Source of the DNA: Mobula hypostoma
Lineage: Eukaryota
Reading direction: 5' to 3'
Length of the DNA stretch: 64,000 nt
NCBI RefSeq assembly: GCF_963921235.1
Contig: NC_086097.1
Location: 57,848,001 to 57,912,000 of the forward strand
Below, piece after piece: positions 1 to 64,000 of this stretch (its first letter is position 1; each line of letters begins with the position of its first letter). A program made the position numbers and the translations under genes. The notes under the pieces were generated by a model. The model was not told the origin of the DNA. It did not search any database and worked only from the letters and a program-made list of their open reading frames with translations.

Positions 1-180
1 GTGTTAACCTCACAATAACCTACCAACCTGCCCATCCTTGGGACGTGGAAGGAAACCCAGGCACCCAGAAGAAAACAACACAGTCACAGGGAGAATGTGC
101 AAACTCCATATTGATTGAACCTTGGGCTGGTTTGGCTCTATGAAGCAATTGTTCTATGAATTGAGCACTGTGCTGCCCTA
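1..180. mobile_element. SINE fragment (HE1/V-SINE-like)
   Basis: Contains 'gtggaaggaaacccaggcacccagaagaaaacaacacagtcacagggagaatgtgcaaactcc', which resembles the V-SINE/HE1 body of sharks and rays; recognised from memory only. Confidence 0.6.
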
Positions 181-232
181 GTGTTCTAATCTCCTTTTTT
201 CATATAGATTCTTATTTCAGCTTGCTTTATAT

Positions 233-1700
233 TTGAAAACTTCACTCATCCAGGCTGCTGTCCCCACATGCTTCAAATCAGCCAACATTATCCCTGTACC
301 AGTGAACTCTACACCTTCAGAACTGAACAACTACTGCCCAGTGGCACTGAGGCCAATCATCAAGAAGTGCTTTGAATGGCTGGTAATGGCACACATCAAA
401 AACTCCATTCCTGCCACATTGGACTCTCACCAATATGCTGATCGCCAGAACTGCTTGTCAATAGATGCCATAGCATCTGTCATGCACCTGTCCCTGACAC
501 ATCTAGAAAACAATGACACTTATGTCAGAAAGCTCTTTCTGGATTTCAGTTCGGCATACAACACTGTTATCCCACAGACCTTGGTGAACAAACTCTTACT
601 GCTCAGTCTAAATACACCATTGTCCAACTGCCTAACCAACAGACCTCAGACAGTCAGGATGCACAACTGTTCCTCCCTCCCCATCACTCTCAACACAGGC
701 GCTCTCCAGCGCTCTGTGCTCAGCCTATTGCTCTAAACTCTGCTCACAAATGACTGCACAGCCAAACACCCGAGTAATCACACTGTCAGGTTCACTGATG
801 ATACGACAATGGTGGGGCTCATCACACACAATAAGGAGATGGTTTACAGAGAGGATGTGAAACAACTTGAGGCCTGGGTCCAGCAAATAACCTCTTCCTC
901 AATGTCAACACTAAAGGAGATGGTTATCAACTTCAGGAGAACTCACACCATTCACATCCCTCTTTACATTGGCTGCACAGAAGTTTAAAACACCTGGGAG
1001 TGCGCATCTCGCACAATCTTTCACCATCCCAGAACATATTCCACATAATTAGGAAAGCTCACCAATGCTTTTACTTTCTGAGGACGCTGGAGAGAACTGG
1101 ACTATGTACATCTATACTCATGCCATTCTACAGAAGCACAACAGGGAGTCTCCTAATGAGCTGCATCTCTGCACGGCACCTGAACAACAGGAAGACTCTA
1201 CAAGGGGTAGTCAAAACTGCCCAATGCATCACCGGCACCAGCTTACTCACCGCCGGGGACATATATACAGACAGGTGCCGGCAAAGGATTCCACCCATTC
1301 TTCTCATGGGCTGTTTGTCCCACTCCCACCAGGGAGGAGGCTACATAGCATACATACCAGGCCAACCACTCAACGACAGTTACTTTCCCCAAGCAGTAAA
1401 GTTCATCAACACCTCCCACCCACTAACCCACACCTCCACATTCCCAACTACCACTGCTTACTATTTCCTGTCAGCCATCTCATATACAGACACTCTTGTG
1501 CCTAGCGTCATTTTACAGATAATCTATGTACATAAGTTATCTTAGTATTTATACTTACTGTGTTTTTTTGTTATTGTGTTCCTTACCTTATTGTATTTTT
1601 TTGTGCCACATTAGATCCAGAGTAACAGTTACTTCATTCTCCTTTACACTTGTGTACTAGAAATGACATTTAACAATGTTGAATCTTGAGTTTCTAAAAT
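233..1700 (+). mobile_element. Rex1/Babar LINE, 5'-truncated and degenerate (RT plus 3' UTR)
   Basis: ORF 233-736 reads VPTCFKSANIIPVP..LNNYCPVAL..FLDFSSAYNTVIP; ORFs at 1000-1545 cover the C-terminus; T-rich 3' UTR ends in an atcttga-like tail. Confidence 0.85.
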
Positions 1701-2136
1701 ATTAAAAATAATCAGGCATATTCTTACTGCTACAATTCCATCAATTATCTTAGAAGGAAATAGAATGAATCGCAACATGAGTACAACATGCAATTCCCCC
1801 TCCCCCAACTTACCATATGGCCAAACCTCTACAGACAGCTTATAGCTGACCTCGGAGAAAACACTCCACAAAAAATATAGTCATCTCTGTGGCAAGAAGT
1901 TGCTTTTTCCAGATAGTGCTTGTTTCAGGCAGCAGTTTAATGAGATTCCTGCTTCCCAGCTGTCATGTTATCATCAAATTGTCTGGAACAGTCAATCACA
2001 TTAAAGAATTCTCATAACCAACCTAGAAGTAAAATGCATATTTTTAAAGTAACTTAAAAGTAACGCAGAGTAGTAAATATATCTGGCAATTGATACATGA
2101 ATGTAGTCGAAGCTGAGATATCATTAAAGTTAAAAT

Positions 2137-2275
2137 CAGTCCTGATGAAGGTTCTCGGGCTGAAACATTGACTGTTTATTCCCCTCCAGAGTTGCTACCT
2201 AACCTATTGAGTTCGTCCAGCATTCTGTCTGCATTGCTCTGCATTTTCAGCACCTACAGAAGCTCTTGTGCCAAT
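2137..2275 (+). mobile_element. Penelope-like terminal (pLTR) fragment with degenerate hammerhead core
   Basis: cagtc-CTGATGA-aggttctcgggct-GAAAC-att-gactg at 2137-2174, followed by the same tail as the PLE at 49437-51337. Confidence 0.75.
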
Positions 2276-2522
2276 AAGATTAAAGCTCCTTACATCTGAA
2301 AAAATTGCCATGACAAAATTACAGTAACCATCTCAGGGCCAGATCATTTTCTAAATGATAATTTTTGCATGGTACTCTTCTAAAATCTCATACAAACCTT
2401 CTGACCAAAGATGAGATTCACAGTGTACATTATAGTAGAGTCAGCTTGTAAGTACTGTTGATGAGAATTCTCTTGACTGTTGTAGCAAAGGGTGTAAAGA
2501 ACACGACCAAAGAAGGGATTCT

Positions 2523-2776
2523 CTTTTTTTGGCACGTGCCTGCGTGCGTGCGTGATGATGTCTTTTTCATGGCTTTTACAAGCGAGAGAGAGACTGTGTG
2601 ACATGTCACTCCTCACACAGACATTTTCACAGTGTTTATCCCTTTATTTTTATGAGGTCGAGTTGTGATCTCGGGCACGGATGGAAAGTGTATTCGGGAG
2701 CGGACCCGACTGATTTTGAACCTGGTAACCTCTGCTCCCAGGTCCGGCGCCGATGTCATTGTGCTACCAGCCGGCC
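2523..2776 (-). mobile_element. tRNA-derived SINE with 16-bp TSD
   Basis: Minus strand has an A-box-like TGGTAGCACAATG and a B-box-like GGTTCAAAATC, then a (gcac)n/polyA tail. Direct repeat ccaaagaagggattct at 2507-2522 and 2777-2792. Confidence 0.85.
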
Positions 2777-3099
2777 CCAAAGAAGGGATTCTAATCATCG
2801 ATAGAGGTTATGCCATTTTGCATGAAACTTTGGGTGAATATCTCAGAGCTGTATCAATTTCACAGAGTAATAAAGTGAAAACATTTGAATTTCACAGAAT
2901 ATTTATTTAATTTAATCAGTTAATTTAATTCCATCACCTGTAGAGGTCTAGTCTCCCTACCTATGAGAAGATACACTTTGCAGTAGAGGGAGTTCAGATT
3001 GACACCTAAATTGTTGGTTTTGTTGTGTGAGGACAGATTAAGCAGACCAAACCTGCCACTCTCTTCTGTTGAAAAGAATGAGAAGTGATTTGATTGAAA

Positions 3100-3450
3100 T
3101 ATATAAGGCAAAATATTAGGTGTGCTCCATATGGACTTTAGTAAGGGATGTTTCTCGGTCTCGCACAATAGTCTGGTCCAGAAGGCCAAGGGATCCAAGG
3201 AGAGGTGGCTAAGTTAGCCTGTAGATGTGAAGCAGAAGGTAGAGATGGAAGGATGTTTTTCAGACTGGATGTCTGTGACCAGTGGTGTACTAGGAACAAT
3301 GCTGTTGAGAGTGATGTGCATGTATTAATGACTTGGACTTGAATGGTAGGAAGCATGATTAATAAGCTTACGAGTGACATGAAGTTGGTGGTGGTGTGAA
3401 TGGAGAGGAAGGTTGTCTAAGGCCACAGCAGGACGTAAATCAGATCAGAT
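3100..3450 (+). mobile_element. Old CR1 LINE RT fragment
   Basis: Degenerate MDFSK, VTSGV and 'gttggtggtggtgtga' segments homologous to the CR1 copies elsewhere in the window. Confidence 0.7.
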
Positions 3451-3456
3451 AAATCA

Positions 3457-3645
3457 CTATGTATACGAGACTTTTAGCCAGGTACCATGATGCAGGCAAA
3501 TGGGTAAAAAGATCAGTATGGATGCAGTGAGGCGAAGGACCCATTTTTGTCCTGCAAATCTTTGACTCTGACTCTTTGGAGAAGGCAGCGAGTAGTGACT
3601 TTGCTGTTGGCTGCAAAATCTGGGCCGATGTAGCTCTGGTCTGAT
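3457..3645 (-). CDS. Candidate terminal coding exon of the unidentified host gene
   Basis: Unique, non-repeat sequence. Acceptor ttttatgaagtacag| gives phase-0 IRPELHRPRFCSQQQSHYSLPSPKSQSQRFAGQKWVLRLTASILIFLPICLHHGTWLKVSYT*. The alternative AG 5 nt upstream (exon 3513-3650) gives YRSDQSYIGPDFAANSKVTTRCLLQRVRVKDLQDKNGSFASLHPY*. Both fit the phase-0 donor at 21732. Confidence 0.5.
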   Translation of the reverse strand: MRPELHRPRFCSQQQSHYSLPSPKSQSQRFAGQKWVLRLTASILIFLPICLHHGTWLKVSYT

Positions 3646-4335
3646 CTGTACTTCATAAAAATGTTGAAAGACAAGAAGGCTAAACATCCCAGATGGTATT
3701 AATAGTTAAGGACCATTGATTTGAAATGTTTGGCTTGTGTGTAATGGAATGAAATTCCAAATTCATACTTATTTCCTTAAAGTCCTACATATCATAACAG
3801 CCATTAATCAGCATCTTAATTATTTTGGACAGCGCGATAGAGGCTTTTGAAACAGACATGTGGAGACTTATACACTCTAAACACATGCCTATGGTAGAAG
3901 AACTACGTCAACTCTTTATTCTGCCATTTCAAAATATAGGATCAAGTTTTTGTTGTTCTTTCCTATCTTGGAGATGGTGTCATAGGAAGGACATATCCTT
4001 TCTACTTCCTGCCTTGAGCTGATTTTGGACAGAGATCGCAAATCCAGTAAAATAACAATGTAGAGTCCCAGCTCACTCTTTGAACTGTGTAGGTCCCAGC
4101 TCATTGCTTGCACTGTGAAACCATGAGAAATTAAAATCTCAGCCTGTATACCTATCCATCCACCCGCTTTTAGGATCAAGTATGCACATTTTAAAAGAAT
4201 CAGCATATGTATAATTCTAATCCTTCGTGGACTTGTAACTACATTTTCCAAACCAGGGTTTGTTTTCTTTCATCTAATCTTCGAAAGTTGAAAGGGGCAG
4301 AATAACAGAGTACAGAGTACAAATAGTCATTAATC

Positions 4336-5760
4336 CTTTTCAATATTGTTATTAGTTTCTACATAGAAGAATACAGAGTACAAGAAAGTATATATATAGA
4401 AAGTCAAAAAAAACATTGTATCTATTCATAATAACAATCTCATCACCCCGTATTCATGTGGGTTAGTCAATAGTTATAATAAAATATACTAATTTATTAC
4501 AAAAAAAGAGTCTAACCCCTACCAAGACCGAAGCTGTTTATTAAAGAGGAAAAAAGGTAAAATACCTTCTCGTTTAATAAAAATTAATAATAGCCAACAT
4601 CTAAATTTAAACGGGAGGAGAAGATGGCGATGCGACGCAGCTCGCAGCAGCTGCTCTGGTGGTGATGTCTGTTATTTGTCAAGTGGGGTGCCGTGCACAA
4701 TCCTGATTTGATGGAGATGGACATGAGAGCACGGAGGAACATCTGGTGAAACTTCTGAAATGCCTGCTTCATTGCTGCTGCTACTGTGTGGTCCAGAATC
4801 TCCGGAGAGGAAGGCCCCGAGTCCTCGGCTTTGCGTATTCCTCGGCGGCCGGGGTGGGGTCAAAGCGCTTGGCAGATGATGGTGCTCGGAGAGGCTGTGT
4901 TGGAGGGGCTGGTCGGAGGCTCGAAGTTTTTGGACAGACTCGGAGTCCGCTGCGGTCGGGTGTTTCCAATGATGCTGCATCGGCAAGTTTGCGGCGCTTG
5001 GAGGTTCATGGCAGGGAGTTTCTCCCTTCCGCCACCTGTGTGAGATGATGAGTCGATCGGGACTTTGAGACTTTTTTTTACCGTGCCCATGGTCTGCTCT
5101 TTATCAAATTATGGTATTGCTTTGCACTGTTGCAACTATATGTTATAATTATGTGGTTTTGTCAGTTTTAGTCTTGGTTTGTCCTGTGTTTTTCTTGTGA
5201 TATCATTCTGGAGGAACGTTGCATCAATTTTTAATGCATGCATTTCTAAATGACAATAAACGAGGACTGAGTGTCCTCATAATCTAATCTAAACAACGAA
5301 TTGAGGGTTTTGAAAGTTTTGAAAATAATTCAGAAAGGATCCCCACAATGTTTGAAAGTCTTGATGAGATTCAGAAATTGAACAACAAATCTTCTCTAAA
5401 TCTAAGATAAAGATAAGCTATCACGTTTTTATTTGGATATATTTCCCAACTGTGACAGATGTAATAATGGAGAAGCTTCATTAATTCATATGTTTTGGAC
5501 TTGTCCATGTATTGAAAAATATTGGAAGGAAGTTTTTCAAACTTTTTCTTTACTTTTCAAAGTCAATTTTAAGCCTAAACCTCTGACGGCCCTATTCGGT
5601 ATTGTTGCAGGACAAGATATCAAGCTGAAGATATCTGATCTACATATTTTGGCCTTTAGCTCTCTTATAGCTAGGAGGGAGCTTTTGTTTAATTGGAAAG
5701 ATGTTTTTCCTCCTACTCATGCTCAATGGTTATGCGACGTTATGTCATGTTTAGATTTAG
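4336..5760 (-). mobile_element. L1 LINE 3' end with 5' inversion, 15-bp TSD
   Basis: Plus part 5415-5760 encodes the L1 ORF2 CCHC region (CDRC..HMFWTC..MSCLDLE). The minus part continues LDLEKI..LWG into the 3' UTR down to 4336. TSD aaatag(t/c)cattaatc at 4321-4335 and 5761-5775. Confidence 0.85.
4612..5292 (+). mobile_element. ~680-bp non-coding retroposon (copy 1), inserted in the L1 3' UTR
   Basis: Starts GGGAGGAGAAGATGGCG, has a GC-rich body, and ends AATAAA-GAGGACtgagtGTCCTC hairpin-(aatct)n tail. Collinear with 44528-45157 on the minus strand. Confidence 0.85.
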
Positions 5761-6477
5761 AAATAGCCATTAATCAAATCATTTTCCTACCTCATTATTT
5801 TGAATATTGTGTCTAACAAAGAATGAAGCTCTGGACAACCATGTTCCTCCTCTCCTTATGTCATGTGTTGTCTAAGGCTAATGCAGCCCAAACAAAATTC
5901 CTGCTTGTTTTATTTCTTCATTTCTATGAACAGGTAATAAGGGGCAGCCAGACTATGAGGCTCCAGACTGCAAAGCTTTGCTTCTAGCATCCTATCCTCA
6001 TAAATGCAAAGCTGTCAGCGGGAGAGTTGAGTAGCTGGAATCTATAAACAGCTGATGTGGATTTTTTTTCTTTAAGCTGTGACTTAAATGTGGTTTCTCT
6101 TGGAGATGAAAGGGACCATATTCCCTCTCTGTTGGCCTTTCTGGGCCGTGTTTCAAAAGCACAAAATATACACCACATTATTATTATAAATCTATTCCTG
6201 CTGTTTGTTATAAAGTTTTAAGTGGCTATATCTTTTTTTTGTTACATTTATTAGGAGTTGTGATTTCATAGGCTTGGTGCAGGAATCTGGTAAAACACAT
6301 AATATGCCAGTGTGTTTAGTGAAATGATTACTAATTCAATTTGTTCAGCACAATATTGTGAGCCAATGGGCCTGTAGCTGTTCTGTACTGTTCTATGTTC
6401 TATGTTCTAAAACACAGGTTTATGAATTGCTTACTATTAAGAAAGAGCAATATTTTAATGAAACATTATCAGTAATG

Positions 6478-6968
6478 GAGACACACATATCAAATTTGCT
6501 GGTGGACACAGCAGGCCAGGCAGCATCTCTAGGAAGAAGTACAGGTGACGTTTCGGGTCGAGACCCTTCGTCAGGATTAACTGAAGGAAGGGCTATTGAG
6601 AGATTTGAAAGTGGGAGGGGGAGGCGGAGATGCAAAATGATAGGAGAAGACAAGAGGGGGAGGGATGGAGCCAAAAACTGGACAGGTGATTGGCAAAAGG
6701 GATATGAGAGGATCATGGGACAGGAGGCCCAGGGAGAAGGAAAAGGGGGAGGGGGGAAAAAACCCAGAGGACGGGCAAGGGGTATAGTCAGAAGGACAGA
6801 GCGAGAAAAAGGAGAGAGAGAGAAAGAATGTGTGTATATAAATAAATAACGGATGGGGTACGAGGGGGAGGTGGGGCATTAGCGGAAGTTAGAGAAGTCA
6901 AGGTTCATGCCATCAGCTTGGAGGCTACCCAGACGGAATATGAGGTGTTGTTCCTCCAACCTGAGTGT
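6478..6968 (-). mobile_element. Penelope-like element 3' fragment (end of GIY-YIG ORF plus pLTR with hammerhead)
   Basis: Closely matches the reverse complement of 50860-51337; hammerhead core at 6542-6579. Confidence 0.9.
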
Positions 6969-6969
6969 G

Positions 6970-7126
6970 TGGCTAAAGGGATCAGGGGCTATGGAGAGAA
7001 GGCAGGTACAGGGTTCTGAGTTGGATGATCAGCCATGATCATACTGAATGGCGGTGCAGGCTTGAAGGGCCGAATGGCCTACTCTTGCACCTATTTTCTA
7101 TGTTTCTATGTTTCTATGTTTCTATG
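6970..7126 (+). mobile_element. CR1 3' end with (tttctatg)n tail
   Basis: 'gaagggccgaatggcctactcttgcacctattttctatgtttctatg' is a typical CR1 3' terminus. Confidence 0.85.
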
Positions 7127-7892
7127 TGACCAGAAGTAAATTGAGACTTAGAGGATGCGATAGAATACACTGGGGATTTTAATACCCCTATTGCAAAATT
7201 CCAGCTTATTGTTTCTATTAATCCTCCATTCCAAATTCTTAGAAGTTTCATCATTGCTAACTTTTGATGCCAGTTTCTGTTCATTTCTGTGCCGAACATA
7301 AGTGTCAAAACTGCTTGCCAAACTAACACCAGATTAAAGGGTTTTTGCTATTGTTGATGTGCAAGTCTTGTAAGTATCATCAGGCAAGGCCAGAAGTATA
7401 ATTAACATTGCAAACAAGAAGCAGCTTCTATGTGTGCCTCTGCCATCAGATTTGCAACAATATTCTCTCCTGTCATTCAAATAGACCAAATGATGTCAAG
7501 CTCCTGTGAATGCAAGTGCAGCGTTTCCTGAAAAGACAATTTTCATTTCAGGCTAAGTAACCTTACGATGAAGTGATAAGTGATGGTTACAGTTGGCTGA
7601 ACCTTCCAGCTCCAATGATTAACTATTACAATTCAACAGTCATATTCCTATGGATTTTAAATATTCTTAGATATTAATAAGAATAAAAGCTTAATCTTTC
7701 ATTCTTTCTTTGCTTATTTAATTTTTGTCCATTCAATTTTTTATTCCATAGTTCCTGAATTTGTGCTAATGTATTTTTCCATATCTCGCATTCTCGTTCT
7801 TTTCCTGTCATGTTTAGCGAACAATTGGACCCTGTGTCAGACAGATTAGGAATGTAGTTTCAAATAGATGAACAATATGACCTACCTTGAGA

Positions 7893-8250
7893 ACTAAGGG
7901 AGACTGTAGATGCTGGAAATCTAGCTCAACACACACAAAGTGCTGGAGAAACTCGGTGGGTCAGGCATTATCTTTGGAAGAAAACCAGCAGTGGATGGTA
8001 TGGGCCAAGACCCTTCATCAGCACTAGAAAGAAAGGGGGCAGAAGCCAGAATAAAAGACTAAGGGGTGGGGAAGAAACAGGATCTGGAAGATGATAGGTG
8101 ATTCCAGGTGAAGGAGAGGGCAGGAGGGTGGGGAAGGTGGTTCAAACGCAATAATATAAAAAACTGGTTGGGGAAGGCAAAGATCTGAAGAAGAAGGAAT
8201 CTGACAGGAAAGGACTATGGAATAAAGAAGGGAGGTGGGAGCCAGAGGGA
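7893..8250 (-). mobile_element. Older Penelope-like pLTR fragment
   Basis: 'ctgtagatgctggaaatct..cacacaaagtgctggagaaactc..cccttcatcag' followed by a purine-rich tract, as in the other PLE copies. Confidence 0.75.
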
Positions 8251-8389
8251 TCTTTCCAAGATGGCACCAAGTTGTGACCTCTGTTGAGTTGTAGCTCAGA
8301 TTTAGTTGCTTTTTTAATTATTTAATTTTGAATTGTTCATTTTTAATTTTTTTTAGGTTCATAAGGATGATCTTGGAGACAGAGAGGAG

Positions 8390-10158
8390 AGTTAGGGGTC
8401 AAGTTTGGGTTTAAGAAAACAATGTGGGGGAATTAGAGGACAGGATGGAGACTAAGTCTCCACTCCATCTTCGAAGACCAACGTCACACATCTGCGACAT
8501 TCGTGGCTGTATGTCAGATGGTGTACCAGCAGAAAGTGAATGAGTCCTCCCCTCCCAGGTCAGCAAATCGTTGATTGGTTCAAGAGTTGGCAAATCCTGA
8601 GTCGACAGCTAGACCTGTTGCCCAGGCTGCAAAACGGGGAGTAGCCTTTATTCAGCCTTCTAGGCAGAGGCTAACAAATTCTCCCTTGTCCTAGTCCATT
8701 TCTCCTTGCGGCATTGGACTAGATCTTTGGCTGCAGGAACCCCAACCTCGGTCTCCTGCTCCAGGAAGAGTAGCGGAGAATACTCAAACTGGCACTCAAA
8801 AGGGTCATTCCATGCGCTGAATGCCGGAAAGTGTTGTGTGCGACCTCTGCCCACATCAAATGTTTGCACCACTCGTCTGGTCTCTCAGAGGCCTGGCACC
8901 TCAGGGTTCGTCCTAAACCTTGGTTCACCTGCTCCACCTGACTGTTGGACTGCGGGTGAAACCCAGAGGAAAGACTCACTGTTGCACCAGTCAACTTACA
9001 GAATGCCCTCGAAAAATGTGATGCAAATTGCAGACCACAATCTGATGCAATGACCACTGGAAAGCCATAGATCCTGAAGATCTGGTGCAGGACAATTTCG
9101 GCTGTCTCCACCACAGATGGTAGTCTGTCCAAGGTGGTGAATTTGCAGGCCTTCAAAAACGATTCACAATTACCATGATAACGGTCTTCCCCTCGGAAGG
9201 AGAAACACCCACAACAAAGTCCATGGAGATGTGAGCCTATAGTCTTTCCGGAACAGGTGAAGGAGCCCTTAAGGTTGGGTGTGGGGCTCCTTGCTCCTTG
9301 CACACACTTCGCATGCCTGCATGTATTGATAGACTTCCCTCGCCATTCCAGGCCACCAATATCTTCTCTTAATGAACTCGGGTCCCTGAGTGAGCAGTCA
9401 TTCTCAATGCCAGGCCCATTGAAGAACTTGTGACCGAACGGGACTAGGAGTGAACTGCACCCAGACGGCCATTCTGAGGAATCTCCCCTTGCACCAGGCC
9501 TTGTGAACAAGTGTGTTGATTCCCCAATGAATTGGTGCTATCAATTTGACTAGGGGCAAAATTGTGTTAGGCTGCTTTTCTCGTTCAGGTTCATCGAACT
9601 GATGGGACAAGGCATCTGGCTTCTGGTTCTTTGACCCTGGTTGATAGGTCAAGATGAAGTTAAAATGGTTAAAGAAAAGAGACCACCTGGTCTGCCGGGA
9701 ATTCAGTCTCTTGGCCTCCTGAATATAAGCCAGGTTCTTGTGGTCCATCCATATGATAAAGGGACCTTGTCCCCCTCAAGCCAGGACGTCATTCCTCCAG
9801 AGCCAACTTGACCGCGAGCAGCTCTCTATTCCCAATGTCATTATTCACCTTTGCCCGGGATAGTTGCCTGGAAAAGGACGCACACGGGTGCAGTTTATTG
9901 TCTGAAGATGTCCGTTGAGACAACACTGCACCCACTCTGTTGTCTGAGGCATCCACTTCCATGATGAAGAGAAGGTCCGGGTTAGGTGCAGCCAAAGTGT
10001 GTGCTGTTGTGAACTGCTGTTTAAACCCTGCAAAAGCAGCCCCCGCTTCAGTACTTCAAACAAAGGGGCCCATGGATCTCTTAGTTAGCGCTGTCAGCAG
10101 TCCTGCCACTGAGCTGAAGTTTCTGATGTACTTTTGTTAAAAGTTAGCAAATCCCAAA
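8390..10158 (-). mobile_element. pol: Sushi-like (chromoviral) Gypsy element, 3' part: RT end, RNase H, integrase
   Basis: [59 protein letters not shown]; many frameshifts. Confidence 0.9.
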
Positions 10159-10159
10159 C

Positions 10160-13100
10160 TCTGTGCTTATTCGTTCATGCCTCATCTGTTGGGGCATAGT
10201 GGACTAATGAGATTTAGTACTGTGCGTGGGAGGTGGGAAGTCTGGGAGATCTCCAGTCTCCCTGATAAATACATTTGTACCAGCAGCACCGAGTTGCAGC
10301 TCCTGAGAGAATGTATTAAGGAACTAGAGTGGCAGGTCGATGACCTTCAACTCATACGGGAGAATGAAGAGGTGATAGAGACAGGAGCTACAGGGAGGTA
10401 GTCACCCCTAGGTTGGAGGACACAGGTAACTGGGTGACTGTCAGGAGAAGGAGGGGAAATGCACAGCCAGTGCAGAGTACACCTGTGGCCATTCCCCTCG
10501 ATAATAAGTAGACATCTTTAGATACTATTGAAGGGGATGACCTACCAGGGCAGGGGTGGGGGGTGGTGGTTGGGAGCCACAGTGCCTGGGTCTCTGGCAC
10601 TGGATCTGGTGTTGTGGCTCAGAAGAGCAGATAGGTGAAGAGGACTGCAGTGTTGATAGAAGTTTCTTTAGTCAGAGGTTCTATGGACGCGATAGAGACC
10701 CCCAGAGGGTATGTTGCTTGTCTGGTGCCTGGATCAGGGATATCTAGGATTGGGTGCATGATATTCTCAAGGGCAAGTGTGAGCAGCCAGAAGTTTTGGT
10801 GTATATTGGCACCAATGACAGAAGTAGACAAGGAGAGGATGTCCTGAAGAGAGTTTTTGGGGAGCTAGGTAGAAAGTTGTGAAACAGGACCTCCAGGGTA
10901 GTAATCTCTAGATTGTTGCCTGTGCCACGTGCCAGTGAGGGTAAGAATAGGATGATTTGGCAGGTGAATGCGTGGCAGAGGAAATGGTGCAGGGGGCAGG
11001 GTTTCAGGTTTATGGATCATTGGGATCTCTTCTGGAGACTTCGGAATCCGTGGGGTTTCAATATCCTTGCGGGCAGGTTGGCTAGAGTTGCTCGGGTAGG
11101 TTTAAACTAATTTGGCAGGGGGATGGGAACTGCAGTGATAGTGCTGAAGATGAGGTAGTTGGTTTACGAACAGAGGTAATATGTAGTGAGCCTCCTAGCA
11201 AGGACAGGCTGATGATAGGTCAACAGGATGACTTGCAATGTAAAGGTGGACAAAATCGAAAAGGCTGAATACAGGATGGAAGTGTTATATTTGAATGTGC
11301 GCGGTATATGCAATAAGGTAGATGAACTTGTAGCACAGTGACAGGTTGGCATGTACAAAGTATCATGTTGTAGGCATTTCTGAATCATGGCTGAAAGAAG
11401 AGCTTAATGTCCAAGGATAGACACTGTATTGAAAGGATAGACAGGAAGGTAGAGGGGTGGGGGAGGTGGGAGGCATTGCTCTGTTGGTAAAAAATGAAGT
11501 AAAATCATTAGAAAGAGGTGGCATAGGTGTGGAAGATGTTAAATCATTGTGAATAGAGCTAAGGAACTGCAAGGGTAAAAAGATGGGAGTTATATACAGA
11601 CCCCCTAACAGTAGTAAGGACGTGGTCTACAAATTACAATGGGAGATAGAAACTGCATGCCAAAATGACAATGTTACAATAGTCACAGGGGGACTTCAAT
11701 ATGCAGGTAGATTGGGAAAACCAGGTTGTTGCTGGATACCAGGAAGTGGAATTTCTAGAATGCTTATGAGATGGCTTTTTAGAGCAGCTCATGGTTGAGC
11801 CCACAACAGTATCAGCTATTCCCGACTGTGTTTGTGCAATGATCGAGAATTGATTAAAGAGCTTAAGGTAAAAGAACCTGTAGAGGAAAGTGTTCATAAT
11901 ATGATTGAATTCACCATGAATTTTGAGAAGGAGCAGCTAACGTTAGATGTATCATTATTACTACGGAGTAAAGTGAATTACAGAGGTATGAGAGAGGAGT
12001 TGGCCAAATTGAACGGAAAAGAACACTGGCGGGGATGACGGCAGAGCAGCAATGACTGGAATTTCTGGAAGCAATTCGAAGGCACAGGATATATACATCC
12101 CAAAGAGGAAGGAGTATTCTAAAGGAAAGATGACACAACTGTGGTTAACAACAGAAGTTGAAGCCAATGAGAGAGCATACAATAGAGCAAACATTAGACG
12201 GAAGTTAGAGGATTGGAAAGCTTTAAATAGCAACAGAAGGCAACTAAAAAGTCATTAAGAAGGTAAAGATGGAATACAAAAGTAAGCTAGCTAATAATGT
12301 TAAAGAAGTTACCAAAAGTTTCTTCAGATACATAAAATGCAAAAGAGAAGTGAAAGAGGATATCAGACCGTTGGAAAATGGTGCTGGAGTGGTAGTAATG
12401 GGGTACAAGAGTAAGTATTTTACATCCATCTTCACTGTGGAAGACACGAGCAGCATGGTGGATGTTCCAGGGGTCAGGGGTCAGGAGTGTGTGGTTTCAA
12501 TTACTAGGGAGAAGGTTCTTGGGAACCTGAAAGGTCTGAAGGTAGATAAGTCACCTGGACTAGATGGTGTACACTGCAGGATTGTGAAAGAGGTGGCTGA
12601 AGAGATTGTGGAGGCATCAGTAATGATCTTTCAAGAATCACTAGATTCTGGAATGGATCCGGAAGGCTGGAAAATTGCAAATGTCACTCCATTCTTCAAG
12701 AAGGGGAGAGGCAGAAGAAAGGAAATTATAGGCCAGTTAGTCTGACCTCAGTGGTTGGGAAGATGTTGGAGTCGATTGTTAAGGATGTGGTTTCAGGGTA
12801 TTTGGAGGCACATGATAAAATTGGTTATATTGAGCCTTGTTTCCTCAAGGGAAAATCTTGTGATAAATCTGTTGGAATTCTTTGAAGAAATAACAAGGAG
12901 GATAGGTAAATGAGAATCAGTTGTGTTTTAGAAGGCTAAAAATGAGGCTGCTTAAAAAGCTACGAGCCCATAGTATTACGGGAAGATTCTGGCATGGATA
13001 AAGCACTGGCTGACTGGCAGGAGGCAAAGAGTGGGAATAAAGGGAACCTTTACTAGTTGGCTGCCAGTGACTAGTGGTGTTCCACAGGGGTCTGTGTTGG

Positions 13101-14052
13101 GACAGATTCTTTTTATATTATATGGGGTAAGTGATTTGGATGATGGAATTGATGGCTTTGTTGCAATGTCTGCAGACGATACAAAGATAGGTAGAAAGGA
13201 AGTAGAGAACCTACAGAAGGACTTAGAAAGATTAGGAGAATGGACAATGAAGTGGCAGATGGGAAGTGTACAGTCATGCACTTTGGTAGAAGAAATAAAA
13301 AGGGTTGACTATTTTCTAAATGGAAAGAAAATGCAAATAAGTGAGGTGCAAAGGGACAGGAGTGTGTGTGCAGGATTCCTTCAAGGTTAATTTGCAGGTT
13401 GAGTCGGTGGTAAGGAAGGCAAAGGCAATGTTAGCATTCATTTCAAGAATGAGAATATAAAAGCAAGGATGTAATGTTGAGACTTTATAAAGCACTGGTG
13501 AGGCCTCATTTGGAGTATTGTGAGCAGTTTTGGGCCCCTTATCTTCGAAAGGATGTGCTGAAACTGGAGAGGGTTGAAAAAAGGTTCACGAAAATCATTA
13601 CAGGTTTGAACGGCTTGTCATATGAAGAGCATTTGATGTCTCTGGGCCTGAAGAATGAGGAGTGACCTCATTGAAACCTATCTAATGGTGAAAGGCCTTG
13701 AAATAGTGGATGTGGAGAGGATGCTTCCTGTGGTGGGAGAGTCTAAGTCCAGAGGACACAGCATCAGAATAGAGGGGCGTCCTTTTAGAACGGAGATGAG
13801 GATGAGTTTATTTAGCCAGAGAATGATGAGTCTGAGGAATTACTTGTCATAGGCAGCTGTGGAGGCCAAGCCTTTATATATGTTTAAGGTAGAGGTTGAT
13901 AGATTCTTGACTAGTCAGGGCATGAAGGGATATAGGGAGAAGACAGGAGATTGGGGCTGAGAGAAAAAGGATCAACCATGATTGAATGGTGGAGAAGACT
14001 AGATGGGATAAATGGCCTAATCCTTCTCCTATGTCTTATGGTCTTATGGTTT
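10160..14052 (+). mobile_element. CR1 LINE, near full-length and degenerate, inserted into the Sushi-like RT
   Basis: ORF1 remnants (CTELQLL, FMDHWDLFW), APE (GVIYRPPNS), RT (VTSGVPQGSVLG, ADDTKIG), (tcttatgg)n tail. The Gypsy RT is split between MDPSRL (14070) and LGFANF (10150). Confidence 0.92.
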
Positions 14053-16070
14053 TATGGACTGCCTGAGTCTACTAGGGTCCATCTTGGGATTGCCATTAGA
14101 GATGATGGAACCCAAAAATGAAATGGTGGTTACGTGAAACTTGGGCTTCTCCAGCTTTATGTAAAGTCCATGATCAAGAAGCCTCTTTACAATCTCTGAT
14201 GCGAGCGATCTGTCCTCCATGGATTTTGAGAAAATTAGGATGTCATCCAAGTAGATGAAGGCGTACTTTTGGAGAGCATCCTGGAGCTGTCGTTTATAAA
14301 GGCCTGGAAAATTGCTGGCATGTTTACAATGCCAAAGGGCGTGACAGATACTCATAGTGTCCTGTGTCAGTGTGTTGAATGTCATTTTCCACTCGTCACC
14401 CTCCTTTATGTGAACCAGATTTGAGAATAATCTTGCCCCTTGGAGAATCTCAAAGGCAGTGTTCATGAGTGAAAGAGGGTAATGATTCTTGACCGATATG
14501 CGATTCAGCACTTTATAATCAATACCTGGCCACAGGCTCCTGTCCTTTTTCTGTACAAAGATGAAGCCATCACTGGCTGGAGAGGTGGAGGTCCAAATGA
14601 ATCCCAGGACAAGAGTCTCCTTTATATACTCCTCCATAGCTGCTAGAGTTCCAGAGTGCTTTGGCAGCTCATTAGTTTGCTCCTGAACTAGAGATGGCTG
14701 GAGCTGGCTTGTCTGCCCTTGAAAGCAGATCTGAATTTCGTGAAGATTCTAGGTTACCCCGAACAGAAGTCTGCCCCTTCGACGGCTGCTGGTCACTGGA
14801 AAGTTTGGGGGGCAGAGCACCAAGCTAAAAATATACCCTCTTGCAGCGACTGGATTATCCCTTCCTTCTAGTGCATGGATGGGTTTTGCTGGGACACCCA
14901 AGGGTGTCTGAGGATCAGGGGTAGGTGAGGAGACTCAATGATATAGAAACTAATGTTCTCCACATGATCCTCTATCCTCATCCGCAAGATCAATGCCTGC
15001 TGCCGAATCTGCCCTGAACTAAACGGACGGCAGCTCAAAACAATTACGGACGTGAGCTGGCTCAACTCTCCCAGTGAGCCATGGGCGGTTCCCAAGTCCA
15101 GGAAATTTCCAGCTGCCATCACAGTCCTCCCAACACCGGGCGGACTTGACAGTTCTCCCGACGGCAGTAGCTTTGGACATTCAGCCCGCAGGTGACCTGC
15201 TTCCCCGCAGTAACAGCAGCAACCTCGACTCTGACACTGAAAGCTCTCATTGGCGGAGATTCTTACGTGGCTGATTTGCATGGGCTTGACAGGATCCTGA
15301 ACAGGAGTGGTCATGGACTAAGATCTGGGAGTGGAACTATGATGTGTTGAGGCCGGGCTCAAACTCGCCCTCTTCGACTTCTTGATGTAGTCCCTCTCGC
15401 GCTCTGCCAAACAATTAGAGACAAATGGATTGACTGATCAGAACCTCTAGGTCCTCTGCTGGCTTTCTGAAGGCGAGGGCATCCTTCAGTTCATTTTGGA
15501 GTCCTTGGCGATACAGAATGGGCAAGGCCTCCCTGTTCCAGCCACTCTCTTGGGTCAAGATCTGAAACTTGATAGTAAAGTCAGCCACTGACCGTCCGCC
15601 CCGTTGAATCTTCATCAGATAGTCGGAGCCTTGGCTGGCTCCAGCAGGATAATGGAGCACCTTCCTCATGGCACCCATGAATTCCTCCGAATCCAAGCAA
15701 ATCTCTGACCTCTGTTTGCAATATGCGGTGGCCCAGGCGAGGGCTCGACCAGTCAAAAGAGAGATAATGAAGGCCACCTTTCCGCGCTCCAAAGGGAACC
15801 GGGATGGCTGGAGTTCAAACACAAATGACCATTGAATGAGGAAGCTGAGGCAAGAGCTTGTGTCACCATTGAATCTCCCCAGGGTTTATGATTGAGCACT
15901 GAAGCTCAGTTCAGGTGCTCTTTAAATGCTCAATCCTTGGTGCCCAAAACATGGCGCCAATTGGCAAGACAGTCCTGAATCCTTAAAAGGGCCATGCCAG
16001 CTATTCATGCTCCGGAGAGTTAGAGCATCTAAACCCCGGAAGCGGGCGTGGTTGGGTGTGCATCGTAACA
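14053..16070 (-). mobile_element. gag-pol: Sushi-like Gypsy element, 5' part: gag, zinc knuckle, protease, RT
   Basis: KVAFIISLLTGRALAWATA (Retrotrans_gag), CYCGEAGHLRAEC, YLDDILIFS; possible 5' terminus TGTTACG at 16070. Confidence 0.9.
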
Positions 16071-16534
16071 GAAGGCGATTGGTAGGGAGGGATGAGAAGA
16101 TCGGGAGTTGCTGGGAGAGAGATCCCTGAGGAAAACAGAAAGGGGACAGAAGGAACAAATGACGTCTGGTCATGGGAACCTGTTGGAGATGGCAAAATGT
16201 GTGGGGAATATATGTGGATATGTTTGCCAGGAGCATAATGTGTTGAGTGTAACTGAAGTCTCACTGCTGGGGATTTTCGCCTGGGAGAGGATGCTGCCAT
16301 TGATTATGCTTGGACGTAATTTATCATCACATAAAGTCATCCTAAAATCATTGGAAGGATAGAAAAAAATCTATTTCCATAGTTCCTTTCAAATTTCCTT
16401 CAGGGTGTCACAAAGCAGGTTATCAATGCATTCTTGACCCACATTGTTTTCAGCCTCTATCTTCTAGCCTTCCCCCTTCTACCTCATCTGATTCCTATCT
16501 GGTTCTACCTATCACCTACCTGCCATTGTCTCAA

Positions 16535-16733
16535 AGTTTAAAGTTCAAAGTAAATTTATTATCAAAGTACATATACAATATGCTACCAGAAACTACCTTA
16601 GATTCATTTTCTTGCAGGCATTCACAGCAGCAGAAAGAAACACAATTGAATCAATGAAAAACTACACACAAAGACTAACAAAGAACCAGTGTGCAAAAGA
16701 AGGCAAACTGTGCAAATTTAGAAATAATAATAA
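16535..16733 (-). mobile_element. Rex1/Babar-type LINE 3' UTR fragment
   Basis: Reverse of an (actttga)n tail with AATAAA and a T-rich UTR; ends in (taa)n at the junction with the R4 element. Confidence 0.6.
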
Positions 16734-17178
16734 TGGTAACTTGCTTACAAAGTATATTTAAAATTGTAACATCTTGCATCTTACAACTAATCACCACTTA
16801 CTTAGATTATCACAATATACTTACGGAAGGATGCCATAAGGGTCTGAAAGGATGTAAAGAACAACTGTGAATAGATTCTGTAATTCTAAACCAAATCTGG
16901 CAGAAAAGCAGAAATGTTTCCTGTTGTTATATTGACTACTAAAAGCATTTGATTCTGTCTGACACACGTGGTTAATAGAAGCTGTAACTATATATAAACT
17001 ACACCCAATACTTGAGAAGTTCCAAAATCTGATGAAGTATTGGTAAACTCTAATCACCCATTTTATTAACAGCCAAAAAAGAACAATCACGGATATCAAA
17101 ATAAACAGAGGCATTTTCCAGGGCGACTCTCTAAGCCCACTATGGTTTTGCCTAGCTTTAAACCTGCTCTCTAATTTA

Positions 17179-17760
17179 ATGCAACATACATCAAAGTTGC
17201 TGGTGAATGCAGCAGGCCAAGCAGCATCTATAGGAAGAGGTGCAGTCGACGTTTCAGGCCGAGACCCTTCGTCAGGACTAACTGAAGGAAGAGTGAGTAA
17301 GGGATTTGAAAGTTTGAGGGGGAGGGGGAGATCCAAAATGATAGGAGGACAGGAGGGGGAGGGATAGAGCCGAGAGCTGGACAGGTGATAGGCAAAAGGG
17401 GATACGAGAGGATCATGGGACAGGAGGTCCGGGAAGAAAGACAAGGGGGGGGGGTTGACCCAGAGGATGGGCAAGAGGTATATTCAGAGGGACAGAGGGA
17501 GAAAAAAGAGAGTGAGAGAAAGAATGTGTGCATAAAAATGAGTAACAGTTGGGGTACGAGGGGGAGGTGGGGCCTTAGCGGAAGTTAGAGAAGTCGATGT
17601 TCATGCCATCAGGTTGGAGGCTACCCAGACGGAATATAAGGTGTTGTTCCTCCAACCTGAGTGTGGCTTCATTTTTACAGTAGAGGAGGCCGTGGTTAGA
17701 CATGTCGGAATGGGAATGGGATGTGGAATTAAAATGTGTGGCCACTGGGAGATCCTGCTT
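17179..17760 (-). mobile_element. Young Penelope-like 3' fragment inserted in the R4/Dong element
   Basis: QDLPVATHFNSTSHSH..LGSLQPDGMNIDFSNFR plus pLTR; hammerhead at 17243-17281; very similar to 50764-51337. Confidence 0.92.
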
Positions 17761-18039
17761 AGGCAATAACGCTTTTGCTATACCCATATTAACATTTTTT
17801 TGCATATCTTGGTATGAATCCGATCTGGAAAATTTACAAAGAAAAAGAAGAACTGAGATGTCAAATTTTAGAAAACATTATGTTCAATCAAACAACTTAG
17901 ATTATCACTACCTGGGAGGAAGAAGAATAACAGACAATTTACACAACAGTCAGAAAATACTTCTAAGGATATAATTTCATCAACAAAAACAGAATTTAGC
18001 ACTCCACGTGAGCATATGTAATTCTGGTAAGAAATACAC

Positions 18040-20121
18040 ATAAATAAGTAAGTAAATCTTATTCAGTATACTTTATACAGTATACGTATATTGAATAGAT
18101 TAAAAACCATGCAAAAAAGAGAAATACGATACTGTATATTAAAAAAGTGAGGTAGTGTCCAAGGCTTCAATGTCCATTTAGGAATCAGATGGCAGAGGGG
18201 AAGAAGCTGTTCCTGAATTGTTGAGTGTGTGGCTTCAGGCTTCTGTACCTCCTACCTGTTGGTAAAAGTGAGAAAAGGGCATGCCCTGGGTGCTGGAGGT
18301 CCTTTATAATGGACACTACCTTTCTGAGACACCGCTCCCTGAAGTTGTCCTGGGTACTTTGTAGGCTAGTACCCAAGATGGAGTTGACTAAATTTACAAC
18401 CTTCTGAAGCTTCTTTTGTCCTGTGCAGTATTCCCCCACCCCCCATACCAGACAGTGATGCAGCCTGTCAGAATGCTCTCCATGGTACAACTATAGAAGT
18501 CTTTGAGTGTATTTGTTGACATGGCAAATCTCTTCAAACTCCTAATGAAGTATAACCATTGTCTTGCCTTCTTCATGACAATATCAATATGTTGGGACCA
18601 GGTTAGGTCCTCAGAGATCTTGATGCCTAGGAACTTGAAGGTGCTCACTCTCTCCACTTCTGATCCCTCTATGAGGACTGATATGTGTTCATTCATCTTA
18701 CCCTGAAGTCCACAATCAGCCCTTTCATCTTACTGATGTTGAGTGCCAGGTTGTTGCTGCGGCACCACTCCACTAGTTGGCATATCTCACTCCTGTATAC
18801 CCTCTCATCACCACCTGAGATTCTACCAACAATGGTTGTATTGTCAGCAAGTTTATAGATGGTATTTGAGCTATGCACAGCCACACAGTCATGGGTATAT
18901 AGAGAGTAGAGAAGTGGGCTAAGCACACAACCCTGAGGTGCGCCAGAGTTGATCATCAGTGAGGTGGAGATGTTATCAGCAATCTACACAGATGGTGGTC
19001 TTCCAGTTAGCAAGTTGAGGATCCAATTGCAGGCGGAAGTACAGAGGCCCAAGTTCTACAATTTCTCAATCAGGATTGTGGAAATGATGGTATTAAATGC
19101 CGAACTATAGTGGATGAACGGCATCCTGAAATAGGTGCTTGTGTTGTCCAGGTGGTCTAAAGCCATGTGGAGAGCCATTGAGATTGCATCTGCTGTTGGT
19201 CTTCAGGTGAAGCAGGGATCTTCACAACTGTGGTTGTATCCTCCCTTCCAAAGCGGGCATAGAATGCGTTGAATTCATCTGGTAGTGATGCATTGTTTCC
19301 ATTCATGTTATTGGGTTTTGCGTTGTAGGAAGTAATGCCTTGCAAACCCTGCCAGAGTAGTCGTACATTTGATGTTGCCTCTAACCTCAATTGAAATTGG
19401 CTCTTTGCTCTTGAAATAGCCCTCCGCAGGTCATACCTGGTTTTCTGGTACAGGCCTGGATCACCAGACTTGAATGCCACAGATCTAGTCTTCAGCAGAT
19501 GACGTACCTCCTGGTTCATCAACGGCTTTTAGGTTGGGAATGTGTAGAAAGTCTTTATAGGCACACACCCATCCACACAGGTTTTAATGAGGTCGGTAAC
19601 AACTGCAACATACTCATCCAGGTTCGGAGATTAATCCCTGAATACAGTCCAGTCCACTGATTCAAAGCAGTCCTGTAGGCAATCTTGTGCTTCCCTTGTC
19701 CATACCTTCTTGGTCCTCATTACTGGTGCTGTGGTATTCAGTCTCTGCCTGTACTCAGGGAGTAGAAGTACAGCCAGGTGATCAGACTTCCTGAAGTGAG
19801 TGCGTGGAATAGCACAGCAGGCATTCTTGATGGTGGTGCTGTGTGTTGTTTCCCCTGGTATTGCAAGTGATCTGTTGATGGTAATTGCTTAGTGATTTTT
19901 TCAGACTGGCCTCGTTAAAATCTCCCAGAACAATGGTGAAAGCGTTAGGGTGTGCTGTTTCATGCACGTTGATCACATTACCTAGATCATCTAAATCCTG
20001 ATTGACATTGGTCTGAAGTGGGATGTATACTGCTACCAAAATGACCCTGGAGATCTCCCATGGTAGGTAAAATGGACGACACTTAACTGCTAGATATTCT
20101 AGGTCTGGTGTGTAGAACAGG
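18040..20121 (-). mobile_element. Rex1/Babar LINE (APE plus RT) inserted in the R4/Dong element
   Basis: [56 protein letters not shown]. Confidence 0.9.
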
Positions 20122-20669
20122 TATAATCAAATGGCAAACAACATTCACCAAAATCTTGCTTTAAAATACAAACTCATAAAAGACACCATACCTTACTATA
20201 AATACAAGCTTGATCCAGTTTTAGAGTCAGAGAGCTAGAAATTATATGACCGATCCATTATTACAGATAGAACAATCCATAATAACTGTCCGTCTATAAT
20301 AATACAAGATAAACAAGCAAGAACAACTCACTTAATAGATATAGCCATTCCAAGCACACACAACATACAGAAATCAATGTGAAAAACACCAGAAAAATGC
20401 TGACTTAAAAGAGGAAATTAAAGGACTATGGAACATGATCCAGGTATACATTAACCCAATAATAATATCTCCAGCTGGTTACTACACAATAGCATTAAGC
20501 AATTAGGCCTACACACTAATATTTATCTAAATCGCCAGAAAGCCATAATACTAAACACCACTAGAATAGTCCGAAAGTTCCTAGCAGTTGAGAAATGAGT
20601 GTGCTTGGCACAAACCCTCCCTCTCACTTCAAATTACTATGCTGAGTTCTTTTACTTTGCCGAAGCCAA

Positions 20670-20900
20670 TATAACACTGTGAATTTTGGTTGAGGGATGA
20701 ATATTAGGTTTGAAACTAGGGACACCTTCCTTTGTCAATTGAAAAGATGACATTAACTCTTCTATCTCCCACTTGGGAATAGCGGAGTGCTTTCTCTGTA
20801 CCTCATTTAGTGCCAGGCTCTTTGTATTTGCTCAACTTTCTGAAGTGGGATTGGAACCCAGCACTTCTGAAAGCAATAATGATGCCAACTGTGCCATAAC
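20670..20900 (-). mobile_element. Ancient tRNA-derived Deu-domain SINE (SacSINE1-like)
   Basis: Minus strand shows A-box TGGCACAGTTGGC, B-box GGGTTCCAATCCC and a Deu-like 'aatattcatccctcaacc'; degenerate and recognised from memory. Confidence 0.55.
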
Positions 20901-21731
20901 CGATGTATGTCGAGGTTCCGATTGAAATCAGAACACCAACGTTCAACCACATGAAAGTATTTCAGTTGATTCTATAGCAGACACATAAACTGCAAAGAAC
21001 CACAGCACTTAAAATTGTAAAGATGTGGCTGAGAAGGACAGAACTTCTCCATCACTAAGCACTTCACATAACTGATGATTCTTTAGACGCCTCTGCTTTA
21101 CCGAATGTGTGCATTTGGTAGCCTGTAAATTGTTTTGAAAGTATTGGCTCAGGATGACCATTGACCAAAACATCAGAAAACTTTCTGACTTTTTCAGGAT
21201 TTTCTACATTCCTATTGCCACAATTTCACCTTAAAGAATGTATTCCTGAAAACACTATATCAGTTTAGCTCTGAAGCATCTATCTTTATTCTAGAATATA
21301 TGGTTCTAGAGTGAGGCCATAAACCTACCTTTTTCTTTCAGCGTGGAGGGTGTTGCACAATGCCAATGTAAAAACTGATGGGTGAACATTGTCATGTAAG
21401 AACCTTGATGCTGGGCTACAATTCTTGTTTCATATTGCTTACCCAATGTAGGGATGTGGTACAAATGAAAATAGATGACATTGCAGTTTCTCAGAGGTTT
21501 CTAACATCTGGTTATCACCAGTTACATCAAAGAGGAATCAAAACTTCAAATTATTTTAAAACTATGAAAGTCTTAAGCATTTTAAACAAAAGCTTCCTTT
21601 GATCGACTTTCCAACCTGAACTGGAACCACATGGAGCAGTGAACATCTTACAGTTCTTCATCTGAGTAAACTTTCCTGAAATCTCTCTAAGATTACTGTA
21701 GAAATGATCTACCAGAGATAAAAGGATTTAC

Positions 21732-21820
21732 CTTGGACCAAGGCCATTCATCTGTTACAATACCACATACAGCATAAGCTGTTCGGGGGCCATCAGAAGG
21801 AATAAATGACCAACTCCAAT
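21732..21820 (-). CDS. Internal exon (89 nt) of the unidentified host gene
   Basis: tattag|AT..TCCAAG|gtaaat. Only one frame is open: (D)WSWSFIPSDGPRTAYAVCGIVTDEWPWSK, phase-matched to the upstream exon. Confidence 0.75.
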
Positions 21821-21994
21821 CTAATATGATACCATTGCGATCCAGAATTTAAATAACCATTTTAATCATTATCCAGAATAATGCTTATTCCTTCTAATGA
21901 ACAAAACCCTGAGTTTTGGCTTCTCTGTTACTGTGAGGGAGAACACTTGGTAAACACACCCCTTACAGATGTTTATTTACACACACACACACAC

Positions 21995-22149
21995 CTTGTC
22001 TTGTCATTGCACTAAGTGTTTGCCCTTCAATGTTCTTCCCCTGGTATATTCTCATCATGGGTCCTAAACTAAGCTGATGTGCTCGAGTTGGCTTTATGGT
22101 GCATTTCCCACCATACAGAACACAACATTCCATTTCTTTAATAACGGGG
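21995..22149 (-). CDS. Internal exon (155 nt) of the unidentified host gene
   Basis: tatatag|C..CAAG|gtgtgt. Reads (N)PVIKEMECCVLYGGKCTIKPTRAHQLSLGPMMRIYQGKNIEGQTLSAMTRQ; the last G plus AT across a 174-nt intron forms an Asp codon. Confidence 0.72.
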
Positions 22150-22197
22150 CTATATAAATGTGTATATGTTGTTTGTAGAATAAATTTAAGTAGATAT

Positions 22198-25100
22198 TGT
22201 TGTGTCTGTACAACTACGTATCATTTAAAATAAAGAGCATGCATGACGGAGATGGCTTTAACCGGTGCATTCACATTGGGGAGAGAGAGAGAGAGGTAAC
22301 TTATCAATCCATTGGTAGTACTAAGGGGAGTTATTGCTCTAAAAGAAATGTAAGAGTGTATATGTAGCAAAACATTTAGCTTTCCTTTAAAAAATCATAT
22401 TCAAATATGCATGCTTTCTCAGTAACAGTCCATAACTAACTTTACTATACTAAAGATTCAGTCTTTTGGGTGGCACTCTGTTTCTTTCAGGATAGCTCCT
22501 CTGGACCTGTGGAGTGGCATCAGGTTTGGCCGGTGTCCTGTCAAAGACAACTGTCCCTGTTGCAGGTGGCATGTTGCTGTTAGTGACATGATCATCACAG
22601 AGAGGTGATTCCAGCGGATGTAATGTGTCCGCCTTGTTGGATGCAGTTGACTCAGGTGTGTTCTTCAGCTGAGCACCCAGTATCAAGTCCACATGACATC
22701 TCTATGTCTGATCTCCAACATCCACTGTGTACATCAATGGTCCAGTTCTTGTAGCTATCCTACCAGGTATCTACTTGTCTTTTCAGTAATCACATGCAAG
22801 GACTTCCAGTCCAACCTCAAAGCTATTTGCTGCTTCACTTGGCAACAACTGAACTGTTTATTCCCTCTTTAGATCTGGTATCAGGAGGTCTATGCGAGAT
22901 CTCAGATTTCTACTCCTGAATAGCATTGCATGAACAGAGATCTGATACACAAACAGAAAGTTGTCCACCTTGTGCTATATCCTCCTTGATCATAGCTTTA
23001 ATGGAATTCTTGAAGTTTTGGATAAACCTTCCAGCTCTCCTATTCATTGCTCGGTGGTGAGGAGCTGACTTGAAATGTTTGATGCCATTTTTCTTCATGA
23101 ATAGTCTGAACTCTTTTGATGTGCGTTGAGGTCGGTTGTCACTCACAGTTTGTTCAGGTCAGCTGTTTCTGGTGAGGATAGTCCTCAGAAGGGAAACAGC
23201 CTCTGCTGAGGTGGTTGACTTCATTTGTATGACCTCCGAATGAGCATCCACAGCAATCAGAAACATGGAGTCCATGAATGGCTCAACAAAGTCAATATGC
23301 ACTCTTTGCCATGGTGAAGACGGCCACTCTCACATGTGTAACAGTGCCTGTGGGGGTGCATTTTAAATCTTGTGTATCCCAAACAGCTTTTGGTTAGGTC
23401 TTCTATCTGTCTATCTATTCCCAGCTACAGCAATGAGTTTTCATTCTTGAAAAACTCATTTTTCTCTCTCTTTGTGCGCAGACCATACTCACTCAGCCTG
23501 GTAAGCACTTTACCAAGGTTCTGGAGGTACTCTTCATCAAGGTAACATTGTGTTCCTGGGGTATCTTGGAGCACTTGGTCCATTGCTCTTTGCCAAACTG
23601 CTGGGGCTGAAGTGATGCCAAAGATGAGGTGATTATACTAGAACAGTCCCTTGTGAGTGTTGATGGTGAGGAACTTCCTGCCTTTGCAGATAGACTCGTG
23701 ACAAGTCAATCCTTGAAAACCCCTGCCTGCCTGCCTGCCAAAGATGCAAAAATGTCTTCTATTTGTGACAGGGGATACTGCACAGTACCCAGCACAGGGT
23801 TGATGCTCAGTTTGAAGTCCCCACATATGCGAACAGCACCAGCCTTCCCTTTCTTGATCATCAGGACTATGGACGTGGCCCAATCATTCCAGTCAACCCT
23901 GGAGAGAACGTCAGTGAGAAGGATAAGTTATCAGTTCTGCAGTTCAGCATTCACTTTAGGACAGAGTGCGTAAGGCACTGAACATGCTCTATGGAATCCT
24001 GGTGTTGCCGCTTCATCCAGTTCAATTTATGCCTTTATGCCTTAGAGTTTACCAATACCCTTCACAAACACCTTTTCATTAGAATTAAACAGCTGTGACA
24101 GTCTCTGGTTAGTACTACCATTTGGGCTGCAGTTGCCTGTTAATGACTCATTGAGAGCTTTGATTGAGTGCCAGTCTGGTTGGATTTCTCTCAGCCATTC
24201 ATGTCTGAAAAGAGCTGGCTCTCCACTTTACAAAACATAAAGCTCTAATAGCTGTGTTTGTCCTCCATATGTTATATTCACTTTCAGTTTGCCTTTGGGA
24301 GACCCTTTTTCACCTATGAAAGTCTTTAGCATCACTGAGGTCTTTTTTAATGATAGCTTAGAAAACATTCTGGTGTAGTCAGCCTCTGAAATTATGGACA
24401 AAGCTGACCCTGTAACCAACTCCATTTTCAGTTTTACACCAGGCACATCTATTGTGATCCATATGATTTTGCGATCTGCTTTAATAATGCTATTCATTTC
24501 TAGGCATGACAGCTCTCTTTTGTCGGACTTCGTGTTGTCTGATTTTGTTGCACATTTGGTCACTTCATGCGTTTGTTTGGTTTTGTGTTTGACACTTTTC
24601 ACTCTGTTTTCTTTTCCCTCTTTGGTTGTGATTTTTGTCTGATTTGCACTCTCTCTCTATGTGACCTTGTCTGTGACACTTTCTGCAAACTTTTTCTTTG
24701 AACCAACAGTCATTTGCATGATGGGAAGATTTGCCACATCATAACATTTTTGTCTTTTTGCACCATTCAGGGATATTTTGTATGTTTCACATTATAAGCT
24801 CCTTTTCTGTAGTTCTGCCTCATCCCTTGCTTCAATCTCTAATGATATTGCAATGGCCAATGCCTGTTCTGTTAGGTCTCTTTCTGACAGTAGCCTATTT
24901 GAGTGCGTTGACTATGCATGCCACATACAAGTCTGTCCCTTAATGTATCAGAAAGTCTATCTTTAAAGTCATAGAAAGTATTGAGAAAGTTTGTGCAGTT
25001 CTGCAATGTATTTAGAAATGCTTTTATCCTTTGACTGGTTCCTTTTGTAAAACCTAAATGTCACAGCTATTACCAGTAGTTCAGGACTCAAGTGATTTTG

Positions 25101-25620
25101 TAAAATTGTAACAATTTCATCAAGTGTCTTACTTGCTGGCTTTTCAGGAGTTACTAAGTTGAATAAGAGCCTGTAAATTTTAGCACCCATTAAGTTAAAA
25201 AGCGTGGATACTTTCTTTTCCTCATCCACGTCATTCACGTTACAATGTTCAACCCTCTAGATATACGAATCACAGTCCTAATTATAGCTATTAAGTTAAT
25301 CAATTTTCCCGTCTAAGGTTATCATCACGTTCTTTTCACTTTAACTTTGCTAGTTGTGCGCCTTTCACTGTGCACCATGCAGTTACTCACATGTCCCTTT
25401 GTTAGGATCTGTGACGGCCTTCTCCGTACTGATTAACACTTTCCTCTCACTGTCTCTCTCTGAAGTCTGTCGTGCTGTAACTGTCAGTGCCATCGGTGAT
25501 ATTTGCTGACATTTAGGTTCATACTTGCCACCAATTTGTTGTGTCTGTGTACAACTACATATCAATTAAAGTAAAAAGCATGCACATGAGAGATGGCTTT
25601 AGCTGGTGTATTCAAATTGC

Positions 25621-25669
<49 letters not shown>

Positions 25670-25770
25670 ACATGCCTGGACAACAGATCAATGCACATAG
25701 GTAAGCCATCAGTCCATCAGTAGTGCTAAGGGGAGTCATTGTTCTGAAAGAAATAGATCCATACATTACA
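22198..25770 (-). mobile_element. gag-pol: Mag-like Gypsy LTR retrotransposon (copy 1), decayed, both LTRs present
   Basis: LTRs 22198-~22350 (truncated) and 25537-25770 (TGT..ACA); PBS-like TGGTGGCAAG at 25524-25533; gag LMGAKIYRLL..FRFYKRNQ, protease MELVTGS, RT and IN remnants, YPERNRVPPKRLNL. No matching TSD seen. Confidence 0.9.
25625..25668. repeat. (GA)n microsatellite inside the Gypsy 5' LTR
   Basis: Perfect dinucleotide run. Confidence 0.95.
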
Positions 25771-25978
25771 TGTACTTCTGTTTATTTTGTGATATGATTG
25801 TAATTATATTGTGAGGTGCATCATATTCTAATTCCTGTGCAGTCTTAAGTTAACTTTGTGGCTAATGAAAGATGATATGTGCTGGTGCCTAATAATTGGA
25901 GCTCTTTGCTCTTAGTGGGAGAGAGAGTTTGGGGTGCCCAGGAGATCACTCTGTACAAAAACAGAATGGAGATATTAT

Positions 25979-28843
25979 TCCACAAACATGAGAAAATCTG
26001 CAGATGCTGGAAATCCAAGGAACACACACAAAATGCTGGAGGAACTCAGCAGGCCAGGCAGCATCTATGGAAAAAAGTACAGTCAACGTTTTGGGCCGAG
26101 ACCTTTCGGCAGGACTGGAGAGAAAAAGATGAGGAATAGATTTTAAAGGTGGGGGAGTGGAGAGAGAAACACAAGGTGATAGGTGTAACCAGGAGGAGAA
26201 GGGATGACATAAAGAGCTGGGAAGTTGATTAGTGAAAGAGATGCAGGGCTGGAGAAGGGGGAGTCCGATAGGAGAGAACAGAAGGCCATGGAAGAAAGAA
26301 AAGTGGGGGGGAGGGGCAGTACCAGAGGGAGGCGATGGGCAGGCAAGGAGATAAGGTGTGAAAGGGAAAAGGGGATGGGGAATGGTGAGGGGGGGGCATT
26401 ATCGGAAGTTTGAGAAATCGATGTTCATGTTATCAGGTTGGAGACTATCCAGACAGAATATAAGTTGTTGTTCTTCCAACCTGAGTGTGGCCTCATTGCG
26501 ACAGTAGAGTAGGCCATAGATTGATATATCGGAATGGGAATGGGAAGTGGAATTAAAATGGGTTGTCACCAGGAGATCCTGCTTCTTCTGGCGGACAAGG
26601 TGTAGGTGCTCTGCGAAATGGTCTCCCAATCTACTTTGGGTCTCACTGATATACAGGGGGCCACACTGGGAGCACTGGACACAGTATATGACCCCAACAG
26701 ACTCGCAGATGAAGTCTCGCCTTACCTAGAAGGACTATTTGAGGTCTTGAATGGTAGTGAGGGAGGAGGTGTAGGGGCAGGTGTAGCGCTTATTCCGCTT
26801 GCAAGGATAAGTGCAGGAGGGAGATCAGTGGGGAGGGATGAATGGACAAAGAAGTCTCATAGAGAGCGATCCCTGTGGAAAGCAGAAAATGAGGGGCGGG
26901 AAGATGTGCCTGGTGGTGGGATCCCGTTAGAGATGGCAAAAGTTCCAGAGAATTATGTGCTGGATGCGGAGGTTGGTGGGGTGGTAAGTGAGGACAAGAG
27001 GAATCCTATCCCTGGTAGGGTGGCAGGAGGTTGGGGTAACAGTAGACGTGTGTGAAATGGAAGATATGTGGTTGAGGGCAGCATTGATGGTGGAAGAAGG
27101 GAAGCCATTTTCTTTGAAAAAGGAGGACACCTCCTTTGTTCTAGAATGAAAAGCATCATCTTGAGAGCAGATGTGGCTGAGATGGAGGAACTGAGAGAAG
27201 GAGATGGCATTTTTACAAGTAACAAGGTGGGAAGAGGCAGCTATGAGTCTGTAGAGGTAAATGTGTGTAGGTATGAAAATTAGCACGGCAGGGAAATGGT
27301 TAACAATTAGGAATTTGTGGGCCTGTTATGTTGTTGAGCAGATTGACCCTTGATACTAGATAAGGAGAGAACAACATGTGACTCTGGTCTACTGGATAAC
27401 CTGCTCGAGAGCACGCTAAAAGTGCTGATTTGTGTAAAAGTAATTAATCACCTTGTCTCTAAAGAATGTTTTTTTACATTGTTTGGTTGTAAGATTAATA
27501 GGATGTATTGTCCCTGAGGGGGAAAATGCCGTTTGTTACAGGTCACCCGACCGTGGTACTTGCAGGTATGAAGGATGTACGTTGGCTTAATACGTGGCCA
27601 GGACTTGGACTGGCCCAAGTTAGGGTCGTGTAAGCGTTCAATTGGATGCCTAGCCCCTCCCAGCTGGACTGGGAGGTGGTGATAGTGCTATAAAGGTGGA
27701 AAAGTTCTTTCCTGGGTAGACCACTCGCCTGGCTCCCACCTTCAGGCCGAGCAGCTGAACCGATTCCGAGGACCTCCACCCTAGCCGGTCCATGGTCGAT
27801 CGCCCGCTTCAGGGACCAAGCAGACGTTGCTATGTATACTCAGCGGTGTAGACTACTAGGGGTTGTTTAAGTTAGGCCCCACCTATTAGTGGTGTAGGCA
27901 GTGTACAATATAAAGCATTTCTTGCAACTCTCTATTTCCTTCTCTGTATTAACAATAAAGTGACTCTCGGAGGAACTACCGAGTCTGGGTCCATTTGTTC
28001 AAGCGAAACCAAATAGTTGCAGCATCCACCCATCACGGTTATTCTTACTGGGTATCAGTTTTGTGGAACTGAGTCCATGGGTTTATAATAGACATCAGCA
28101 GATAAGTTGTCTCCAGAAACAGGGACAGTGAGATCGAGAAAGGGGTGGGAGGTGTCAGAAATGAACCAGATAAATTTGAGGACAGGGTGGAAGTTGAAGG
28201 TGAAGTTGATGAAGTTGACGAGCTTGGCATGCATGCAGGAAGCAGCACCAATGCAGTTGTCGATGTAGCATAGGCAAAGTGGGGGACAGACACCAGTGTA
28301 GGCTTGAAACATAGACAGAACTTGAAATCATTGAAAAGATCCAGAGCATGTGAAGTGTCATGGATGTAGGTAGGGAGGGACTGAACTGGCGGTGGCGGGG
28401 GGGGGGGGGGTAGGAATAAAACAGAGTTAAGGTACGCAGATATGAGTTTAGTGGGGGAGGAACAAGCTGAACAATGGGTCTGCTTGGACAAGTGGGTTTT
28501 CCCTGTCTCATCTTATCTCCTTGCCCACCCATCACCTCCCTCTGGTGCTCCTCCCCCTCTTTTCTTTCTTCCATGGTCTTCTGTTCTCTCCTATTGGACT
28601 CCCCCTTCTCCAACCCCGTATCTCTTTCACCAATCAACTTCCCAGCTCTTTACTTCTTCCCTCCCCCTGCCATTCTCACCTATCTCGTTGGTTTCTCTTG
28701 CTCCCTCCCCCACCTTTTAAATCTGCTCCTCGTCTTTTTTTTTCCAGTCCTGCCAAAGGGTCTCATTCCAAAATGTCGACTGTACTTTCCGTAGATGCTG
28801 TCTGGTCTGGTGAGTTCCTCCAGCATTTTGTGTATGTTGCGGT
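25979..28843 (-). mobile_element. Penelope-like element with an inverted pLTR copy (28497-28840) and a solo LTR inside
   Basis: RT remnants (YIDNCIG, LKFIWFISDTSHPFLDL) and GIY-YIG C-terminus on minus; inverted tail on plus; flanking repeat gagatattat at 25969-25978 and 28844-28853. Confidence 0.88.
27250..28070 (+). mobile_element. Solo LTR (~820 bp, retroviral type)
   Basis: Interrupts the Penelope RT with a 5-bp duplication gagtc (27245-27249 and 28071-28075). Starts TG, has TATAAA near 27688 and AATAAA near 27954; the 3' end reads CT rather than CA. Confidence 0.75.
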
Positions 28844-28949
28844 GAGATATTATCGTGTTTTCTGGTACATAACTTTTTGTAAATAATGGCAGTTTTTTTT
28901 CACTATTTTTTTCTAATTTTTTTTTGATGCATCTAATAAGCACCTTTGC

Positions 28950-29290
28950 ACTGAACTTCTCAGTGAGCCCAGCTATTTTTTTCTTTTGGGCATATTTAAC
29001 AGTGACCCATATCTGTTACTCTACCTTCCTTTTCCTCGCCATTTGATAAATTGATTATCCTCCAGCTTTGCCTCTTGCCTCTGCCCAGTTCCATGAGACT
29101 GTAGTTCTCTTCTTTCAATCTTACCTACCTTTAAGTAAACGTTTCACTTCAATTTGCTTCCACTTCCGACCACAATGTAGTCAAATCTGGAGTCCACTGA
29201 GAAACTCTCCTTGCCCTCACCACAATCCCCTTCTCCCACAAGCCCATTTCTCTCTCTATTTGAATACAGAAACCAGTGACAACATATGAA
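28950..29290 (+). mobile_element. Old L2 LINE RT fragment
   Basis: Degenerate 'gccatttgata..gattat..ctcca', 'ttcaatcttaccta' and 'ccttctc..ttctctctctat' resemble L2 RT motifs. Confidence 0.5.
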
Positions 29291-29477
29291 GGGTATTCAC
29301 ATGTATGGTTATAATGCCCAGCTCTAACTTTTCATTTTTGCCTTGATCCTTAACCAGCTTTTTCTCTTGTGTTGCCAGACTTCATCTAACACCAAGTTCT
29401 GGAAATATTTAACTTTCAGGAACACATTCTTGGGAAGCACTAGATAATCATATTTTAAACACAAGACAGCATGCCAA

Positions 29478-29750
29478 TAAGACCAGAAGACATGGGAACA
29501 GAATTCGGCCATTTGGCCCATTGACTCTGTTCTGCCATTCTGCCATGGCTGATTTATTATCCTTCTCAACCCCATTCGGCTGCCTTCTCCCCATAACATT
29601 TGACACCCATCTTTAGGTCCTGAAGAAGGGTCCTGGCCTGAAATGTTCAACTATGTATTCATTTCCATAAATGCTGCCTGACCTGCTGAGCTCCTGCAGC
29701 TTTTTGTGTGTTTTGGATTTCCAGCATCTGCAAACTTTGTCGTGTTTATG
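29478..29750. mobile_element. CR1 3' tail (minus, 29478-29610) abutting a Penelope pLTR tail (plus, 29615-29750)
   Basis: 'cagaattcggccatttggccc' is a CR1 terminus; gtc-CTGAAGA-agggtcctggcct-GAAA is a hammerhead-like core. Confidence 0.75.
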
Positions 29751-29789
29751 ATTATCTACCTTCAGATGTTCCCAAGCAGCTTCTCCTTA

Positions 29790-31760
29790 GTAATAGCAAT
29801 CAACTCTGCCCACTGACACGTTCGAATTTCTGGCATACTGCTAGTGTCTTCCACAATGAAGAATGTCACATATACTGATTAAGTTTGTCTGTCATTTCTT
29901 TGCCCCCTCTGACCACTGTTCCAATGTCATTGTCCTGTGGTTTGATATCCTCTTTTACTCTTTACATATCTGGTATCCTCTTTTATATTATTGGCTGGTT
30001 TACCTTCATATTTCATCTTTTCTCTCCTTTTGGCTTTTTAGTTGCCTTCTGTTAGTTTCAAAAACCTTCCCAATCCTGTAACTTCCCACTAATTTCTGCT
30101 ATATTAAACACCCTCTCTTTTGCTTTTTGTTGTCTTTGACTTCCCTCCTCAGCCATGGTTGTCTGAATTTCCCTTTAGAATACTTATCATCTTTGGGATG
30201 TATCTATACTACACCTTCCGAATTGCCTCCAGAAACTCCGGCCTTTGCTGTTCTGCAGTCATTCCAGCTAGTCCCCACCCAATCAACTTTGGCCAGCTCC
30301 TGTCTCATGCCTCTTTAATCCCCTTTACTCCACTGTAATACTGATACATCTGACTTCATCCTCTCTCATGCAGACTGCAGGGTAAATTTTATCTTATTAT
30401 GATTATTGCTTCTTAGGGTTTCTTTACCTTAAGCTCCCTAATCAAGTCTGTTTCATTATGGCACACCCAGTCTGGAATAGCTGATCCCCTAGTGTGCTCA
30501 ACCACAAGCTGGTCTAAAAATCCATCCCATAGTCCCTCTGCAAATTTCCTCTCTTGGGATGCAGCACCAAACCGATTTTCCCAATCTGTCATCATAATGA
30601 AAACCCCCATGACATTCATAACATTATCTTTATTACATGACTTTTCTATCTCCTGTGGTAATTTATATCCCACATCCTGGCTACTGTTCAGATACTGGTA
30701 TATAACTCCCATCAGGGCCCTTTTACCCTTGCAGTTTCTTAACTTTGACCACAAAGATTCTACACCTTCTGGTCCTATGTCACCTCTTTCAAAGGATTTT
30801 ATTTCATTTTTTTACCAACAGAGTCAACCACCCCTCTGCCTACATTCTTGTTCTTTCAATGCAAGGCATATCGTTGGCTGTTAAGCTCCCAACTGTGATC
30901 TTATTTGAGCAATGTCTCAGTGATACCCACAACGTCATACCTGCCAATCTCTAACTGTGTTATAATACCATCAACCTTATTATGTACACTGTGTGCCTTC
31001 ACGCCTGTATTCATCATCCTTTTCAATTTTGTCCCAATGTTACACTGCAACTTATCCCACTGATTGCAATTTTACCCTATCATCTGCCTGTTCTTCCTCA
31101 CAATCTCACTACACACCGCATCAAATTGTATATCAACTGCCCCATCTTCTGCCCAGTTACTCTGATTCTTAACTATTGAGTCTCCTATCACTTCACTCTG
31201 TCTGACTTTACTCTTCCCTGCTGACCTTCAGATCTGGCCACAGTGCCACTGGCCTGGCTGTTTATGCTGTACCCTGTTAGTTCATCTCCACCCCCCACAG
31301 CAGCTCCAGAGGGGTGTACTTGTTGCTGAGGGGAATGCCCACAGGGGAGTCCTGCACTGACTGTTTATTCTCCTTACACTCCTGGTGGTCACACATCTAC
31401 CGTTTGAAACCTGCTCTCTGGGTGTGATTGCCTCAGTAAAGGTCTCATCTATGAGGTTTACAGCCTCCCCGGATGGTCCTGAGTGCATCCAGCTCCTGCT
31501 GCATTGCCCTGACCTTGTCTTTCAGGAGCTGAAGTTGGATGCACTACCTGCTGGTGTAGTCATAAAATATGGGATTTTAGGTACCCCGAAATCCCACATC
31601 TCACAGGAACGTTCCACTGCCTGAACTAGCACCCTGCCTTCGCTTGTTATACCTCTAACTTCTCAAGCTTAAGTTCTAGTCTGCACTTGTTCACCCAAGC
31701 CTGTTGAGCCAAAGCCTGGCCACTCTAACACTGCCCACTCCAACACTGCCCACTCCAATA
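29790..31760 (-). mobile_element. CR1 LINE 5' part (ORF1 remnant and APE region)
   Basis: LRNCKGKRALMGVIY, FLDQLVVEHTRGSAIPDWV; ORF1 segments homologous to 41395-42384. Confidence 0.85.
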
Positions 31761-31914
31761 TTGGCTGCTCCGCTTACACCTGTCTTCTTTTTATTGATCC
31801 CTGCTGAATCTCTAGGAGAAAATATTATGATTGCAGTGCATAGAAAATTTCCAAAATGCCTCAAGCTCTTTTTATACCTCATGCTACCTCACCAACAAAA
31901 GACTTCTCGCGATG

Positions 31915-32200
31915 ATTGCAGTCTGCCAGAATCTGGAAGTCTAGCGTAACACATACAAAATTCTGGAGGAACTCAGCAGGTCAAGCAGCATCTATGGAGT
32001 GGAATAAGAGACTCGTCATCAGGACTGAAAAGGAAGGGGGAATAAGCCAGAATAAGAAGGTGGGGTGAGTGGAAGAAGTTCATTCTGTTAGGTGACAGGT
32101 GAAACCAGGTGAGTGGGAGGATAAAGTAAGAAGATGGGAGGTGATAGGTAGAAGAGGTTAAGGGCTGAAGAAGAAAGAATTTGATAGGAGAGGACAGAGA
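31915..32200 (-). mobile_element. Penelope-like pLTR fragment
   Basis: 'aaaattctggaggaactcagcaggtcaagcagcatctatgga..tcatcaggactg' with a partly deleted hammerhead. Confidence 0.75.
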
Positions 32201-32204
32201 TGTT

Positions 32205-32520
32205 TCTGCGAAACCTTCCAAACCCACTGGCATGATAGGTTAACCAAAATCAGTGTGCTCTCCCAGACCAACAATTAACTTGGTGAGCTCCAGTTAACTC
32301 AGCCACATCATCTGCAGAATAAAGCTCTCTGCTCAAACTGTGTCAAGATGACATATTTTCAGAAAAGAGGAAACAATTCACAGATGTTTTCAAAGACTTC
32401 TTGAATAAAGGTGACCCTGCCCCTTCCCCCCATTGATTGGCAGGGATCATTAGTCTGAGATTTCTACATTAGTGAATGACCATTTGATATGTTACAGAGC
32501 ACCTGGGGTCTCTTCATGAG
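32205..32520 (+). mobile_element. Old RTE-clade LINE 3' fragment
   Basis: Degenerate HW.DRLT..SVLSQ.N and RKQFTDVFK..L motifs resembling the RTE ORF2 C-terminus. Confidence 0.5.
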
Positions 32521-32659
32521 GACACAAAAGATACTGCAGATGCTGGAGATCTTGAGCAGCACACACAAAATGCTGAAGGAACTGAACAAACCAGGCAGTA
32601 GCTCTCTAGGGGAATAAACAGCTGATGGCTGGAAACAGGTGTTTTTTTTCCACGCAATG

Positions 32660-32875
32660 ATAATTGGTATCTGGGAATAAGCTGCCAGGGATGTGGTAAA
32701 GACTTGAAAAGTCGCAACGTTCAAAAGGCATCTGGAGAGATGCTTGAATGAGCAAGGCATAGAGGGATATGGAATTAATACAGGTAAGTGGAATTAGAAT
32801 AGTTAGCACGCCAGTTGGCATTGATGTGCTGGGCCCGAGGATCTGTTTCTATGCTGTACAACTCTCTGACTCCAT
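32660..32875 (+). mobile_element. CR1 3' end fragment
   Basis: 'tggaataagctgccagggatgtggta..gggcccgaggatctgtttctatgctgtacaactct'. Confidence 0.75.
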
Positions 32876-33648
32876 GCTAATGAGATAGAAGTTATAAAGA
32901 TTTACTATATATGAGTTGTTAAAAAAGCATGCTCCTTTGGATGCATTCTTTTAGGTTGCTGCCGCTAAGAATTTCATAGCTTTAAATCCTAGAAATGGCA
33001 CATTTGCTGGCATACTTATTTCACTCATTCAGTACAAACTGGTTTAAGTGACACACTGCCTTTTGACCAATGATAGCTTTCCTCTGTCTTACCTTTTCTA
33101 TCTGCCTGTCTTTCTTCTCACAGCCCATGATGATCCATGATGCAAATTATTCCATCTGTTGGATACAGTTCTGCCTTTGGAGTCATGGAGTTGATCCAGA
33201 TTAAATTTTTATTTGTAATGTGAAGTAATATCACAATTTCTCTAAACATGTAATTCATGTTATTTATCGTGGACTGATTGTTGTATGAGTTGTATGATTG
33301 TGCACAGACAACAATATCTCCCACCATGCACTTGTCTATTATTGTTTGTTGCTTCATGGAGTGTAACAATGCAAGTTCAAAGAAAGGTCATTTTAATAGC
33401 ATTTATACGTTACATTCTGTTCATAAACAAAAAAAACCCATTACATTTTGATGGAACTATGCCCCACTATGTACAGTCCTGGAGGTTTTTGTTTTTTACT
33501 TTGAAACTGGGGACATGCCAAATCCAGACTAATCAAGCAGTTGAGTTATTCAGCTTCTTTTTTGAATTCAGTTAAGTCAGCCTTTCTATGGAATAGACGC
33601 TGACTTCTGACTTCAAGGTGTGTGTATAACACAACATGTCCTAGAACT

Positions 33649-33828
33649 CAAACAACAGGAATTCTGCAGATGCTGGAAATTCAAGCAACACACATCAAAG
33701 TTGCTGGTGAACGCAGCAGGCCAGGCAGCATCTATAGGAAGAGGCGCAGTCGACGTTTCAGGCCGAGACCCTTCGTCAGGATATGCTGCCTGGCCTGCTG
33801 CGTTCACCAGCAACTTTGATGTGTGTTG
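33649..33828. mobile_element. 180-bp fold-back mini-Penelope with a hammerhead core in the loop and a 14-bp TSD
   Basis: Perfect 47-bp inverted arms at 33685-33731 and 33783-33829; TSD catgtcctagaact at 33635-33648 and 33829-33842. Confidence 0.92.
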
Positions 33829-34052
33829 CATGTCCTAGAACTACAGCTACATGCCTTAGTAGTTTTATTACATCCCCAGTTCTTGCCTTGCATTATATAA
33901 AGAAAGTCACCTTTCAGGATAATGTTGGAAAAATATAGAATTGTTGTACTTTGAATTCACGACTGTGATGCTAAGAGAATTTTCTCAGATCACTTCCCAA
34001 CAAATTTTACTGCACATTTGTGGTTTAAGCTGAACATCAGTCAAATGTCTGG

Positions 34053-34261
34053 TACAAAAAATAAACTACTGGAGGTAGTTCGTTGATGGAAGTAGTGGTT
34101 GTTGTCTCATCTTGTTACCCTGCATCAGGACTCTGACACAAGGTCACAACCCAAAACACTGACTATCCCTTTGCCTCCACAGATGCTGCTTGCCCACTGA
34201 GTTCTTCCAGCAGTTTATATTTTGCTGCAGATTATACAAACTGCAGTCTCTTGTACCTCTA
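34053..34261. mobile_element. Older fold-back mini-Penelope
   Basis: Head-to-head degenerate pLTR tails; flanking repeat tcaaatgt(c/a)tgg at 34041-34052 and 34262-34273. Confidence 0.7.
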
Positions 34262-34783
34262 TCAAATGTATGGCATTATACCTAAATGTTTATAACATTG
34301 CTTAATGTGATAAAAGCAACAATGTGCCTTTGCTTTTTTCTGTCAAAGGTAGTAAAAGTGCTTAAAAGGAGTATAATTGTATTAAGTTGCCACTAGGATT
34401 ACATTGAGATATTAGGCTGGAGGTCATCCAATAGGGAACTCCAGATAATGGGTCATAAATATAGAAGAGATCACGGGAATACTCCAGCGGCCAAGAGGCC
34501 ACATGCGCTTGGATGAGTTGATGATTTGAGTTGTCAAGATAGTTATTCATCATCTCTCTGTAAAGGTGTTCCAAAATGACTACATTCAACTGGAATTCAG
34601 AATACCCCCTAAATTTTGAAATGACATGCCTGCTTGTTTAAATGACAGCAACCAACTGTGTTCCAAACTAACTTGGTAAATAAAGAAGCAGTGAACCTTT
34701 GGTGAGTGGATAGAAGATCTAGATTTTTCTCCATAAAACTATGATGGTCACCAAAGATGTAGTAAGTGATCAGTCTTGGTATA

Positions 34784-35268
34784 CAAGGGGTGATTGATAA
34801 GCTCGTGGCCGAAGGTAGAAGGAGTCAATTTTAGAAAACCTTGCACATTATTTTTCCTACATGTACACACTTAGTCCAGTGGTCGTGGAGCATATAGATC
34901 CCTTCTTTGTAGAAGTCAGTGTCTTGGACCTCCAGAAGTGGTCCACAGCAGGGGTGATTGATAAGTTCGTGACCTAAAGTAGAAGGAGATGAGAAGAAGC
35001 TTCAAACTTTCTGCATTTTCACTCAAAGAGTTGAACTGCATACGCATGTAACAAGAGCTGTATAACTCATCTCCTTCTACCTAAGGCCACAAACTTATCA
35101 ATCACCCCTGCTGTTGACCGCTTCTACAAAGAAGGGATCTGTATGCTCCACAACCGCTAGACTAAGTGTGTACATGTAGGAAGCGACTATGTTGAAAAAA
35201 TAAATGTGCTAGGTTTTCTAAAATTGACTCCTTCTACCTTAGGCCACAAACTTATCAATCACCCCTCT
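34784..35268. mobile_element. Mariner-derived palindromic MITE
   Basis: TA flanks; TIR caaggggtgattgataag..cttatcaatcacccctct; long inverted arms; encodes the mariner C-terminus FYKEGICMLHNR*TKCVHVGSDYVEK at ~35121-35200. Confidence 0.9.
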
Positions 35269-38200
35269 TATTTTGGAGTTAAAACTCCAAGGACTTAACT
35301 CTCTCAAATCTTGGTCCTGTAGATGTTTTCTGCCCCAGAAATCAGTTCTAGGTGGCTGCTGATTGATTTTCTTATGATAGACAGTACTATAATTGCTCAA
35401 TGGAATTAGCTCTGACTGACTTTATGTATGTCCTGGATTTGAATGGATCTGCTCTAGACCTGGAACATAATGATAGATCTTGTTGCATGTGCCATTCAGA
35501 GCTTCTGTTGAACTTGGAGCTGGTATAGGAATAGAAAACCTTCTTGATTTGTATGTGGGCTTGTTAGAGAATATTCTGGAGCAATGTGAACATAGCAGAT
35601 ATTAATTCATGCAATAGCCAGTCTTCAGTTTTCATTGTAAATTGGTAGCAGTAAATTGAAGTTAAAAACCCAGGCTGCCCCAGGGACTAGGAGATATGGC
35701 TTTCAAAATGCTGACATGAGATATTTGCATATGCATCAGCCAAACGATAAAACAATAGGGTTGGGTAAATTGGCCTATGTCAAACCAGGTAACATGTGCT
35801 AAGTTATTTGCACCATTGTGACTGAGTTCAAGCTGGCAGACCAGGCTAATGCTGTCAGTTAGTATATCAAACTTGGTCACAGGTATAGGTCCAATCAATA
35901 GCTTGTGTATGCAGAGCATCAGCTCACACAAACATGAATCTTGGGTGTTTGGCTTTCTGTCTTCAGAAGGGTGTAGAATGTTTGTGTCAATTGTTTTTGT
36001 CCCAGCCGGCTGTTTGACCATTCAGAGGTGTATCCCACAGATATGTCATTCAAAGGAAGCATTGTGAACCCAAAATATTGAAGTAAACGATGTCATTGTG
36101 ACTATTGAAATTGTATTGAATCACCTGCTGTTAGCATAACTCAAATTGACACCTTCCTGAATTCTTTAGAATTACCCACTTTAAGCAAAGAACAAAATAG
36201 AGTGATGACTGCTGACATAACTGAAGATGAACTAAAAAAACTGCAATTAGTAGGCTTAAATTAAGCAAGTCACTGGGATCAGATGGATATATGGCACAAT
36301 GGTATAAAGAGTTTAGAAGTGAGTTAATTCCTGTTTTACTCCCCACACTGAACTGGGCTCTAAGAAAGGCACAAATGCCACCCAACTGGAAGGAGGCGAT
36401 AATCTCAGCTATACCGAAAGAAGGCAAGGATAAAATGGAATGTGGGTCATTTAGACCAATATCTGTTCTTAATGTGGATTATAAAACATTTACCTCCAGG
36501 ACCAAATGATTAGAAGAGTGTCTACCCATACTGATACATAATGATCAGACAGGTTTTATACAACAACGCCAAACACAAGACAATATACGAAGGACATTTC
36601 ACATTATGGATCATATAAAAAAAATGATTGAAACAATAGTGATAAACATGGACGCTGAAAAGGCATTTGATTCAGTTAATTGGAATTTTCTATACAGAGT
36701 TTTACATAGATTTGGTCTACATCACACAATTATTAAAACTATACAGGCACTATATGACAATCCTACTGCCAGGATTAAAATCAACGGATAATCATCTGAT
36801 AGTTTTACCCTAGAAAGGGGCACGAGACAGGGTTGTGCATGGTCACCGCTACTCTTCGCATTATATCTGGAACCATTAGCTCAATTTATCAGACAAAATG
36901 AAGATATCAGGGGAATTACTACTAAAGGGACAGAGCATAAATTGGCCTGTTATGCGAATGACATTTTGATCTATCTAGGGCAACCAACATACTCTTTACC
37001 TAAACTGATGCAGTCCTTTGAACAATATGGCCAATTATCAGGATACAAGATCAACATAGATAAAACCCAACTACTTTCATATAACTATAGCCCACCAAGA
37101 GAAATTGAAAGTAGATATCCCTGGGCATGGCAAACAGAGCCTGTCAAATATTTGGGTATCATTATGCCAAAAGATTTGGCAAAATTATCAGAATACAATT
37201 ATCAGCCTATATATAAAAAAATTAAGGAAGATATAACAAGATGGAACCTAATTCCCTTTCTTGGTTTCAGTTCAAGGATTGAAACTATTAAAATGAATAT
37301 ACTGCCCAGACTACTATATCTCTTTCAGACTCTACCAATAGAGATTAACCAAAATCAATTCAATGAATTGAACAAGATGCCATCAAGATATATATGGCAA
37401 GGTAAAAGGCCTAGGGTTCGTCTTAAAACTTTGCAATTAGCCAAGGAAAAGGGGGGATGGGGCCTACCTTTTCTTAGAGATTATTATTTTTCAGCACAGT
37501 TGAGAGCCGTGATATGCTGGTGCAACTCATCATACGGCGCTCAATGGAAAAACATTGAGGAGAGGATACTTTCCATCCCCATACAGGCAATTTTGGCTGA
37601 TAACAACCTACAAGATTACATAAATACTATGGATAACCCATGGGTGAAATGGACTCTTAAAATATGGAAAACTATTATAAAAGAATATAAACTAGAGCGA
37701 GACATTGCAATTCTTAAATGGTCTGCATATGACTCGGATTTTACACCAAATAAAGTTGATGCTAGATTTAAGGACTGAACAGCTAAAGGAATAACAACTA
37801 TTTGCAATATAATGAAAGAAAGAATACTGTTCTGTTTTGAAATGCCCAAGGAGAAACACTTATTAGAAAAACAAGACTTTTACCAGTATTTACAGATGCG
37901 ACAGTAGGTTAATAGGACGGTTAAAAATGTAACCAAGGCAAGTACATGTCTGATAGACCTATTTAGAAAAGCATATAATTCAGACAATGGTAGTAGAATA
38001 ATTTCAATCGTGTATAAGGGTTTGTCAAATCTTAAAACACATTCGACTTCATATATTAAAACAAAATGGGAGAAGGAAGGAGGGATAATAATATCTGAGG
38101 AAGACTGGACAATAATATGGAGGTATCAATGGAAGTGTATCAGTTCACAGAAATGGAGGGAGTTCGGGTGGAAAAACTTGATAAGATATTTTATTACACC

Positions 38201-39125
38201 CTCTCAGAAATCCCGTTATGTTAATAACCTCCCTGTTTGCTGGAGAAATTGTGGAAATCAAAATGAAAACCATTATCATATTTTCTGGGAATGCCCCGTT
38301 ATCAAAGTCTATTGGAGTGGGATACAAGACATCTTTAAATGTGAAATACCCTTAGTGAGTAAGATCATATATTTTGGGTATATACCTCAAGAATGGTTGA
38401 AAAGAGATAAATATTTAATGAATGTAATGCTGGTAAAAAGACCCTTAGCAGGAAATGGTTATCTCAGGAGAGCCCAACTTTAAATGTATGGATGGAAATT
38501 ACAATGGACACTTACAAAATGGGGAAGATAGCAGGATCTGTTAATCATAAGTTGGAATAATTTTATTCATACTTGAAAAAATGGTTTAACTTCATAACAG
38601 CTCATAGGCCTGATTTTATTCTCACAAGTCAATGAACATATTGTAAAAATAAAAGATCACTCTCTACTCTGTACATAGAACATAGAACATAGAACAGAGA
38701 ATAGTACAGCACAGTACAGGCCCTTCAGCCCACAATGTTGTGCCGACCCTCAAACCCTGCCTCCCATATAAGCCCCCACCTTAAATTCCTCCATATACCT
38801 GTCTAGTAGTCTCTTAAACTTCTCTAGTGTATCTGCCTCCACCACTGACTCAGGCAGTGCATTCCACGCACCAACCACTCTCTGAGTAAAAAACCTTCCT
38901 CTAATATCCCCCTTGAACTTCCCACCCCTTACCTTAAAGCCACGTCCTCTTGTATTGAGCAGTGGTACCCTGGGGAAGAGGTGCTGGCTATCCACTCTAT
39001 CTATTCCTCTTATTATCTTGTACACCTCTATCATGTCTCCTCTCATCCTCCTTCTCTCCAAAGAGTAAAGCCCTAGCTCCCTTAATCTCTGATCATAATG
39101 CATACTTTCTAAACCAGGCAGCATC

Positions 39126-41311
39126 CTAGTAAATCTCCTCTGTACCCTTGGAGTTTGTCCTTCCAAAGTGTACCACCTCACACTTCTCCGGGTTGAACTC
39201 CATCTGCCACTTCTCAGCCCACTTCTGCATCCTATCGATGTCTCTCTGCAATCTTTGACAATCCTCTACACTATCTACAACACCACCAACCTTTGTGTTG
39301 TCTGCAAACTTGCCAACCCACCCTTCTACCCCCACATCCAGGTCGTTAATACAAATCAGGAAAAGTAGAGGTCCCAGAACAGATCCTTGTGGGACACCAC
39401 TAGTCACAATTCTCCAATCTGAATGTACTCCCTCCATCACCACCCTCTGCCTTCTGCAGGCAAGCCAATTCTGAATCCACCTGGCCAAACTTCCCTGGAT
39501 CCCATGCCTTCTAACTTTCTGAATAAGCCTACCGTGTGGAACCTTGTCAAATGCCTTACTAAAATCCATATAGATCACATCCACTGCACTACCCTCATCT
39601 ATATGCCTGGTCACCTCCTCAAAGAACTCTATCAGGCTTGTTAGACACGATCTGCCCTTCACAAAGCCATGCTGACTGTCCCTGATCAGATCATGATTCT
39701 CTAAATGTCTATCGATCCTATCTCTAAGAATCTTTTCCAACAGCTTTCCCACCACAGACGTAAGGCTCACTGGTCTATAATTACCTGGACTATCCCTACT
39801 ACCTTTTTTGAACAAGGGGACAACATTTGCCTCCCTCCAATCCTCCGGTACCATTCCCGTGGACAACGAGGACATAAAGATCCTAGCCAGAGGCTCAGCA
39901 ATCTCTTCTCTCGCCTCGTGGAGCAGCCTGGGGAATATTCCGTCAGGCCCCAGGGACTTATCTGTCCTAATGTATTTTAACAACTCCAACACCTCCTCTC
40001 CCTTAATATCAACATGATCCAGAACATCAACCTCACTCATATTGTCCTCACCATCATCAAGTTCCCTCTCATTGGTGAATACCGAAGAGAAGTATTCTTT
40101 GAGGACCTCACTCACTTCCACAGCCTCCTGGCACATCTTCCCACCTTTATCTCGAATCGGTCCTACCTTCACTCCTGTTATCCTTTTTTTCTTCACATAA
40201 TTGAAGAATGCCTTGGGGTTTTCCTTTACCCTACTCGCCAAGGCCTTCTCATGCCCCCTTCTTGCTCTTCTCAGCCCCTTCTTAAGCTCCTTTCTTGCTT
40301 CCCTATATTCCTCAATAGACCCATGCTTCCTAAACCTCATGTATGCTGCCTTCTTCCACCTGACTAGATTCTCCACCTCACTTGTCCCCCATGGTTCCTT
40401 CACTTTCCCATTCTTTATCTTCCTCATCGGGACAAATTTATCCCTTACATCCCGCAAGAGATCTCTAAACATCAACCACATGTCCATAGTACATTTCCCT
40501 GCAAAAACATCATCCCAATTCACACCCGCAAGTTCTAGCCTTATAGCCTCATAATTTGCCTATCCTCAATTAAAAATTTTCCTGTCCTCTCTGATTCTAT
40601 CCTTTTCCATGATAATGCTAAAGGCCAGGGAGCGGTGGTCACTGTCCCCACATGCTCACCCACTGAGAGAGTTGTGACCTGACCCGGTTCATTACCTAGT
40701 ACTAGATCTAGTATGGCATTCCCCCTGGTCGGCCTGTCCACATACTGTGACAGGAATCCATCCTGGACACAGTTAACAAACTCTGCCCCATCTAAACCCT
40801 TGGAACTAATCAGGTGCCAATCAATATTAGGGAAATTAAAGTCACCCATAATAACAACCCTGTTATTTTTGCACCTTTCCAAAATCTGCTTCCTAATCTG
40901 CTCCTCTGCATCTCTGCTGCTACCAGGGGACCTATAGAATACCCCCAATAGAGTAATTGCTCCCTTCCTGTTCCTGACTTCCACCCATATTGACTCAAAA
41001 GAGGATCCTGCTACATTACCCACCCTTTCTGTAGCTGTAATAGTATCCCTGACCAGGAATACCACCCCTCCTCCCCTTTTTCCGCCCTCTCTATCTCTTT
41101 TAAAGCACTGAAATCCAGGAATATTGAGAATCCATTCCTGCCCTGGTGCCAGCCAAGTCTCTGTAATGGCCACTACATCATAATTCCATGTATGTATCCA
41201 AGCTCTCCGTTCATCACCTTTGTTAATGATGCTTCTTGCATTGAGGTACACACATTTCAGCTCTTCTACCTTACTGTCTTTACACCATTTATTCTGCTTC
41301 TCTTTCCTCAA
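39126..41311 (-). pseudogene. CR1 ORF2 (APE-RT) broken by a frameshift and an internal deletion
   Basis: YLNARS, ITETW, GDFNFP; NYRPVSLTS, MDFSKAFDKV, GVPQGSVLGP, FADNTK. Frameshift near 40640 and deletion near 39148. Confidence 0.9.
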
Positions 41312-41394
41312 AGACTATCTGTATGTTAGATCTGGCTTTACTCCATGCATTCCTTTCACTGCTCTATCGCTCTGGGTCCCATTCCCCTCGCAAA

Positions 41395-42384
41395 TTAGTT
41401 TAAACCCTCCCGAACCATGCTAGCAAACCTACCTGCAAGGATATTGCTCCCCCTTGAGTTCAGGTGCAACCCATCCAATCTGTACAGGTTCCACCTTCCC
41501 CAGAAGAGATCCCAATGATCTAAAAATCTCAAACCCTGCTCCCTGCACCAACTCCTCAGCCACGCATTCAACTGCCATCTCCTCCAATTCTTACCATCAC
41601 TGTCACGTAGCACTGGCAGCAATCCTGAGAACGCCACCCTTGAGGTCCTGTTCTTCAGCCTTCTGCCTAGTTCCCGAAACTCACACTTCAGGACCTCATC
41701 CCTCTTCCTGCCTATGTCGTCGGTCCCAACATGTATCACGACTTCTGGTTGCTTTCCCTCTCGTACCAGGATGTCGTGCATCGGGTCAGAGACATCCCGG
41801 ACCCTGGCACCCGGGAGGCAACAAACCATGCAGGTGTCCTTCTCACGTCCACAAAATCTCCTGTCTGCTCCCCTGACTATAGAGTCTCCAATGACGACAG
41901 ATCTCCTCTTCTCTGTCCCACCCTTCTGCACCACAGGGTCGGACTCAGTGCTGGAGGCCCTGCCACCGTGGCTCACACCTGGTCGGTCGTCCCCGTCAAC
42001 AGTATCCAGGACGTTAAACTCATTATTCAGGGGAATGGCTACAGGGGTGCTCTGCACTACCTGTCTGCTCACCTTTGCTTTCCCTCCTCTGACTGTCACC
42101 CAACGACCTGCTTCCGACAGCCTAGGTGTGACTACCTCCCTGTAGCTCTCATCTATGACTGCCTCATTCTCCCTTATGAGTCGAAGGTCATCCAGCTGCT
42201 GCTCCAGATTCCTTACACGGTCTTCCAGATCGCCCTGCTGTATGCACTTCTGACAGATGTGACTCTGCAGGAGAGGGGCGTTCCCCCAAGACTGCCACAT
42301 CTCACATGAGAGACACATCACCATCTCAGGAGACATTGTACAAACTAACTGCGAGCTAGCTTGTCCTCCGCCTCTTCTCGTCAA
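41395..42384 (-). CDS. CR1 ORF1p: zinc finger/leucine zipper plus SGNH esterase domain (open frame)
   Basis: CLSC..CQKC, coiled coil, VIGDSIVR, HVGTDD, DGLHLN. Confidence 0.9.
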   Translation of the reverse strand: MTRRGGGQASSQLVCTMSPEMVMCLSCEMWQSWGNAPLLQSHICQKCIQQGDLEDRVRNLEQQLDDLRLIRENEAVIDESYREVVTPRLSEAGRWVTVRGGKAKVSRQVVQSTPVAIPLNNEFNVLDTVDGDDRPGVSHGGRASSTESDPVVQKGGTEKRRSVVIGDSIVRGADRRFCGREKDTCMVCCLPGARVRDVSDPMHDILVREGKQPEVVIHVGTDDIGRKRDEVLKCEFRELGRRLKNRTSRVAFSGLLPVLRDSDGKNWRRWQLNAWLRSWCREQGLRFLDHWDLFWGRWNLYRLDGLHLNSRGSNILAGRFASMVREGLN

Positions 42385-42797
42385 AGCCTCTCAAGTCAAA
42401 GCCTCAAAGCTCCACTCCTTCACTGGCCCACTCACGCTCATAGATTTCTTCTTCTGATTGTTCTTTCTTTCCTCTCCTTTCTATAAATGTATACCTCAGA
42501 TAAACATTATGTGGAGACTTGTGACAAATATGATTATATGATATATATGTTCAGTATCTGAAATGCATCTTATGGAAATATTTGTTTGATGATGAAATGC
42601 AATAAAAAATAAATTACAAAAAAAAGAATCACCTGCTGTTACCTTTGGATCTTAAGAGATAAAAATGTGATGTACTTTTGGGTTTGTGAGATTGTGAGTT
42701 GAGTGTTTCCATAAGTGCCTGCTTGTTCTGCAGAATAAAGACTCTCTATCACCAGCTTGACAGTGTCTCCGGTGACTTTGGTCACGGTCACAACATA

Positions 42798-42815
42798 TGG
42801 AGGCTCGTTCAGGAT
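42798..42815 (+). promoter_or_regulatory. Primer-binding site complementary to tRNA-Pro
   Basis: TGGAGGCTCGTTCAGGAT matches the canonical tRNA-Pro PBS TGGGGGCTCGTCCGGGAT at 15/18 and lies 2 nt after the LTR CA. Confidence 0.85.
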
Positions 42816-42959
42816 ACGTTCGTGAGCCTCTGTGTGGCCAGTCTAAGGCAGTGAGTATTTTTAAGAGTAGCGCCCCATGCTTTCATCTGTTCAGGTCAAT
42901 GACTATGAGATCAAGAAGTATCAAAGAACACCACAAGAGCTGAACTGGTAGATATAGAA

Positions 42960-42960
<1 letters not shown>

Positions 42961-42996
<36 letters not shown>
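42961..42996. repeat. (TG)n microsatellite in the ERV leader
   Basis: Perfect dinucleotide run. Confidence 0.95.
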
Positions 42997-42997
<1 letters not shown>

Positions 42998-43339
42998 TTG
43001 TGTAAGGGAACAGCTATCAGAAAGTTTTGGGTAGGTTGATGAGACAGGGCCACCAGATGCAAAAGCTGGTTATTGACCATCCCGGATGGCAGATTGTTCG
43101 TGTATACTCATTTGGGATACTGCATAGTAGTATACAGTACTTGTTTGTGAGTACAGAGTTTTATATGGAAAGGAATACAACAGGCATCATGAGCCCAGCA
43201 GCACGTATGTGGATGATTGCAGAGTACATATTCTGTGGTTTTAAGTGTGCACTGATCGCGTTTATCCATCCCTTCCACTTTCCTTAGTATGGGAATTAGT
43301 GTAGGGGGATATAAGGAACAGTTTATACCCAGGTGTATC

Positions 43340-44527
43340 TATTGGGATGGCGCCTATTGAGGTGAGACAATGGCAGGTTGAGAATACTGATAACCCAAAC
43401 CAGCCATTGACCCTGATTACCACCATTCATAAGCCCCTCACCCCTGTGGGGAGAAGCAGAACCTTTTGTTAGAGCTGCTCTCACTTAAGGTTGCTTGTAG
43501 GAATTCAGAGTTCTGGTGTAAGATCTGTGAAGAAATGATTGAAATGCACCAGACGCACCCAAAAGATATAGATGTGTCAGTGAAGGTGAAATGCCCGAGA
43601 AATATGTGGGACAGTATGGCCCAGGGAGTGTGGGATGGTGCATGGATGCTAGTAATGAGGAGAGATATCAATGCTTTAAGGGAGAAGTAAGGTAGCGACT
43701 AGAGGGAGGTGAGAGTAACTGGGGAATCATAATATCAGTGGTTCAGAGAGCTGATGAGCATGCCATGGATTATGCACAGCATAAATGTCGAGCATATGAG
43801 GAGCATTCAGAGCTGAACAATCCGGGGAGGAATAATCCTATCTTCCTGAAAATTCTGAAGGAAGGCCTGAGCTCAGACCACCAGGAAGTTTGAGATTTGG
43901 GGATAACAGTGGGATCAACCTACCCAGCGTTCTTATCATGGGCTGGTGAGATGGATCAGAGGAGGGGGAAGAGAAGAGGCTGAAGCTGCTGTGAAGACAC
44001 AGAGAACTTGCTTTGCGCGCTAGCAACCAGGACACCTAGCAAGGAACTGCTGGAATGGACGTAGAAAGGAGGTGATATGTTACAGCTGTGACCTATCGGG
44101 ACATAGTTGGAGACAGTGTCCTAAAAAGGAAGGAAGGTGTGAGAATCACTCAACAAAACAGGCAGAAATGACAGTAGTGCCCTCCCTGTTGGACTAGACT
44201 GCTGACCAGATCATAGAGCTCGTGAGGCCAGCATCCACGTCAGACAAATGGCTGGCGGCTGCCTCCATTGCCAGTACTAGTCACCCTCAGATGTACATAA
44301 AAGGTTAATTAGCAGGCCATGTAAGTGACACAGTGTCAATAACTGATCTACCCTTGCCCGTGACTGGAGAGATAATTAACATTACGGTGCAGGGGGTGAA
44401 CCAATGAGGACAGAGACAAGTGAGCCACAGATACCTGAGATTGAGGGACTGCAGCTTCCTGTAGATTTCTGGGTGTGGCCAAACAATGATAGTACTTCCT
44501 GGGGCTGGACACACTCAGTAAAACAGG
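43340..44527 (+). pseudogene. gag: ERV-like gag and protease remnants
   Basis: MAPIEVRQW..TIHKPLTP (capsid-start-like), CCHC knuckle CYSCDLSGHSWRQC at 44078-44119, protease-like PQMYIKG..SITDLPLPVTGE..FWVWPNN..GLDTL; stops and frameshifts throughout. Confidence 0.7.
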
Positions 44528-45157
44528 TTAGATTAGATTCTGAGGACACGCAGTCCTCTTTTATTGTCATTTAGTAATGCATGCATTAAGAAATGATACA
44601 ATATTCCTCCGGTGTGATATCACAGAAACACAGGACAGACCAAGACTGAAAAACTAACGAAGACCACATAGTTATAACATATAGTTACAACAGTGCAACA
44701 ATACCATAACTTGATGAAGAACAGGCCATGGGCACAGCAAAAAAGTTCAAAGTCTCTCGAAAGTCCCACATTTCATGCAGATGGGAGAAGGAAGAAAAAC
44801 TCTCCCTGCCATGCCCGACCACAGTCCAACTCTGAGTTGTCCGAAAACTTCGAGCCTCCGACCAGCCCTCCGACACCGAGTACCGAGCACCATCTCTGCC
44901 AAACGCTTCGACCCCAGCCTTGGTCGCCAGCAGTAGGCAAAGCTGGGGATTTTGGGGCCTTCCCTCTGGAGATTCTCGATTGCACAGTAACAGCGGCAGC
45001 GAACCGAGCATTTCAGCAGTTTCTCCAGATGTTCCTCTGTGCTTCTCACATCTGTCTCCATCAAATCAGAATTGTGCATGGCATCCTACTTACAAACACG
45101 ATATCATTTCACCGGAGAGCTGCGTGCGCTGCGTTGCGCCGCCATCTTCTCCTCCCG
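44528..45157 (-). mobile_element. Non-coding retroposon (copy 2), inserted in the ERV protease
   Basis: Same 5' GGGAGGAGAAGATGGCG and the same 3' hairpin GAGGACtgcgtGTCCTC-(aatct)n as 4612-5292. Confidence 0.88.
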
Positions 45158-45901
45158 CTCATAGACTCATGAAAGGGAGAAATAACATGGCTAAATTAGG
45201 GATAGTGAACGTGTGTGACCCACAGATCAGACAACGTGGCCCACAGAAAGACAGAAACCACAAGCAGGGACAGGACATGGGACATGTGTGTGAGTTGTGT
45301 CAGGACGTCCCGAGGGCGGAGGCCACAGAGAAGAACTGTCAGAAGTAGTGCAGTTGCCTGCAGATGAGGCAGCAATTAAATTAAAGGGACACCTGAAAGG
45401 GGAGAGTAAGGGCAGAAAGGGAATGTGTGTGAAAATCACAGGGCAAAGAGAGCAAAGGAAAACCATATGACAACAGAAATTGCAAGTATGGAGGGAGAAA
45501 GCTACTAGAAGCAACTTAGTAAGATCAAAGGAGATGTGAAGTGCCATTGTAACCAGGTTATCACAGCAGAACTGCAGTAACATTTGCTGATCAGAAAGAG
45601 CCAGAGGGAGAAAAAAATCCTCTCATAGCTGGGTGACCAAGTCGTGGTAAGGCAGCTGCCTGAAAAGGCAGGGTTGGCTCCCAGGTGGATAGGACCACAG
45701 ATGGTGCTTTTGATAAACGTTGTGCTGTACAAGGACATATCAATTAAATAAAAGCACACATGCAGGGGTGAAGTTAACTGCTATATTCACTTTGCAGAGA
45801 GAGAAAGAGAACAACAGATCAATGTACATGGCTAAGTTATCAGTCAATAATTAGTGGTAAGGTGAGTCATTGCACCAAAAGAAAAAGATCTGTACATTAC
45901 A

Positions 45902-47430
45902 CTTGCGCCTCACTCCTGGATGAGCTAAAGGTTTTTTATGCTTGATTTCAGGTTGATAGGACTGAACTCCCGAGGAGAGCCGCCAACAAGATCTGCACCA
46001 CGGTCATCTCCGAGGCTGAGCTATATAGCACATTCCAACTTGTCAACAGACACAAAGCAGCGGGGTCGGACGGCATTCCAGGGCGCGTTCCTAAAGTGTA
46101 TGCAGAACAGCTGACCAGTGTGTTTACGGACATTTTTAATCTCTCCCTCTCCTAGTGCGTAGTTCCCTCCTGTTTCAAATCATCCATCATTGTCCCTGTA
46201 CCTAAGAAAACCAAGGTAGCATGCCTGGATAATTGACGGTCTGTCGCACTCGGCTCAATTATAAGCAAATGCTTTGAGGGGCTGGTGAAAGACTACATCT
46301 GAAGCATGCTACCACGCACATTGGACCCCCTACAATTCGCCAACTGACAGAACCAGTCTACTGATGACACCATAGCCACAGCACTACACACTGTCCTCAC
46401 TCACCTGGAGAAGAGGGTTGCATATGTTAGATTGCTGTTCCTGGACAACAGTTTAGCATTCAAAACCATAATTCCCTCCAGACTTGACAGGAAGCTCAGA
46501 GATCTCAGCCTGCATCCTAGACTTCCTATCGGATCGCCGACAGGTGGTAAGGATGGGCTCCCTCATCTCTGCCCCTCTGACCCTCAACACAGGTGCCCCC
46601 CAGTGTTGTGTTCTGAGTCCCTTTCTCTACTCCCTTTACACCCACGACTGCTGCCACACACAGCTCCAATCTGCTGATCAAATTTGCAGATGACACGACT
46701 TTGATTGGCTTTATTTCTAGTGGTGATGAGACAGCCTACAGAGGAGAGGTTGACACTCTGACACAGTGGTGCCAGAATAACAACCTTTCCCTCAATGTCC
46801 AAAAAACAAACGAGCTGATTGTGGATTACAGAGGAACGGAGACAGACTCGCCCCGATCAACATCAATGGGTCTGCAGTTGAGAGGGTGAGTAGTTTCATG
46901 TTCCTCGGTATATACATCACCAAAGATCTCACCTGGGCTGTACAGACTGGCTTTGAGGCAAAAAAAGCACGATAGTATCTCTTCCACTTCAAGCGACTGA
47001 AGAAGTTTGGAATGGCCCCCCAAATCATCAAGACCTTCTATAAGGGCACCATTGAGAGCATCTTGACTCTCTGTATCACTGCCTGATTTAGGAAGTGCAT
47101 CAATCTTGATCACTGGGCACTGCAGAGAGTGATACGGACAGCCCAGAGCATCTCTGGATGTGAACTTACATCCACTGATGACATTTATAGCAGCAGGTGC
47201 AGAAAGAAGGCCAGTCACCCCAACCATAAACTGTTTCAGCTGCTCCCGTCTAGCAAATGCTACTGCAGCATTGAAGCCAGGACCAACAGGCTATGGGGCA
47301 GCTTCTTTCTACAAGCCATTAGACACTAAATTGACATGTCTGTGCATTGCAATGGAGTCATAACGCAAAGATTTTTACTCCCTCGTTGTGGAATGTGTAT
47401 AAGATTTAAATAAATTCTAAATTCTAAATT
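45902..47430 (+). mobile_element. Rex1/Babar LINE inserted at the Gypsy PPT/LTR junction
   Basis: KAAGSDGIPG, TGAPQCCVLSPFLYSLYTHDC, KFADDTT; (attctaa)n tail. Confidence 0.9.
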
Positions 47431-49436
47431 CCTCCCCTTTTGATTAATGTAACATAAAGCTATATATGTAACAAAACATTCAATTTCCCTTTAACAAACC
47501 ATATTCATATAAGCATGCTTTCACAATAACTGTCCATAACTAACTTCACTATACTAAAGATTCACTTATGACAATGTCGGGTCATTCCTTCTTTCTCTTT
47601 GTATTTCAGAATTTGTAACTAGCAACTGGTCCACCAATTCTGTGTGAAATACCTCTGCTGGGACACGGAATGAAGATTTCTCTTCTTCAGATGTTAACAA
47701 TGGAAGATATGACAAAGCATCAGCATTGCTGTGTTGTTTGGTACCCTTGAACTCTATGTCAGAAGGGGTGGGCTCTTGGGAAAATTGCTCAACGTTGTAA
47801 CTGGGTAGCAGGCATCACTGTGGTTCCCTTCCTGGGTTTGAAAATGGACACAAAGGGCTGGTGGTCTATCACTAGAGGAAACGTTTGTCCATAGAGATAG
47901 TGGCGGGACTTCTTCAGTGCCCATACAAGACTAAGGGCCTTTTGGGCGACCTATGTGTTGCTGCATTCTGCACTCTCCAGTGATCTTGAGGCAAACAAAT
48001 TGGACATTCAGATCCGTCTTTCATAGTGTGTGACAAAATGTCTCCAATGCCGTAAAGGGACACATCACACACCAGTCTGATGGGCACAGATGGGTCATAA
48101 TCGGTGAGTAGTTCATCTGATGTTATTAGTCTTTGTATTTCCTTGAATGCTCTTTCACATCTTTCTGACCATTCCCACTTCGCTCCTGTCCATAACAGTG
48201 TGTTCAATGAGTGCAGCACTGTAGAAATGTTCGGGAGAAACTGGATGTGCTTTATGGAATCTCGGTGTTGCTGCTTCATCCAGTTCAATTCTGGCCTTTA
48301 TGCCTTTGAGTTTAGCAATACCCTTCTCAAACACCTTCTCATTAGCATTAAGCTGCTGTGACAGTCTTTGGTTACTGCTACCACTTGGGCTGCAGTTGCC
48401 TGTTGATAATATATTGCGAACTTTGATTGTGTGCCAGTCCAGTTGGATTTTTCTCAACCATTCATATTCGGAAAGTGCTGGTCCTCCACTTTTCAAAACA
48501 TAAAGCTCTAACTGCTGTGTTTTGCCTCCGTATGTCACCTTTACTTTCAGTTTGCCTTTGGGAGACGTTTTTTCACTTGTGTAGCTCTTTAGCATCACTG
48601 AGGTCTTCTCTAATAGTAGCTTAGAAAACAGTATATTGTAGTCAGTCTCTGAAGTTACAGGTAAAACTGACCCTGTATCCAGCTCCATTTTTAGTTTCAC
48701 AACAGACACATTTATTGTAATCCATATGAATTTGCGATCTCCTTCAGTAATAGTATGCAGTTCCAGGCATGACATCTCACTTTTCTTGAACCCTGTGTTG
48801 TCTGATTCAGTCACTTTGAGTATTTGTTTAGTTTTATGTTTGAACTTTTTCATTCTGGTTTTTCTCTTTGATTGTGCTTTTTGTCTGACTTGCACACTCC
48901 CTTTATGTAACCTTGTCAGTGACACTTTCTGCAAACATTTTCTTTGAAACAGGAGTCATTTGCATCATGGGAGGATTTGCCACATCATAACATTTTTGGC
49001 TTTTTGCATAATTCAAGGTCATTGTGTGTATTTCACATTCTAAATTCTTTTTCTGTAGTTCTGTTGCATCATGTGCTGCAGTCTCTAGCAATAATGCAAT
49101 AATCAATACCCGTTCTAAGGTTAGGTCTCTTTCTGACAGTAGCCTCTTTTGAGTGCTTTGACTATGCATGTCACATACAAGCCTGTCCCTTAATGCTTAG
49201 AAGGTCCATTTCTAAAGTCACAGTACTGGGAAAATCTGTGCAGTTCTGCAATGTATTCAGAAATGCTTTCATTCTTTGACTGGTTCCTTTTGTGAATCTA
49301 AATCTCTCAGTTATTACTAGTGGTTTAGGGCTCAACTGATTTTGTAAAATTGCAACATTTTCATCGAACGTCTTGCTTGCTGATTTTTCATGAGTTATTA
49401 AGTTGTGGAAAAGCACCCATTAAGCTAAGAAGTGTG

Positions 49437-51337
49437 CTCCTGCCCCACCGAACTCGTTTCTGCATACCTCGACACTGTTTTATCAGCCCTTGTTCAATCC
49501 CTTCCGACCTATGTTCGTGACACTTCTCACGCTCTTAAACTTTTCGATGATTTTAAGTTCCCTGGCACCCACCGCTTTATTTTCACCATGGATGTCCAGT
49601 CCTTATATACTTCCATCCCCCATCAGGAAGGTCTCAAAGCTCTATGCTTCTTTTTGGATTCCAGACCTAATCAGTTCCCCTCTACCACCACTCTGCTCCG
49701 TCTAGCGGAATTAGTCCTTACTCTTAATAATTTCTCCTTTTACTCCTCCCATTTCCTCCAAACTAAAGGTGTAGCTATGGGCACCCGTATGGGTCCTAGC
49801 TATGCCTGCCTTTTTGTTGGGTTTGTGGAACAATCTATGTTCCGTGCCTATTCTGGTATCTGTCCTCCACTTTTCCTTCACAACATCGACGACTGCATTG
49901 GCCCTGCTTCCTGCACGCATGCAGAACTCGTTGACTTTATTAACTTTGCCTCCAACTTTCACCCTGCCCTCAAGTTTACCTGGTCCATTTCCGACACCTC
50001 CCTCCCCTTTCTAGATCTTTCTGTCTCTGTCTCTGGAGACAGCTTATCCACTGATGTCTACTATAAGCCTACTGACTCTCACAGCTATCTGGACTATTCC
50101 TCTTCTCACCCTGTCTCTTGCAAAAACGCCATCCCCTTCTCGCAATTCCTCCGTCTCCGCCGCATCTGCTCTCAGGATGAGGCTTTTCATTCTAGGACGA
50201 GGGAGATGTCTTCATTTTTTAAAGAAAGGGGCTTCCCTTCCTCCACTATCAATTCTGCTCTTAAACGCATCTCCCCCATTTCACGTACATCTGCTCTCAC
50301 TCCATCCTCCCACCACCCCACTAGGAATAGGGTTCCCCTGGTCCTCACCTACCACCCCACCAGCCTCCGGGTCCAACATATTATTCTCCGTAACTTCCGC
50401 CACCTCCAACAGGATCCCACCACTAAGCATATCTTTCCCTCCCCCCCCTCTCTGCATTCCGCAGGGATCGCTCCCTACACAACTCCCTTGTCCATTCGTC
50501 CCCCCCATCCCTCCCCACTGATCTCCCTCCTGGCACTTATCCGTGTAAGCGGAACAAGTGCTACACATGCCCTTACATTTCCTCCCTTACCACCATTCAG
50601 GGCCCCAAACAGTCCTTCCAGGTGAGGCAACACTTCACCTGTGAGTCGACTGGGGTGATATACTGCGTCCGGTGCTCCCGATGTGGCCTTTTATATATTG
50701 GTGAGACCCGACGCAGACTGGGAGACCGCTTTGCTGAACATCTACGCTCTGTCCGCCAGAGAAAGCAGGATCTCCCAGTGGCCACACATTTTAATTCCAC
50801 ATCCCATTCCCATTCTGACATGTCTATCCACGGCCTCCTCTACTGTAAAGATGAAGCCACACTCAGGTTGGAGGAACAACACCTTATATTCCGTCTGGGT
50901 AGCCTCCAACCTGATGGCATGAACATTGACTTCTCTAACTTCCGCTAGGCCCCACCTCCCCCTCGTACCCCATCTGTTACTCATTTTTATGCACACATTC
51001 TTTCTCTCACTCTCCTTTTTCTCCCTCTGTCCCTCTGAATATACCTCTTGCCCATCCTCTGGGTCACCCCCCCACCCTGTCTTTCTTCCCGGACCTCCTG
51101 TCCCATGATCCTCTCATATCCCTTTTGCCAATCACCTGTCCAGCTCTTGGCTCCATCCCTCCCCCTCCTGTCTTCTCCTATCATTTTGCATCTCCCCCTC
51201 CCCCTCCAGCTTTCAAATCCCTTACTCACTCTTCCTTCAGTTAGTCCTGACGAAGGGTCTCGGCCTGAAACGTCGACTGCGCCTCTTCCTATAGATGCTG
51301 CTTGGCCTGCTGCGTTCACCAGCAACTTTGATGTGTG
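49437..51337 (+). mobile_element. Young Penelope-like element (RT plus GIY-YIG), 5'-truncated, 15-bp TSD
   Basis: MDVQSLYT, KGVAMGTRMGPSYA, NIDD, VIYCVRCSRCGLLYIGETRRRLGDRFAEH; one frameshift at the poly-C near 50441; TSD aagctaagaagtgtg at 49422-49436 and 51338-51352. Confidence 0.96.
51242..51279 (+). ncRNA. Minimal type I hammerhead ribozyme in the PLE pLTR
   Basis: Stem I UAGUC / CUGACGA / A-GGGU-cucg-GCCU / GAAA-CG-UC^ / GACUG; palindromic ACGU in place of stem III; predicted cleavage after 51274. Confidence 0.8.
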
Positions 51338-51376
51338 AAGCTAAGAAGTGTGGAGGTTTTCTTTTCCTCATTCATA

Positions 51377-54300
51377 AGGCCATAAGATATAGGAGCAGAA
51401 TTAGGCCATGTGGCTCATCGAGTCTGCTCTGTCATTTCATAATGGCCGATCTAATTTTCCTCTCAGCTCCAATCTCCTGCCTTTCCCCATATCCCTTCAT
51501 GCCCTGATCAATCAAGAATCTATTAATTTCTGCCTTAAATATACATAAAGACTTGGCCTCCACAGCTGCCTATGGCAAAGAATTCCACAGATTCACCATT
51601 CTCTGGCTAAAGATATTCCTTCTCATCTCTGTTCTAAAAGGACAACCCTTTGTTCTGAGGCTGTGTCCTCTGGTCATAGACTCTAACACCAGAGAAAATA
51701 CCCTCTCCATATCCACTCTATCAAGCCCATTCACCATTCCATAGGTTTCAATGAGGTCTTCCCTCATTCTTCTGAATCCTAGTGAGTAGAGGCCATCAAT
51801 CACTTTTCATATGACAAGCCATTCAATCCTGGAATAATTTTTGTGAACCTCTTTTGAACCCTATCCAATTTCAGCAAATCCTTTCTAAGATAAGGGGCCC
51901 AAGCCAACTCACAATGCTCCAAGTGAGACCTCATCAACTCACATTACTCCGAGACTTCATCAAAATTTCATAAAATTTCAACATTACATCCTTGTTTTTC
52001 TATTTTATACTTGAAATGAATGCAAAAATTGCATTTGCCTTCCTCACCACAGACTCAACTTGCAAATTAACCTTTAGGGATTCCTGCACAAGCACACCCA
52101 ATCATTTGCACCACAGTTCTTTGTATTTTCTTTCCACTTAGAAAATAGTCAACCCTTTCATTTCTTCTACAAAAGTACATGACCACACACTTCCCAACAC
52201 AGTATTCCATATGCCATTTCTTTGCCCATTCTCCAAATCTGTCTAAGTCCTTTGGTACCCTCTCTACTTCCTCAAAACTACCTGCCCCTCCACCTATCTT
52301 CATATTGTCTGCAAACTTTGCAACAAAGCCATCAATTCTATCATCCAAATCATTCACATATAACATAAAAAGAATCGGTCCCCACACAGACCCCTGTGGA
52401 ACACCACTAGCCAGTAAAAACTCCATTTATTTCCACTCTTTGCCCCCTGCCAAACAGCCACTGCTTTATCCATGCTAGAAGCTTTCCTGTAATACTTGTA
52501 AAGCAGCCTCATGTGTAGCACCCTGACAACATCAACCAATTCTCCATTGTCTATCCTGCTTGTTATTCAAAGAATTTCAACAGAATTGTCAGAGAAGATT
52601 TGTCAGAGGAAACCATGCTGACTATGCCCTATTTTATTATGTGCCTCCAAGTACCCTGAGACCTCATCCTTAATAATTGACTCCAACATCTTCCCAACCA
52701 CTGAGGTCAGACCAACTGGCCTATAATTTCCTTTCTTCGGCCTCTCTCTCTTCTTGAAGAGTGGAGTGACATCTGCAATTTTCCAGTCTTCTGGAACCAT
52801 TCCAGTATCTAGTGATTCTTGAACGATCATTATTAATGCCTCTGCGATCTCTTCAGCCACCTCACGTTCAGAAGTCTGGGATGTACACTATCTGGTCCAA
52901 GTGACTTATCTACTTTCAGACCTTTCAGTATCCCAAGAACCTTCTCTCTAATTAAGGTAACCACTCACTTTATGACAATTGACACTTGGAACTTCCAGCA
53001 TGGTGATCCAGCAGTCTGATATCCACCCTTGCCTCTCTTTGACATTTTATGTATCTGAAGAAACGTTTGGTATTTTCTTTACTATTATTGGCTAGCTTAT
53101 ATTGAAGTCTGCCATGTCTGTTGTAACATTGCTCTTTTGGCATACTTTTTCTATCTCCCATTGTAATTTGTAGGCTAGATCCTTACTACTGTTTGGGGAT
53201 TTGTATGCAACTACCATCAGGGTCTTTTTACCCAAGCAGCTCCTTAGCTCTATCCACAATGATTCAACACCTTCTGACGCTATGTTATCTCTTTCTAATA
53301 ATTTGATTTCATTTTTTACCAACAGAGCAACACTACTCCCTCTGAATTCCTGCCTCTTTTGATACAATGTGCATCCTTGGACATTAAGCTCCCAGCTATA
53401 ATCATTCAGCTATGATTTAGTGATGCCTACAACATCATACCTGCCAATCTGGAATTGCAGTGCAGTACCTTATTCCGTATACTGTGCACATTCAAATACA
53501 ACACCTTTACTCCTGTTTTTACCCTTTTCAGTTTTGTCCACCTTTTATATTGCAACTCATCCTGTTGACTGCAATTTTGCTACAGCCTCTATCAACAGCT
53601 TCTCCTCACTACATTTTGCCACTGTTTGTAAACCAGCTACCTCATCTTCAGCACTGTCATCTGCCTTTCCTACAATATTTCTTGTATTGAAATTCAGGCA
53701 GTTCAGGACACTAGTCGCACCATGTTCAACCTTTTGATTCCTGTCTTTGACTGAGGTCTTACCAACAGCTCCCTCCACAACCTCTCCAGTAACTGTTCTG
53801 GCACTCTGGTTCCCACCCCCCCCCCCCACAACTCTAGTGTAAGGGGTTTCTTCTTTTATGTTACTGCGTAGGCTAATCAAAATGGCTTCTTTGTTATGTT
53901 AACTGTTGAGAAATTTCTCTCACTAGCAGCTTGTTTGGGTTATAGAGTGAGTTGGACTCAGTTGCTAACCAATTGGGATAGACGTTATTTTTACTTGTGT
54001 GTCTGTAAGCTATTGTGGTGCGTGGATGTTTGGGCAGAAGGTGTGATGGGGAGAGAGAGAGTGGACGTGATGCTGTGAGCGGCCGATGGGACAGACCCCG
54101 AGCTAGAGTCCGAGGTCCAGGGTCTTTGGCGAGGAGAGGAGATGAAGACAGACTCATGTGGAGCGTCTGGTCGACCACCATGGTTGGCCCCAGGCGGTGG
54201 GTCGAGGTGGTCAGAGGGGATCGAAGGGTGAAAAGGGGATCGTTACTAGAGCTCCAACTGTTGTGCACGAAGAGGTTGAACTTTGATAAGTTTGGCGCCT

Positions 54301-54860
54301 TTTACTTTCCTTTTATTTTTTATCTCTATTAATTATATAGTTCCAGTAATATCTATAAATTGTAATCATTTAATCGTATATGGTGTAGTGTCTTGTTATT
54401 TGGCAGGGTGGGGTACAATCACATAGCATCCACACAAACTTGATTACCCAATTTGGCGGGGCTGAAGGCTGCTTCTCCTAGACGACAGCGAGCTGAGGGG
54501 GAGGCTTACCAGAGGGTACACTAGTTAAACCCACCATGCAGAATTAACAAACCTTCCCACCAGTATATTAGTAATTTTCCAGTTCAGGTGCAAACTGTCC
54601 CTTCTGTAAAGGTACCACCTTCCCTGGAAGAGAGCCCCATAATCCAAACATCTTATGCCCTCCCTCCTACACCAACTCATAGCCATGTATTAAACTGTAT
54701 AATCTTTCTAGTTCTGGTCTCACTAGCACATGGCACGGGTAGCAATCCTGAGGTCACAGTCTGGAGGTCCTGCCCTTTAACTTAGCACCTAACTCCCTGC
54801 ACTCCCTATTCAGAACCTCGTCACTTGTCCTACCCATGTCATTGCTACCTACATGGACCA
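51377..54860 (-). mobile_element. CR1 LINE inserted in the Gypsy gag
   Basis: ORF1 HVGSNDMG, APE LWIELRSCLGKK, RT NYRPVGLTSVVGK and GVPQGSVWGP; tail at 51377. The Gypsy gag resumes at 54861. Confidence 0.9.
53838..54520. mobile_element. Solo LTR (683 bp) with 4-bp TSD
   Basis: TGTA..TACA termini; CTAG at 53834-53837 and 54521-54524; inserted at the CR1 ORF1/ORF2 junction. Confidence 0.9.
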
Positions 54861-55775
54861 TGTCACTCACGTTACAATGAAGTTCAACCCTCTCGATATA
54901 CAATTCCCAGTCCTCAGTAGCACAGTCAAATTTGTCAGCTTTCCCAACTAAGGCCATCATCACATTATTTTCACTTTAACTTTGCTAGTTGCTCATCTCA
55001 CGCATCCTTTTGTTAGCGTCTGTGACGGCCTTCTCCGTACTGATTCACTCTTTCCTCTCTCTGTCTCTCTCCCTTCCTCTGAGTTCTGTTGTCCCGTACG
55101 AACATTCAGGTTTGTACTTGTTGCCAATCTGATGTGTCTGTACAACTACATATCTGTAAGGGGGTTTCAATTAAATAAAAGCACATATGTGGAGGTGAGA
55201 TTCACTTTGTAGCCAGAGAAAGAACACAGATCAATGTTATTAGTCAGTAAGTACTACTAAGGGGAGTCATTGTGCTAAAAGAAAAAGATCTATACATTAC
55301 AATAAATCACACCTGTCTCTGTGTGCAGATCTGGCGAGGCAGCCAGTGGAAACAATGGACTCAGGTTAAACCGTATGACTCACCTTCTTGTCACCCTCGC
55401 AGACAGAATAAGGGATCAAGTCCACACAGTAACAATGTCATTGCAGGGAATTTAAATGAAGAACACCACCCTGTAACTTTACATATATCCGGGCCTGGTG
55501 GAAACAGACTTGTGGATGAAAGAGTGGGAATGCAAATGCAGAAGACAGAGTGCGTGTCTGCAAGCCATGAACGGTGTGTTAAAGTATAATGGTTCCTGTA
55601 CTTTGTAATAGAGGCTGGTTCTCTGGGGGAGATGGTTGCCATGACATGGAATGTGAACTATTGCCTGTGATCCTGAACCTAGTTACCTTGCTGGTGCCCC
55701 TGCACACAGAGCAATTACTGAGCTTTAGCTACCAGATATTAAAAGGGTGAAGATGAGGATATGTAAACCACAATG

Positions 55776-56422
55776 CACCGGCAGGGAAGGAGGCATGGTC
55801 ATGCATGAACAGGTCATGCTCTCTTCTCGCTACTGCCTTCACGAAGAAAGTACAGGAGCCTTAGGACTCACACCACCAGGTTCAGGAACAGTTACTATCC
55901 TACAACAAATGGGCTCTTGAACCTAGTGGCATAACTTCACGCAATTTCACTTGCCCCATTGTTGAAATGTTCCTGCAACCTATGGACTCTGTTTCAAGGA
56001 CGCTTCGTCTCAGTTTCCTCCTCCTGTAGTCAATAATCAGCTCTTTGGTTTAGCTGACATTGAGTGAGAGGCTGTTGCCATGGCAACACGCTGCTAGATT
56101 TTCCGTCTCGCTCCTATGTGGTGTTGTCAGCAAACTTGAGTATGTCTTTGGAGTGGTGCTTAGCCACACAGTCATGAGTGTAAAGTGTAAAGCAAGCAAA
56201 CAGGGCACTAAGCACACAGCCTTGTGGTGCACCTGTGCTGATGGAAATTATAGAGAAGATATTATTTCTAATTTGAACTGACTGGGGTTTGTAAGTGAGG
56301 AAATTGAGGATCCAGCTGCACAAAGGGGTATTCAGAACAAGGTCTTGAAGCTTAATGATTAGTTTTGAGGAGATAATTGTATTGAATGCCAAGATGTAGT
56401 CTATAAAGAGCGTTCTGATGTT
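55776..56422. mobile_element. Rex1/Babar fragments in opposite orientations
   Basis: Plus 55800-56010 reads GHALFSLLPS..RFRNSYYP; minus 56015-56420 reads [23 protein letters not shown]. Confidence 0.8.
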
Positions 56423-56423
56423 A

Positions 56424-57515
56424 TGGAGTCATAGAAATATACAGCACAGAAGCAGCCGCTTTGGTCCAACTAGTCCAGGCCGAACTATTTAAACTGCCTA
56501 CTCCCATCGACCCGAACCATAGTCCTCAACACCCCTACCATCCATGTGCCTATCCAAACTTCTCTCAAACGTTGAAATTGCAATTGCATGCGCCACTTGT
56601 GCTGGCAGCTCATTCCACACTCTGATGACCCTCTGAGTGAAGAAGTTTCCCTTCTTGTTCCCCTTAAACATTTCACCTTTCACACTTCACCCATGAACTC
56701 TAGTTGTAGTCTCAACAAAACTCAGTGGAAAAAGCCTGCTTGCATTTACCCTATCTATACCCCTCATAAATTTGTATACTTCTATTAAATCTCACCTTAG
56801 TCATCTGCATTCCAAGGAATAAAGACCTAATCTATTCAACTGTTCCTTAAAACTCAGGTCCTCAACTCCTGGCAACACACTTGTAAAATTCCTCTGTACT
56901 CTTTCAACCATATTTACTTCTTTCCTGTATGTAGGTGATCAAACTGCACCCGATACTCGAAGTTAGGCCTCACTAACACCTTATACAACTTCAACATAAC
57001 ATCTCATCTCCTGTACTCAATACTGTGATTTATGAAGGCCATTTTCCAAAAGCTTTCTTAATGACCCTATCTACCCGTGCAACTTCAATGATTTATGGAG
57101 CTGTACTCCCAAATCCCTTTGTTCTACTGCACTCCTCAGTGCCCTACCATTCATTGTGTAAGACCTGCCCTGGTTGGTCCTGCTGATGGGCAACACCTCA
57201 TACTTGTCTGCATTAAATTCCATCTGCCTTTTTTCAGCTGGCCCACAACCCACTGCAAGCTCTGATAGTCTTTCTCGCTGTAACACTAGCCCCCCCCCCC
57301 CAAATTAGTGTCACCTACAAATTTGCTGAGCCAGTTAACCCCCAGTCTTGATGTGACATGCAAATTTGCTGGTCCAGTTAACCACGTTATCATCCAGGTC
57401 AGTGTTTTAGTTGACAAGCAGCACTGGAACCAGCACCAATCCCTGCGGCCCTCCACTAGTCACAGGCCTCCAGGCACGGAGGTAACCATCAACTACCACT
57501 CTTTGGCTTCTCCCA
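56424..57515 (-). mobile_element. CR1 LINE 3' fragment
   Basis: VTSGGPQG, QMEFNADK, FFTQRVIRVWNELP; tail near 56424. Confidence 0.88.
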
Positions 57516-58842
57516 CTGGATTGGGTGTTACGTAATGAACAAGATATAATTGGAGAGCTGAAGGAAAAGAAACCCTCAGCAAACATAATATAACAGAATT
57601 CACCCTGATTTTGAGAGGGAGAAGATAAAGTCAGATATACTATAGTGGAGTAAAGTGAATTATAGAGACATGAGAGATGAGCTTGGCAGTAAGATGACGG
57701 GAAGGGGATACTAGCAGTGATGACGGCAGAACAGCAATGGCTGGAGCTTCTGGGAGCAATTCGGAAGGCACCAGATAGATACACCCACCCCAAAGATAAA
57801 GAAGGATTCTATAGGGAGGATGAGACTGCAGTGGCTGACAAGGGAAGCAAAAGAGAGGGCAAATAGCAAAACGTAGTGGGAAGTTAGATGATTGAGAAGC
57901 TTTTATAAACCAACAGAAGGCAGCTAAAAAAGCCACAAGGAGTGAAAAGATGAAATATGAAGATAAGCTAGCCAATAACTTAAAAGAGGATATCAAAATT
58001 ATTCTTGTGTATTAAGAATAAAACAGAGGTAAGAATGGATATTGGACCACTGGAAAATGATACTGGAGAGGTAGTAATGGGAGACAAAGCAATGGCAGAT
58101 AAACTTACTAAGTATTTTGCCTCAGTGTTCACTTTGGAAGACATGAGCAGTATACCTGAAATTCAAGAGTGTCGGGAGCAGAAATGAGTGTAGTTGCTAT
58201 TACTAAGGAGAAGGTGCTTGGGAAGCTGTAAGGTTGGAAGGTAGATAAGCCATCTAGGCTTGATGAACTATACCTCAGGATTCTGAAAGAGGTAGCCAAA
58301 GAGATTGTGGAGGCATTATTAATGATCTTTCAAGAATCACTAGATTCTGAAATGGTTCTGGAGCACTGGAAATTTGTAAATGTCAGTCCACTCTTCAAGA
58401 AGGGAGGGAGGCAGAAGCAAGGAAATAATAAGCTAGTTAGCCTGAGTTCAGTGGTTGGGAAGATGTTGACATCCACTATTAAAGTTGAGGTTTCAGGGTG
58501 CTAAGAGGCACATGATAAAATGGGCCAAAGGCAGCATGGTTTCCTAAAGTGGACACCTTGCTTGACAAATCTGTTGGCATTCTTTGAGGAATTAACACGC
58601 AGAATAGACAAAGGAAAGTGGTGTTCTGAAGGGGTCAGTGTTCAGACCCACTTCTTTTCACATGTGTTCATGATTTGGATGAAAGAATTGATGGCTTTGT
58701 GGCCAGGTTTGTAGACAATATGAAGGTAGATGGAGTCTGCAGAAGGACTTAGATAGATTGCGAGAATGGGCAAAGAAGTGATCGATGGAATATAGTGAAG
58801 AGGAGTGCACGATCATGCACTTCAGCAGAAGGAATGAAGGCA
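57516..58842 (+). mobile_element. CR1 LINE ORF2 fragment with internal deletions
   Basis: IGPLENDTGE, IFQESLDS, QHGFLK..CLTNLLAFFEE. Confidence 0.85.
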
Positions 58843-58947
58843 TATTTTTGTGCCTCCAATTCTCCGTTGGTATTCCTATGTATAACTCTATGTGGGATCC
58901 TGCTGTTCCTTCGCACCTAGGTTAGGTCAATGCCAGTGCTTACCGTC

Positions 58948-59480
58948 CTAAGCATGGCCTGGATGGTGGGGATCCTTCATGACAGATGCTGCTTTCCTAC
59001 AACAATGCTCTGTGTAGATGTGTTCAATGGTATGGAGGGCTTTAATCATCGTGGACTGGGCTGTATCCACTACTTTTTGTAGGATTTTCTCTTTAAGGGC
59101 ATTGGTGTTTCCATGCCATGCTGTGATGCATCCAGTTAATATACTCTCCACCACACATCTACAGAAGTTTGTCAAAGTTTCAATGTCATGTTGAGTCTTC
59201 GCAAACTTCTAAGGAAATAGAGGAGTAGAGGAAGGTGGAATTTTCTTTAGCTGGGGGTTAGTGAATCTGTGGAATTCATTGCCATGGACGGCTGTGGAGG
59301 CCAAGTCATTGAGTATATTTAAAGTGGAGATTCATAGGTTCTTGATTAGTCGGAGTGTCAAAGGTTACAGGGTGAATGGTGAATGGTGTTGAGAGGGATA
59401 ACAAGTCAGTCATGATGGAATGGTAGAGCAGACCTGATGGGCCGAATGGCCTATTTCTGTTCCCTATGTCTTATGGCCAT
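58948..59480. mobile_element. Rex1/Babar fragment (minus, 58948-59222) and CR1 3' end (plus, 59235-59480)
   Basis: ESILTGCITAWHG..KDPHHPGHA; 'gggccgaatggcctatttctgttccctatgtcttatgg'. Confidence 0.8.
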
Positions 59481-59630
59481 GCATACTTATACATTAATCT
59501 TTCAAATAACATTTTTTAAATATACATGTAAAATTTAATTTTTAAAAATTATTTCACTACTCTTACGTTTTAAATATTTGAACGCTTAAAAAGCTCTTAT
59601 AAAACATTGACTGCTTTGGTACAAGATGAA

Positions 59631-59830
59631 GCCCCACCCCTTACTTCCTGTCAAAGACTTTTAGGGTGATTGTGGTTTGGGGGAGGGAGAGGGCAGGACT
59701 CTAGCTGTACAACACCTGAAGCTTAATTGATGCGGAGACCCAGCTTCATCTTCCTGGACACCTCCTTGAGCACAGGAAGTCAACTTGTTCAATCCGCTAC
59801 ATCCAGCTGAAGTAAACATGTGCCAATCAA
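59631..59830. promoter_or_regulatory. Candidate intronic enhancer (TF motif cluster)
   Basis: GCCCCACCC 59631, ACTTCCTG 59643, TGTGGTTT 59671, CACCTG 59713, CAGGAAGT 59773, CAGCTG 59804, GTAAACA 59812 and CCAAT 59823 in non-repeat DNA. Confidence 0.4.
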
Positions 59831-60189
59831 TATATTCTATGTGTGCAGGTGGGTTCTGAGAGTGGCCCTTCCAGCTGGAGGGTTGAATCAAGCTTGATTA
59901 AGAAAAATGAAGTTATCAATTAGAAATAGGGAAAATATTTTCCTGAGGTCTTCTGCTAACTATATTAAAATACACTATCATGAGTATATCTCTAACAGAT
60001 ACAGGTTTTCATGTTCTCTATCAATAATAAACTGCCTATAAAATCTCAGCATACATATTATATTAGTTATTACTGGATAAGATTGGATAAGACCACTATT
60101 AACAAAATTTGTGGATTCCCAGTACCTTGATGCCGCATCAAGTTGTGTTATTGATTACATTTAGTTGTCTATCAGAGTAAGTAAGAAGT

Positions 60190-61085
60190 TGGGAAATATT
60201 GAATTCTTATTCATTATATCCAGTATCTAGATGAGATGCAGGTGGCACAATTCATAAGTTTGTGGGTGACACCAAAATATGTGGTGCAGCGGGCAAGAGA
60301 ATCAAAGACGGAATTTTACTCAAGTATGAAGAGATGCATTTTTGGAAATTAAATAGTGCAGGAGATATACAGTGAATGGCAGTGCCCTGGGGAAAATTGC
60401 TGAACAGAGAGATCATGGGATAGAGGTACATAGTTTCCTGAAAATGGGAATACAGGTCGATAGGATGGTGAGGAATGCATATGAAATGCCAGCCTCTATT
60501 AGCTGAGGCACTGGGTATGAGAGTTGGGGTGTCATGTTACAGTTGTACAAGACGTTGGTTTGCCTGCACTTGGAGTATTGATGAGGCCACAGGAAGGACA
60601 AGATTAAGCTAGAGAGGGTACAGAAAAAATTCACATGGATGTTGCCTGGATTGGAATTCTTGAGTTACAACAGGTTAGACGGGCTGGGTCTGGTTTTCCT
60701 GGAGCAATGGAGACTGAGAAGTGACATGGTTGAGAAATAAAGGACTATGAAAGACATAGACTGGATAGATAACAACTATTTGTTTCCCATGGTAGGGCTT
60801 CCATAAACTAGAGGGAATTGGGTTGGATTAGAGGGAAGAGGTTCAAAGGGGATCTGAGGGGTAAGATTTTCCACACAATCATGAATAAGCTGCCAAAGAA
60901 GGTGGTGGAGACAAGAACAGTAGCGATATTTATGAGATATCCAGACGGTTACTGGAATGCGTGAGGCATAGGGATATATGGAATGAATGCAGGCATGGGA
61001 TTATTACAGGTGAGCATGATGGTAGGCATAGATGCAGTGGGCTGAAGTTCCTTTTTCTATGCTGTAAAACTCTCTGCCCCTATGA
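60190..61085 (+). mobile_element. Old CR1 LINE 3' fragment
   Basis: Degenerate KF.GDTK, QLYKTLV.LHLEY, LERVQKKFT and a CR1 terminus. Confidence 0.8.
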
Positions 61086-61371
61086 TATATATATATAAAA
61101 ATTATGGTTTCCCTGGTTCTTTTTATAAATGGACTTTAAAGTCACAGATTTGTAGAACATAATGACAGATATAACATAAATTTATATGGAAATTTGCTTT
61201 TTATAATCTCCTCACATTAATCAAGCCAAGGTTCACAAAATTCATCTCTTTGTTTATGATTTTGCCAAATTTCTTCATTTGTTTTTTGGCTGCTGCGCAA
61301 ACTTATGTTGCTTAAAGTTCATTCCAGATGTACAATTTGGTAAGAAATAATTTATCTGAAAGCTGTCTTAC

Positions 61372-61430
61372 TTGTGCCCTGTGAAAACCTCATAAAATAG
61401 ACCAATAACTCTCAATCTTGATGTGAAAAA
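61372..61430 (-). CDS. Candidate internal exon (59 nt) of the unidentified host gene
   Basis: tactag|TTT..CACAA|gtaaga. Only one frame is open (FFTSRLRVIGLFYEVFTGH+AA); it ends in phase 2, matching the exon at 22149 (AA+C = Asn). Confidence 0.55.
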
Positions 61431-61529
61431 CTAGTATTACATTTGAATGTGAAAGATTAACTCACTCAATCTTCCAGCATCGGGTAATTCAATCTTTGTC
61501 AAAAATGCATTTCTGTATTTCTTTTGAAT

Positions 61530-62078
61530 AGTCGTAGAACCATAGAGCACTACATCACAGAAATGGGCCCTGCAGCCCATCTAGTCCATGCTGAACTATT
61601 ATTCTCCCTAGTCCCATTGACCTGCACCTGGACCATAGCCTTCCATATCCCTCCCATCCATATACTTATCCAAACTTCTCTTAAATGTTGAAATTGAAGC
61701 TATATCCAGTACTTTAGCTGGTAGCTCGTTCTACACTGTCACCATTCTCTGAATGAAGAAGTTCCCCCTCACAATTCCCTTAAACATTTCCCCTTTTACC
61801 CTTAATCCATGACCTCTAGGTCAAGACTCACCCTACCTCAGTAGAAATAGCCTGCTTCCTTTACCCTGTCAATACCACTCATAACTTTATCTACCTTTAT
61901 CAAATTCCCTCCGCCCCCCCATTCTCCTACACTCCACGGAATAAAGTCTGAACCTATTCAACCTTTCCTTACAGTTCAGGTCCTCAACTCCTGGCAAAGT
62001 TCTTGTAAATTTTCTCCGTACTCTTTGAATCTTATTGATACCTTTCTCGCAAGTAGGTGACTGGAACTGTGCACAATA
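61530..62078 (-). mobile_element. CR1 LINE 3' fragment
   Basis: Reverse-strand homolog of ~63510-64000. Confidence 0.85.
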
Positions 62079-62079
62079 T

Positions 62080-64000
62080 TTTGGCCCTGGTTAAGAATGA
62101 AAAGGAGGTGCATAGAAGGTATAGGCAAGCGGGAACAAGTGAGGTGCTTATGGAGTATAAGAAATGGAAGAGAACATTTAAGAAGGAAATCAGGAAGGCT
62201 GAAAGAAGATATGATGTTGCCCTCACAGACAAGGTGAAGGAAAACCCCAAGGGATTCTACAGATATTTTAGGAGAAAAAGGATTGCAAGGGAAAAAATTG
62301 GCCCTCTGGAAGATCAGAGTGGTAATCCATGTGTGGAGCCAAAAGAGACGGGAGAGATCTTAAACAATTTTTTTGCATCTGTATTTACTCAGGAGACTGA
62401 CACAGAGTCTATAGAAGTGAGGCAAAGTGGCATCACCTTCATTGACTCTACAGATTACAGAGGAGGAAGAGTCTGCTGCCCTGAGGCAAAGTAGGGTGGA
62501 CAAATCCTCAGGGCCTGACAAGGTGCTCCCTCAGACCCCTTGGGGGGCAAGTAGAGAAATTCTCGGGGCCCGAGCAGAGATATTTAAATCGTCCTTCGCA
62601 ACAGGTGATGTGCTGGAGGATTGGAGGATAGCCAATCTTATTTCACTGTACAAGAAAGGGTCTAAAAATAAACGAAATCATAGGTTGGTGAACCTGATAT
62701 CAGTAGTGGGAAAGCTATTGGAAGGTATTCTGAGGGACCAGATATATAAGTATTTGGATAGACATAAGACCGATGAAGGATATTCAGCTTGATTTTGTGC
62801 ATGGTAGGTTATGTCTAACCAATGTGATAGAGTTTTTTGAGGAAGTTACCAGGAAAGTTGATGAAGGAAAGACAGTGGATGTTGTTTACATGGACTTTAG
62901 CAAGGTGTTTGACAAGATCCCACCTGGGAGGATGATCAAGAAGTTGCTTGGTAGTTAAGATGAAGCAGTAAATTGGATTAGACATTGGCTTTGTGGGAGA
63001 AGCCAGAGAGTGGTAGTAGATATTTCCCTCTCTGACTGGAGGCCTATGACTAGTGGAGTGCTGCAAGGATCAGTGCTGGGTCCGTTACTGTTTGTCATCT
63101 ATATTAACGATCTGGTTGATAATGTGGTTAACTGGATCAGCAAATTTGTGGATAACACTAAGATTGGGGTTGTAGAGGACAGCGAGGAAGAATATCATGG
63201 CTTGCAGCACTAGCTGGACCAGCTGGGAAAATGGCAGATGGAAATTTAATGCAGACACGTGCGAGATGTTGCAGTTCGGTAGGACCAATCAGGAGAAGTC
63301 TTACACAGAGTATGGTAGGGCATTGAGGTGTGCGGTAGAACAAAGGGATCTGGGAATATAGGTCCATAATTCATTGATAGTGAAGTCACAGGTAGATAGG
63401 GTCGTAAAGAAAGGTTTTGGCACATTGGCCTTCATAAGTCAATGCATCGAGGACAGGACGTGGAATGTTATATTGAAGTTGTATAAGACATTGGTCAGGC
63501 CTAATTTGGAACATTGTGTCCAGGTTTCATCACCTACCTACAAGAAAGATGTAAATAAGTTTGAAAGAGTACAGAGAAAATTTACAAGTATGTTGCTGGA
63601 TCTGGAGGGCCAAAGTTATAAGGAAAGATTGAATAGGATCAGACTGTATTCCTTGGAATGTAGAAGATTGAGAGAAGATTTTGTAGAGGTATACAAAGTT
63701 ATGAGGGGTATAGATAGGGTAAATGCAAGCAGGCATTTTCCTCTGAGGTTGTGTGGGACTACAACCAGAGGTCATGGCTTATGGGTGAGAAGTTTAAGGG
63801 AACATGAGGGGAAACTTCTTTACTCAGAGGGTCATGAGGGTGTGGAATAAGCTGCCCACAAGTGGTGCATGCAAGCCTGATTTCAACATTGAAGAGAAGT
63901 TTGGACAGGTACATGAATGGTAGGGGTATGGAGGGCTATGGTCCCAGTGCAGGTCGATGGGAGTAGGCAATTTAAATGGTTCAGCATGGACTAGATGGGC
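62080..64000 (+). mobile_element. CR1 LINE ORF2 (RT), degenerate, running off the window end
   Basis: KENPKGFYRY, YMDFSKVFDKIP, GVLQGSVLGP, KFVDNTK, LYKTLVRPNLEHC. Confidence 0.92.

Follow-up and report, generated by a model that had tools for sequence, protein, structure and literature searches.

The question raised by this locus is whether a gag-bearing provirus without reverse transcriptase (RT) lost that enzyme at one site or belongs to a family that spread without it, and from which retroviral lineage it came. A preliminary description of the window (the whole 64-kb stretch of DNA that was analysed) had proposed a hidden class I, gamma/epsilon-like endogenous retrovirus (ERV) that was non-autonomous. 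The element is here assigned to the ERVs related to snakehead retrovirus (SnRV) on the affinity of its Gag, protease (PR), and integrase (IN) C-terminal domain (CTD), since the window is RT-less. It is, on balance, best regarded as an ancient dead SnRV-related provirus, probably from a non-autonomous subfamily that would have obtained RT and integrase from intact relatives. The locus itself is a dead copy and nothing suggests a host function.

The pieces and their order were read directly from the sequence, and the LTR is followed by the primer binding site (PBS) and then gag-pro-pol with IN last, as in a retroviral ERV (Table 1). A single LTR was found, the 5' LTR, and the approximately 230-bp LTR described previously was recovered as LTR-like pieces of 73 and 154 nt on either side of a LINE with a 16-nt duplication. 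This LINE is presumably L1-type and contains a minus-strand LINE, which we take to be CR1-type, nested at ~38680-42440. The PBS is identical at 15 of 18 nt to the tRNA-Pro PBS motif, which also features in MLV and tRNA papers, and is its sole match in the 64-kb window, in agreement with the tRNA-Pro assignment made before; no tRNA gene was found in the window and Rfam gave no useful match near the PBS. Compared with the N-terminal parts of the P0007, L001, and P0008 Gags, the leader gave no significant match, the distance from the PBS to the first capsid (CA) helix is 653 nt compared to 1538 nt in L001, and the matrix region seems to have been lost. At the other end, the tail had no match to env-bearing polyproteins, and no local alignment above shuffles was detected in 55600-64000, consistent with the 3' LTR that had already been reported missing. 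The previously described 9.6-kb Gypsy insertion does contain a Gypsy element, but this is internally deleted and much of the span consists of LINE and Penelope-like sequence nested within it. Between the LTRs of this Gypsy element, 21 of 156 aligned sites (13.5%) are different; an absolute date from this difference was rejected, since the rate that PMC4422223 assumes for sharks led to an implausible age. The locus is very old, and younger elements have invaded it heavily.

Table 1. Features of the provirus remnant and of the elements inserted into it (window positions).
Feature	Position	Strand	Evidence and remarks
5' LTR, piece 1	36061..36133	+	Sequence; start approximate; end is the LINE's 16-nt target duplication
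5'-truncated LINE insert ending in an A-run	36134..42641	+	Target site duplication (TSD) 36118-33 / 42626-41 (16 nt), RVT_1 matches, ORFs; second duplication copy included
5' LTR, piece 2, with AATAAA and terminal CA	42642..42795	+	Sequence; covered by other copies in 4/4 runs
PBS, tRNA-Pro type, 3 mismatches	42798..42815	+	Motif scan: 1 match in window, 0.01 expected by chance
Leader with GT microsatellite	42816..43346	+	No matrix-like sequence detected
gag capsid region with stops and frame shifts	43347..43980	+	z 17-57 vs P0001, P0007, P0008; z <=4.5 vs 12 class I polyproteins
Nucleocapsid, two knuckle motifs (first degenerate)	43995..44130	+	Pfam zf-CCHC 44075-44125, E 4.6e-4; P0001 alignment
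Protease, decayed, active-site motif degenerate	44290..44524	+	45% identity to P0160 14-53; 48% to P0157 19-43
Very-high-copy repeat insert	44525..45157	-	75% identity to reversed window 4612-5292; bypassed by contigs in 4/4 runs
Putative protease C-end, linker, first RT residues	45158..45333	+	Best local match P0160 112-129 at 45280-45333, colinear, p=0.18
RNase H C-terminal remnant, past deletion 1 (~560 aa, P0160 scale)	45318..45454	+	P0160 692-732, p 0.005; 730-743, p 0.10
Integrase core-to-CTD linker and CTD first half, past deletion 2 (~290 aa)	45458..45717	+	Profile match to P0160 1035-1116; MLVIN_C E 0.05
Gypsy-type LTR element insert	45718..55301	-	5-nt TSD 45713-17 / 55302-06; RT_RNaseH_2, RVT_1, GIY-YIG matches
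CTD second half, starting with second duplication copy	55302..55376	+	P0160 1120-1141, 45% identity, p 0.005
Short 3' tail, purine-rich PPT-like run ~55742-55759	55377..55759	+	Sequence; env would not fit
Possible 3' LTR stub, truncated by LINE-like DNA	55760..55772	+	Likeness to 5' LTR start by eye only; not significant

The top Gag matches were P0001 (Mobula; 67% identity to the window gag over 83 aa), P0007 (Heterodontus, Gag plus RT), and P0008 (Caretta). The gag and protease remnants noted earlier were borne out, with two knuckles instead of one, the first being degenerate as judged by eye and from the P0001 alignment. No Pfam match to Gag_p30 was obtained in the window or in these three relatives; the Atlas model of P0008 resembles Gag_p30 at TM 0.5-0.6, and the AlphaFold model of P0001 had a mean pLDDT of 39. 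Further homologs were scarce: a search with the CA-C stretch confirmed none of 23 candidates, a search with alignment A1 retrieved P0007 alone among 7999, and Gag-based scans of viral and metagenome contigs gave no match.

Five window pieces are colinear with the full Pol P0160 (residues 14-53, 112-129, the latter weak, 692-743, 1035-1116, and 1120-1141). The stretch 45158-45631, formerly termed non-RT filler, is pol sequence comprising the RNase H C-end, the IN linker, and a weak RT start, and pol accordingly carries, on the P0160 alignment, two deletions of ~1.7 and ~0.9 kb. The RNase H C-end was supported at p<=0.01 against five of nine Pols and at p<=0.02 against eight, and cannot separate the lineages, with top scores of 66 for class I and 60 for TIDY Pols; RNase H had been listed as lost, which holds for all of it except this C-terminal remnant. 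The IN linker plus CTD profile scored 14.7 bits compared to a shuffle maximum of 3.3. The claim that the IN CTD rejoins across the Gypsy insertion was upheld, as its halves match consecutive P0160 residues (1089-1116, then 1120-1141) on either side of the 5-nt duplication. No RT or IN core of the SnRV-like lineage was present in 36060-55770, confirming the RT-less state of the locus, and PDB sequence searches with the two "filler" stretches returned chance matches only.

The best matches of the window CA, PR, and CTD all came from the SnRV-like clade, which corresponds to clade Huo of Xu et al. (2018; PMC6001957), and the relatives with matching Gag, protease, and CTD were shark, ray, and turtle elements. 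For the protease C-half (88 vs. 43) and both CTD halves (87 vs. 61; 68 vs. 44), P0160 ranked first in a set of 19 TIDY-motif and 32 class I Pols. In RT trees, which were unrooted (no outgroup) and in which the element was represented by its closest RT-bearing relatives, P0007, P0160, P0157, and P0086 (the Mustelus cluster included) grouped with P0108 (97/92 and 100/99), whose RT is the same as the one listed for SnRV in the PMC7947760 supplement. The RTs of the relatives formed a branch apart from class I (100/100), and an AU test on this group, chosen after the first tree had been seen, rejected its placement with class I (p-AU 0.012). The relatives share only ~37% identity with SnRV over RT plus tether and are therefore placed, by sequence divergence, in a separate subfamily.

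The class I origin proposed initially could draw on the tRNA-Pro-type PBS, the MLVIN_C-like CTD, Gag_p30 clusters among the Atlas look-alikes of the related turtle Gag, and MLV RT as the closest match of P0007 and P0160 among solved structures. The last point means little, as no SnRV structure was among those PDB matches, and SnRV itself has an MLVIN_C domain (E 9.6e-6), so that the CTD motif, put forward as a gamma/epsilon mark, is no class I marker. In addition, the CA segments were unmatched in 12 class I polyproteins (z <=4.5, compared to 17-57 with the relatives) and the RTs of the relatives have the SnRV motif set rather than the QDLR/HDLR of KoRV, Xen-1, and WDSV. With the AU test also against it, a class I derivation is very unlikely and already largely refuted. 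More improbable still is an origin outside the retroviruses proper, from a Ty3/Gypsy element or a lokiretrovirus. Two knuckles and a GPY/F-like motif occur in Gypsy elements as well, the TIDY motif is common to Loki RTs, and non-chordate RT clusters ranked first in the Atlas feature search for the P0160 RT. Against this, the closest Pols carry a tether plus a second, retroviral RNase H (full in P0160), part of which the window retains; they scored 384 bits against MLV/XMRV RT and only 214 against Ty3, in keeping with the retroviral nature claimed before. Loki RTs read CPFG where the relatives read LPQG, as seen when P0160 and P0007 were set by eye beside published loki sequences, there being no loki row in the trees. 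ERV3/ERV4 identity was ruled out, since the element has both a zinc finger and a GPY/F-like motif and these groups are scored in Table 1 of Chong et al. (2014; PMC4299795) as having neither; the same table gives a 4-bp target duplication for class I ERVs, whereas the provirus has lost its 3' end and with it any readable duplication.

In all four runs, 79-105 different contigs per run differed from the window at the CA site and 31-41 at the PR site, and gag is multicopy in four related organisms. Contigs of three other organisms cross both deletion junctions; the long ones have single-copy depth, are 94-98% alike, and in one case continue into the locus-specific Gypsy LTR, and are therefore read as orthologues. 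Among the 32 of ~91,000 pieces and 15 of ~1,030 joints listed, no clear paralogue over both junctions was seen. The family is multicopy, but among the contigs listed both junctions were seen only in orthologous ones, and the non-autonomous lineage of the preliminary description, RT-less throughout the family, is likely, not established. The RNase H stub and the linker had far less summed contig depth than gag or the CTD; contig depth cannot rank gene parts, the window copy may lie under the 80% bar there, and this was counted for neither reading. Pol-based scans of viral contigs found nothing, and the metagenome scan gave 3 distant loci from 222 candidates.

Alternatively, and less probably, an ordinary full-length SnRV-like provirus may have lost RT, IN core, and other parts after its insertion, through deletions confined to this site that predate the split of the four organisms sampled. 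The site is very old and heavily invaded, the nested Gypsy is also internally deleted, a large deletion of another kind occurs in a further copy (43751 joined to 45654 in 4/4 runs), and the shark relatives P0007 and P0155 retain RT; the contigs listed held no paralogue with both junctions. However, it would need three or four independent losses, all sparing the cis signals. In X14, one contig of multi-copy depth connects the RNase H remnant with the linker and the CTD across unread letters, and the one named ray relative, P0001, is annotated as Gag-PR only, which is weak evidence as its model ends at a break. At least three separate losses at a single locus, with cis signals spared and no env, would be more readily explained by a streamlined template than by random decay. 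Under the preferred reading of a helper-dependent subfamily, deletions, probably from template jumps in reverse transcription, would have taken out RT together with the bulk of RNase H, both the N-terminal and the core domain of integrase, and likely also the matrix region. The deletion would have preceded insertion, with the cis-required signals (LTR, primer site, and purine tract) and capsid-nucleocapsid-protease retained. The RNA would then have been packaged and reverse-transcribed by a helper within germ-line cells, so that the element spread in deleted form. An improbable extension is that a large, ray-wide SnRV-like family became purely intracellular parasites of their autonomous kin, in which CA-NC-PR and a short, CTD-ending Pol stub were selected; matrix, env, RT, and integrase core would have been shed and the stub could either enter helper particles during their assembly or bias integration. 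The CTD is heavily covered by other copies, an observation compatible with a selected Pol stub.

There is precedent both for ERV families that retain Gag without RT and for SnRV-like ERVs in sharks. The zebrafish BHIKHARI elements Bik-1/Bik-2 and chicken ENS-1 are multicopy families with gag but neither pol nor env, for which a helper was inferred (bioRxiv 10.1101/2024.03.25.586437), and the ray element shares the multicopy state, the retained gag, and helper-driven movement as inferred here. Bik is described there as lokiretrovirus-related and young, with intact Gag and no pol components, an account in which no CCHC knuckle features; in contrast, the ray element is an ancient, dead member of the SnRV-like group in which protease and pol stubs persist, and the loss of RT across its family is only likely. 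Elephant shark CmiERV lineage I is SnRV-like (Han, 2015; PMC4422223), and the host of this element is likewise likely a cartilaginous fish. A zinc finger in Gag and a GPY/F-like motif are noted for some SnRV-related ERVs (Chong et al., 2014; PMC4299795), the RT-bearing relatives of the element group with SnRV Pol, and an MLV-like IN CTD occurs in both, whereas the element is without RT core, IN core, env, and likely matrix. An intact gag-pol relative in the same RT clade was found in metagenome contigs L001/L002 (P0090 cluster), with the order LTR, PBS, gag, stop, and then pol in the same frame. Its CA similarity is weak (z 3.3), and it differs in its complete pol, long Gag N-terminus, other PBS, and one knuckle. 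The family was not described in the literature searched, a scope outside Repbase and Dfam, and may already exist as a deposited repeat family.

If the shared deletion is true, the SnRV-like clade, of which little has been described from cartilaginous fish, would gain a non-autonomous Gag-protease family. The CmiERVs were defined through Pol plus Env (Han, 2015; PMC4422223), and such deleted elements would therefore be missed. An abundant ray family would thus have been overlooked by RT-based or Pol-plus-Env ERV screens, and a tRNA-Pro PBS with an MLV-like integrase CTD is not diagnostic of class I.

Three insertions broke up the retroviral element of window 36060-55770 (table below), one of which, a LINE, left 5' LTR pieces of 73 nt and 154 nt on either side. 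An 18-nt PBS-like site started two bases past the LTR terminal CA and agreed at 15 of 18 positions with the PBS motif of tRNA-Pro; it was the sole match of this type within the window, where chance predicted 0.01. Gag and protease had decayed through stops and frame shifts. Of the Pfam domains, the second zinc knuckle was recognized at E 4.6e-4, whereas the MLVIN_C match was weak, at E 0.05. Neither an RT core nor an integrase core of the element's lineage was found in 36060-55770, and the search for a 3' LTR gave nothing above shuffle level. A purine run is followed by about a dozen bases whose likeness to the LTR start was judged by eye only; the run lies ~370 nt from the integrase C-terminal domain (CTD), leaving no room for env.

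The stretch at 45158-45631, set aside as non-RT filler in the preliminary description, is pol, given its in-order matches to the RNase H C-end and the integrase linker plus CTD of the full-length Pol relative P0160. The RNase H match reached p<=0.01 against five of nine Pols and p<=0.02 against eight, and the linker plus CTD profile scored 14.7 bits compared to 3.3 for the top of 300 shuffles. As all pieces run in P0160 order, the alignments indicate that the pol carries two deletions, which measured on P0160 amount to ~560 and ~290 residues. The Gag N-terminus also seems lost, since nothing in the element matched a matrix and the first CA helix lies 653 nt from the PBS, a distance that is 1538 nt in L001, an intact relative.

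Features of the window, with the P0160 residues matched by the pol pieces
Feature	Window position	Strand	Details
LINE in 5' LTR	36118-33 / 42626-41		16-nt target duplication
Protease	44386-44505		P0160 14-53
633-nt repeat	44525-45157		in end of protease
RT start	45280-45333		P0160 112-129; weak, p 0.18
RNase H C-end	45318-45422		P0160 692-732; p 0.005
Integrase linker + CTD	45458-45712		P0160 1035-1116
Gypsy-type element	45718-55301	-	splits CTD; 5-nt duplication
Remaining CTD	55311-55376		P0160 1120-1141
Purine run	~55742-55759		
Second Gypsy copy	~22198-25770	-	LTRs 87% alike
Integrase-core + RT remnants	8857-9358; 14068-14670	-	23-29% identity to P0160
Penelope-like element	~49420-51340	+	RT + GIY-YIG

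With the gag-pro frame as query, phmmer returned 71 matches, most of them generic zinc-knuckle ones, headed by P0001 of Mobula hypostoma (E 7e-24). Its 67% identity to the window over 83 CA residues makes a ray the likely host. The capsid was also matched by P0007 (Heterodontus francisci; Gag, RT and tether) and P0008 (Caretta caretta), and a search with the P0007 RT gave 70 Pol proteins whose clusters supplied P0160 and a Mustelus member. After three of 73 proteins had been left out for a short or absent RT, a first RT tree of the remaining 70 placed P0007, P0160 and the Mustelus cluster outside the 44 class I-type rows and with P0108 (support 97/92), a Pol whose RT reads identical to the snakehead retrovirus (SnRV) row in a supplementary RT alignment (PMC7947760). 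The same group received 100/99 in a 28-row RT plus tether tree, where its union with class I was rejected (p-AU 0.012), a test on the RT of relatives using a group named after the first tree was seen, no outgroup and a simpler model. Of all the Pols compared (19 with the TIDY motif, 32 of class I), P0160 gave the highest scores for the window protease C-half and both CTD halves; the RNase H stub did not discriminate between the two sets. The CA segments gave z 17-57 against P0001, P0007 and P0008 (P0001 without the N-terminal segment) compared to at most 4.5 against 12 class I polyproteins. The class I reading drawn from the CTD motif was not borne out, as SnRV itself carries MLVIN_C and the motif is thus not class I-specific. 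Class I membership is not supported, and placement in an SnRV-like clade is supported indirectly, through sequence relatives.

Two other identities are also not supported: Loki RTs are unlike at the LPQG motif in the sequences compared, and ERV3/ERV4 have neither zinc fingers nor a GPY/F-like motif, features that some SnRV-related ERVs do possess (PMC4299795). Among the relatives, L001 (1-6572) and L002 represent an intact gag-stop-pol SnRV-like element with LTR and PBS in metagenome contigs, the contig stopping shortly past pol. P0088 from Pimephales promelas, which clusters with other cyprinids, is modelled as an SnRV-like Pol of 1006 aa and passes directly from the integrase zinc finger to linker plus CTD without a core; several cluster members are similarly long (984 aa). 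The core may truly be deleted, or the gene model may be at fault.

Four sequencing runs, from four organisms, supplied contigs that were aligned to window 42627-45900 at 80% likeness, and the best were listed. At least 105, 89, 79 and 95 different contigs per run differed from the window at a CA site, and at least 41, 40, 31 and 38 at a protease site, which makes the family multicopy in each of the four organisms. Contigs without the 44525-45157 insert occurred in all four runs; the protease therefore continues into the former filler in other copies. Among the contigs listed, three from other organisms crossed both deletion junctions (records 32, 16 and 24, differing at 10/555, 24/593 and 24/401 letters, respectively). 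These are read as orthologues because they stand at single-copy depth and record 16 extends into the locus-specific Gypsy LTR, which would mean that the deletions arose before these organisms diverged. In the contigs listed, both junctions were not crossed by any clear paralogue.

The stub, linker and CTD also lie together on one contig of run X14 (depth 156), as read without the letters between them, and another locus of the family has a different, larger deletion joining 43751 to 45654, capsid to integrase CTD, in all four runs. Decay after insertion may have produced the losses, an account we consider less likely because three or four separate losses have left every cis signal intact. On this ground we lean towards the element being a member of a non-autonomous subfamily.

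The nested Gypsy, whose LTRs differ at 21 of 156 sites, is itself internally deleted, with gag and protease and an RT start joined to a thumb/RNase H-like part, and has no RT core or recognisable integrase. The second copy of its family is more complete, with RT and integrase remnants. The integrase-core and RT remnants probably belong to another split LTR element. Several close relatives of the Penelope-like element lie in other parts of the window, at up to 97% likeness.

SnRV-like ERVs have been described before, from elephant shark (PMC4422223) and more widely among vertebrates (PMC6001957, PMC4977317, PMC12193657). Families of ERVs with gag and no pol are also on record, namely zebrafish Bik-1/2 and, as a nonautonomous variant, ENS-1 of chicken (bioRxiv 2024.03.25.586437). 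The ray family was not found in the literature searched; repeat databases or paper supplements could contain it. Beyond structure, relatives, nested insertions, copy abundance and age relative to the four organisms, which were observed, we infer that the element works like a non-autonomous ERV. An internally deleted template encoding CA-NC-PR would have retained LTR, PBS and purine tract, and would have been reverse transcribed and integrated within germ-line cells by the enzymes of an autonomous SnRV-like partner; after insertion, the window copy decayed and took in further elements.

What the first reader, a model, noticed from the sequence alone, without database searches (positions are those of the whole stretch)
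51242..51279. Family of minimal hammerhead ribozymes carried by Penelope-like elements (about ten copies)
Seen: the motif stemI-CUGANGA-A-stemII-GAAA-CG-UH-stemI' recurs at 51242-51279(+), 17243-17281(-), 33746-33780(-), 6542-6579(-), 2137-2174(+), 26080-26118(-), 28745-28782(+) and 29617-29650(+), with decayed copies near 8000 and 32015. Stem II keeps its pairing across copies (GGGU/ACCC, GGGU/GCCU, GGU/GCC). Stem III is replaced by the palindrome ACGU, and an extra A follows the CUGANGA box. Established: PLE pLTRs carry minimal type I hammerheads proposed to cleave as dimers. Inference: copies on the minus strand lie in the sense of the host pre-mRNA (6542, 17243, 26080, 33746) and could pair through ACGU and cut intronic RNA.
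Basis: partly seen in the sequence, partly recalled or inferred. Interest (0 to 1): 0.7.

Follow-up and report, generated by a model that had tools for sequence, protein, structure and literature searches.

The report
Penelope hammerheads, mostly copied uncut
The motif is a real, already described kind of tiny predicted self-cutting RNA carried by a very abundant jumping gene; most copies in this window are broken, and the ends of copies across the genome suggest that the jumping gene's RNA is usually copied back uncut, so a role in cutting host transcripts is unlikely.

Summary
The motif is real: a minimal type I hammerhead in the terminal repeat of a Penelope-like retrotransposon (3,513-nt unit; 1,043-aa RT plus GIY-YIG frame). 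One 34-nt pattern finds 48,468 exact copies in this genome (control 0). The class is published (Cervera and de la Pena 2014), and this scan noted this kind of element in this genome before. Only 2 of the 8 named copies (51242, 17243) keep core, both stems and the ACGU palindrome. The stem II variants are one-sided transitions; I found no two-sided covariation. The 37-nt motif is still a conserved island between subfamilies (identity 0.72, flanks 0.25 and 0.36). Copy ends argue for an uncut template: 3' ends lie about 65 or 102 nt past the cut; 5' ends pile up at the motif's front edge (1,338 at -32, 85 at the cut); 0 of 38 long copies stop at the cut. This matches in-vitro work on a lizard element. 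The youngest lineage has G10.1-U11.1 instead of G-C. No host exon was found, and the active dimer is predicted about 10 kcal/mol less stable than two monomers, so cutting of host pre-mRNA is unsupported.

The parts
51242..51279 (+). Minimal type I hammerhead motif, intact except G10.1-U11.1; predicted cut 51274/51275
49437..51337 (+). 5'-truncated young Penelope-like copy (98% identical to a full unit; starts about 1,836 nt before the cut, ends at +63)
49422..49436 (+). Left copy of a 15-bp target-site duplication
51338..51352 (+). Right copy of the 15-bp target-site duplication
49429..50948 (+). RT, linker and GIY-YIG part of the ORF, split over two frames (49429-50625 and 50427-50948); RT motif reads NIDD here, YIDD in full copy L062; a dead copy
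51209..51243 (+). A/T-rich box (TTTCAAAT) about 30 nt before the first A of stem I, then a pyrimidine tract; candidate core promoter (inferred)
17181..17760 (-). Young 5'-truncated copy (-510 to +67) with the second intact motif at 17243-17280
6483..6969 (-). Copy (-415 to +64); motif at 6542-6579 has core and stem II but a broken stem I
33645..33829 (.). Head-to-head inverted pair: -30 to +107 on the minus strand, +21 to +67 on the plus strand; stem I cut short at the junction
25983..28499 (-). Older copy in three pieces (75-82% identity for the two larger ones) with a core-dead motif at 26080-26117
28617..28840 (+). Older inverted arm with a core-dead motif at 28745-28782
29617..29732 (+). 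Old short copy starting at -31; palindrome and stem I lost
2137..2222 (+). Old short copy starting at the motif; palindrome lost
7904..8026 (-). Old decayed copy
31922..32045 (-). Old decayed copy; second half of the motif deleted
34132..34216 (+).

Best explanation
The motif is the minimal hammerhead in the terminal repeat of a Penelope-like retrotransposon; it likely serves the element's own RNA and likely cuts only weakly, and the scattered copies are passive insertion relics that were mostly copied from uncut RNA. Shown: the motif sits 299 nt after the stop codon and about 85 nt before the next open frame in tandem 3.5-kb units; copies end at two sites about 65 and 102 nt past the cut; they read through the cut; their 5' ends pile up at the motif's front edge. 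Inferred: the element's protein nicks DNA and starts reverse transcription at those two internal sites, as shown in vitro for the Anolis element; many RNAs begin at or near the first base of stem I (-32), so copying that starts near an RNA's 5' end runs off after about 100-140 nt and leaves the short and fold-back copies; long copies come from tandem read-through RNA or template jumps. Cutting is predicted to need the element's protein or a second motif and to happen in a minority of molecules. The youngest lineage carries a G-U pair where G-C is conserved, which is predicted to weaken it further.
For: Element anatomy: motif-to-motif distance 3,513, 3,512 and 3,515 nt in L061, L071, L075 and a 1,043-aa open frame with RVT_1 and GIY-YIG hits (both below Pfam's cut-off; GIY-YIG above it), YIDD and a Cx4CxxC linker. 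3' ends: 45 of 99 at +55..+73 and 51 of 99 at +93..+113, matching the two internal start sites and tail of PMC11167929. 5' ends: 36 of 88 copies that reach -21 stop within -21..-47, hazard 0.015 per nt against 0.001-0.004 on either side. Genome-wide junction counts: 1,338 at -32, 339 at -36, 85 at +1, 82 at -51, 23 at +4. Of 50 copies that continue into the ORF, 38 pass the cut, 0 stop at it, 6 stop at -18..-34 and 32 run past -50. Conservation between subfamilies starts sharply at -32: 0.72 inside, 0.25 upstream, 0.36 downstream, 53 older copies. L312 is a tandem of 310-nt units that each start at -34. PMC11167929 reports unprocessed RNA as the main substrate, protein-assisted cleavage and no RNA-seq ends at the cut.
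Against: There is a small excess of 5' ends exactly at the cut: 85 against 23 at +4, and 3 of 96 in the sample; 14 of 30 such loci were classed as host-flanked, 4 with a target duplication, so some cut RNA may be copied. The 5' pile-up is broad (27 nt) and 19 of 30 loci at -32 are inverted junctions, so a polymerase stall or microhomology could make it instead of an RNA start. 32 of 38 long copies run past the proposed start, which needs tandem, circular or jumped templates. The junction patterns differ in length and make-up, so their counts compare only roughly. No RNA end and no cleavage was measured.
Confidence: 0.7

Rival explanations
1. The two motifs of a tandem transcript cut as a dimer, the unit-length RNA is circularised, and the circle is the main template (the model of Cervera and de la Pena 2014).
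For: Long copies cross the cut seamlessly and run up to more than 1,300 nt into the previous unit (32 of 38), as a circle would allow. The motif is conserved between subfamilies and keeps the palindrome. Full elements carry two motifs 3.5 kb apart.
Against: A circle has no end at -32, yet that is where 5' ends pile up. The active dimer is predicted about 10 kcal/mol less stable than two inactive monomers (nearest-neighbour model only). In the Anolis system core mutants did not change insertion in vitro.
Confidence: 0.15
2. The 5' pile-up is a reverse-transcriptase stall or fold-back at the structured motif and pyrimidine tract; the RNA does not start there and the motif's role is unchanged.
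For: The pile-up spans -21..-47; most junctions at -32 are inverted (19 of 30); most long copies pass the spot.
Against: The peak is sharp at single positions (-32 is four times -36 and sixteen times -51); 10 of 30 loci at -32 were classed as host-flanked, 6 with a target duplication; an A/T-rich box lies about 30 nt upstream in several subfamilies whose spacers differ; conservation begins at -32.
Confidence: 0.3
3. Dispersed copies in introns pair through ACGU and cut host pre-mRNA.
For: About 48,000 exact young copies exist, so some must lie sense in introns (inference). A half-active dimer is conceivable on paper between 17243 (intact enzyme half) and 33746 (intact substrate half), 16.5 kb apart.
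Against: Only 1 of the 4 named minus-strand copies is intact. No host exon was found by a splice-site scan or by Pfam on the 150 longest of 221 open frames in non-repeat DNA. The monomer folds into an inactive form that pairs G5-A6-C7-G8 with the cut-site strand. Monomers of a related motif did not cut, and dimers cut weakly (PMC4209133).
Confidence: 0.05

Closest known systems
Minimal hammerheads (min-HHR) of metazoan Penelope-like elements (Cervera and de la Pena 2014, PMC4209133; parts 1-2 of 4 of the main text read, figures and supplements not seen)
   Same: Type I core, short stem I without loop 1, one extra nucleotide between 9 and 10.1, palindromic 15.2-16.2 in place of stem III, position in the terminal repeats, thousands of dispersed single copies; reported in Xena, Poseidon and Neptune elements of fishes.
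   Different: Stem II is 4 bp; the youngest lineage has G10.1-U11.1 where that paper calls G-C highly conserved; copy number (48,468 exact) is above the 4,000-9,000 it cites for coelacanth and Xenopus; sequence variety is low.
Poseidon element PAc of Anolis carolinensis (Frangieh et al. 2024, PMC11167929; parts 1-2 of 4 read, supplements not seen)
   Same: Two internal reverse-transcription start sites that bound a 30-40 nt tail; hammerhead near the ORF start; uncut RNA as template.
   Different: Here the motif lies wholly before the open frame, the protein has a Neptune-type linker, and 5' ends pile up at the motif's first base, which the parts read do not report.
Neptune clade of endonuclease-bearing PLEs (Craig et al. 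2021, PMC8557442; passages read)
   Same: RT followed by a CX2-5CxxC linker and C-terminal GIY-YIG; partial tandems, inverted 5'-truncated copies, one-sided tail.
   Different: Clade placement rests on the linker only; no tree was built, and Nematis also has such a linker.
Animal non-LTR retrozymes (bioRxiv 10.64898/2026.07.22.740005; passages and section 14 read, supplements closed)
   Same: L312 is a tandem of 310-nt hammerhead-bearing units derived from the PLE.
   Different: The window's copies are single truncated insertions of the autonomous element, not arrays; the L312 unit starts at -34, not at the cut.

Membership tests
Minimal type I hammerhead of PLEs | Core boxes CUGANGA and GAAA with a UH cut triplet | tested here: met
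   51242 and 17243 pass the descriptor, 0 hits in 200 shuffles; six other named copies fail
Minimal type I hammerhead of PLEs | Stems I and II can pair | tested here: met
   5 bp and 4 bp in the predicted fold; fold energy is not unusual (z -1.24)
Minimal type I hammerhead of PLEs | Extra nucleotide between 9 and 10.1; palindromic 15.1-16.1 | tested here: met
   Extra A and ACGU
Minimal type I hammerhead of PLEs | G10.1-C11.1 pair | tested here: inconclusive
   Met in older copies (C in 33 of 53), not met in the young lineage (GCCT in 332 of 375), where it is G-U
Minimal type I hammerhead of PLEs | Covariation in the stems | tested here: inconclusive
   No two-sided change among 268 descriptor hits; 45 of 89 double changes at 10.2-11.2 pair, 39 expected, P 0.066. 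Dead copies of one family are not expected to covary; unrelated families were not available
Minimal type I hammerhead of PLEs | Location in the terminal repeats of a PLE | tested here: met
   Two motifs 3.5 kb apart around the ORF in L061, L071, L075
Minimal type I hammerhead of PLEs | Self-cleavage at C17 | not testable with these tools
   Only an indirect, small excess of 5' ends at +1
Endonuclease-bearing PLE | Single ORF with RT and C-terminal GIY-YIG | tested here: met
   1,043 aa; RVT_1 E 5.7e-5 and GIY-YIG E 6e-4, both under Pfam's cut-offs; GIY-YIG over cut-off in the window; YIDD
Endonuclease-bearing PLE | Partial tandems, inverted copies and a 30-40 nt tail | tested here: met
Neptune clade | CX2-5CxxC linker between RT and endonuclease | tested here: met
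   Cx4CxxC at residue 910 of L062; feature from PMC8557442
Neptune clade | RT phylogeny groups with Neptune | not tested
   No reference set was held
Rfam hammerhead families | Score at or above a gathering threshold | tested here: not met
   0 hits in the window; no hammerhead hit at E up to 10 in 50000-52500

The most novel reading that the evidence does not exclude
The hammerhead is the first 37 bases of the element's capped RNA and works as a brake: cutting would remove the cap and the 5' leader just before the two reverse-transcription start sites. The lineage that made the last burst of roughly 50,000 copies fixed a G10.1-U11.1 change that weakens this brake. If so, PLE hammerheads limit rather than drive transposition, and natural old and young variants make that directly testable.
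Probability: 0.15. Interest if true: 0.6.

Novelty: new member of a known kind. Interest (0 to 1): 0.25.

Why it matters
As a class this is published, and this scan has logged this kind of element many times (1,692 notes in this genome fit the words 'hammerhead Penelope'). What remains of value is the fossil record: tens of thousands of copy ends that agree with the one in-vitro study of PLE transposition, and a natural old/young pair of ribozyme variants. They bear on the open question of what PLE hammerheads are for (PMC8557442 calls the function unclear). The host-RNA-cutting idea would matter more, but nothing here supports it.

Tried and rejected
Rfam, gathering and E-value modes: no hammerhead hit. 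DNA search of the own genome: nothing, because common words are skipped; patterns were used instead. Sequencing runs: no RNA holder listed; contigs of four guessed-RNA runs laid on 14500-34400 showed repeat-derived pieces and no spliced exon chain among the joints shown (15 shown, 91 not), which is no evidence on expression. Contigs laid on L063:3000-3700 cannot show RNA ends and showed no intron-type joint among the 13 listed, so the idea that the pyrimidine tract plus CAG before stem I is a splice acceptor, as in Drosophila Penelope, stays untested. Host-gene search: the splice-site scan and Pfam on 150 of 221 open frames gave only transposon domains, a zinc knuckle and one weak DUF; a long intron spanning the window is not excluded. 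One search dropped identical young copies by its duplicate filter (80 anchors); one search repeats it without the filter (93 anchors from 89 of 90 loci, L212 left out as an overlap) and its numbers are used. Its host/inverted labels are rough: some 'host' flanks look element-derived. A search for a second hammerhead family with a changed stem II found 89 matches (control 3), nearly all decayed copies of this family. A paper measuring G10.1-U11.1 was not found; the claim that it weakens cleavage is recalled, and PMC2837043 reports compensatory changes at that pair in crickets. No paper on this element in cartilaginous fishes turned up in two searches (listings only). The organism was not determined; that it looks like a cartilaginous fish is my recall.

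Full report
Observation. At 51242-51279(+) the window reads TAGTC CTGACGA A GGGT CTCG GCCT GAAA CG T C GACTG: stem I, the CUGANGA box, an extra A, a 4-bp stem II, GAAA, the ACGU palindrome and a UC triplet with the predicted cut at 51274/51275. Positions below count from that cut (+1 is the G after it; -32 is the A in the 5' arm of stem I). Homologues lie at all eight named places, near 8000 and 32000, and at 34130. A strict descriptor passes only 51242 and 17243, with 0 hits in 200 shuffles. The other six named copies have lost core bases, the palindrome or stem I. Rfam has no hit.

The carrier. The 51242 motif lies 299 nt after the stop of a broken RT and GIY-YIG frame, in a 5'-truncated insertion at 49437-51337 with a 15-bp target duplication. 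Fuller copies elsewhere in the genome (3.48 Gb) show a tandem unit of 3,512-3,515 nt from motif to motif and an open frame of 1,043 aa that opens about 85 nt after the motif's core begins. It has weak RVT_1 and GIY-YIG hits, YIDD and a Cx4CxxC linker, the linker that PMC8557442 ties to Neptune (passages read). One 34-nt pattern finds 48,468 exact copies, control 0; a pattern in the ORF start finds 570. So nearly all copies are terminal fragments.

Known class. PMC4209133 (parts 1-2 of 4 read) describes minimal hammerheads in PLE terminal repeats, including fish Neptune and Poseidon elements, with the extra nucleotide and the palindrome. It found no cleavage by a monomer and low cleavage by dimers. 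PMC11167929 (parts 1-2 of 4) shows for a lizard element that reverse transcription starts at two internal sites that bound the tail, that the ribozyme cuts only with the protein present, that core mutants insert normally, and that no RNA-seq reads end at the cut.

Covariation and selection. All 268 descriptor hits in 1.29 Mb of held loci are of this family and differ on one side of a pair at a time. Of 89 genomic copies changed on both sides of pair 10.2-11.2, 45 form a Watson-Crick pair against 39 expected, P 0.066, and none is C-G (hand tally). Better evidence is the conserved island: 53 older copies picked by an anchor outside the motif match the young copy at 0.72 over -32..+5, 0.25 over -65..-34 and 0.36 over +6..+16 (30 loci chosen by a motif pattern were left out). 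Contigs from three other organisms also carry the motif with different flanks.

A lineage-specific change. Position 11.1 is T in the young lineage: stem II arm GCCT in 332 of 375 young copies and GCCC in 30, while C-to-T or G-to-A decay at four other CpG positions is 12-31 of 375 (the sample is shaped by my patterns). It was therefore inherited from the active master. Older copies have C in 33 of 53. In contigs of four organisms C makes up 20, 39, 71 and 86 per cent of depth at that place (depth is not copy number). That G-U here weakens cleavage is recalled, not shown; I found no paper that measures it.

Copy ends. I mapped 99 of the first 100 listed matches (of 28,324) to a pattern downstream of the cut. 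3' ends: 45 at +55..+73 and 51 at +93..+113, the two start sites and tail of the lizard study. 5' ends: 3 at +1, 36 of 88 within -21..-47, 26 beyond the 450-nt limit. Genome-wide patterns that demand three non-element bases before a given position gave 23 at +4, 85 at +1, 1,338 at -32, 339 at -36 and 82 at -51; the patterns differ in length, so these compare only roughly. Of 30 loci at +1, 13 were inverted junctions, where stem I's own complement offers microhomology, 2 direct, 14 classed as host-flanked and 1 was no boundary; of 30 at -32, 19 were inverted, 1 direct and 10 host-flanked. Among 93 anchors in the ORF start (of 570), 50 continue into the ORF: 12 stop before the cut, 0 at it, 6 at -18..-34 and 32 run past -50, some by more than 1,300 nt. 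L312 holds four motifs in 310-nt units that start at -34.

Reading. The template was mostly uncut, since copies begin downstream of the cut and read through it; a small excess at +1 leaves room for minor cleavage. The pile-up at -32, the sharp start of conservation at -32 and an A/T-rich box about 30 nt upstream in several subfamilies suggest that many RNAs begin at the motif. I took that lead from earlier notes of this scan and tested it here only on DNA. A stall or fold-back is a live rival, and Drosophila Penelope has a TATA-less internal promoter (PMC2377424, passages). Long copies need tandem, circular or jumped templates; DNA cannot tell these apart.

Host pre-mRNA cutting. One of the four named minus-strand copies is intact. 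No host exon was found, though a long intron is not excluded. The monomer's best fold (-11.0 kcal/mol) pairs G5-A6-C7-G8 with the cut-site strand and is inactive; the active dimer scores -11.5 against -22.0 for two monomers (nearest-neighbour model, no protein or tertiary contacts). I put this at about 5 per cent.

Verdict. A new member of a known kind, noted before by this scan in this genome. Interest 0.25. The boldest reading not excluded is that the ribozyme is the 5' leader of the RNA and acts as a brake that the youngest lineage weakened (15 per cent).

Noticed in passing
L312 (G000:C2:157816200-157819200, minus strand): Tandem array of 310-nt units running from -34 to +276 of the element, four hammerheads; a retrozyme-like derivative whose unit starts at the motif's front edge, not at the cut. 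Similar direct tandems in L201, L210, L211, L308.
   Followed up: partly
L061-L080, L201-L230, L261-L320: 43 of 93 copies that reach the ORF start end at +144 to +405, beyond the two usual 3' ends; a minor class of downstream start sites.
   Followed up: no
window 33645-33829; L084, L104, L114, L115, L117, L121, L131, L164: Head-to-head inverted pairs usually have one arm ending near +65 and the other near +102, with 5' ends mostly close to each other.
   Followed up: partly
window 51292-51325 and about +20 to +85 in fuller copies: A conserved block downstream of the motif is predicted to form nested hairpins around the two 3' end sites; candidate protein-binding or priming structure.
   Followed up: partly
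window 51226-51241, 26118-26135, 28728-28746: A pyrimidine tract followed by CAG precedes or overlaps stem I, like the intron end at helix I in Drosophila Penelope; no spliced form was seen in contigs.
   Followed up: partly
G000:C90:7173248-7203228: Four identical variant motifs, three of them 2,342 nt apart; part of a larger tandem repeat.
   Followed up: no
window 8700-10100 and 14000-15900 (minus strand): Pieces of an LTR retrotransposon of Gypsy type (integrase, RNase H, RT hits), interrupted by other repeats.
   Followed up: no
window 39126-42390 (minus strand), 12248-13390, 36792-38483: Long non-LTR retrotransposon frames (CR1/L2-like and L1/Tx1-like by recall); about 68% of the window is repeat by self and locus matches.
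   Followed up: no
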